DNA of 37,686 nt from assembly GCA_031285725.1 (NCBI GenBank), contig JAITVP010000173.1:1-37686 (forward strand). Direction: 5' to 3'. A program made the position numbers and the translations under genes. Positions 1-37,686 of this stretch are shown here, piece after piece. The stretch is from Bacteroidales bacterium (GTDB lineage: Bacteria; Bacteroidota; Bacteroidia; Bacteroidales; WCHB1-69). The notes beneath the pieces were generated by a model that worked only from the letters and a program-made list of their open reading frames with translations, was not told the origin of the DNA and made no database searches. Positions within the stretch are counted from its first letter, which is position 1; each line of letters starts with the position of its first letter.

Positions 1-1
1 T

Positions 2-277
2 GAATGTCGTTATGAAATGGAGCGGTTGATTGCCGAACCAGTGGGCGATGAAGAATTAGGCGTGGTGAAAAATTATATGGAAGCCGCACTGTTGCGGAAA
101 TTGGACGGCTCGGTGGACTATATGCGACAATATATGTTGTGGCACTCTTCCGGCTTGGATGAATCGGAATTTGAGACAATGAAGCGAGTGATACAGGTGG
201 TGGATGCGAAGCAGGTGCAAACGATGGCGCAACGATATATGAATCCGGATGATTTTGTGAATATTGTTGTTGGATGA
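2..277 (+). CDS. M16-family (insulinase/pitrilysin-like) peptidase, C-terminal fragment; 5' end lies outside the window
   Basis: Frame 2 is open from the first base of the window, and the track's Met at 17 is internal. The tail ...VGDEELGVVKNYMEAALLRKLDG...MAQRYMNPDDFVNIVVG looks like the non-catalytic C-terminal half of Bacteroidetes M16 peptidases. Family recalled by eye, not searched. Confidence 0.55.
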   Translation, partial: ECRYEMERLIAEPVGDEELGVVKNYMEAALLRKLDGSVDYMRQYMLWHSSGLDESEFETMKRVIQVVDAKQVQTMAQRYMNPDDFVNIVVG

Positions 278-299
278 TTAACACGCAGATGATGGTTAG

Positions 300-307
300 T
301 AAATTTG
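300..307 (+). promoter_or_regulatory. -7 promoter box TAaaTTTG
   Basis: taaatttg matches the Bacteroidetes sigma-A -7 consensus TAnnTTTG, 36 nt upstream of the ATG at 344. Confidence 0.5.
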
Positions 308-343
308 TCTGCATACACAGATTTAATTTTAGAATATAAAATT

Positions 344-2416
344 ATGAATTGTAAACATAAAATACTATTTTTCAGTTTTTTGCTCTTTTTCTTCCTGCCT
401 TTTATATCCAAGGCGTTAAATGAGCCTGTCTTGCATTGCGCTCAGATTGAGGTAAACGGGAACGTGAAGATTTCTTGGACACACTCTACGGATATGAGCG
501 ATTTTTCAAAATACGTTGTATATTACTCGTTGGACGGAGTTACGTATACTTATTTCCAGGAGGTAACGACGGCCGATGTGCTCAGTGCGACTCATAATAC
601 TATTGATGCCCGGGATGGTACCCAATATTACTACCGGGTGGATGCGGTATCTTCTGCAGGTGTGGCATACCCTTCCAATGTCGTGCATACGATGAAACTT
701 CAGCTGGTCAACCCTAATAATGGGCTGGCACTGCTGAGTTGGGATGCGCCGGCAGACGTGCTGCTGCCGACCTATAGCACCAATTACGAGGTGTACCGAA
801 AGTTTGACTGGAATTATGATTTTGTTTTTATTGCAGGGGTACGGGGTAATAGTTATGTGGATACGGCGATAGTATGTGGCGACCAAGTGTCGTACCACGT
901 GGTGCTGAGTTCCGTGTCACCCAATCTCATTGATGGTAATTGCAAGAATAGATCTCAAGTGGAAAAAGATACGTTTTACGACAGAAACCAGCCTATACAA
1001 CCCACTCTGGATAGCGTTTCCATTAATTTTGCAAACAACCGGATTGGGTTAGGGTGGACGTTCCAAAACGATACCAATGAGATCAATGCGGTTATCATTT
1101 ATTATTTGGACGATGGTGGATTTTGGGTGGATATAGACACCGTTTATGGTTTTCATCAAACATACTGGGAAGACCCCGACCGGAATCCCAATGATGGCGT
1201 TTATCGTTATCGTATTGCTTTGCTGGATCAGTGCTTGAACGCTTCAACGATGACCACACAGCAAAACACCATAATCGTCACCGGTGCGCTGGATGTCTGT
1301 ACCCGAATCGCTCAATTGACCTGGAACGCCTATGAAAGTATGCGGAATGGAATGGGGAAGTACGTCATCTACTATTCGCAAGATGGCGGCCCGTTGCAAT
1401 ATAGCGGCGAGGTGAACGCTTCATCAACTACTTACAGTCTTCCGGGCTTGGTACCCAATACCACCTACAAAGTGATTGTGCGGGCGGTCAACACGTCGGG
1501 AATGATCACAGCCACTTCGTCAGCTTTCGAGTTTTTGTTCGAAGCCACGGAAACCAACGACTTTGCCTATCTGAAAAACGTGACTGTGGTTGACAATTCA
1601 TACATCGCCGTGAATGTCTTGACCAGCGGAGACACGTTGCCTTTTGCGTATAGTAAGTGGTATCGAAGTGTCGGAAACGCCACCAACTTCAGTTTGATAC
1701 GCACACAATCCTACAATGGAGGAGCCGTTTACTCGATTGAAGATCATGATGTGGAAGTGGAAAAGCAGGCATATTATTATAAGGTGGAGTTGATCAACGA
1801 GTGTGATGCCGTGCTGGCGACATCGAATATTTCTCATAATATTGTGTTGACCGGTGAAGGAACCGATGCGAAACTAAACAACTTGCAATGGCTCTCTTAC
1901 GGTACATGGGACGAAGGTGTTTCAACTTATGCCGTTTACCGAAAATTGCAAACGGATACTGTTTTTGTTAAAATTGACGATCTTGTTCCAGAGTATGCCA
2001 TGTATTACAGTGATGATGTTTCCGAACTTTTTGAATTTGGTTCCGATTTCATTTATTATGTCGTGGCGATTCCAAACCCGGGCTTATTGAATCCCCGGGA
2101 TGATATGAGCGTTTCCAACCAAATCACGGCGAAACAAAAACCCACGACTTACATTCCCAACGCCTTTAATCCGGCACGGGAGTATAATTCTACCTTCAAG
2201 CCGATAAACTCTTTTGTGGACACGAAAAACTATCTGTTCACGATCTGGACGCGAAACGGACAAATGGTCTTCCAAACCCGTGATCCCTATCTGGGATGGG
2301 ATGGAACGCATGAGGGAAAAAATTCTCCCATGGGTGTCTACATCTATCACGTGAAATATCTCTATCCCGATGGCACACCTTACGAAGCCAAGGGAATGGT
2401 GACATTAGTTCGATAA
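344..2416 (+). CDS. Secreted multi-FN3-like repeat protein with a T9SS type-B (gliding-motility-associated) C-terminal sorting domain
   Basis: The track start at 305 is a TTG inside the -7 box. The ATG at 344 gives MNCKHKILFFSFLLFFFLPFISKA, a typical signal peptide. About six FN3-like modules are present (recurring ...W..., YxVYY, YYYRV/YRYRI/YKVIV/YYYKV strands). The last ~90 aa (TYIPNAFNP...LFTIWTRNGQMVF...YLGWDGTHEGKNSPMGVYIYHVKY...GMVTLVR) match the TIGR04131-like CTD. Confidence 0.8.
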   Translation: MNCKHKILFFSFLLFFFLPFISKALNEPVLHCAQIEVNGNVKISWTHSTDMSDFSKYVVYYSLDGVTYTYFQEVTTADVLSATHNTIDARDGTQYYYRVDAVSSAGVAYPSNVVHTMKLQLVNPNNGLALLSWDAPADVLLPTYSTNYEVYRKFDWNYDFVFIAGVRGNSYVDTAIVCGDQVSYHVVLSSVSPNLIDGNCKNRSQVEKDTFYDRNQPIQPTLDSVSINFANNRIGLGWTFQNDTNEINAVIIYYLDDGGFWVDIDTVYGFHQTYWEDPDRNPNDGVYRYRIALLDQCLNASTMTTQQNTIIVTGALDVCTRIAQLTWNAYESMRNGMGKYVIYYSQDGGPLQYSGEVNASSTTYSLPGLVPNTTYKVIVRAVNTSGMITATSSAFEFLFEATETNDFAYLKNVTVVDNSYIAVNVLTSGDTLPFAYSKWYRSVGNATNFSLIRTQSYNGGAVYSIEDHDVEVEKQAYYYKVELINECDAVLATSNISHNIVLTGEGTDAKLNNLQWLSYGTWDEGVSTYAVYRKLQTDTVFVKIDDLVPEYAMYYSDDVSELFEFGSDFIYYVVAIPNPGLLNPRDDMSVSNQITAKQKPTTYIPNAFNPAREYNSTFKPINSFVDTKNYLFTIWTRNGQMVFQTRDPYLGWDGTHEGKNSPMGVYIYHVKYLYPDGTPYEAKGMVTLVR

Positions 2417-2419
2417 TAG

Positions 2420-3034
2420 ATGAAAGATAGTCTACAGCAAATTTTTAAGTTATTCACGCATCCATTGATGATGCCAGTCTATTTTTTGATCGTGCTTTTT
2501 GTTGCTTTCGGCTACTTTGGCGCAAACAACAAAGCGTTGTTCCATCTACTCTTTTTCGTCTTCGTCAGCGTTTCTTTCTTGCCAGCTATCAGTCTTTTGG
2601 TCGCTGCCAGGACAAAATTAGTGGACAATCCGATGGATCCCATGGGCAAGGATAAAATAATCACCTTGATCTTGTTGGCCATTTTTTCGTTATTTGTTTG
2701 CAAAATGTGGCACGACAAAGATCCCGATATGCTCTACACTTACATATTTGCAGTGATGACGGTCACCTATCTCTTCCTGTTACTCTCCTATTTCATTTTC
2801 GAGTTGGATCTATACACGACCTTTTGGGGAGCCTTATTGGGATTCTATCTGATATTGTTGCAATTAAGAGCGCCTTTTTCCATGCCGTTGCTCGCAACCA
2901 TCGTGATCATAGCGGCTTTGAGTACCGTCCTCCGTTCCCCCTCCGGGCAGAAATGGCACAATGCCCGTCTCTTCGCCGGTTATTTTGCCGGTATGGTTAT
3001 CGCAGTGATTGTGGGGAAGATCATGTTGTTGTAG
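2420..3034 (+). CDS. Hypothetical polytopic membrane protein
   Basis: ATG lies 3 nt after the preceding stop, so it is probably co-transcribed. The 204 aa contain 5-6 hydrophobic segments. No family recognised. Confidence 0.6.
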   Translation: MKDSLQQIFKLFTHPLMMPVYFLIVLFVAFGYFGANNKALFHLLFFVFVSVSFLPAISLLVAARTKLVDNPMDPMGKDKIITLILLAIFSLFVCKMWHDKDPDMLYTYIFAVMTVTYLFLLLSYFIFELDLYTTFWGALLGFYLILLQLRAPFSMPLLATIVIIAALSTVLRSPSGQKWHNARLFAGYFAGMVIAVIVGKIMLL

Positions 3035-3086
3035 CATTTTGACATATTTTGTAACCGCACTTTTGCGCTTCTCCTTACCGCTTTTC

Positions 3087-3491
3087 TCATCGTAATAGGA
3101 AACCGTTTTCCGTTTGCAAAGGTGATTTTGCTACGATTCTATGACAAGGTTGCGTAACATGAGTAAATATAGTATTGTAGGCCTCTCGGCATTGAAAGCG
3201 TGATATATCACCGATAGCCATTCGGATGGCACCATCGCTTGACATCGAGTCTAGTTCATCAAATTTCTGAATGAATATTTCCAGAAATTCGCAATCGTCA
3301 GTTTCAACTTCCGTCCGTAATTCCAAACAAGACAGGATAAAATTTTCCCTATTATACTTGTACGGATCATGATCTTTCGTCTGGGGCAGCATGTCCGCCC
3401 TTAATTTTTCCAATAGGACGGTTTTGTCAACTTGGGCCATGGTTGCTAAAAATGAACCCAGCAAACTTAAAATTAACACTATTTTCTTCAT
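3087..3491 (-). CDS. Hypothetical secreted protein
   Basis: ATG start with signal peptide MKKIVLILSLLGSFLATMAQ. The last ~25 codons read through repeat copy 1 (3113-3167), so the native C-terminus may have been replaced. Confidence 0.5.
   Translation of the reverse strand: MKKIVLILSLLGSFLATMAQVDKTVLLEKLRADMLPQTKDHDPYKYNRENFILSCLELRTEVETDDCEFLEIFIQKFDELDSMSSDGAIRMAIGDISRFQCREAYNTIFTHVTQPCHRIVAKSPLQTENGFLLR
3113..3167 (+). repeat. Short interspersed repeat, copy 1
   Basis: tttgcaaaggtgattttgctacgattctatgacaaggttgcgtaacatgagtaaa. The 48-nt core differs from copy 2 at 3 positions, and copy 3 is the reverse complement. A degenerate left arm extends to about 3100. Confidence 0.85.
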
Positions 3492-3579
3492 AGCTTGTCT
3501 GTTTTTAATGGTGCTAATACCATCCCAAAATGGTTAGAACAGCAATAAACATTGGTGCAAAGTATAAAATCACTCTCCT

Positions 3580-4060
3580 CTATTCTCCAACCTCTTTCTT
3601 CTCCACTTCCGTAACTCTTTTCTCCAATTCAATGATGTACAGCGTGAGTTCCTCCACCTTTTTAAGCAGCAGGGCGTTCATCTCCGCCACATCCAGGCCG
3701 TTTTCCAAGATTTCTTGTTCGGATGGGATTTCGGGGAGATGGCGGTTGGCTTTCATAAACCGCTCCACCTCCTGCAAGGGCATGGGTTGGTAATCGGGAG
3801 AGAAGACATAATCTGGCCATTCGAAGATGCTGTTGGCGCTGATTTTTCATTAACAAACTGCTATTGGCCAGTTCCATAATAAATCCCCTGTAGGCAGAAG
3901 CCCCCGTGAACTGGTTGGTCAACTGGATGGAAACACACGGATAGAGGTTTCCCAAGATCCTCGTGGTGCCGCCGCCCGAAATGGAAATTTCGCAATTGGG
4001 ACGTTCCATCTGGTGGACATGCAAATTGGAATTGGGAGAAGGAGTTCCAATTTTACTCAT
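3580..4060 (-). pseudogene. Truncated and frameshifted tail-fibre-domain-like protein (conserved C-terminal EWPDYVF...HLPEIPS...LLLKKVEELTLYI block)
   Basis: Two minus-strand ORFs are halves of one gene. The upstream frame reads MSKIGTPSPNSNLHV...SSLLMKN. The downstream frame, open from 3846, reads KISANSIFEWPDYVFSPDYQPMPLQEVERFMKANRHLPEIPSEQEILENGLDVAEMNALLLKKVEELTLYIIELEKR. Deleting one A from the A5 run (T5 at 3843-3847 on +) joins them. The start codon lies in the inverted arm of repeat copy 2. Confidence 0.65.
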
Positions 4061-4117
4061 GTTACGCAAAGGTGATTTTACTACGATTCTATGATAAGGT
4101 TGCGTAACAAGAGATAT
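4052..4117. repeat. Short interspersed repeat, copy 2 (complete, with terminal inverted repeats)
   Basis: Left arm is tttactcatgttacgcaa (4052-4069). Right arm is ttgcgtaacaagagatat (4100-4117), which matches the reverse complement of the left arm at 15/18 positions. The arms flank the same internal sequence as copies 1 and 3. Confidence 0.85.
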
Positions 4118-4120
4118 TGA

Positions 4121-4741
4121 CTATTCTTCGGTTTTCTCCTTGGTTGCTTCCGCAACGGGTTCTTCCGTGGCAGGCTCTTCGGTTACTTCTGTAACAACTT
4201 CCGGTGTTTCTTCTGTCGTTGCTTCCATTTCCGTGCTTTCTACTTCCGCTTCTTCCATAGCCGCCGCTTCTTTTGCTGCTTCTTTCGCATATTTTGCCGC
4301 CACTTTTGCCGAGATACTCTCTTTCACTTTGGATTCCGCATCCAAACGTTTTTTCATTTCACCTCTTTCTTTGTCGATTTTCTCACGTTTTGTGTTGCTG
4401 ATTTTGCTATCGCGGTCTTGTTTCCAAGCTTCGAATTTGCGATCTGCGTCCAATTCGGTCATGACGCCTTTTGCAATACCGCCTCTGAGGTGTTTCATCA
4501 AATAAACGCCTTCTTTTTTAAGCAAAGAGCGAGTAGTATCCGAGGGAGAAGCGCCTGTTTCCACCCAATACAACGCACGATCAAAGTTGATGTTGATTGT
4601 CGCAGGATGCGTCAGGGGGTTGTAGGTGCCGATTTTTTCAATAAAACGTCCGTCCCGTGGTGCACGACCATCCGCAATTACAATGTGATAAAACGGTTGA
4701 TTTTTCTTACCGTGTCTTTGTAATCTGATTCTTGTTGCCAT
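4121..4741 (-). CDS. rpsP: 30S ribosomal protein S16 with a long Lys/Glu/Ala/Thr-rich C-terminal extension
   Basis: MATRIRLQRHGKKNQPFYHIVIADGRAPRDGRFIEKIGTYNPL is the canonical S16 N-terminus. ATG start, TAG stop. Confidence 0.95.
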   Translation of the reverse strand: MATRIRLQRHGKKNQPFYHIVIADGRAPRDGRFIEKIGTYNPLTHPATININFDRALYWVETGASPSDTTRSLLKKEGVYLMKHLRGGIAKGVMTELDADRKFEAWKQDRDSKISNTKREKIDKERGEMKKRLDAESKVKESISAKVAAKYAKEAAKEAAAMEEAEVESTEMEATTEETPEVVTEVTEEPATEEPVAEATKEKTEE

Positions 4742-4780
4742 ACTGTTTTACTTGTTTAATAATAACTATTTTAAGGGGTG

Positions 4781-4788
4781 CAAAGGTA
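4781..4788 (-). promoter_or_regulatory. -7 promoter box TAccTTTG for rpsP
   Basis: The plus strand reads caaaggta, 39 nt upstream of the rpsP ATG. Confidence 0.5.
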
Positions 4789-4882
4789 GAAAAATTACCA
4801 ATACAAAAAGCACTGTTCAAAAAATGTTTTTCAAAAGTGAAATCTCTAACTATATTTTTTGTACTTTTGCCGGCGTAAAAAT

Positions 4883-4956
4883 GGCCCCGTAGCTCAACTG
4901 AATAGAGTATTTGACTACGGATCAAAAGGTTTCAGGTTTGAATCCTGACGGGGTCA
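4883..4956 (+). tRNA. tRNA-Arg (anticodon ACG)
   Basis: It folds by hand into a cloverleaf: acceptor GGCCCCG/CGGGGTC, anticodon stem TTTGA/TCAAA with loop CTACGGA, T arm TCAGG-TTTGAAT-CCTGA, discriminator A. CCA is not encoded. Confidence 0.9.
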
Positions 4957-4961
4957 CAAGA

Positions 4962-4987
4962 GGTTGCTGGATAGGCAGCCTTTTTTG
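4962..4987 (+). terminator. Rho-independent terminator after tRNA-Arg
   Basis: Stem ggttgct / ggcagcc (with G-U pairs) is followed by a T6 run at 4981-4986. Confidence 0.6.
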
Positions 4988-5004
4988 TTTATTCAGTTTA
5001 TTTT

Positions 5005-5012
5005 TATTTTTG
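5005..5012 (+). promoter_or_regulatory. -7 promoter box TAttTTTG
   Basis: tatttttg lies 19 nt upstream of the ATG at 5032. Confidence 0.5.
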
Positions 5013-5031
5013 CAGGTGTAAAGATCAAGTA

Positions 5032-5994
5032 ATGACTAATGCTTCGTCCATGCGTTTTCTAGAGAAAGGAAAGATTGATAAGAAGTTGTGGGACAGATGT
5101 ATACAAAACTCATCAATGGCTACGATTTTTGCGGAGTACGACTTCCTGACCATCGCTTGTCCCGATTGGCACGCTTTGGTGATGGGCAATTATGAATACG
5201 TGATGCCGTTGCCTACGAAAGCGAAGTTGGGTATCAAGTATATCTATACCCCGCCTTTTTTCTCGCGGTTGGGCATCTTTTCCGATCAGGAGATCACGTC
5301 GCAGATCACGACCGAGTTTTTCAACCATATACCATTATTATATAGACAAATAGATTTATTGTTAGCACCCAATAACCCTGCGGAGCAGAGCGGATTGAAT
5401 CCGATTGCGATGCGCTCCTATCGGCTCAATCTCCATCGCCCATATATTTTGACGGAACAGTTGTTTTCCGAAAACACGAGGCGCAACATCAAATCGGCGA
5501 ACAAGGTTGACCTGACTTATACTCAAGATCTTACTATTCACGAAGTGGTTTGTCTTTTCAAAAACGGACGGGGTAGAGAGAAGTCGGTGCGCTATGCTAA
5601 AAAAGACTATTTATTGTTATGTAAACTTGCTGGATACGTTGCCGAGCGCGGAATGCTCGATGTGGTCGGGGCACGGGACGAGTCGGGGCGGTTACTGGCC
5701 GGGGCGTTGTTTCTGCGGGATCGTCATGCGATATGGTTCTGGTTTTCGGGAAGGGATGTCCGGTTCCCTGAAAAAAAAGCGATGTTTTTTGTGATTAGCG
5801 AATACCTGAAAACGCAAGAAAAACAAGATAACTATTTGGATTTCAATGGATCGATGAATGAAAACATTGCGCGGTTTTACAAAGGATTCGGGGGCGAGTC
5901 TTACGATTTTCCCTTTGTTAATTTGAGAAGATATTCGTATCTTTCGCCGTTCATCAAGTTGTATAAGACAATCATTAAACATGACAAAATATGA
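5032..5994 (+). CDS. FemAB-like / GNAT-fold acyltransferase family protein (Acetyltransf_6-like)
   Basis: The layout resembles Bacteroidetes proteins annotated as GNAT/FemAB-family: W..C......IFAEYDFL......W.ALVMGNYEYVMPLP, ...RRNIKSANK..., ...YLDFNGSMNENIARFYKGFGGE. Recalled by eye only. The stop overlaps the upp start (ATGA). Confidence 0.45.
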   Translation: MTNASSMRFLEKGKIDKKLWDRCIQNSSMATIFAEYDFLTIACPDWHALVMGNYEYVMPLPTKAKLGIKYIYTPPFFSRLGIFSDQEITSQITTEFFNHIPLLYRQIDLLLAPNNPAEQSGLNPIAMRSYRLNLHRPYILTEQLFSENTRRNIKSANKVDLTYTQDLTIHEVVCLFKNGRGREKSVRYAKKDYLLLCKLAGYVAERGMLDVVGARDESGRLLAGALFLRDRHAIWFWFSGRDVRFPEKKAMFFVISEYLKTQEKQDNYLDFNGSMNENIARFYKGFGGESYDFPFVNLRRYSYLSPFIKLYKTIIKHDKI

Positions 5995-6653
5995 AATCAA
6001 AACGTCATTTAGGGAAGAAGAACTCTCTTTTTAACACATTTATCGCCGAGATGCGGAGCGAGGAGATCCAACGGGACAGCATGCGTTTTCGGCGGAATTT
6101 GGAACGAATAGGGGAGGTTTTCGCTTATGAAATCAGCCAAGAGTTTGATATTGAGGTGCAGGAGATCACCACGCCGCTGGGCATCGCCAACATGAGCCTT
6201 ATCCGTGAAACGCCTGTGCTGGCCACGATTCTGCGGGCTGGGTTGCCGCTCCACCAAGGATTGCTCAACTATTTTGACAATGCCGACAACGCCTTCATCT
6301 CCGCCTTCCGCAAGCATTACCGGGATGGCACGTTCGAAATACAAGTCGATTATATGTCTGCGCCGGAACTGGAAGATCGCATCCTCATCCTTTCCGATCC
6401 AATGCTGGCGACCGGCAAGTCGATGTTTTTGGCTTACCAAGAGTTGATTTCCAACGGAGCTCCCAAGCATACCCACATCGTCTCCGCCATCGCCAGCGTG
6501 CAAGGCATTGAATACCTCCAATCTAAAATGTCGCCGGTGAGTTGCACCATCTGGGTCGGTGCCGTGGACGAGGAACTTACCGCACAATCCTACATCGTTC
6601 CCGGACTAGGTGATGCGGGAGATTTGGCGTATGGGAGTAAGACGAACGAGTAA
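5991..6653 (+). CDS. upp: Uracil phosphoribosyltransferase
   Basis: ILRAGLPLHQGLL, the PRPP loop ILILSDPMLATGKSM, and the C-terminal YIVPGLGDAGDLAYG are UPRTase signatures. Confidence 0.9.
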   Translation: MKSKRHLGKKNSLFNTFIAEMRSEEIQRDSMRFRRNLERIGEVFAYEISQEFDIEVQEITTPLGIANMSLIRETPVLATILRAGLPLHQGLLNYFDNADNAFISAFRKHYRDGTFEIQVDYMSAPELEDRILILSDPMLATGKSMFLAYQELISNGAPKHTHIVSAIASVQGIEYLQSKMSPVSCTIWVGAVDEELTAQSYIVPGLGDAGDLAYGSKTNE

Positions 6654-6842
6654 GTAAGTTAATAATGAGTGAGTTGGTATGCCTAAATGTGAAGCCTTTG
6701 CAAGAGATAAATCTTCTTTTCACTTTTTATGTTTGCCATTCAGCTCAAAGCGGCAACAGACTTCATCTACCATTGGCTTATCGGACAGTCAAAGTGATTA
6801 CCATCATCTGTTTTCCATCGTGAATTTTGTCATTTATATTTT

Positions 6843-6850
6843 TATTTTTG
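6843..6850 (+). promoter_or_regulatory. -7 promoter box TAttTTTG
   Basis: tatttttg lies 47 nt upstream of the ATG at 6898. Confidence 0.4.
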
Positions 6851-6897
6851 CAAAATCAAAAAAGCCGTGTTTATAGGCTTGATTTAATATCAGTTAT

Positions 6898-7449
6898 ATG
6901 AAAATCATTGGAATTACCGGAACCATCGGTGCAGGCAAAGGAACCATCGTTGATTACTTAGTGAATCGCTATCACTTTCATCATTATTCAGTGCGCTCCT
7001 ACTTGATTCGGGAGATTGAGAAACGGGAATTGGAAGTAAACCGAGATTCTATGGTGCTGGTTGCCAATGAACTGCGGGCTAAACACTCCTCCTCTTTCAT
7101 TGTGGATGAACTTTTCGAAGAGGCTCAATTGGCACAGCACAACGCCATCATCGAGAGCATCCGCACACCCGGTGAAATCCACTCGTTGCGCAAGAAGGGT
7201 GACTTCAGCCTCTTGGCCGTGGACGCCAAATCCGAAATCCGCTACGAGCGTATTGTCTCCCGCAACTCCGAAACCGACCATGTTTCTTTCGAAACTTTCT
7301 TAGCTAACGAACAGCGCGAAATGGCCACCACCGATCCAAACAAACAAAACCTCTCCGAGTGCATTTTGCAAGCAGACTGCATTTTACGGAATGACGAAGA
7401 TTTCCAGTATCTATATGATCAGGTGGACAAAATTATGGGGGAGAACTGA
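6898..7449 (+). CDS. P-loop nucleotide/nucleoside kinase-like protein
   Basis: N-terminal Walker A MKIIGITGTIGAGKGT, about 180 aa, the size and layout of small NMP/dephospho-CoA-kinase-like proteins. Substrate unknown. Confidence 0.6.
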   Translation: MKIIGITGTIGAGKGTIVDYLVNRYHFHHYSVRSYLIREIEKRELEVNRDSMVLVANELRAKHSSSFIVDELFEEAQLAQHNAIIESIRTPGEIHSLRKKGDFSLLAVDAKSEIRYERIVSRNSETDHVSFETFLANEQREMATTDPNKQNLSECILQADCILRNDEDFQYLYDQVDKIMGEN

Positions 7450-7464
7450 ATTAAAAATCCAAAT

Positions 7465-7851
7465 TTATTGGAAGTTAAAAAAGTAGTTCATAAAGAAATT
7501 CCAAAACGTCACCCCCCCGATGGCGATCAGTTTGGAGAGATAAAAATTGATTTTTCCTTTGTCATGCAGCAAATAAATGATCCCATTATTTAATCCCAAA
7601 CCAATGAATGAGTAGAGGAAAAAAAGACCGTATTGTTTTAAAATATCGGGACTTTGGCTGTTGAACGTCCAAATCCGGTTGAGGATGAAATTGGACGTTG
7701 CGGCGACAATAAACCCAATGGAATTGGAGAGGTATTTGTTAAGTTTGGCTATTTCCTTGCAAAGGTAAGTCACTCCGAAATCAACAATCACACCACTTCC
7801 GCCTACCACGCAAAACTTGATAAACTTTGAAATCAACTCTGTATTAATCAT
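7465..7851 (-). CDS. GtrA-family membrane protein
   Basis: KFIKFCVVGGSGVIVDFGVTYL plus four TM segments in 128 aa. The ATG overlaps the ltaE stop (ATGA). Confidence 0.75.
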   Translation of the reverse strand: MINTELISKFIKFCVVGGSGVIVDFGVTYLCKEIAKLNKYLSNSIGFIVAATSNFILNRIWTFNSQSPDILKQYGLFFLYSFIGLGLNNGIIYLLHDKGKINFYLSKLIAIGGVTFWNFFMNYFFNFQ

Positions 7852-8870
7852 AGTACTACTTTTCTCAAATCTTCTATCAACTTACTGAAATCATCTTCGC
7901 CGGTGTCCCACGAAGTTACCCACCGGATTTCGTCCAACTCTTCATTCCAAATGTAGAAGAAGTGATTTTCCAACAATGTATTTATTACCTTTCTTGGTAT
8001 TTTTAACAATAAAATATTTGCATCCGTGGGTTGAGTAAAGTGGGTTTGGGGAAGATCGGTCATAGCGTCTCGCAATAATTTCGCCATGCGGTTGGCATGG
8101 GCGGCGTTTTTCCGCCATAAATCATGTTGAAGATAAGCCACAAATTGCGCCGAACAATAACGCATCTTAGAGTATAATTGCGCTGATTGTTTTCGTATAT
8201 ATTTCAGATTATCAGATAGTTCTTTTCGAAAAGAGACTACTGCTTCACCCAACATCATGCCGTTTTTGGTACCACCGAAACTGAGAATATCCACCCCCGT
8301 GTCGGTAATCATCTCTTTAAACGAGGAGTTGATCGCCACCACAGCGTTGGCAAGCCGGGCACCGTCAACATGCAGATACATAGTATGATCATGAGCTATA
8401 TCGGCTAAGTCTTTAATTTCCTGAACGCTATACACCGTTCCCAATTCCGAACATTGCGAAATGTAAATCGTTTTCGGCTGGGAATGGTGCTCGTTTCCCC
8501 AATGATGAAGATAGGGTTTTAACAATTCCGGGGTCAGTTTGCCGTTGGGCGTTGGAATTTCTTTCAACGATGCTCCCGACATAAAAACCGGCGCACCACA
8601 TTCATCCACAGCGATATGCGCTGTTTCAGCTGCCAAGATAGACTGGAAGGAACGGGTAGTCGCTTGGATGGCAATGGCGTTGGCACCAGTGCCGTTGAAT
8701 ACAAAAAACGGCTCGGCCTGTTCGCCGAAATAGTCTTTAATTAAACGTATCGCTTTTTCAGTCCACGGATCATTGCCGTACGCAACAGCGTGATTTTGAT
8801 TGGCTTCCGAAAGTGCCTCCAAAATAATGGGGTGAATTCCCGAATTGTTATCACTACCGAAACTTCGCAT
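7848..8870 (-). CDS. ltaE: Low-specificity L-threonine aldolase (PLP-dependent)
   Basis: FGSDNNSGIHPIILEAL, NGTGANAIA, HVDGARLANA, and FGGTKNG with the PLP lysine. 340 aa. Confidence 0.85.
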   Translation of the reverse strand: MRSFGSDNNSGIHPIILEALSEANQNHAVAYGNDPWTEKAIRLIKDYFGEQAEPFFVFNGTGANAIAIQATTRSFQSILAAETAHIAVDECGAPVFMSGASLKEIPTPNGKLTPELLKPYLHHWGNEHHSQPKTIYISQCSELGTVYSVQEIKDLADIAHDHTMYLHVDGARLANAVVAINSSFKEMITDTGVDILSFGGTKNGMMLGEAVVSFRKELSDNLKYIRKQSAQLYSKMRYCSAQFVAYLQHDLWRKNAAHANRMAKLLRDAMTDLPQTHFTQPTDANILLLKIPRKVINTLLENHFFYIWNEELDEIRWVTSWDTGEDDFSKLIEDLRKVVL

Positions 8871-8887
8871 TCTCTTGTTTTTGGGCG

Positions 8888-8895
8888 CAAAAATA
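8888..8895 (-). promoter_or_regulatory. -7 promoter box TAttTTTG for ltaE
   Basis: The plus strand reads caaaaata, 17 nt upstream of the ltaE ATG. It is divergent from the sufC box. Confidence 0.5.
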
Positions 8896-8899
8896 ATAT

Positions 8900-8907
8900 T
8901 ATTTTTG
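8900..8907 (+). promoter_or_regulatory. -7 promoter box TAttTTTG for sufC
   Basis: tatttttg lies 21 nt upstream of the ATG at 8929. Confidence 0.5.
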
Positions 8908-8928
8908 CAGCCTTAAAAATATCTTTTT

Positions 8929-9696
8929 ATGTTATTGAAAATAGAGAATCTCCATGTCTCCATTCATGGAAAAGAGATACTGAAAGGGTTTAATTTGGAA
9001 GTTGACCGGGGTGAAGTACACGCCATTATGGGACCGAACGGAACGGGAAAAAGCACGCTGGCGGCCGTGATTGCCGGAAAGGAAGTTTTTGACGTGACCA
9101 AAGGCAGCATCACTTACAAAGGCAAGGATTTGCTCGCCATGTCGATCGAAGAGCGCGCCCGAGAGGGGATCTTCATCGGATTCCAGTACCCTGTTGAAAT
9201 ACCGGGAGTTAGTATTGCCAACTTCATGCGTACCGCCCTGAACGAAATACGTCAATATCGGGGAGAAGAGCCGTTGACAGCCGCACAGTTTCTCCGTCTG
9301 ATGGAAGAGAAGAAGAAAGTGGTTGAACTCACGGCTAAACTGAGCGACCGTTCTGTGAATGAGGGATTTTCGGGTGGAGAGAAAAAGAAAAACGAGATTT
9401 TCCAAATGGCGATGCTCGAACCCAAACTCGCTATCTTGGACGAAACTGATTCCGGCCTCGATATCGATGCGCTCCGCGTGGTCGCTAATGGTGTGAACCA
9501 GCTGAGAAGTCCAGAAAATGCCATTATCGTCATCACCCATTACCAACGACTGCTCGATTATATCGTTCCCGATAAAGTTCATGTACTTTATGATGGAAAA
9601 ATTGTTAAATCCGGTACAAAAGAGCTGGCACTTGAATTAGAGGAGAAGGGATATGACTGGATTAAGAAAGAGTATGAACAAGGTAAACTAACATAG
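8929..9696 (+). CDS. sufC: Fe-S cluster assembly ATPase SufC
   Basis: Walker A GPNGTGKST, ABC signature FSGGEKKKNEI, Walker B LAILDETDSGLD, 255 aa. Confidence 0.95.
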   Translation: MLLKIENLHVSIHGKEILKGFNLEVDRGEVHAIMGPNGTGKSTLAAVIAGKEVFDVTKGSITYKGKDLLAMSIEERAREGIFIGFQYPVEIPGVSIANFMRTALNEIRQYRGEEPLTAAQFLRLMEEKKKVVELTAKLSDRSVNEGFSGGEKKKNEIFQMAMLEPKLAILDETDSGLDIDALRVVANGVNQLRSPENAIIVITHYQRLLDYIVPDKVHVLYDGKIVKSGTKELALELEEKGYDWIKKEYEQGKLT

Positions 9697-9698
9697 AA

Positions 9699-11087
9699 AT
9701 GACTCCTTTCACTCAATATATAGTGAATTTGTTTGAGAAAAACGCAAAGCAGTTGACGGAAGGCGATGTGGGTTTTTTAGCAGATTTACGGAAAAAAGCC
9801 ATCGCTGTTTTTGCGGAACGGGGATTCCCCACGGGAAAAATGGAGTCTTGGCGGCATCATCCGTTGGATCAACATGTTGAAAAAGAGTATACGCTACAAC
9901 TCACCCCGGAACCATACCTGCCCATTGATAAAGTTTTTAAATGTAAAATCGGGAATATTGGGACGAATATGTTCACTTTGATGAATGGCTGGTATGTACA
10001 CCAACATGCGCCACTCACCATCTTTCCGAACGGCATGATGGTGGGTTCGCTGTTGATGGCTATCCAACAACATCCCGATCTCGTGAAAGCCCATCTGGCT
10101 CAACAAGATTTACAGAAAACCGATCCGTTAGTGGCTATGAATGAGTCACTTTTCACAGATGGTCTTTTCATTTACGTACCAGACAATCTCCATGTGGATC
10201 AGCCAATTCAGATGGTGAGCTTGGCCACATCTAAAGAAAATTTGTTAATTCAAAATAGAAACCTGATTGTTCTAGGCAAAAATGCCTCGCTCTCGATCAT
10301 TTATTGCAACGACTCCATACATGACGGTAAATCGTTCACCAACAATGTCACAGAGATTAGTTTGGATGAGCAAGCGAAGATGAACTACTACAAAATGGAG
10401 AACAAGGATCCTGATTCGCTGTTGATTGACCATATTTTGGTGGATGGAAAAACGTCCGCCCAATTCCTCTCCAACACAATCACGTTCAACGCCGGTTATG
10501 TGCGCACAATGATCACGGTGAATCTGAACGAGCCTTATGCGGATGCCAAATTGTATGGTTTATATTTGGTTGACAAAATGCAATATGTTGATAACCATGT
10601 TTTTGTATGGCATAAAGCCACAGATTGCACCAGCACGCAACTCTACAAGGGTGTGATCGATAATGAAGCGACAGCGAATTTTAACGGACATATTTTGGTT
10701 GCGCAAGATGCCCAACGCACAGCAGCGTTTCAAACCAACCGTAACATCACGTTGACCGACGAAGCCCGCATCATGACCAAGCCTTTTCTGGAAATTTATG
10801 CCGATGATGTACAATGCAGTCACGGTGCCACGGTCGGGCAGCTCAACGACGAAGCGCTTTTTTACTTGCGTTCACGTGGAATTTGCGAACGTAATGCCCG
10901 TATACTGTTACTCTATGCATTTGCTAATGAAATCGTTGAAACTATCGAGATCGAGAGTTTACGCCATCGCCTAACCGATATGGTGAAAAAAAGGATTCGG
11001 GGCGAGTTTTCCCACTGTGAAGAGTGCGTATTACATTGCTCTGATCCTAAGGATATTACGTTCAGCATAGACGTTAGCAAAATCTGA
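9699..11087 (+). CDS. sufD: Fe-S cluster assembly protein SufD
   Basis: It follows sufC by 2 nt. The C-terminal beta-helix region ...FQTNRNITL...KPFLEIYADDVQCSHGATVGQLNDEALFYLRSRGI... is typical of SufB/SufD. Confidence 0.9.
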   Translation: MTPFTQYIVNLFEKNAKQLTEGDVGFLADLRKKAIAVFAERGFPTGKMESWRHHPLDQHVEKEYTLQLTPEPYLPIDKVFKCKIGNIGTNMFTLMNGWYVHQHAPLTIFPNGMMVGSLLMAIQQHPDLVKAHLAQQDLQKTDPLVAMNESLFTDGLFIYVPDNLHVDQPIQMVSLATSKENLLIQNRNLIVLGKNASLSIIYCNDSIHDGKSFTNNVTEISLDEQAKMNYYKMENKDPDSLLIDHILVDGKTSAQFLSNTITFNAGYVRTMITVNLNEPYADAKLYGLYLVDKMQYVDNHVFVWHKATDCTSTQLYKGVIDNEATANFNGHILVAQDAQRTAAFQTNRNITLTDEARIMTKPFLEIYADDVQCSHGATVGQLNDEALFYLRSRGICERNARILLLYAFANEIVETIEIESLRHRLTDMVKKRIRGEFSHCEECVLHCSDPKDITFSIDVSKI

Positions 11088-11092
11088 TATTG

Positions 11093-13540
11093 ATGATTTA
11101 TCCACATACTTTTGAAGAAAAAACAGGATTCATTCAACTACGATCACTGCTTAGTGACCAGTGTGTCAGTGAGATGGCACGGGAAAGGGTAGAATCGTTA
11201 TCCTATTCTTCCGATTTTCAAGAAATTAAATTGCGCATCGAACAAACTGAAGAGTTCCGGTCGGTGCTTCTTTTCGAGGATCCGTTTCCGGCTCAGGAAT
11301 TCTACGATCTGCGGCCTGTTTTTCAACGGATACACATTGATGGCACGTTCATTGAACTTGAAGAGTTGGTGTTATTGCGGGGTTTCATTAATGCGATAAC
11401 GCAAGTTTTTGTCTATTTTCGGATACAAAATGATGAGGAAAAATATCCACGCCTGTGGGATTTGTGCAAGGATATACAATTGGAAAAGAATCTATTAGAA
11501 TCTATTAACAAGGTATTGGATCCCAAAGGAAATTTGCGGGACAACGCTTCGGATGAGTTGCGGCGGATCAAGCGGGAAATTATTCGGGTTTCCGGGGAAG
11601 CGGATAAAAAAATTCGGAAGATATTGTTAGAGGCCAAACAAAACGGCTTGGTAAAAGAGGATGCCGAGATGACCATCCGGAACGGTCGGGTCTGTATTCC
11701 CGTGCCTTCCGTTTTTAAACGGCGGATGCAGGGTTTCATTCACGATGAATCGGCTACAGGACAAACCGTTTTCATCGAACCCACGGCGGTATTTGATGCT
11801 AATAATGCGTTAAAAGATTTGATTAATGCTGAAAAAAGAGAAATTATCCGTATTCTCACTGAACTGAGCAACGAGATCCGCCCCGCCATCCCAAACCTAA
11901 TGACCGGGCACGATTTTATCGGTGAAATTGACTTCATCCGGGCGAAAGCCAAGTTAGCCATCGAGATCAAAGGAATCAAGCCGAACGTATTGGATGATAC
12001 GATTATAAATTGGCAAGACGCCGTCCATCCTTTGCTATTCCTCAACTTTAAAGGAACCGGCAAGAAAGTAGTGTCGTTGTCTTTACAACTCACAAAAAAT
12101 GAGCGCGTTTTGATCATTTCTGGACCCAATGCCGGTGGGAAATCTGTTTGCCTTAAAACCGTGGGACTGTTGCAATATATGTTGCAATGCGGTTTGTTAG
12201 TTCCGATGAAAGAGACATCCGACATGGGTGTTTTCGAGGATTTTTTTATCGACATTGGCGATGAACAATCCATTGATAATGATTTGAGTACATACAGTTC
12301 ACATTTGTATAATCTGAAAACGATGATTGAGCATCTGAATGCGAAATCGTTATTTTTGATTGATGAGTTTGGTTCGGGAACAGAGCCGGTGTTAGGCGGT
12401 GCTATGGCGGAGTCGATCTTGGAGAGGATCTACGATCTGCAGCCATTCGGCATTATTACCACACACTTCGGCAATTTGAAAGTGTTTCCCGACACCCACA
12501 AAGAGGCAATCAATGGGGCAATGTTATTTGACACGCAAGCACTTAAACCTCTGTTTATCTTGAAAGTAGGCAAACCGGGCAGTTCGTTCACTTACGAAAT
12601 CGCCCGCCAAATAGGATTGCCGTCAGAGATTATTAATACCGCCATCCAAAAATCGGGAACGGCACAAATTGATTATGAGAAGAAGTTAGAAGATGTTGAA
12701 TTAGAAAAGATTGAAATCGACAAAACGTTGAAGTTAGTGCACAATGCCGATGATCAGTTGGCCGCTATGATTCAAGAATATACCGACAAGTATAACCTCT
12801 TGGAAAAACAACGCAAAGATATTCTGACCCAAGCCAAAAATCAGGCTATATCCATCATTGACAATGCTAACAAATTGATAGAAAAAACGATCCGGGATAT
12901 CAAGGAAGCACAAGCCGAACCGGTGAAGACCAAAGAAATCCGGAAGGAAGTCGCAGAGCAGAAGGAGGTGATCAAGCAACAGCCGTTGCCTACCCCAACC
13001 GTGGAGATTCCCAAACCTGTTCCGGTGAAAAAATGCCCTGCTCCGAAAATCAAACCGGAAACCGCTGAAGACACGAAAATCAAAGTGGGCGATTTGGTTT
13101 TTATGGCCGACACACAGATCACCGGCGAGGTAATGATACTGAACGGTCGAGACATCACCATCGGATTCAACTCCATCAGTCTGCGAACGACCATCGACAA
13201 AGTGATAAAAATCAGCAAGAAAGAAGCGAGAACGGTGGCGAGAACTTCCAAAATGGACGGTACCACGATTTCGGAAGTGATGAACCGCAAGGTCGCCGAG
13301 TTCAACCACACGTTGGATCTTCGGGGTAAGCGCGCCGACGAAGCCGTTGAAGAGTTGGAAACCTACGTGGATGAGGTTTTACTGCTCGGCGTCAAACAGG
13401 TGAAGATCTTACATGGCAAAGGCAATGGAATCCTGCGTCACGTTGTCCGCCAAGCCTTAGGCAAACGCAAGGAAGTGCGCGCTTTCCGAGATGAGATGTT
13501 GGAATTGGGAGGAGCAGGGATTACGGTGGTGGAGATGTAG
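11093..13540 (+). CDS. mutS2: Endonuclease MutS2 (MutS domain V ATPase plus C-terminal Smr domain)
   Basis: Walker A ISGPNAGGKS, LIDEFGSGTEP, a Lys/Glu-rich coiled coil, and an Smr tail LDLRGKRADEA...KILHGKGNGILR. The track start at 11090 is TTG; the adjacent ATG at 11093 is preferred. Confidence 0.9.
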   Translation: MIYPHTFEEKTGFIQLRSLLSDQCVSEMARERVESLSYSSDFQEIKLRIEQTEEFRSVLLFEDPFPAQEFYDLRPVFQRIHIDGTFIELEELVLLRGFINAITQVFVYFRIQNDEEKYPRLWDLCKDIQLEKNLLESINKVLDPKGNLRDNASDELRRIKREIIRVSGEADKKIRKILLEAKQNGLVKEDAEMTIRNGRVCIPVPSVFKRRMQGFIHDESATGQTVFIEPTAVFDANNALKDLINAEKREIIRILTELSNEIRPAIPNLMTGHDFIGEIDFIRAKAKLAIEIKGIKPNVLDDTIINWQDAVHPLLFLNFKGTGKKVVSLSLQLTKNERVLIISGPNAGGKSVCLKTVGLLQYMLQCGLLVPMKETSDMGVFEDFFIDIGDEQSIDNDLSTYSSHLYNLKTMIEHLNAKSLFLIDEFGSGTEPVLGGAMAESILERIYDLQPFGIITTHFGNLKVFPDTHKEAINGAMLFDTQALKPLFILKVGKPGSSFTYEIARQIGLPSEIINTAIQKSGTAQIDYEKKLEDVELEKIEIDKTLKLVHNADDQLAAMIQEYTDKYNLLEKQRKDILTQAKNQAISIIDNANKLIEKTIRDIKEAQAEPVKTKEIRKEVAEQKEVIKQQPLPTPTVEIPKPVPVKKCPAPKIKPETAEDTKIKVGDLVFMADTQITGEVMILNGRDITIGFNSISLRTTIDKVIKISKKEARTVARTSKMDGTTISEVMNRKVAEFNHTLDLRGKRADEAVEELETYVDEVLLLGVKQVKILHGKGNGILRHVVRQALGKRKEVRAFRDEMLELGGAGITVVEM

Positions 13541-13564
13541 ATTGAACCTCAAAAGCGCAAAATT

Positions 13565-14329
13565 CTATTCCACACTGGTTATAGCATAAATCGCTGATCC
13601 ACTACCAGATAAAGATACATATTCCGCTCCGGAACCATACAATTCTTGTTTGATCCGGGCTAATTCGGGATATAGCTTGAAAAGCGGCTCTTCAAAATCA
13701 TTGACAATAATCTTTTTCCATGTTTCAATAGGTTGTCGGATGGCCTCCCGTAGGTCAATGGGTGATTTTTTTGGAATGATGTTGCGGTAGGCTTCCGCCG
13801 TGGAGATGGAGAACGGCGGTTTCACGATCGTAATCGTTTTGTGATTCAAATCCAAAGAGATCGGTTCCATGATCTCTCCTCGACCGGTGGCAAAAACGGG
13901 CTGGTTTTCAATGAAAAACGGCACATCGCTGCCTAGTTTCATGGCGTGATTTTTGAGTTCATTGTTGTGCAAATTCAATCCGGCAATCTCGTTGACCATC
14001 TTTAGCACAAACGCCGCATCGGAAGAGCCCCCGCCCAATCCTGCCACCGTGGGGATCTCTTTGTGCAACGTGATTGTCAAAAATGGAACTTTATACTCTT
14101 TTTCCAGCAATCTATACGCTTTCATACAGAGGTTTTCTTCCGGATTGGCAGTCAGATTATCAGGATTAACGAGTAAGGTGGTCTTCGCATCTTTTGCCAA
14201 CTCAATTTCAATTTTATCTTTTTTATTTTCAATTGGATAAAAAATTGTTTCCAGGTTATGAAAACCATCGGGTCGTTTCTCGGTTATATACAAACCTATA
14301 TTAATTTTAGGATTAGGATGGGCGATCAT
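13565..14329 (-). CDS. ispE: 4-diphosphocytidyl-2-C-methyl-D-erythritol kinase
   Basis: PKINIGLYITEKRPDGFHNLETIF and the GHMP motif IPTVAGLGGGSSDAA. Confidence 0.9.
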   Translation of the reverse strand: MIAHPNPKINIGLYITEKRPDGFHNLETIFYPIENKKDKIEIELAKDAKTTLLVNPDNLTANPEENLCMKAYRLLEKEYKVPFLTITLHKEIPTVAGLGGGSSDAAFVLKMVNEIAGLNLHNNELKNHAMKLGSDVPFFIENQPVFATGRGEIMEPISLDLNHKTITIVKPPFSISTAEAYRNIIPKKSPIDLREAIRQPIETWKKIIVNDFEEPLFKLYPELARIKQELYGSGAEYVSLSGSGSAIYAITSVE

Positions 14330-14339
14330 TTATTTTTAC

Positions 14340-14347
14340 TAATTTTG
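14340..14347 (+). promoter_or_regulatory. -7 promoter box TAatTTTG
   Basis: taattttg lies 32 nt upstream of the ATG at 14380. Confidence 0.45.
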
Positions 14348-14379
14348 GCGGCTAAATTACGAAAAAAGAGGGCAGTTAT

Positions 14380-15897
14380 ATGCAGTTGATCCCCCCGCTT
14401 CTCAGAAGCTATTTTCTTTTACGGAAACAACGTATAGAAAATACCCGAAAAAATCCCATCCCACAACAACATCAATGGTTCAACTACTTGACCAAACACG
14501 GAAACGGCACCCTTTTCTTTCAAGATTTCGATCTCTATGACCAGATTTCTTACCAAACTTTCACCGACAATGTTCCCCTGCAAAACTACAATTCGCTTTT
14601 TCCTTACATCGAAAAAATAATCAAAGGTGATGCTAACATACTGTGGAACATGCCAATCAAATGGATGGCGAAATCTTCGGGAACCACGGAAACTAAAAGC
14701 AAATTCATTCCGGTCAGCCGGGAATCCCTGTGGATCAACAACTACCGTTGCGCTCAAGACACTCTGACCTGTTACAGCCTTTTATTTCCTAAGAACAAGT
14801 TTTTTTCGGGAAAAAGTTTGGCTTTAGGCGGCTGTTTCGAAGAAAAAGCAGAAAATACGGCGATTCGCGTCGGCGATGTTTCCGCCATATTGCTCGGTAA
14901 TATACCTCAAATTGGGGATTTTTTGAAAGCCTCCAACAGGAAAATCCTATTGCACGACAACTGGAATGAAAAATTGTCAATGTTAGCGCAAAGCACGGTC
15001 AATCAAAATGTAACATCGCTTTCCGGTGTTCCGTCTTGGATGTTGCTCGTGTTACGGGAAGTGTTGAAAATTTCCGGCAAAGAACATATCAAAGACGTGT
15101 GGCCCAATTTGGAAATCTTCATGCACGGCGGAGTTTCGTTTGCACCCTATAAGGAAGAGTACAAAAAAATGATTCCTGATGGCAGCATTTTTTACATGAA
15201 TATGTATAATGCGTCCGAAGGATTTTTTGGTTTTCAAGATCAAAGGGATTCCGATGACATGCTGCTTTTGACCGACTGCGGCGTGTTTTATGAATTTATT
15301 CCCATCGACGAAGTGGGCGTGATAAATAACAACGCTATTCCGTTAGAAGGTGTTAAAATCGGTCAAAATTATGCGATGGCGATCACCACGCCGGCCGGTT
15401 TGTGGCGTTATATCATCGGTGATACCGTGCAATTTACTTCCACTTCACCCTATCGTTTCAAGATCACGGGACGGACTATGCACTATATCAACGCTTTTGG
15501 CGAGGAACTGATCATCGACAATGCAGACAATGCACTCTATTGGGCTTGCGAGCAAACCGGCGCGTCATTCACCGATTACACGGTAGCTCCCGTTTTCCTC
15601 GAAAAGGATAAATCCAAGGCTTGCCATGAGTGGGTGATCGAATTTGCGAGCCCTCCGGCCGATCTTCCCCATTTCACAAAACTGTTAGATGACAAGCTCC
15701 AATCACTTAATTCCGACTATGAAACGAAGCGCACCGGTGAACTGATCCTGAATATGCCAACAATACACATCGCTCCCCAAGGCACTTTCATGAAGTGGCT
15801 CGATTCCCGGGGACATTTAGGCGGTCAACACAAAGTGCCACGTTTGCAAAACGATCGAAAGATTATGGAGGAAATTTTGCCGATGGTGTATTTTTAA
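14380..15897 (+). CDS. GH3 auxin-responsive-promoter family (acyl-adenylate-forming) protein
   Basis: WMAKSSGTTETKSKFIPVS plus a 505-aa length, as in the GH3-family proteins common in Bacteroidetes. Confidence 0.8.
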   Translation: MQLIPPLLRSYFLLRKQRIENTRKNPIPQQHQWFNYLTKHGNGTLFFQDFDLYDQISYQTFTDNVPLQNYNSLFPYIEKIIKGDANILWNMPIKWMAKSSGTTETKSKFIPVSRESLWINNYRCAQDTLTCYSLLFPKNKFFSGKSLALGGCFEEKAENTAIRVGDVSAILLGNIPQIGDFLKASNRKILLHDNWNEKLSMLAQSTVNQNVTSLSGVPSWMLLVLREVLKISGKEHIKDVWPNLEIFMHGGVSFAPYKEEYKKMIPDGSIFYMNMYNASEGFFGFQDQRDSDDMLLLTDCGVFYEFIPIDEVGVINNNAIPLEGVKIGQNYAMAITTPAGLWRYIIGDTVQFTSTSPYRFKITGRTMHYINAFGEELIIDNADNALYWACEQTGASFTDYTVAPVFLEKDKSKACHEWVIEFASPPADLPHFTKLLDDKLQSLNSDYETKRTGELILNMPTIHIAPQGTFMKWLDSRGHLGGQHKVPRLQNDRKIMEEILPMVYF

Positions 15898-16013
15898 AAA
15901 TAAACAAGACAACAGTAATTCAAACACTCAATCTGTAAATCGGAAGAAAAGAAATCGAGATTTAGATTGTAGAAATTATCACTATTATGTATCAATCATA
16001 TACGCAACACGCT

Positions 16014-16046
16014 AAAAATGAAATAAAGTTTGTTTATTCCATTTTT
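16014..16046. terminator. Possible bidirectional terminator between the convergent GH3 gene and the peptide operon
   Basis: aaaaATGAAATAAAgtttgTTTATTCCATtttt is a 10-bp AT-rich stem with one mismatch, flanked by an A-run and a T-run. Weak. Confidence 0.35.
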
Positions 16047-16069
16047 AACGTATGGAGAATGCTCTCTTT

Positions 16070-16378
16070 TTATACAATGGTCGTCACTGTTATATTAGTA
16101 GAGATGTAGGAATTTTCACGAATAGAAACAGGTGATATTACCGCACATAAATTTGCACCAGCATTACAACCCACATTCAATGTGGTATCAGCGGCCGAAC
16201 ATTTTTCAAGATGATCAGCTCTTATTAATGTTTCTCCTGAAGTACATTTCACAGTAATCCTAATTTCTACTCCTCCCAAGAGATTAACCATTTGTTCATT
16301 CTTAATCTTATAAGTAGCAAATAATGAATTAAGAATATTTGTCTCTATTTTTTTTGTTTTTTTCATAATCGTCTTCAT
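16070..16378 (-). CDS. Precursor peptide, B-type, copy 2 (double-glycine leader, Cys-rich core)
   Basis: Leader ...IKNEQMVNLLGG, then VEIRITVKC-x14-CSAADTTLNVGC. It is a paralogue of 18870-19157 (shared LGG.EI.I...C, EKCSAADT, GA.L..VI.P). The start is 1 nt after the A2 stop. An alternative ATG lies at 16366. Confidence 0.75.
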   Translation of the reverse strand: MKTIMKKTKKIETNILNSLFATYKIKNEQMVNLLGGVEIRITVKCTSGETLIRADHLEKCSAADTTLNVGCNAGANLCAVISPVSIRENSYISTNITVTTIV

Positions 16379-16379
16379 A

Positions 16380-16658
16380 TTAAAAATGAGTCACTGTCAT
16401 TTGAGGCATCCTATCACTTTTAGGCAAAATTGACTTAACACATGGCCCTTCTTTCAAACTAGCAGTTAAAGAGCATTCATATGTAACATCCCCTATGGTA
16501 ACACTTAAACATGAACCTACACCAAATGGTGTGCAATACAATGTAGTTGAGGAACCATTGCATTTTACCATATCGCCTCCTATAATATCGCCAATGACAT
16601 TTATTGAAAATTTGTTAAAATCATCGATTTTCTTTTCTATTAAATTTATTTTTTTCAT
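16380..16658 (-). CDS. Precursor peptide, A-type, copy 2 (double-glycine leader, Cys-rich core)
   Basis: MKKINLIEKKIDDFNKFSINVIGDIIGG, then DMVKCNGSSTTLYCTPFGVGSCLSVTIGDVTYEC. It is a paralogue of 19181-19459, with about half of positions identical by hand alignment. Confidence 0.75.
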   Translation of the reverse strand: MKKINLIEKKIDDFNKFSINVIGDIIGGDMVKCNGSSTTLYCTPFGVGSCLSVTIGDVTYECSLTASLKEGPCVKSILPKSDRMPQMTVTHF

Positions 16659-16674
16659 ATAGCATTTTTATTCA

Positions 16675-17502
16675 TTAAAATTCTAAAATCTCCATATAAA
16701 CCCGAAAACCAACAGTTATATCTTTATCTTTATATATTTTTTTGGATGTAGTTCTCACTTCATATCCTAGTGATAAAAAATCCCCTCCCATAGCAATACT
16801 ATCTATTTGCACCATCTCTGATACATTTCCTACAATATCAAAAACACCGTAAGGGGTTGTTCCATAACTAGCGACAGGTTGAGTACTGTTATTGGGCAAG
16901 GTATTATAGTATCCATATCGAAGTTCATATCGATCAATAAACATAAGATTTTCTTGAGGAAGTGCAGTGAAGTTACAAAGTTTGTCTTTTTTTTGATCAT
17001 ACAACGTATTGTTTCCCCAAGGATAGAAAATTTTTTCAATATCAAAACCTGAACTTGCCACTCTGATAAATTCTTCCTCTGTAGGCAATCGGAACAGAAC
17101 TTTTTTGTATTGTTTCTTCGAACTTGAATTATATTTATCTGTCAACCAACGACAAAATTCAATTGCACTATAATATGAAATGCCAACGACAGGATGATCT
17201 TGAAATAAATCATCATTGAAATAATAGTCTTTATTTCCATACGAAGTTGACTCCCACGTTTTTTCCCATAATGTAGAATCATACATCACTAAAGAATTAT
17301 CCAATCCTTTTTCCTTTCTTTCTGTTAAAAATAATTTATAATCTTTTATTGTAACTTCGTATTTGTCAACATAATAGGTGTCCGAAATTTTCACAAACCG
17401 ATTTTTAAAATCAATGATGTAAGGCACTTCCTGTTTTTTCATTGAGCCACATAACAATACATATGGAATAATTGCAACAAATAAAAATAATTTACTTTTC
17501 AT
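16675..17502 (-). CDS. FGE/SUMF1-fold (formylglycine-generating-enzyme family, GldJ/GldK-like) protein with N-terminal signal or lipoprotein sequence
   Basis: YYVDKYEVTIKDYKLFL, HPVVGISYYSAIEFCRWL, FRLPTEEEF, YGVFDIVGNVSEMV and GFRV follow the PF03781 motif order. The N-terminus MKSKLFLFVAIIPYVLLCGS is hydrophobic with a possible lipobox Cys. The ATG overlaps the rSAM gene end by 11 nt. Confidence 0.8.
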   Translation of the reverse strand: MKSKLFLFVAIIPYVLLCGSMKKQEVPYIIDFKNRFVKISDTYYVDKYEVTIKDYKLFLTERKEKGLDNSLVMYDSTLWEKTWESTSYGNKDYYFNDDLFQDHPVVGISYYSAIEFCRWLTDKYNSSSKKQYKKVLFRLPTEEEFIRVASSGFDIEKIFYPWGNNTLYDQKKDKLCNFTALPQENLMFIDRYELRYGYYNTLPNNSTQPVASYGTTPYGVFDIVGNVSEMVQIDSIAMGGDFLSLGYEVRTTSKKIYKDKDITVGFRVYMEILEF

Positions 17503-18814
17503 TATTGTTTATTTTTTTGGTTAAATAATGTGTATATAATAACTCTCCCAATCCATTTTTATAAACTGAGCATATATTATGTCGTGCAGCGAAATATTTA
17601 TTTTCAATACGATCATGTTGACAGCCTCCTCCACATATCGGAAATATTTTGCAAATAGAACAATTTTCATCATAAAATGGGTGGCATGCTGTTAAATATT
17701 TTGTATAAAGTCTATGATTAATAAACCCTTTAGAATTAATATTTCCTATCACCTTATCTTTTCTACCTACGTCCAACCAACATTTTGTAATATCACCATT
17801 TGCATCAATCACAAAAGAATTTGCGTGCTGTGCCATACAAATATTATCTCTTACAAAAGGATAATAACCTATATTAATTCCATATTTAAAAAACAATTCT
17901 AACTTAAAATCTAATTGATTTTTAGTGTCTAAAGTGCAACCAGCTCCAGTATTACAAGCGCTAGTGTCTTGAACAAAACCAGGATAAATTTGAATATTCT
18001 TATTTAATCCAAATACATCATTAAACTGTTTCAAAAGTATAGGAAATTCATCCTTATTCTCTTTATCAACATTCACTCGCAAATGAACAATTATTTCAGG
18101 TTGTAATTTTACAAGATTAGAAATATTTGTTATAATTTTTTGATATGAATCTTTATTGGTTAGATGAGGACGACGTTTATTGTGTGTCTCTTCTATCCCA
18201 TCAACTGTTATTTGAATTGTTTTGACAAATATCTTGTCCAATTGTTCGATTATTGTTTCATCCAATAAATAGCCATTTGTGGTTATATCCGCAATTATTT
18301 TTACACCATTATCCTTAATAAACGGTATATTACTTACACGATTTGTAATATCAACCATTTTGTCAAATGCTAATAAAGGTTCACCACCATACCATTGAAT
18401 AGAAATGGTCTTGATATGATTTTGATTGCTTATTAACTTAATAATGTTATCTTTTGTTACATCATTAATGGTGATATGAGGTCGTTTCTTTTCATAACAA
18501 TAACCACAATTAAAATTGCAGGCAAGTGTGGGTATTATAGTGAGATTTAATATTGATTTATCACTACAACGATTATTATACATTAATAATCGTTCCAACA
18601 ATATATCATCTTCTTCATCATTATCAAAAACAAAATTTGCGTTTTTTAAATCTTCTAAATCTTCTAATGAAATTGAATGTTCACAAAATTCGTCATCCTT
18701 AAGAAAATTTATTATTTCCTTATCTACCTCCATAAATGAATTAGATAAAGCATTATAAATGAAAAATTCTTTATTGTTTATACAAAATAAATTATTATAC
18801 TTTGATTTTTTCAT
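17492..18814 (-). CDS. Radical SAM / SPASM-domain peptide maturase (anSME-like)
   Basis: CNFNCGYCYE is the CxxxCxxC motif, and GGEPLL is present. SPASM motifs are CMAQHANSFVIDANGDITKC (C-x13-G-x4-C) and CSICKIFPICGGGC (CxxCx5Cx3C). A ~95-aa N-terminal extension precedes the AdoMet cluster motif. Confidence 0.9.
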   Translation of the reverse strand: MKKSKYNNLFCINNKEFFIYNALSNSFMEVDKEIINFLKDDEFCEHSISLEDLEDLKNANFVFDNDEEDDILLERLLMYNNRCSDKSILNLTIIPTLACNFNCGYCYEKKRPHITINDVTKDNIIKLISNQNHIKTISIQWYGGEPLLAFDKMVDITNRVSNIPFIKDNGVKIIADITTNGYLLDETIIEQLDKIFVKTIQITVDGIEETHNKRRPHLTNKDSYQKIITNISNLVKLQPEIIVHLRVNVDKENKDEFPILLKQFNDVFGLNKNIQIYPGFVQDTSACNTGAGCTLDTKNQLDFKLELFFKYGINIGYYPFVRDNICMAQHANSFVIDANGDITKCWLDVGRKDKVIGNINSKGFINHRLYTKYLTACHPFYDENCSICKIFPICGGGCQHDRIENKYFAARHNICSVYKNGLGELLYTHYLTKKINNNEK

Positions 18815-18869
18815 ATAAAAACATATAATAAAGAATATATACCAACTCTTAGTAAATGTTTTTTGACTT

Positions 18870-19157
18870 TTAAAAAAAAGTCACAGCAGATATTGTACTT
18901 GGGGTGTGTGAGAATTGTGACGTGACCGAGGGAGCAATTACTCCACTTAATGTTGCACCAACAGAACACTCAAAATATAAATTAGTATCTGCTGCTGAAC
19001 ATTTTTCGATATGCTCTTTCTTACTCAATTTATCAGTACCATTACATCTAATTTCAATAGTAATTTCTATTCCACCTAAAATATTTGCCAAATCTTCATT
19101 TTTTATCTCATAATCATTGAAAATGGAATTTGAGATATTCGCTTCTATTTTATTCAT
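18870..19157 (-). CDS. Precursor peptide, B-type, copy 1
   Basis: MNKIEANISNSIFNDYEIKNEDLANILGG, then IEITIEIRC-x14-CSAADTNLYFEC...GATLSGVIAP...ISAVTFF. Confidence 0.75.
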   Translation of the reverse strand: MNKIEANISNSIFNDYEIKNEDLANILGGIEITIEIRCNGTDKLSKKEHIEKCSAADTNLYFECSVGATLSGVIAPSVTSQFSHTPSTISAVTFF

Positions 19158-19180
19158 TTTACTTGTTTTTTATGCATGAA

Positions 19181-19459
19181 CTATAAATAATATACCTGTA
19201 AATCAATAAATTGACCCGATGATGTATTTTGCGTGTCAATAACGGATTTTTCTTTTTTTAATTTCCCTGTGCCTTGACATATATACGTCTCTTCACCAAT
19301 TGTAACTGTAAGACAACTTCTTTTAAATGGTGTGCAAGTTAATGTAGCTCCTGTATTGCATTTCAGGACAACCCCACCCCCTAATATACTATCTAAATTT
19401 TCTATTGAAAAATTACTGAAATTTTCTATTGGTTTTTCTATCATCTTCATTTTTTTCAT
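19181..19459 (-). CDS. Precursor peptide, A-type, copy 1
   Basis: MKKMKMIEKPIENFSNFSIENLDSILGG, then GVVLKCNTGATLTCTPFKRSCLTVTIGEETYIC. It is the first gene downstream of the -7 box at 19492-19499. Confidence 0.75.
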   Translation of the reverse strand: MKKMKMIEKPIENFSNFSIENLDSILGGGVVLKCNTGATLTCTPFKRSCLTVTIGEETYICQGTGKLKKEKSVIDTQNTSSGQFIDLQVYYL

Positions 19460-19491
19460 ATTAAATCAGGTTTATTATTATAAATGTGCTG

Positions 19492-19499
19492 CAAAAATA
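19492..19499 (-). promoter_or_regulatory. -7 promoter box TAttTTTG for the peptide operon
   Basis: The plus strand reads caaaaata, 32 nt upstream of the A1 ATG. A TTTG lies 14 nt further upstream. Confidence 0.5.
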
Positions 19500-19609
19500 C
19501 AATATTTTTTTCACAAAAATCAATTGTTCTAAAATAAAACTCAAGAAACAATCACTACTGTCCGCTAAAAGTGTAAATCAGCAATATTTCACTCGTATCT
19601 AAATGATAT

Positions 19610-19909
19610 TCAGTATTTTTGTGTATTCATCAAAAGTAAGTCACCCGCATTTCCGGGAATAGCGTATTTTGATATTCCCGTAGTGCTCACCATCATATTT
19701 ATTGCTATATTCTTAATATTGACGCTTTTAATGAAAAATAAAAGCTGATTTAAAATTGGCAACTGTAGTAAAGAAGATATTCTGAGTGACCATATAATAA
19801 ATGCATATTGGAACGCAAATAAGAATATTATAAGACATGTCAAGATTGTGAATTTAGAAACATTTGTATGATGCGAGATTACCAGAACTCTAAAAACTGT
19901 ACTTCTCAT
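19610..19909 (-). CDS. Doubtful small membrane ORF between ftsW and the peptide operon
   Basis: The ATG lies inside the last codons of ftsW (20-nt overlap). The 99 aa contain one or two hydrophobic helices (FTILTCLIIFLFAFQYAFIIWSL). It is AT-rich like the island. No homology recognised. Confidence 0.25.
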   Translation of the reverse strand: MRSTVFRVLVISHHTNVSKFTILTCLIIFLFAFQYAFIIWSLRISSLLQLPILNQLLFFIKSVNIKNIAINMMVSTTGISKYAIPGNAGDLLLMNTQKY

Positions 19910-20996
19910 TTTCCACTTTCTTGCTAATATTCAGTAGCACGCCGAACATGATGCCGGAGAAGAGCAGGGAGGAGCCGCCACGGCTGATGAGCGGGAGGGT
20001 TTGGCCGGTGGCGGGGATAGCGGCACAATTGACGGCAATGTGAATCAGTGCCTGGAAAGTGATCCAGAAACCGATGCCAATGGCTAAGAGGCGGCCAAAA
20101 TAACCATCACTCTTTTTGGCAATCTGCATACTGCGAAAGAAGAGGATCAGGTAGAGCAGCATAATGAGGAAACCCACAATGATGCCCACTTCCTCCACCA
20201 CGGTGGCAAACACGTAGTCGGTCTCTTTTTCCGCCAACACGTTCTTGATCTCCCCTTGTCCGGGACCGGCGGGAGTCCATGCCGAACGGGCAATAGCGGC
20301 CTGCGACAACACCATCTGTTTAATATACAGACTGGTCTTGGGATCAGGAACCTGATCGAAATTGCGGGAAATGCTGAAGTTCCGGAAACGACTCGCTCCG
20401 GTTTCCGTTTTCCCCAAGCCCAATCCGAAATAGATGCCGGCAATGACCACCGCCATGACAATAAAGGTAAAGAGATATTTCCGGCTGAGGTTTCCCACAA
20501 AGAGTACGACAAAACAGGAAGCACCCAAAATGATGGAGGTGGAAAGGTTGGATTTGGCGAATATTAAGCAAAAAAAGCCGATAATTCCAAACAAAACCAA
20601 CGATTCTTTGATAGAAAGTTCTTCCCCTTTGTTAAGTCGTATAGCGATAAATTTCGAAATAAAAAAGATGAGGAGAAAACCGATCAGATAAAAGGTTTGC
20701 ATGGAAAAACTGCCGATAGTGATGGAACGGTCGTCGACACCGCCAAACGCCGTGATTAATGCCAAGACGAGCGCAACGACCAGGAAAATGTCGGAACCGG
20801 CCGACAGGGTACGGTAGTCGATTTTGTAGAACAAAAACATCGCCCCATAACATGCGACAATGTGTACCAACTGACTGCCAAATCGATGCGTAGAACTTGG
20901 AACGATGTAAAACGATATTAATGAGAGCGTTATCGCAATGATCAATATCACCTTATCGCCCCGGAAATAGGTGGTAAGACTTGACGTTTTCTCCAT
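19890..20996 (-). CDS. ftsW: SEDS-family peptidoglycan glycosyltransferase FtsW
   Basis: Ten-TM layout, ...ETDYVFATVVEEVGIIVG... and ...PATGQTLPLISRGGSSLL... are FtsW/RodA/SpoVE signatures, and the position in dcw fits. The track start at 21005 is TTG; the ATG at 20996 is preferred. Confidence 0.85.
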   Translation of the reverse strand: MEKTSSLTTYFRGDKVILIIAITLSLISFYIVPSSTHRFGSQLVHIVACYGAMFLFYKIDYRTLSAGSDIFLVVALVLALITAFGGVDDRSITIGSFSMQTFYLIGFLLIFFISKFIAIRLNKGEELSIKESLVLFGIIGFFCLIFAKSNLSTSIILGASCFVVLFVGNLSRKYLFTFIVMAVVIAGIYFGLGLGKTETGASRFRNFSISRNFDQVPDPKTSLYIKQMVLSQAAIARSAWTPAGPGQGEIKNVLAEKETDYVFATVVEEVGIIVGFLIMLLYLILFFRSMQIAKKSDGYFGRLLAIGIGFWITFQALIHIAVNCAAIPATGQTLPLISRGGSSLLFSGIMFGVLLNISKKVENEKYSF

Positions 20997-21008
20997 GGTG
21001 ACCAATCG

Positions 21009-21536
21009 TTATAACTGCGCAATGGCTTTTCTGAACTTGATGCTTCGCTCGGCGGTGGAAGTGAGTGCGCCACGGTGGATGGCTCCCGGAGAATACAATA
21101 CCGCATCGCCGTCGTTCGACGCATAAAACGCAACACGTACCGCATCTTCCATCGTCACCGCAAAAGCCATCTCGATGCCGATCCCGCTGAAGAAATCAAT
21201 AACTTCAGCGTTGTAAACACCTTGAATCACAATTCGTTTCACTTTCTTCGCCACACACAACGCCAGATCATCCGCAATCTCTTCCAAATTGCTGATGTTC
21301 ATAATCCACGTGATCGGTTTGTGCACCTTCTCGATCGCATACCATACCGAATAAGCATTGACCGCCCCCGAATCATCGATGAAATCAATGCTCTGGATCG
21401 TTTTGCGGTATTTCACCCGATATTCCCCATCTTCAAAACTAGAGAAAATCTTTTGCAAATTCGACTCCCGTGTCGCAATCAAATGGCTGTGCAACGTTTG
21501 TGCCAGTGTCTTTTTCATGTTGTTTTCGCTATACAT
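21009..21536 (-). CDS. Free-standing MurD C-terminal-domain homologue (N-terminal and ATP-binding domains absent; possible remnant)
   Basis: The 175 aa align by eye with the last ~170 aa of MurD (...F.DGEYRVKY....IDFIDDSGAVN.YSVWYAIE....ITWI...KRIVIQG...MEDAVRVAF..A.DGDAVLYSPG...ERSIKFRKAI). Only 27 nt separate it from the mraY stop. Typical MurD is ~445 aa. Confidence 0.7.
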   Translation of the reverse strand: MYSENNMKKTLAQTLHSHLIATRESNLQKIFSSFEDGEYRVKYRKTIQSIDFIDDSGAVNAYSVWYAIEKVHKPITWIMNISNLEEIADDLALCVAKKVKRIVIQGVYNAEVIDFFSGIGIEMAFAVTMEDAVRVAFYASNDGDAVLYSPGAIHRGALTSTAERSIKFRKAIAQL

Positions 21537-21563
21537 GTCTTTTGGTTTTATTTCGATTTATAA

Positions 21564-22817
21564 CTATCTGACTTTCAGTGTGACAACGGTCAACACGGCG
21601 AGCATGATGCCCACAATGATGAACCGTTGGACGATTTTCGCCTCATGGAATCCTTTTTTCTGGTAATGATGATGCAGCGGTGCCATCAGTAAGTAACGTT
21701 TTCCCTCACCATACTTTTTCTTGGTGTATTTGAAGTAGCACACTTGGATAATGACCGACAGGGATTGCACCACGAAAATCCCGCACAAAATGGGAATCAG
21801 CAGCTCCTTGCGGATGATGATGCAGAGCACGGCGATCATGCCGCCGAGCGTCAAACTGCCGGTGTCGCCCATGAAAATTTGAGCCGGATAGCAGTTCCAC
21901 CAATAGAACCCGATGCAGGCACCGATCAGAGCGGCGGTGAAGATTACCACCTCGCTGATATTAGGTATGTACATAATATTCAAGTAGTCGGCGAAGATAG
22001 CATTGCCGGAAACGTAGGCCAGCACGGCGATGCCAACAGCGATGATTGATGAGATACCGGCCGCCAACCCGTCTAACCCGTCCGTGAGGTTGGCTCCGTT
22101 CGAGACAGCGGCGATGATGAAAATGATAATCAAAATGTAGACGATCGTCGTCAAAATACCCGACTCATCACCCAGCCAATGGGTGAGCCAAGTGTAATCA
22201 AACTCGTTGTTCTTGATGAACGGGATGGTCGTTTTTGTCGAGTGTTCGGCGGGACTGTCGGTGAACGCAGTGGTCGTTTTCGTGGCGTTGTCAAATGTGA
22301 AAATCGCATCCGTGCTGGTGATCTCGCTCTTTTTCATCTTCTCCTTGATCACCACATCGGGATGGAATGCCATCACCATCCCGATAATAATCCCCAAAAT
22401 CACTTGTCCGATCAGCTTTTTCTTGCCAGCCAATCCTTCCTTGTTTTTCTTGTAAACTTTAATATAATCATCCGCAAAGCCCAGTAAACCCAACCAAACA
22501 GTAGTAAAGATCATAAGAATGATGTAGATGTTATGCAGTTTGGTGAGCAACAACACGGGAACCAAAATCGAAGCGATGATGAGCAGGCCCCCCATCGTGG
22601 GAGTTCCCTTTTTTTCCATCTGCCCCGCCAATCCAAGGTCGCGGATATCTTCGCCGATCTGCTTATTACGCAATACATAGATCACCTTTTTTCCGATGAT
22701 GATTGAGATGAAAAGCGACGTGATAATGGCTAAAGCAGCGCGGAAAGAGATGTATTGAAACAGCCGCGCGCCGGGAAAATCGAAACCTGCTAACCAGTCA
22801 AACAGATAATATAACAT
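21564..22817 (-). CDS. mraY: Phospho-N-acetylmuramoyl-pentapeptide transferase
   Basis: MLYYLFDWL..., [40 protein letters not shown]. 417 aa. Confidence 0.95.
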
Positions 22818-22898
22818 AACGTTCTTATTTAGACATGAATAATTAATAACGGAATAGTATCCCTTTTTTTAATTTGTTTATACGATTCATTTTTAGTA

Positions 22899-24389
22899 TC
22901 AAATATTAACTATTAATTCTCTTGGATTTAAAAATTCTTTCACGACTTCCGAATCATCAAAATGATATTTCACGTCGTTAATTTCCTGATAGTTCTCATG
23001 TCCTTTTCCTGCCACAAGCAGCACGCCGTCGTTGGGGAGTATCATACATGCGGTTTTGATGGCCTCCCGCCGGTTCTCGATCGTGAGGACGTTGTGCCTC
23101 TTCTCTATCGGCACGCCTTTTTCCATATCTTCCAGAATTGCATGGGGATCTTCCTTGCGTGGATTGTCGGACGTGAGGATCACCTTGTTGCTGTATTTGC
23201 AGGCGATTTCCGCCATGGCAGGACGTTTCAGCGCATCGCGTTCGCCGCCGCAACCCACCACGGTAATGATCTCCACGCTGTTTTGAGTGATATCATGAAT
23301 GGTAGACAACACATTTTGCAATGCATCCGGCGTGTGGGCGTAATCGATGATTGCAATGCGGTTGCGATCGCGCAGCACTTGAAAACGACCATCGGCGCTT
23401 TCCAAATTACTCATTACCACCAGTACCTCATCGCTGTTTTCACCCAGCAGCATAGCTGTACCATAAATCGCCAACAAATTGTATGCATTGAACTTACCTG
23501 TCAGTTTAAAGAAAATTTCTTCATTATTGATGATCAATTGAAGGCCTTCAAAACTGTTATCCAAAATCTTCCCTTTAAAATCGGCTAAACTGTTGAGACT
23601 GTATGCGCTGATTGATGCCTTGCTGGTTTGGGTCATCACTAACCCGTTGCGGTCATCTTTGTTAGTGAGAGCGAACGCATTGGGAGGCAGTGCGTTAAAA
23701 AATCCTTGTTTCGCCTTGATGTAAGCGGCAAAAGTTTTGTGGAAATCAAGATGATCGTGGGTGATGTTGGTGAAAACGCCACCCCTGAACTCCAAACCGC
23801 TGATCCGCTTCTGCTGAACGGCGTGGGAACTCACTTCCATAAAACAATATTCGCAACTCTCTTCCACCATGCGGTTTAGTAGGCGGTTCAGCTGCACCGC
23901 ATCCGGTGTGGTGTGTGTGGACGGGATGATTTCGTCATTGATCCGGTTCTCAATCGTGGAGATCAATCCGGTGAGATGCCCCAACGACCGGAAAAGACGA
24001 TACAGCAATGTGACAATGGTGGTTTTGCCGTTTGTACCGGTAACACCAACCAAATGAAGTTGTTGAGAAGGGAAATTGTAGAAAGCGGACGCCAACAGGC
24101 CCAGCGTTTCCGCCGTGTCGTTGACAATAATATAGGTAATATCTGATTGTGTTTTTTCAGGAATTGATTCGCATACAACCGTTTGCGCGCCTTTCGCAAT
24201 CGCCTCATCGATGAACTTTCCACCATCGACATTCGTTCCTTTTTGAGCCACAAATAACGGATATGCTTCATTATCGGCCTCTTGCCGGATTGTCCGCGTG
24301 TCGAACGCGATCGCCGAAATCCGTCGATCCGTGCGGCCAATAATCGCTTCCACACTGATAAATTTCAATAAGTCATCAAGTTCTTTCAC
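22899..24389 (-). CDS. murE: UDP-N-acetylmuramoyl-L-alanyl-D-glutamate--2,6-diaminopimelate ligase
   Basis: GVTGTNGKTT, DYAHTPDAL, and LTSDNPRKEDP (the DNPR motif of meso-DAP-adding MurE). GTG start per the ORF track. Confidence 0.9.
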   Translation of the reverse strand: MKELDDLLKFISVEAIIGRTDRRISAIAFDTRTIRQEADNEAYPLFVAQKGTNVDGGKFIDEAIAKGAQTVVCESIPEKTQSDITYIIVNDTAETLGLLASAFYNFPSQQLHLVGVTGTNGKTTIVTLLYRLFRSLGHLTGLISTIENRINDEIIPSTHTTPDAVQLNRLLNRMVEESCEYCFMEVSSHAVQQKRISGLEFRGGVFTNITHDHLDFHKTFAAYIKAKQGFFNALPPNAFALTNKDDRNGLVMTQTSKASISAYSLNSLADFKGKILDNSFEGLQLIINNEEIFFKLTGKFNAYNLLAIYGTAMLLGENSDEVLVVMSNLESADGRFQVLRDRNRIAIIDYAHTPDALQNVLSTIHDITQNSVEIITVVGCGGERDALKRPAMAEIACKYSNKVILTSDNPRKEDPHAILEDMEKGVPIEKRHNVLTIENRREAIKTACMILPNDGVLLVAGKGHENYQEINDVKYHFDDSEVVKEFLNPRELIVNI

Positions 24390-24453
24390 GTTTTATAAAA
24401 TTGTTGGCTTGGTTTAAATCTTTTCAAAAGTTTGCGACAAAGTGAAAGATGAT

Positions 24454-26727
24454 TTACAAGCCAAGTGTTAATGTTACGGTGTTATTTTTGTCGGGTGCGG
24501 ATTGCCGGCGCACCACGCCTTTCCCTATAATTATGGTTTTATATCCCTCTTTTTGTAAACGATAAATCGCATCGGAAGCACTCATCATCAACACATTGGG
24601 AATATTGTTTTCATCATATTCTACCTCTTTCGCCGTCTCGCCCCACGCTCCTCCTTCGGTAATCCCAAGGTTGTAATAATACTCGGGATCGGAAACAATG
24701 CCTTGATTCAATTTCATTTTTCCTTGGATGATCTCAAGTTGCTCGCCCGACACGCTGCGATTGCCTGCGGGAAGCGACACACCGTTCCCTGTACTCACGG
24801 TTTGCACTTTTCCCAAATCGGTCAAACTCATGACTTGCTGCACAATGTGTGCAAACGCATCCACAGCAATAGAGCTTTTTTTGTGCACGTCATAAATGAA
24901 AATGATACACGAATATTGCGGATTTTCGGCGGGAAAATAGCCGCAAAATGATACGCTGTTCCGATTTTTCAGGTAGCCTTTTGTTTCACGATCCCACACG
25001 TCACGGGTTCCGGTTTTGCCGGCAAACGAGTACTTGGCGTTGCGGTACCGACGGGCGGTGCCATGCTCGCCATTCACCACCGACCGTAAATAATTCTGCG
25101 CACGTGCGATTGTGCTGAATTTGCACATCCGCTCCTTTAATACTTCCGCCTCAAACTTTGCAATCGTGTCTTTCCCGTTGATGATGCACTTCACAAACAG
25201 CGGGGCGATCATTTTTCCGTCATTTGCCACGGCGTTGAAATAGGTCAGCGTTTGGATCGGCGTGGTACTGATCCCCGTGCCAAAACAGATGTTGTAGTAG
25301 CTGTGGAAGTCGTCCTCCCGCACCCAGCGTTTGAGGTCGGGTGCGGGCGAAGTGCCAAGGTGCGTGTAGAACGTGGTGCTGATGCCCATGGAGTCTAACT
25401 TATCTAAGTAATCGCTGTATCCTTTGTATCGATCGAAAATCATGGAAGCGATGCCTACGTTGGAAGAGCGCTGGAACGCCTCGATAGGATACGCCCAAGC
25501 CTCGCTTTTTCCCGGCTCGTCGGCTTTGGAATATTTGACCATCCGTCCCGATGGCCGTTTCACTTGGAACGTGTGTGCCAAAATCGGGTATTTTTTCGCC
25601 TCATCGTCTGTTGTTCTATCCAAATACGCCAACAGTGAAGCTAACTTGAACGTGGAACCCGGCTCAACTTGCTTGTTCACAGCAAAGTTCGTAACCTCTT
25701 TATAGAACGTGTGGGAGGAGTCCATGGATGTGAGGTTGGAAATGGCCTTCACCTCACCGGTTTTGACATCCATCACCACGGCACACCCCCAGCCGGCCCA
25801 GTGGTTTCGCAACGTGTAATAGAGTTCGTTTTGCACAATATTCTGAATATCCAAATCCAGCGTGGTGTGCACATCATAGCCGTTTTGCGGCATCGTCTCG
25901 TCCTCCATCGGAATGTCGATCAGACTGACCACCACTTTTTTCTTCGCACCGGGAACACCCCTCAGGAACGTGTCCATCTCGAACTCCAATCCGTTCCATT
26001 TTTTATCATGTTCGTATCCGACAGTTCGTTTCGCCAGATCTCCGTAAGGATTCAACCGTGCCCGCCGCGGATTCAAACTGAGTGATCTTTTGAAATGATC
26101 CTTATCGAAAATGGTGAAACTTGTGATGAAATCAATATCCTCGTCCACAATCCAACTCCGATCGTTATTGGGATTAGAATGATGGATGAGTACGATGGCG
26201 GAATCTCTCAACGCTTGGGTCAATTTCGCTTGATAATAAGCCGCATTTTTGTTAAATCGGGATTTGAAATGGTCATGCATGGCCTGAGCCAACACCTGTA
26301 TGCTGGAATCAATCTGGCTTTCCGTCAAAAACGAGGCTTTATAATCGGGATCCTTCTTTATATTTCTATTATATGTGTCACAATATCGTCTATTGGTAAT
26401 CTTGAAATCCCGACCATCGATGGTTAAATCGTAGATCATGATGGAACTGGCGAGCACTCTCCCTTTGCTGTCGTAGATATCGCCCCGCCGCGGAATCTTC
26501 TCGTTCATCACGACAAAGCAGTTGCAATTGGGGTTTTTAGCCAACGCCAGCGTGTCCCAGCCCGGCACGGTTTTGTCCAAACATTTTTCGCTTTCACCCA
26601 TGAACAGTGAACGATAGCTGATCGCCAGTGTGAGAATACGGACAATACAATACATCGCAAATACGACTAAAATACCGTATATCAAGAACATGCGTCCGTT
26701 AGACTGTTTTACCGCTTTTTGATCCAT
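24454..26727 (-). CDS. ftsI: Class B penicillin-binding protein / septal transpeptidase with C-terminal PASTA-like domain
   Basis: Active-site motifs STFK (PGSTFKLASLL), SSN (QRSSNVGIA) and KTGT (AGKTGTR), with an N-terminal TM anchor. The tail ...IPNVLMMSASDAIYRLQKEGYKTIIIGKGVVRRQSAP... is PASTA-like. Confidence 0.9.
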   Translation of the reverse strand: MDQKAVKQSNGRMFLIYGILVVFAMYCIVRILTLAISYRSLFMGESEKCLDKTVPGWDTLALAKNPNCNCFVVMNEKIPRRGDIYDSKGRVLASSIMIYDLTIDGRDFKITNRRYCDTYNRNIKKDPDYKASFLTESQIDSSIQVLAQAMHDHFKSRFNKNAAYYQAKLTQALRDSAIVLIHHSNPNNDRSWIVDEDIDFITSFTIFDKDHFKRSLSLNPRRARLNPYGDLAKRTVGYEHDKKWNGLEFEMDTFLRGVPGAKKKVVVSLIDIPMEDETMPQNGYDVHTTLDLDIQNIVQNELYYTLRNHWAGWGCAVVMDVKTGEVKAISNLTSMDSSHTFYKEVTNFAVNKQVEPGSTFKLASLLAYLDRTTDDEAKKYPILAHTFQVKRPSGRMVKYSKADEPGKSEAWAYPIEAFQRSSNVGIASMIFDRYKGYSDYLDKLDSMGISTTFYTHLGTSPAPDLKRWVREDDFHSYYNICFGTGISTTPIQTLTYFNAVANDGKMIAPLFVKCIINGKDTIAKFEAEVLKERMCKFSTIARAQNYLRSVVNGEHGTARRYRNAKYSFAGKTGTRDVWDRETKGYLKNRNSVSFCGYFPAENPQYSCIIFIYDVHKKSSIAVDAFAHIVQQVMSLTDLGKVQTVSTGNGVSLPAGNRSVSGEQLEIIQGKMKLNQGIVSDPEYYYNLGITEGGAWGETAKEVEYDENNIPNVLMMSASDAIYRLQKEGYKTIIIGKGVVRRQSAPDKNNTVTLTLGL

Positions 26728-27089
26728 TATCTTCTTTTCTTTTCGCTTTGAACAGGTATTTTATACAACCGATCTTCCTCTTTCTCAAACCCTTCTTCCC
26801 GCAAGAGCTGCATCAGTTTTTCCGCTGAGTCGTAGGGCAGAAACTCATTTTGTTTTTTAATTTTGGAAACCGTACTTTTATATCGTTTATCAATGTTATC
26901 CAATTTTTTCTCTTTCCGAGCGATCCAAATATCATTGGCGATCGTGATGGCGGCTAACAAAAAGAGCAACAGAAAGTAAGGATAAAATTGCACCACCTTT
27001 TTATGCAGCAGGAAATCCCCACCCATAAAAGTCCAAAAGGCACTCCTTTTTTCCTCTTTTTCTTTTGTTTTTTGTTTCTTTTGTCGCAT
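26727..27089 (-). CDS. FtsL-like small cell-division membrane protein
   Basis: Basic N-terminus MRQKKQKTKEKEEKR, a single TM (FYPYFLLLFLLAAITIA), then a coiled region. It sits between rsmH and ftsI, and its stop overlaps the ftsI ATG (TAATG). The track start at 27125 is TTG; the ATG at 27089 is preferred. Confidence 0.7.
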   Translation of the reverse strand: MRQKKQKTKEKEEKRSAFWTFMGGDFLLHKKVVQFYPYFLLLFLLAAITIANDIWIARKEKKLDNIDKRYKSTVSKIKKQNEFLPYDSAEKLMQLLREEGFEKEEDRLYKIPVQSEKKRR

Positions 27090-27154
27090 GATATATATTT
27101 TAGTAAACAAGAGACGAGTTAACAAGTGGACAGAGGGAGAGTCTTGTCAACCTA

Positions 27155-28075
27155 TTAACTTGCCAACTCGTCAACTTTCTTCACCGCTATTCTCATCTTT
27201 GCACTTCGCGCCCGTGGATTGTTTTCAATTTCCTCCTCGCCGGGCACTTGCGCCTTCGACACCACCGAGGTGAACGGTGTGATGGGATTTCCATAAAAAT
27301 CCTTCTCGATTTTCCCTTCTAAATTCCCCGATTTCATGTAATTTTTCACCAACCGGTCTTCCAACGAATGGTAAGCGATCGTCACTAATTTTCCTCCCGG
27401 CTTGAGTGCCTCGGCTGTTTGCAACAGAAACTTCTCAATCACCTCTATCTCTGCATTCACCTCAATACGAAGTGATTGGAAGAGTTTGGACAATATTTTA
27501 TTCTCTTTATGAGCCGGCATTAATGGACGAAGGCTCTCCACCAACTCAGAAGTGGTGGTTATTTTTTTCGCACTTCGGTCGGCCGCGATTTTCGCCGCAA
27601 TCTTCCGCGCATTGCTTAACTCGCCGTATTGGAAAAAGATCTTTGCCAACTTCTGTTCGGGATAATCGTTGATGATGTCGCTTGCCGTAATGCCCCGGGT
27701 CGGATTCATCCGCATGTCTAATTGTCCGTTAAAACGATAGGAAAATCCTCGTTCCGGCGTATCAAACTGGAAAGAAGATACGCCGAAGTCGGCCAAAATG
27801 CCGTCCACTGGAAAGCAGTTATGGTAGCGCAAAAATTTGTTAAGAAAGGAGAAATTATAGGGAATGAAGATGAAATGTGGATCATCCAGTACGTTTTTCC
27901 CGCTGTCTGGATCTTGGTCGAAAGCGATCAGTTTCCCCGCCGGTCCGAGTTGTTCCAAGATAGCCCGCGAATGCCCACCCCCTCCGAACGTTACGTCAAC
28001 ATAAATCCCATTGGGATCGGTGACGAGTGCTGCGACCGTCTCTTTCAATAAAACCGGTTGATGATAGGTGGACAT
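27155..28075 (-). CDS. rsmH: 16S rRNA (cytosine1402-N4)-methyltransferase
   Basis: YHQPVLLKE, DVTFGGGGHS, AFDQDPD, DFGVSSFQFD, IAYHSLEDRLVKN, RARSAKMR. Confidence 0.95.
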   Translation of the reverse strand: MSTYHQPVLLKETVAALVTDPNGIYVDVTFGGGGHSRAILEQLGPAGKLIAFDQDPDSGKNVLDDPHFIFIPYNFSFLNKFLRYHNCFPVDGILADFGVSSFQFDTPERGFSYRFNGQLDMRMNPTRGITASDIINDYPEQKLAKIFFQYGELSNARKIAAKIAADRSAKKITTTSELVESLRPLMPAHKENKILSKLFQSLRIEVNAEIEVIEKFLLQTAEALKPGGKLVTIAYHSLEDRLVKNYMKSGNLEGKIEKDFYGNPITPFTSVVSKAQVPGEEEIENNPRARSAKMRIAVKKVDELAS

Positions 28076-28557
28076 TAATTATCGTTTATGGGGTTATTGA
28101 GATCGTCTTTGTTTCGTCTGTCAATCTCTTGGTTCAACAGACTAAACTCAAGCGGCGACATGTCAAACTCATTGTTGTATTCGTTTAGATCCCAGACCTC
28201 GATTTGTCCGCTCGCCAATACCAACACGACCTCTTTTTTCAGATTATAACCTTCCAGCAAAGGTTTCGGGATGACAAACCTGTCTTGCGCATCAATGTCC
28301 ACACGGGTAAGGTTTCGGAGGAAAGCATTGCGGTATTTTCGGGCATCGATATCATTTGGGTTGAGTTTGTCGAGTTCCTTCATCTTGCTGTTAAAAGCAC
28401 CCGCTGTCCAAAGCATCACGTGCTTGCCGAAACCGTGGGTGATCCACAGCTCTTGCCGCTCGTCTTCGGGCAATGCCTTCACCAGCGCGCTTGGAAGCTT
28501 TAATCTCCCCTGCTTCTCGATGCTTACTTCCCAATAACCATACTTCGGAACGGACAT
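28075..28557 (-). CDS. mraZ: Transcriptional regulator MraZ
   Basis: First gene of dcw. Two SpoVT/AbrB-like halves are present (GRLKLPSAL..., DRFVIPKPLL...). The stop overlaps the rsmH ATG. Confidence 0.9.
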   Translation of the reverse strand: MSVPKYGYWEVSIEKQGRLKLPSALVKALPEDERQELWITHGFGKHVMLWTAGAFNSKMKELDKLNPNDIDARKYRNAFLRNLTRVDIDAQDRFVIPKPLLEGYNLKKEVVLVLASGQIEVWDLNEYNNEFDMSPLEFSLLNQEIDRRNKDDLNNPINDN

Positions 28558-28580
28558 AATTTTGCAAGTTTTAAACCCGA

Positions 28581-28588
28581 CAAAACTA
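28581..28588 (-). promoter_or_regulatory. -7 promoter box TAgtTTTG for mraZ/dcw
   Basis: The plus strand reads caaaacta, 23 nt upstream of the mraZ ATG. Confidence 0.45.
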
Positions 28589-28834
28589 CAGAAATTATTT
28601 CAACAATTCCATAGAAAATTGTAAAATATGATTATTTACTAATTTTATTAATGTAATTTATTGAAAATCAATCAGGAATAATTTGGAGTAATTCATTTAT
28701 CTATAATTAGATATTGCTTATCTTATTGATTTACTAACAATTATATACTCACTCGTTTTTACGCTAATAAATAATTGATTATAAGTATGATATATTAAAT
28801 TTCACATCTAATAATAAAACTAAATTAAAAATTC

Positions 28835-28859
28835 ATGGAAAAAAATGGAGCAAAATGGA
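28835..28859. promoter_or_regulatory. Three ATGGA boxes in exact 10-bp phase (candidate operator)
   Basis: attcATGGAaaaaaATGGAgcaaaATGGAc, with boxes at 28835, 28845 and 28855. Confidence 0.3.
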
Positions 28860-28990
28860 CATTTAAAGAAATCACTTAGGAGTATCGCTAAAAATTTCAA
28901 TTGACAATTATCAAGAGGAATTTTCTTTTTTTGAACAGAAGAAAGTTGATAAGGTTTACTTGAGCTCTTTTCTGTTCACTATTGACCAAT

Positions 28991-29030
28991 AAAAAAAGTC
29001 TATAATGGATGAACATTATAGACTTTTTTT
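28991..29030. terminator. Bidirectional rho-independent terminator downstream of tRNA-Asp
   Basis: A7 run, an 11-bp perfect stem agtctataatg / cattatagact, a 6-nt loop, then a T6 run. Confidence 0.7.
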
Positions 29031-29060
29031 ATTTGAGTTGTCGTCTTCTGACTTACCTCT

Positions 29061-29138
29061 TGGCGGTCCGGACGGGACTCGAACCCGCGACCCCGTGCGT
29101 GACAGGCACGTATTCTAACCAAACTGAACTACCGAACC
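29061..29138 (-). tRNA. tRNA-Asp (anticodon GTC), CCA encoded
   Basis: The reverse complement GGTTCGGTAGTTCAGTTTGGTTAGAATACGTGCCTGTCACGCACGGGGTCGCGGGTTCGAGTCCCGTCCGGACCGCCA folds into a cloverleaf with anticodon loop CTGTCAC. Confidence 0.9.
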
Positions 29139-29156
29139 ATGTTTCAATTTCGTGGG

Positions 29157-29164
29157 CAAAAATA
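29157..29164 (-). promoter_or_regulatory. -7 promoter box TAttTTTG for tRNA-Asp
   Basis: The plus strand reads caaaaata, 18 nt upstream of the mature tRNA 5' end. Confidence 0.45.
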
Positions 29165-29429
29165 CACTTTTTTTGTTTTTATAAAACAAGGATGGCCTAT
29201 TTTCTTTGAATATTGTTATATATAATTGATAATTAGAGATATAAAAAAATAAAGATAAAGAATATCTTGAGAAAATAATGATTGGATACGACACCAATCG
29301 CCTTGTTCTTCATGTGATTTGGAAGAATTTATGGAGTTTTAAGGGAATAATATTTTAGAAAGAAGTTTGTTTAACTGTTGAGATGTTTGGACGTTTAGTT
29401 GACAAGTAAATAAGTAGATAATATCAATC

Positions 29430-30005
29430 ATGCGAAAATTTTTCTTCTTCATTTTCCTCTCCTTAGGAATTTCCATGTCGGCACAATCTTTTCAGGAAAA
29501 GTTGGTAGCGGAGGCATATCAACTTACTTATCAAAATGTTGTGTACGATCCCGCCTACGTGGTTATTCCTTATCCGAATGGGGATGTGCTGGCGGGGCGT
29601 GGGGTTTGCACAGATGTCGTCATTCGAGCCTACCGGAAAATGGGTATTGATCTGCAGAAAGAAGTTCATGAGGATATGAAGGCGAATTTCAATCTCTATC
29701 CCAAAAATTGGGGTTTATCACGACCCGATAAGAATATCGACCACCGTCGAGTGCTTAACCTGATGAGATTTTTTGAAAGGCATGGCACCACACTACCTAT
29801 TACCCAAAACAATACGGATTATAAACCCGGTGATATCGTTTGCTGGGATTTGGGAGGCGGTGCGTTGCATATCGGCATCGTCTCGGATCGCAAAATTGCC
29901 AATACCAACCGTTATGGTATCGTCCACAATGTCGGGGCTGGACAGGTGCATGAGGATTTTCTGTTTGAATATAAAATCATCGGACATTACAAATATGATG
30001 GTTAA
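29430..30005 (+). CDS. DUF1287-domain secreted protein
   Basis: Signal peptide MRKFFFFIFLSLGISMSAQS. The body ...YDPAYVVIPYPNGDV..GRGVCTDVVIRAYRKMGIDLQKEVHEDM....YPK.WGL.RPDKNIDHRRV.NL..FF.RHG matches my recollection of DUF1287. Confidence 0.7.
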   Translation: MRKFFFFIFLSLGISMSAQSFQEKLVAEAYQLTYQNVVYDPAYVVIPYPNGDVLAGRGVCTDVVIRAYRKMGIDLQKEVHEDMKANFNLYPKNWGLSRPDKNIDHRRVLNLMRFFERHGTTLPITQNNTDYKPGDIVCWDLGGGALHIGIVSDRKIANTNRYGIVHNVGAGQVHEDFLFEYKIIGHYKYDG

Positions 30006-30053
30006 TTAGGATAAGCAGCATAAACCATCATGAATCATTAACCATTGTTTTCC

Positions 30054-30061
30054 TATTTTTG
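30054..30061 (+). promoter_or_regulatory. -7 promoter box TAttTTTG
   Basis: tatttttg lies 20 nt upstream of the ATG at 30082. Confidence 0.5.
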
Positions 30062-30081
30062 CGCCCCAATTATATGAGCCG

Positions 30082-31530
30082 ATGATGAGAAAAGTTTTAT
30101 CTTGTTTTATAATGATTATCAGTATTTTATTTTTTATACCATCTTCTTCTTTTGGCATTGTTTCTGATGAGGAATCAGTGGAAAACGCGCGAAAGAAGAC
30201 ACGGTGGGGGTGGTTGCGGCGAGACACGCTGTTCGTCAACCAGAAACTAACCACGTCCGATTATGCTTTGCCCATCAACGAAAACTGGGGTGTAAACGTG
30301 GGCGGGTTCATCTGTACCGACCTGTTTTGGGACAACCGTTTGATGGTGGACGCACGCGATGGCGGTATCCTCCTTTATCCGACCGCTTTCCGACCAGACA
30401 TCAATAACCGGGACATCAACGCCACGCCATCATTCAACTTGCTGGCGATGAACAGCCGGATCTCCCTAAGAATTTCAGTTCCCTCGGTATGGAGTGCAAA
30501 TATCAGCGGATTTATGGAAGGTTGGTTCATGGGTGTGTCGAACACGGGGCTGAACGGTTTCGCTTTGCGCCACTCTTATATCAAAATGGACTGGGAAAAA
30601 ACCGCTTTGCTCGTGGGACAAACTTGGCATCCGATGTTCACTGAAAATTGTTTCGCCTCCACGTTAGCGGCCAGCACAGGCGCACCTTTCCAACCGTTCT
30701 CAAGGGCACCCCAAATTCGCTTCACACAAAAATTTGGAAAAGCATTGCGGTTGATGGCATATGCAAACACACAACTTGACCACTCCTCCACCGGATTCGA
30801 GGGTGCCTCATCACAATATTTGCGGCACAGCTCGATCCCCGAAATGGGATTGCAATTCCAATATGGGAAATTTAAGAACTATGATGAGGGAAAAACATCC
30901 ACTCTCTTTCTCATTGGCATAGGTGTGGATTACAAACGTTTGACTCCCAGATTGGTGACGGGAGAGAATAAATATACCAAAAAGGGCGTGGATTGCGGTG
31001 CCGCAATCTTGTTCACTCATTACAAATACAGCATTGAAGCTTCGGAAATGAAAAAGAAAAGAAGCTTCGGCGTGAAAGCCAAGGGATTCTACGGCGGAGG
31101 TTGTAACGAAATGCTGATGATCGGCGGCTATGCGGTGAAAAAATACAACGATGGAGAACTCAGTTATGATGACGATTTCGGGTATATGGCGTTGAATATG
31201 TTATCAGGATGGCTTGATCTGTACATGGAACTGGGCAACTGGGAGTTTGGCATTTTCAGCGGATATTGCAAAAATCTGGGAGCTTATCAAAAAATACAAG
31301 ATTCAAATAATCTTTTGTCTTACTGGGGTAGGGGAATTGGTGTCAATCAGCTCTATCGGGCGAGTATGCGGGCAAAATACAACATCGGAAAATTACAGAT
31401 GGGCTTTGAGCCCGAATACACGCTGGCGAGCTATGGTAGTCAATTCGACGACTATGGGAAAGTAGTGAAAAACAGCACTGATATTGTCCATGGAGTCAGG
31501 TTGTTACTTTCGGCAACGCTGTTTTTTTAA
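30082..31530 (+). CDS. Putative outer-membrane beta-barrel (porin-like) protein
   Basis: It has a signal peptide, alternating-hydrophobicity strands throughout, and a C-terminal ...VRLLLSATLFF ending in aromatic residues as in OMP beta-signals. No specific family recognised. Confidence 0.55.
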   Translation: MMRKVLSCFIMIISILFFIPSSSFGIVSDEESVENARKKTRWGWLRRDTLFVNQKLTTSDYALPINENWGVNVGGFICTDLFWDNRLMVDARDGGILLYPTAFRPDINNRDINATPSFNLLAMNSRISLRISVPSVWSANISGFMEGWFMGVSNTGLNGFALRHSYIKMDWEKTALLVGQTWHPMFTENCFASTLAASTGAPFQPFSRAPQIRFTQKFGKALRLMAYANTQLDHSSTGFEGASSQYLRHSSIPEMGLQFQYGKFKNYDEGKTSTLFLIGIGVDYKRLTPRLVTGENKYTKKGVDCGAAILFTHYKYSIEASEMKKKRSFGVKAKGFYGGGCNEMLMIGGYAVKKYNDGELSYDDDFGYMALNMLSGWLDLYMELGNWEFGIFSGYCKNLGAYQKIQDSNNLLSYWGRGIGVNQLYRASMRAKYNIGKLQMGFEPEYTLASYGSQFDDYGKVVKNSTDIVHGVRLLLSATLFF

Positions 31531-31569
31531 AGGAAAAGGCGCAAAAGAGAAAGAGAAGGGAAAAATGTT

Positions 31570-31577
31570 TATATTTG
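31570..31577 (+). promoter_or_regulatory. -7 promoter box TAtaTTTG for mreB
   Basis: tatatttg lies 25 nt upstream of the ATG at 31603. Confidence 0.5.
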
Positions 31578-31602
31578 CAACCTTTTAATAATACAGAAAA
31601 GA

Positions 31603-32625
31603 ATGGGTTTGTTTACGATTTTCACCAAAGAATTAGCTATAGATTTGGGTACCGCTAACACGGTTATATTGCATAATGACAAGGTTGTGGTGGACGAACC
31701 GTCGATCATCGCCATCGACCGCACGTCCGGATCGGTGATGGCGGTAGGGAAAAAGGCGCTGATGATGCATGGGAAAGTGCACGACAACATCAAGACCATC
31801 AGGCCGTTGAAAGATGGGGTGATTGCCGACTTCAAATCCACAGAGTTGATGTTACGCGAGTTTATCCACATGGCAGGCACAAAAGGTTATTTTTTCCCGC
31901 CATCGTTGAAAATGGTAATCTGCATTCCCTCGGGTATCACCGAAGTAGAAGAGCGGGCCGTGCGTGATTCGGCGGAACAGGCCGGTGCCAAAGAAGTGCG
32001 GATGATCCACGAACCGATGGCTGCTGCTATCGGTATCGGCATTGATGTGCTGGACGCCAACGGTAACATGATCATCGACATCGGCGGCGGAACGAGCGAA
32101 ATTGCTGTGCTGGCGCTGGGCGGTATCGTCACCAGCAAGTCTATCAAAACGGCTGGCGATGAGTTCAACTACGACATCCAGGAATACATGCGTAAAAAAC
32201 ACAATATAGCTATCGGGGAATCAATGTCTGAACAAATCAAGATCAATGTGGGTTCCGCCATCGAAGACCTGGATAATTCGCCGGAAGATTATGAGGTTTT
32301 CGGTCGTGATTTGTTGCAAGGCATCCCGATCTCAGTGAAAGTGAATTACCGCGAGATCGCCCAGGCACTCGACCGCTCGATCTCCAAAATCGAAGCCGCC
32401 GTGATCAATGCGCTGGAAAACACCCCGCCGGAATTGTCGGCCGACATTTACAAAACCGGTATTTACATGGCCGGGGGCGGTTCGTTGTTGCGCGGCTTGG
32501 ATAAACGCATCTCTAAGAAAACCAAGTTGAAAGTGCATGTGGCGGAAGATCCGTTGAAAGCAGTGGCTCGCGGTACTTCTATCGCCTTGAAAAACTTTGA
32601 TAAATTCCCATTCCTTATTAAGTAA
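31603..32625 (+). CDS. mreB: Rod-shape-determining actin homologue MreB
   Basis: LAIDLGTANTVI, IRPLKDGVIADF, IIDIGGGTSEIAVL, GIYMAGGGSLLRGLDK. 340 aa. Confidence 0.95.
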   Translation: MGLFTIFTKELAIDLGTANTVILHNDKVVVDEPSIIAIDRTSGSVMAVGKKALMMHGKVHDNIKTIRPLKDGVIADFKSTELMLREFIHMAGTKGYFFPPSLKMVICIPSGITEVEERAVRDSAEQAGAKEVRMIHEPMAAAIGIGIDVLDANGNMIIDIGGGTSEIAVLALGGIVTSKSIKTAGDEFNYDIQEYMRKKHNIAIGESMSEQIKINVGSAIEDLDNSPEDYEVFGRDLLQGIPISVKVNYREIAQALDRSISKIEAAVINALENTPPELSADIYKTGIYMAGGGSLLRGLDKRISKKTKLKVHVAEDPLKAVARGTSIALKNFDKFPFLIK

Positions 32626-32636
32626 TCGACTTTTTT

Positions 32637-33695
32637 ATGAAAAAAATATTGATCACCGGTGGAGCAGGATTCATTGGTTCCCATGTTGTTAGACGTTTTG
32701 TGAATCATTATCCCCAGTATGAAATCTATAATCTTGACAAATTGACTTATTGCGGAAATCTTGAAAATCTGAAAGATATTGAAGACAAACCCAACTACCA
32801 CTTTATCAAAGCCGATATTGTGGACGGAGACACCATAATCCGTCTTTTCGAGGAACACCGTTTTGATGGCGTGATCCACTTGGCTGCCGAATCACACGTG
32901 GATCGTTCCATCACTAACCCGATGGAGTTTATTCACACCAATATCATTGGCACGGTCAATTTGTTAGCTGCGGCACGTAACTGCTGGAAAGAGAACACGG
33001 AAGGGAAGCTTTTCTATCATATTTCTACCGATGAGGTATACGGTAGTTTGGGCGAGACCGGTGCTTTCACCGAAATAACACCTTACGATCCCCACAGTCC
33101 CTACTCCGCATCCAAAGCTTGCTCCGACCATTTTGTGAGAGTGTACCACGACACGTATAAACTGCCGATCGTCATTTCGAATTGTTCCAACAACTACGGG
33201 CCAAATCAGTTTCCAGAGAAGTTAATCCCACTCTTTATCAATAACATAAAACAAGAAAAAAACTTACCGGTTTACGGTAAAGGTATCAATGTGCGCGATT
33301 GGCTCTATGTGGAAGACCATGCGGAAGCGATCGACACGATTTTTCATAGAGGACGGAATGGCGAGACCTATAATATCGGTGGAAACAACGAATGGAAGAA
33401 CATCGACCTGATCCATAAATTGATCGAAATTATGGATCGGAAACTGGACAGACCAGACGGTTATTCGTTGAAATTGATCACAAATGTGACAGACCGTGCC
33501 GGCCATGATCTCCGCTACGCCATCGATGCCACCAAACTCAAAACAGAATTGGGCTGGGAACCCCACATCAAATTTACCGAAGGCTTCGAAATGACCGTAG
33601 ATTGGTATCTCTCCAACGAAAAATGGCTCGAAAATGTCACTTCGGGAGCGTATCAGTTTTATTATGAAAAAGAAGTGATGAGAAAATTTAATTAG
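32637..33695 (+). CDS. rfbB: dTDP-glucose 4,6-dehydratase
   Basis: MKKILITGGAGFIGSHVV, STDEVYG, YSASKA (YxxxK), NNYGPNQFPEKLIP. Confidence 0.9.
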   Translation: MKKILITGGAGFIGSHVVRRFVNHYPQYEIYNLDKLTYCGNLENLKDIEDKPNYHFIKADIVDGDTIIRLFEEHRFDGVIHLAAESHVDRSITNPMEFIHTNIIGTVNLLAAARNCWKENTEGKLFYHISTDEVYGSLGETGAFTEITPYDPHSPYSASKACSDHFVRVYHDTYKLPIVISNCSNNYGPNQFPEKLIPLFINNIKQEKNLPVYGKGINVRDWLYVEDHAEAIDTIFHRGRNGETYNIGGNNEWKNIDLIHKLIEIMDRKLDRPDGYSLKLITNVTDRAGHDLRYAIDATKLKTELGWEPHIKFTEGFEMTVDWYLSNEKWLENVTSGAYQFYYEKEVMRKFN

Positions 33696-33714
33696 CAGTT
33701 AACAGCTGATAATT

Positions 33715-34809
33715 TTAACGGTTCATCATTAATTGTTTCCCGTTTTGCCATGCCAGCATTAGCAATATCGGAATAATTGCCCAGTCGAAGATTTGAAAGC
33801 CGGTAATCCAAATGAGTATAGTTAACCCAATGGTTGATAGGAAGATAATCGGTAACCATTTGTTGGATTTGTTTTTGAGGATGAAGGGTAAATAGATAAA
33901 ATACAGTGGATTGCACCATAGGATATTGAAATTCTGTTTCACCTCAGTATGCAACGAGAAAATGTTTAGCACCAATAACAGCAATCCTACCAATCCGATG
34001 ATCGAAAAGAGAGTGATCGGGAGTCCTTTATGCTTGATAAATAGCGATATAATAAACAAAATGGAGAAGATAAAAAATGGCGAATACCACCAATCAGATT
34101 TGTATTCACGTTCGGTGATGCTATTGAGCACATGTTCTTCCGCAATGACGTTTCCGATTTCCTGATCCGCTTTTTCCAGTTCATCATGCAGATCATCAGG
34201 GAGGAACATACTGCGGTAGGTATTACTCGGTTTGTCGATAGTTCGACCTAGTGCCAAATTGATGCCAAGCCGCAACCATTTGTGATGAGGAAGATAAGAC
34301 TCTATCAAGTCCCTTTCCGACAGAGAGATAGATTCTATTTTGAAATTAATGCCGGCTTCCGTCAAAATATCCCGTATTTCCGTGGCGCAGTTTTTCTCAA
34401 TGAAGGCGTAACGGTAATATCGGTTTTCGGGCTGATAGAGGAAGTCTAACTTGCGAAGAATCGTCTCTTTTTGAGCATCCGTCAAATTGAGGACTTGCTC
34501 GGTGACGAGTCGGTTATCGTATGTGTATTCCATCGCAAAATGATCCGTTTGTTGCACACCCAAGCAGTAGAGCAATGTGCCTTTTGCGAATTTGAAGGCG
34601 AAATAGTCGGTACTGAAGTCAAACATCCCGAAATTGAACACCAGATCCAGATCGGACTCTTGCTGTTTTACTCGGATGGCGGTGTGTCCGAAAACCGAAT
34701 AAATCTCATCACCCGTTGAGCAAGTGAGAATTGAAATCTGATAGTTATTTTCCGCTAACGCAAACGTTTGTAAGCAGATAGCCAAGAGGAGAAAATATAA
34801 TTTTTTCAT
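33715..34809 (-). CDS. DUF4105-domain membrane protein (Lnb-like, lipoprotein N-acyltransferase family of Bacteroidetes)
   Basis: The internal ATG at 34809 gives signal peptide MKKLYFLLLAICLQTFALA and lies 16 nt after a -7 box. The periplasmic block ISILTCSTGDEIYSVFGHTAIRV...FNFGMFDF...FAFKFAKG is typical of DUF4105, and C-terminal TM helices follow. Confidence 0.7.
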   Translation of the reverse strand: MKKLYFLLLAICLQTFALAENNYQISILTCSTGDEIYSVFGHTAIRVKQQESDLDLVFNFGMFDFSTDYFAFKFAKGTLLYCLGVQQTDHFAMEYTYDNRLVTEQVLNLTDAQKETILRKLDFLYQPENRYYRYAFIEKNCATEIRDILTEAGINFKIESISLSERDLIESYLPHHKWLRLGINLALGRTIDKPSNTYRSMFLPDDLHDELEKADQEIGNVIAEEHVLNSITEREYKSDWWYSPFFIFSILFIISLFIKHKGLPITLFSIIGLVGLLLLVLNIFSLHTEVKQNFNILWCNPLYFIYLPFILKNKSNKWLPIIFLSTIGLTILIWITGFQIFDWAIIPILLMLAWQNGKQLMMNR

Positions 34810-34825
34810 AATTGAAAATTTGAGG

Positions 34826-34833
34826 CAAAAATA
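34826..34833 (-). promoter_or_regulatory. -7 promoter box TAttTTTG
   Basis: The plus strand reads caaaaata, 16 nt upstream of the ATG at 34809. Confidence 0.5.
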
Positions 34834-34932
34834 CAAAATATGGCATATAACGGGACGGATTTTATCCATTTGCCTCTTATTCTGCCGCAATCACCAAGCA
34901 GCCCTCTGTTGGTGCCCGGTTGTAAAGTGTAT

Positions 34933-34990
34933 TTATTACTCATGTTACGCAATCTTATCATAGAATCGTAGCCAATATTACCTTTGCAAA
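34933..34990 (-). repeat. Short interspersed repeat, copy 3 (inverted orientation)
   Basis: The reverse complement tttgcaaaggtaatattggctacgattctatgataagattgcgtaacatgagtaataa aligns with copies 1 and 2 (about 4 mismatches and 1 indel versus copy 1). A degenerate second arm extends to about 35000. Confidence 0.85.
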
Positions 34991-35038
34991 ATGAAAAAGG
35001 AAATGGCCATATATACAGATTTGTCGTAAAAACTTGTG

Positions 35039-37384
35039 TTACTTCTTTTTTCCATGTCGAATCCTTGCCGACAGCGGCAGCACAATGAATACCACCAGGA
35101 TAGATAATACCACCCAGAACACCGAACTGCGAGCAAAGGTAGCGCCATAACTGTGTTGGCCACCGAGAATGTAGTTCACGCCGAAGTAGGTCATCAGGAC
35201 AGAGAGGAAGGCGAAGAGTGTGTAGATGTGGAACGTCAACGGTTTTCGCATGGTGGGGAGGCTGCCAACATGCAGCGCTATCGCATAGACTATCAGGGTG
35301 ATCAATGCCCAGACCTCTTTCGGATCCCACGACCAGTAGATGCCCCAGCTCACCTCGGCCCAAACCGCCCCGACAAAGATGCCTGCCGCCATCAAGAAGA
35401 TAGCCGGATAGAGCAGAATGCGGCTGATAACCGATAGGTGTGTAAGCCGCTGGTTGACTCCGGATAAGGATTTGTTTTTTCCAGAAAGGATGACATGAAA
35501 GAGGGCGGAGATTGAATTAAGTGTTATAAAACCAAAAAGCGTGTAGGCCATCATAACCAACGAGACGTGGGCACTCAGCAAAGGCGAGACAAGAACCGGC
35601 TGTAACTGTGTGATTTGTGGGTTTGAGGCACCCATGCCCGATACCAATAACACCAATCCCGAAAAGATGAATCCGAATGGCAGGAACAAGAAAAATTTGC
35701 GCTGGAATAGAAATGCCAGCAGCATGATGCAAACCGCCAAGAATTGCATCGTTTCATAACCGCCTCCCAATGGAATGTGTCCACTCACGTAACCTCGCAA
35801 CCCTATCAATGTTAGAATGCCAATCCAAGCTATAATGAGTAATATATTCAGTATGAGCGTGATGATCTTTGACGATGATGTGGGAGTTTCATGCTCCTCC
35901 CGCTTTCTTCGGAAGAAATAAATCAGGGCGAAAAATCCTAACAAAATGTTCGCGAATGCGATCGGTTTGGCAATATTCAGATTGTTGTAGAGCCGTTCCG
36001 CTTTGATTTTCCCAGTAGATGGGAGCATATTACCGGCTTTTTTGTACTGGAAAACTTTCAATTTTTCAAGCATTGTTTGTAAACCTGCCATGTCATTTTC
36101 CCTGGCATAATCATGCAATAAGTCAAAATAACCCATGATTAGAAGTTGTTCATTTTGAGGCATGTTGGCAGGTAAATCATCAGCAGGTGAATACCAAATC
36201 AGTTCCCCATTTTCCATTTGCGGGAAGATGGTTAACGGGATGCCCATCCGTAACATAATGATTAGTTGTACTTTCTCATCTGCCGCTATAATATCTTTCA
36301 TCGACTCGAGTTCCTCGCCCGCATGGATTCTGCGGATTGGATCGGCAAGTTTATACTGCACGCTGTCGGTGAAAAAATCGGCGAAAGTGGCGTATTTCCC
36401 ACTAATTCCCAACATTTTCCGAATCTGTTTGTTCTTGATCTTGATCATCGGCTTGCGCATCCAATCTTCGGGATAGAGAATCCAGCTTGAAAGGATTTGC
36501 TCGGAAGTGAGGGAATTGTAAGTTGGTTTCCCATATAATTTTAAAGTGAACTCCTTGGCAAATGTCTGAATCGGTGTGATGCGGTCGTGGTATAACATCT
36601 GTATCTCCCCAAATTTGCGGGCTGTCTCCTTTGACAACACCCGTTCTTCGGCCATTGCGCCGTGGCAAGTCAGGAACATTAGCAACACCATCGCCCCCTT
36701 TTTTAAGGCGGGATGTTTCAACAATTGACGGAATCCGGTGTTTTTCGAAAAGAAAAAGCCGATCATGCCGATCAACAGCAATGCATATCCACCATAGGTT
36801 ACTGGCAATCCAAACCGATCTGTCTTTACCATCAAAATCGATCCCTGCTGATCATGATCATAGCCTGATTGATAAAACCGATATCCATCTTTTGAATAAA
36901 TCTTGTTCATCGAAATCTGTCCAGTGCTTTCCTCTTGATCTTTCCTAATGCTGATCTGGCTCACGTAATCCGAGGGTGCCTGTGTTCCTTCGTAGCAAAT
37001 CACTTGAAACTCCGTCAACGTGATGTCAAACGGCAACGGCTGTTGAGTGTTGGTTTTCTTATTCACGAAAGTGTTAGACGGTTTCCCCATCCGTAGCCGG
37101 ATTGTACCCTGTTTGCTGGTTGTGAACGTCAAAAATGCTCCGAGCAAGATCACCAAAAACGAAACGTGCAGCAAAAAGACTATCGGCCGTTTGTGCATTT
37201 TTTGCCGGATAATGTAGACCAACGCACTGACTGCGATAATAAACCATATTGCTATGAACCACCATGATCCGTAAATGTGGCTTGCTGCAAACGCCGTTCC
37301 GTTGAACCGCTCCATAAATGTCGCCACCGTCAAAATAACAAGCATGACAAGAAGGGAGGAGAAGGTTATGGTTTTGTTTTTCAT
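35039..37384 (-). CDS. ccsA: Fused cytochrome c biogenesis protein CcsBA (System II; ResB-like N-terminal half plus CcsA haem-handling C-terminal half)
   Basis: The 781-aa polytopic protein has the C-terminal W-rich motif WAEVSWGIYWSWDPKEVWALIT (WGxxWxWDPKE) and flanking conserved His (LSAHVSL, IALHVGS). A large soluble loop between N-terminal TM helices resembles ResB/CcsB. Confidence 0.8.
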   Translation of the reverse strand: MKNKTITFSSLLVMLVILTVATFMERFNGTAFAASHIYGSWWFIAIWFIIAVSALVYIIRQKMHKRPIVFLLHVSFLVILLGAFLTFTTSKQGTIRLRMGKPSNTFVNKKTNTQQPLPFDITLTEFQVICYEGTQAPSDYVSQISIRKDQEESTGQISMNKIYSKDGYRFYQSGYDHDQQGSILMVKTDRFGLPVTYGGYALLLIGMIGFFFSKNTGFRQLLKHPALKKGAMVLLMFLTCHGAMAEERVLSKETARKFGEIQMLYHDRITPIQTFAKEFTLKLYGKPTYNSLTSEQILSSWILYPEDWMRKPMIKIKNKQIRKMLGISGKYATFADFFTDSVQYKLADPIRRIHAGEELESMKDIIAADEKVQLIIMLRMGIPLTIFPQMENGELIWYSPADDLPANMPQNEQLLIMGYFDLLHDYARENDMAGLQTMLEKLKVFQYKKAGNMLPSTGKIKAERLYNNLNIAKPIAFANILLGFFALIYFFRRKREEHETPTSSSKIITLILNILLIIAWIGILTLIGLRGYVSGHIPLGGGYETMQFLAVCIMLLAFLFQRKFFLFLPFGFIFSGLVLLVSGMGASNPQITQLQPVLVSPLLSAHVSLVMMAYTLFGFITLNSISALFHVILSGKNKSLSGVNQRLTHLSVISRILLYPAIFLMAAGIFVGAVWAEVSWGIYWSWDPKEVWALITLIVYAIALHVGSLPTMRKPLTFHIYTLFAFLSVLMTYFGVNYILGGQHSYGATFARSSVFWVVLSILVVFIVLPLSARIRHGKKK

Positions 37385-37397
37385 AACTTTGAACAGT

Positions 37398-37568
37398 TTT
37401 TATGGCTTCCAAAAACTTAATCAATGCATTTCGGTCACTTTTGCTCAAATTGCGAAATTTCTCGCGACATTGTTCCGCATCACCGAAATGCCACAAGATT
37501 GCTTCTTCACAGTTGCGGGTGCGGAGATCGTGGAGCATGTTGATATGGCCGGCGCAAATATACGACAA
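37398..37568 (-). pseudogene. Relic of the C-terminus of a DUF1111-like di-haem oxidoreductase/peroxidase
   Basis: ...RNCEEAILWHFGDAEQCREKFRNLSKSDRNALIKFLEAIK resembles the conserved ...EAILWHGGEA....F..LS..ER..L..FL.SL tail. All three frames upstream hit stops, and the frame runs on out of frame into ccsBA. Confidence 0.4.
37555..37562 (-). promoter_or_regulatory. -7 promoter box TAtaTTTG, possibly driving ccsBA
   Basis: The plus strand reads caaatata, 170 nt upstream of the ccsBA ATG. Confidence 0.35.
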
Positions 37569-37686
37569 ACTGCGTATCTATCTACTATGTTCTATGGGGC
37601 AAAGATGCAACAGTTCTATATATGTGAGATAATTATGAGCACTTACTTAAGAATATCCGCTCTCCTCGTCCTTCTCCTTTCCCGAG

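Follow-up and report, generated by a model that had tools for sequence, protein, structure and literature searches.

In Bacteroidota, GG-leader/rSAM-SPASM/PCAT loci form a widespread RiPP class in which TIGR04149-type precursors accompany radical SAM (rSAM) enzymes of the TIGR04148 and TIGR04150 families; they include the 'sactipeptide-like' clusters of Bacteroides (PMC4573289) and the loci of a Bacteroidales RiPP survey (PMC10352776), and a lipoprotein gene was reported inside one GG-leader/rSAM cluster of B. fragilis 3_1_12. The FGE fold, for its part, is non-enzymatic in PorK, where the groove has been reused for protein binding (PMC12421860). Here we describe a six-gene operon that brings both themes together. 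Our preferred reading, held with modest confidence, is that of a horizontally acquired two-peptide RiPP operon whose products would be cross-linked by the rSAM enzyme and whose PorK-like protein would be exported to serve as an accessory for binding or immunity. An earlier reading made from the sequence only had proposed a candidate new RiPP class. This term is too strong for what is a very rare new variant within the GG-leader/rSAM-SPASM/PCAT class, but the impression that the gene set came from no described class was borne out, as no described family or paper was found to cover it.

The window, that is, the whole stretch of DNA analysed, comprises 37,686 nt of contig JAITVP010000173.1 (assembly GCA_031285725.1) from a Bacteroidales bacterium (Bacteroidota). 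The operon consists of six minus-strand ORFs in the order A1, B1, rSAM/SPASM, FGE-fold, A2, B2 (Table 1), whose coordinates, spacings, GG leaders and conserved Cys patterns all agree with the sequence-only reading. The rSAM and FGE-fold genes overlap by 11 nt (17492-17502), the A2 stop and the B2 start are 1 nt apart and the remaining gaps measure 16-55 nt. The upstream box already noticed as TAttTTTG is present as TATTTTTG; between ftsW and the operon end, the minus strand carries just one other box of this type (19631-19638). As an 8-mer it matches the window 47 times vs 34 expected, which alone is not significant, and it is also found 20-40 nt upstream of many other window genes. The entire operon lies in an island of 29.0% GC, vs 44.3% in the rest of the contig, with junctions identical in L001, an independent sample. 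The six-gene island, which the sequence-only reading had not mentioned, is horizontally acquired. Among the other products of the contig is a T9SS cargo protein that bears a CHU_C domain.

Table 1. Features of the operon and its surroundings (window positions).
Feature	Position	Strand	Remarks
GH3-family gene	14380-15897	+	flanks the island on one side
Low-GC island	15898..19889		contains the entire operon; composition
B2 precursor, 102 aa	16070-16378	-	second, diverged B copy
A2 precursor, 92 aa	16380-16658	-	second, diverged A copy
Exported PorK/GldK-like FGE-fold protein, 275 aa	16675-17502	-	domain, signal peptide, structure match
rSAM/SPASM peptide maturase, 440 aa	17492-18814	-	Pfam/NCBIfam domains and Cys complement
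B1 precursor, 95 aa	18870-19157	-	29-aa leader ending ILGG, 66-aa core
A1 precursor, 92 aa	19181-19459	-	28-aa leader ending ILGG, 64-aa core
TATTTTTG box	19492-19499	-	promoter box of the Bacteroidota -7 type, 33 nt before A1
ftsW	19890-21005	-	flanks the island on the other side

The four small ORFs belong to two core families that are unrelated to each other, each present in two diverged copies (identity 44% for A1/A2 and 45% for B1/B2). All share a Bacteroidota-type leader with KKI..IE at its N-terminal end and L/I-x-GG at its C-terminal end, the leaders finishing in ILGG, IIGG, ILGG and LLGG at residues 28, 28, 29 and 36, respectively; an alternative start at Met5 of B2 gives a 98-aa form, as called in L001. 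The A and B profiles cross-match through this leader (E 5e-6 to 2e-4), which fits a single enzyme recognising both families. The A cores follow the pattern C-x3-4-G-x-[TS]-L-x-C-[TSA]-P-F-x2-3-C-x2-V-x-[IT]-x4-6-[YF]-x-C and the B cores C-x3-5-[ED]-x-L-x7-9-C-x6-7-[LF]-x3-C-x2-[GE]-[AGS]-x-L. Four Cys are invariant in A and three in B; the odd count in B speaks against a fold held by disulfides only. Aromatic residues are conserved as well, [HYW] before the second Cys of B and Y/F before the fourth Cys of A, and C-[TSA]-P-F is invariant in the A core (8/8 sequences). An AF2 model of A, at a pLDDT of 41, was not informative.

Homologues of the small ORFs are almost confined to the related rSAM loci, the only ones that the A and B HMMs match. 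The A profile retrieved 8 clusters among 5.8 billion protein clusters, and the B profile 10 matches among 1.84 billion representatives, nine of them B peptides. Both families recur with their invariant Cys patterns next to rSAM orthologues at independent loci from metagenomes (HMM E 1e-28 to 1e-41), so the operon is not a chance assembly. It quite probably encodes an rSAM-dependent RiPP system that acts on two families of substrates.

The assignment of an rSAM/SPASM RiPP-type operon with GG-leader precursors is supported by Radical_SAM (67.9 bits, Pfam) and SPASM (TIGR04085, 54.8 bits, NCBIfam) domains. The enzyme carries the motif C99-x3-C103-x2-C106 after an N-terminal extension of about 90 aa, and seven C-terminal invariant Cys (326, 345, 385, 388, 394, 398 and 415). 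Only three relatives above 60% identity were found in 5.8 billion protein clusters. The families TIGR04148, TIGR04149 and TIGR04150, named in the sequence-only reading, do not accommodate the locus: B2 alone touches TIGR04149, at 18 bits vs a cut-off of 25, and the other two are not among the best 25 families for the rSAM. Its best full-length profile matches are maturases of Cys-rich peptides (Clo7bot 245 bits, TIGR04463 233, CefB 192, PapB 116), from which chemistry is not transferable because the enzyme scores above cut-off in none of the named NCBIfam maturase families. Among solved structures, sequence comparison detects only one relative, the thioether synthase CteB (5wgg, E 2.7e-10). 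From these relationships, the single rSAM probably cross-links the Cys-containing peptides. The odds that it makes thioethers are about even; C-C or C-O cross-links to the conserved aromatics of A and B may be formed instead.

An anSME-like enzyme would do neither, converting the Cys of C-[TSA]-P-F to formylglycine, while the FGE-fold protein would be its degenerate aerobic counterpart or would bind the motif. Relatives of both known formylglycine routes, anSME and FGE, do adjoin here, the A core holds a partial sulfatase-like motif and the rSAM weakly matches the anSME family TIGR03942 (76 bits). This possibility is nevertheless very improbable: the full-length match to a peptide cross-linking maturase is three times better, such maturases also match the N-terminal extension, which is absent from anSME, the A motif has no Arg, the equally conserved B family has no such motif at all and the FGE-fold protein has no catalytic residues.

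Gene order in the related loci is A-B-A-B-rSAM-FGE or A-B-rSAM-FGE, and relatives at 62-75% identity have A-B-A-B or A-B immediately upstream of the rSAM gene. The two-family precursor set recognised in the sequence-only reading is co-conserved, A and B alternating in every locus, whereas the mirrored arrangement of precursors around the enzymes is specific to the window. The FGE-fold gene comes immediately after the rSAM gene, or overlaps it, in 5/5 loci with a visible downstream region (window/L001, L002, L004, L172 and the degraded L091), whose rSAM identity is 62-69% or less; about seven A/B loci are known, several of them from related sample series, and conservation statistics are thin. 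A start-stop overlap exists in three of the five, and the pair is kept even in L091. Since none of the 80 rSAM loci checked in the wider family has an FGE-fold gene, the pairing is specific to the A/B-carrying subfamily. This conserved, translationally coupled association is the part of the earlier FGE-fold claim that stood. One could still imagine a passenger, a common small periplasmic Bacteroidales protein lying by chance beside the rSAM, as most members of the FGE-fold subfamily stand alone in unrelated housekeeping contexts. Such a coincidence is barely credible given the constant position at these identities, the overlaps in three loci, the survival of the pair in the degraded one and its absence from the wider family.

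The protein itself is not a true FGE. Its FGE-sulfatase domain (PF03781, 88.2 bits, Pfam) is preceded by a hydrophobic signal peptide with a lipobox-like LLC|GS, and the catalytic Cys pair of FGE is missing: no Cys occurs beyond residue 176, the region of that pair, and the active-site-equivalent region shows no cluster of conserved His or Cys. The top PDB matches of the AF2 model (pLDDT 90.6) are PorK (Foldseek E 1.5e-14; 9mzu, 9myj), ahead of FGE (E ~1e-10) and PvdO (E ~2e-9), with ToxD, CalU17 and EgtB/OvoA domains as further matches; a profile of the subfamily gives 114 bits with PorK vs 54 with FGE. A true FGE was rejected on the missing Cys pair and the far better PorK match. The signal peptide, the missing catalytic Cys, the proximity to PorK and the mostly orphan homologues make a co-maturase role unlikely. 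Most close homologues are orphans with no rSAM or peptides nearby; those in six long contigs (50-62% identical) are single genes, often below the flanking GC, and a rough NJ tree places them among the linked copies. Orphan immunity genes would be expected to show such a distribution, but it could equally reflect a general periplasmic function, the protein being merely recruited to the locus.

A post-export tailoring enzyme acting in the periplasm on the rSAM-modified peptides, for instance on C-[TSA]-P-F of the A core or by oxidising or cross-linking A and B, is rather unlikely. PvdO, a periplasmic FGE-fold protein acting on an exported peptide natural product (pyoverdine), would be its analogue, and the structural matches include other FGE-fold proteins with chemistries of their own. 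Its coupling to the rSAM is tight at every informative locus, and C-[TSA]-P-F looks like the opening four positions of C-x-P-x-R, the sulfatase motif bound by FGE. On the other hand, the Arg of that motif is not conserved in A, no Cys pair or His/Cys cluster occupies the active-site equivalent, PorK is matched much more strongly than any enzyme of the fold, the PvdO family match is negligible (15 bits) and close homologues mostly have no peptide substrate nearby. We tentatively take the protein to be non-catalytic, a possible binder or immunity factor; its localisation, lost catalytic residues and orphan distribution are what would suggest immunity.

GG leaders need a C39 peptidase exporter. 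In the wider family (30-40% identical rSAM), Cys-rich ORFs with a GG leader lie just upstream in most Bacteroidales loci, and 37/80 loci of the family have a C39-ABC exporter within 6 kb; in L002, a Peptidase_C39 plus ABC_membrane gene follows the FGE-fold gene. No C39 peptidase exporter was found within the 37.7-kb window, so this copy may be incomplete or use a transporter encoded far away.

The products might also serve in signalling, in metal binding or as structural or surface peptides. The PorK-like protein would then receive or dock them in the periplasm or at the outer membrane, perhaps in connection with the type IX secretion or gliding machinery of the phylum. The A/B cores are indeed long (43-75 aa), neutral to acidic and predicted to be beta-strand-rich, unlike typical cationic membrane-active or pore-forming bacteriocins; the accessory protein amounts to a small-scale PorK, itself a component of the T9SS ring, and the contig holds the CHU_C-domain T9SS cargo protein. 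Against this stand several hallmarks of interbacterial antagonism loci, namely several diverged copies of the precursors in a locus, horizontal movement of a low-GC island, the adjoining C39 exporter of L002 and accessory genes that stand as orphans in co-occurring genomes, and no regulator or sensor gene is conserved near the A/B loci. We consider a non-antimicrobial function distinctly unlikely.

In the favoured reading of a two-peptide RiPP operon, the single rSAM/SPASM enzyme would bind the common leader of all four precursors in the cytoplasm and modify the conserved Cys of the A and B cores with intramolecular cross-links, most likely Cys-to-carbon thioethers of the sacti/ranthipeptide type. 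A C39 peptidase-ABC exporter would then cut after GG and export the products, putative antimicrobials in which A and B may act jointly. The FGE-fold protein, secreted or membrane-anchored, would meet only exported leaderless peptides owing to its extracytoplasmic location; its former substrate groove most likely binds rather than catalyses, as in PorK, and would serve producer self-protection or the handling of mature peptides.

Compared with known systems, the locus shares with the GG-leader/rSAM/PCAT loci the leader type, a Cys-containing core, an adjacent rSAM/SPASM gene, the C39-ABC exporter (in L002) and a Bacteroidales host. It differs in its rSAM and precursors, which fall outside TIGR04148/TIGR04150 and under the TIGR04149 cut-off, in its longer cores (about 20-50 aa in those loci), in two alternating co-conserved core families and in the PorK-like partner. 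The Clo7bot maturase CtpM (TIGR04334), the TIGR04463 'very Cys-rich' maturase and CefB (NF038107) are matched over residues 1 to ~436, and have the N-terminal extension, the SPASM Cys pattern and Cys-rich precursor partners. The scores nonetheless stay under cut-offs of 600, 525 and 600, respectively, and those systems, mostly from Firmicutes, have unrelated precursors and no FGE-fold partner; to our knowledge, their chemistry is not established. The ranthipeptide synthases CteB/SCIFF and PapB are likewise rSAM/SPASM enzymes and form Cys thioethers to non-alpha carbons on a leader-bound peptide. Similarity to CteB is limited to the rSAM core (residues 83-256), scores are 84 bits for SCIFF (cut-off 425) and 116 for PapB (cut-off 340), and the A/B precursors have neither a SCIFF nor a Cys-x3-Asp motif.

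Like PorK/GldK, the FGE-fold protein is exported, lipoprotein-like and devoid of both FGE catalytic Cys; PorK, however, is longer (440-490 aa) and has insertion domains missing here, and our protein scores 85 bits on TIGR03525 (cut-off 350) in a neighbourhood without porL/M/N. With FGE/SUMF1 and PvdO it has the PF03781 fold in common, but the locus contains no sulfatase substrate and the PvdO cut-off is 500 bits. Thuricin CD (PMC3132745) is a two-peptide sactibiotic whose distinct rSAM-modified Cys peptides, Trn-alpha and Trn-beta, are encoded side by side and act in synergy. That Gram-positive system employs two rSAM enzymes on cores of ~30 aa, whereas here one rSAM would serve both families and the synergy of A and B is putative.

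The six minus-strand open reading frames that the sequence-only reading had proposed as an operon were borne out by an ORF check in both coordinates and lengths. Two GG-leader precursor families, A and B, are each encoded twice around a radical SAM/SPASM maturase (rSAM) and an FGE-fold protein, and the whole is compact, with six genes within 3.4 kb. An 11-nt stretch is common to the rSAM and FGE-fold genes, A2 and B2 are separated by 1 nt and the remaining gaps measure 16-55 nt. Pairwise identity amounts to 44% for A1/A2 and 45% for B1/B2, and the four leaders finish in ILGG, IIGG, ILGG and LLGG, with the GG end at residues 28-36. Upstream of A1, at a distance of 33 nt, is a TATTTTTG box; the frequency of this 8-mer is not significant (47 matches versus 34 expected), yet many other genes on the contig have it about as far from their starts. 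This Bacteroidota DNA is AT-rich, and scans for sigma-70 promoters and terminators gave nothing informative; no DNA conservation was detected between the 5' regions of the related loci.

The operon fills an island of low GC content (29.0% versus 44.3%), a feature absent from the earlier reading, which is flanked by a GH3-family gene on one side and by ftsW on the other. Identical junctions occur in L001, a metagenomic locus from an independent sample. No terminal repeats, integrase or tRNA were found at the island borders, Rfam and tRNA scans gave no match in or beside it, and the repeats within it, spaced about 2800 nt apart, correspond to the A-B duplication. Searches of plasmid and phage collections gave no sign of such an origin, since the best rSAM matches there are just 32-36% identical, the plasmid ones being Clo7bot ctpM on Paraclostridium plasmids. 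A known defence system was also rejected; PADLOC reported only a generic viperin-like rSAM similarity. Several neighboring features are listed in the table. The 99-aa ORF upstream of A1 could be spurious or a small membrane protein of the island. The ORF with the partial MurD match starts 27 nt past mraY, so that murD appears truncated, and neither murG nor murC was found downstream of ftsW in the window. The protein carrying a CHU_C signal indicates that the source organism has a type IX secretion system (T9SS), a background relevant to the PorK-like accessory protein discussed below.

Features of the window and of related or comparison contigs (L numbers), with gene layouts; PCAT, C39 peptidase-ABC exporter
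Sequence	Position (strand)	Feature	Observation
Window	16070-19459 (-)	Operon	A1-B1-rSAM-FGE-A2-B2
Window	19181-19459 (-)	A peptide gene	
Window	16380-16658 (-)	A peptide gene	
Window	19610-19909 (-)	99-aa hydrophobic ORF	5' of A1 in low-GC stretch; overlaps ftsW stop by 20 nt; no Pfam or PADLOC match; identical sequence in L001
Window	21009-21536 (-)	ORF between mraY and ftsW	Matches MurD C-terminal part only (TIGR01087 positions 270-439 of 441; 71 bits, cut-off 212)
Window	19890-28557	dcw cluster (mraZ, rsmH, ftsI, murE, mraY, murD', ftsW)	Ends at ftsW, exact start of low-GC island
Window	305-2416 (+)	703-aa protein	Fibronectin type III repeats; C-terminal CHU_C type IX secretion signal
L002		rSAM 68% identical to window	A-B-A-B-rSAM-FGE-PCAT
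L003		rSAM 75% identical to window	A-B-A-B-rSAM, contig stops there
L004		rSAM 62% identical to window	A-B-rSAM-FGE
L172		rSAM more divergent	(partial rSAM)-FGE-A
L172	2258-2581	A gene	3' of FGE-fold gene
L091		rSAM 69% identical over residues 283-439	Degraded; lanthipeptide-type leader and rSAM C-terminal half, then FGE-fold gene
L091	6414-6998	Chimeric ORF	Leader MEKNKKLRLNKMTVAEL... joined to C-terminal SPASM half of the rSAM subfamily; FGE-fold gene directly 3'
L091	11010-11405	Cys-rich peptide	Same MEKNKKLRLNKMTVAEL... leader, 4 kb downstream of chimera; adjoins LanC-like, S41 peptidase and ABC genes
L085	7001-7825	Orphan FGE-fold gene	Single-gene insert among housekeeping genes
L089	7001-7825	Orphan FGE-fold gene	Single-gene insert among housekeeping genes
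L173	4614-5456	Orphan FGE-fold gene	Single-gene insert among housekeeping genes
L175	5304-6134	Orphan FGE-fold gene	Single-gene insert among housekeeping genes

The Radical_SAM, SPASM (TIGR04085) and FGE-sulfatase domains named in the earlier reading were confirmed by Pfam and NCBIfam. The radical SAM core of the maturase scores 67.9 bits with PF04055 (cut-off 29.5) and its CxxxCxxC motif, C99-NFN-C103-GY-C106, is invariant in 30 homologues. The SPASM domain reaches 54.8 bits with TIGR04085 (cut-off 27) and 17 bits with the Pfam SPASM model, under its cut-off of 21.5; seven cysteines in this domain, where two auxiliary clusters would take 7-8, are invariant (326, 345, 385, 388, 394, 398 and 415). 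On these profiles, rSAM is a predicted member of the radical SAM/SPASM peptide maturase superfamily. Over its full length it best matches families that mature Cys-rich peptides, all named families scoring far under their curated equivalog cut-offs: TIGR04334 (Clo7bot) 245 of 600 bits, TIGR04463 233 of 525 and NF038107 (CefB) 192 of 600, followed by the geopeptide family (153 bits) and PapB (116). The L002 and L004 orthologues give the same picture. TIGR04148 and TIGR04150, named in the earlier reading, did not hold up: neither is among its 25 best NCBIfam matches, so that each scores below 52 bits, and the locus has one rSAM gene, with no second one as in the TIGR04148/TIGR04150 pair cassette. 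The thioether synthase CteB is the only solved structure reachable from rSAM by sequence. Relatives above 60% identity number only three (75, 68 and 62%) in 5.8 billion protein clusters, the next being at about 40%, and no relative above 39% was found among GTDB species representatives.

The precursors too are rare. The A core follows the pattern C-x3-4-G-x-[TS]-L-x-C-[TSA]-P-F-x2-3-C-x2-V-x-[IT]-x4-6-[YF]-x-C, in which four Cys are invariant, and the B core C-x3-5-[ED]-x-L-x7-9-C-x6-7-[LF]-x3-C-x2-[GE]-[AGS]-x-L, in which three are; A contains one C-x2-3-G-x-x-L unit and B two. Cores are 43-75 aa long and neutral to acidic, and all 17 A and B leaders carry [LIVF]-x-GG or [LIV][LIVF]GG at residues 24-36, as double-glycine leaders with a hydrophobic residue at position -4 do. 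Assignment of the precursors to TIGR04149 (GG_sam_targ_CFB), suggested earlier, found no support, B2 scoring 18.0 bits under a cut-off of 25 and A1, A2 and B1 giving no match at E<=1. The A profile matched only 8 clusters in 5.8e9 proteins and the B profile gave 10 matches in 1.84e9 representatives, 9 of them B peptides; homologues of the small ORFs occurring mostly without the enzymes, an outcome named beforehand as fatal to the proposal, were not what these searches returned. The two profiles match each other through the leader, which fits recognition of both families by a single enzyme, and one rSAM apparently serves the two. An AF2 model of A1 from an 8-sequence alignment had a pLDDT of 41 and no usable fold; AF2 predicts no autonomous fold for the cores. 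Against PDB sequences, the A profile found no match and the B profile a single B-box zinc finger at chance level, which was discarded. The B profile also weakly matches four HYR-like repeats of P0195, a 1776-aa Bacteroidota-type surface protein (residues about 515-572 and three further repeats, E 7e-7 summed over the four), the common pattern being '..I.V.C......D.C'; this was judged a compositional or chance match. The C-[TSA]-P-F segment is invariant in eight of eight A peptides (window, L002, L003, L004 and L172). The C-x-P-x-R motif of sulfatases is recognised by both FGE and anSME, and the A segment resembles its first four positions; the Arg is not conserved. The resemblance is intriguing as rSAM/SPASM and FGE-fold genes adjoin here.

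Sactipeptides contain thioethers from Cys sulfur to an alpha-carbon and ranthipeptides to a non-alpha carbon, both installed by radical SAM enzymes. With an odd number of Cys in B, stabilisation of the product by disulfides alone is less plausible. This count and the relatives of the enzyme suggest Cys-to-carbon thioethers as the most likely chemistry of the product; the invariant Cys of both families and the similarity of the enzyme to CteB and PapB support it indirectly.

Adjoining A-B pairs, the pairwise co-encoding expected of a two-peptide bacteriocin, number two in each of the window, L002 and L003, and one in L004. Each of the five informative loci keeps the rSAM-FGE pairing, and in three of them start and stop overlap. 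These layouts indicate that A/B alternation and rSAM-FGE pairing are the conserved core. The mirrored precursors-enzymes-precursors arrangement, which the sequence-only reading took for a feature of the system, occurs in the window alone, although in L172 too FGE is followed by an A gene. L172 is the only other locus with this placement; no B gene follows, the next ORF being an unrelated one of 107 aa that has no significant match in Pfam. The L172 arrangement suggests that the downstream precursor position is rearrangement-prone. Separately, the chimeric ORF of L091 looks as if two RiPP loci had recombined. In L003, an upstream ORF of 51 aa was considered as an HlyD fragment, an idea dropped for want of Pfam support.

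GG leaders lead one to expect a C39 peptidase-ABC exporter. In L002, such a gene directly follows the FGE-fold gene (Peptidase_C39 106 bits, ABC_membrane 91), the other related contigs stopping too early; the whole 37.7-kb window contains none. The window island may use a transporter encoded at another site of the genome, or be an incomplete copy.

The FGE fold of the accessory protein is documented by PF03781 (88.2 bits) and by an AF2 model (pLDDT 90.6) matching FGE structures with E about 1e-10 and TM about 0.55. Four PorK structures come first among the PDB matches of this model, before FGE, ToxD, CalU17 and PvdO, and with the subfamily profile PorK reaches 114 bits and FGE 54. In FGE, the catalytic, copper-binding Cys pair follows a GGS[WF] motif. 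This pair is missing here: the window protein has no Cys past residue 176, the equivalent segment reads AMGGDFLSLGYEVRTTSKK, and 43 homologues show no conserved Cys in it. No sulfatase gene, with its C-x-P-x-R substrate, lies within the window. The N-terminus is a hydrophobic signal, with a lipobox-like LLC|GS in the window copy whose Cys is missing in several homologues; the FGE-fold protein therefore acts outside the cytoplasm and rSAM must act inside. The FGE fold of PorK is itself reported to be non-enzymatic, its two catalytic Cys being missing and the substrate groove being reused for protein binding (PMC12421860). That the protein is PorK itself was rejected on account of its 275 aa, its 84.8 bits against a TIGR03525 cut-off of 350, and the absence of porL/M/N genes near it; the TIGR03525 match covers only model positions 188-334 of 408.

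With about 35 protein clusters at 43-62% identity, the FGE-fold protein has many more relatives than rSAM. In six of six inspectable long contigs with a homologue (L085, L087, L089, L173, L175 and L177), the gene stands alone among housekeeping or unrelated genes, and the four orphans in the table have a GC content 6-11 points under their flanks. A rough NJ tree intersperses orphan and linked copies. Eighty more metagenomic loci with distant FGE-fold relatives had no such rSAM, A/B or GG-leader peptides. Several orphans share a sample series with peptide-linked loci (JGI 33000426xx, Logan SRR147109xx). A gene always beside toxin-like genes and often alone elsewhere looks like the pattern of orphan immunity genes, which is no proof of immunity, and this distribution gives weaker support to a dedicated maturase. 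If its role is immunity or binding, the protein would be a second case, after PorK, of an FGE substrate groove reused for binding, and the orphan copies would record a spread of bacteriocin resistance through these communities; a catalytic PorK-like protein would mean new peptide chemistry. We regard as quite improbable the more specific proposition that it is either a decoy immunity factor against a T9SS-directed toxin or a novel periplasmic tailoring enzyme reading C-[TSA]-P-F. Either would make this PorK-like miniature the component on which the function of a novel type of system centres. As a decoy, it would imply that the two-peptide toxin targets the PorK/GldK ring of competitors (type IX secretion, gliding), orphan copies in neighboring genomes being acquired resistance genes; as a tailoring enzyme, it would define a new RiPP class combining cytoplasmic rSAM with post-export, periplasmic FGE-fold chemistry.

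Among 80 wider-family loci, whose rSAM is 30-40% identical, most of those from Bacteroidales have at least one GG-leader Cys-rich small ORF directly 5' of rSAM, and 37 of the 80 have a C39 peptidase-ABC exporter within 6 kb; an FGE-fold gene or A/B-type peptide occurs in none of the 80. The window system falls in no named NCBIfam family, be it precursor, maturase, FGE or PorK, and its gene set is undescribed in the literature searched. Literature searches on RiPP or bacteriocin loci with an FGE-like/SUMF1 partner, and on the NCBIfam names OhkG, FlmE, Clo7bot, CefB and TIGR04463, returned nothing relevant. To our knowledge, few rSAM-modified Bacteroidota RiPPs have been taken to structure. The locus answers no long-standing question; in practice it is useful as a well-delimited genome-mining lead and a compact test case, with unusually long cores and a fold untied to RiPP loci in the literature searched. 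The GG-leader rSAM class of Bacteroides/Bacteroidales, to which the wider-family loci belong, has been described bioinformatically (PMC4573289; PMC10352776). The likeness to thuricin CD-type two-peptide sactibiotics (PMC3132745) lies in the two co-encoded peptides. The operon is not a new RiPP class: it probably operates in the manner of the Bacteroidota GG-leader/rSAM-SPASM/PCAT RiPP loci, and what is new here is two precursor families, long cores, one enzyme apparently for both and a conserved PorK-like accessory protein.
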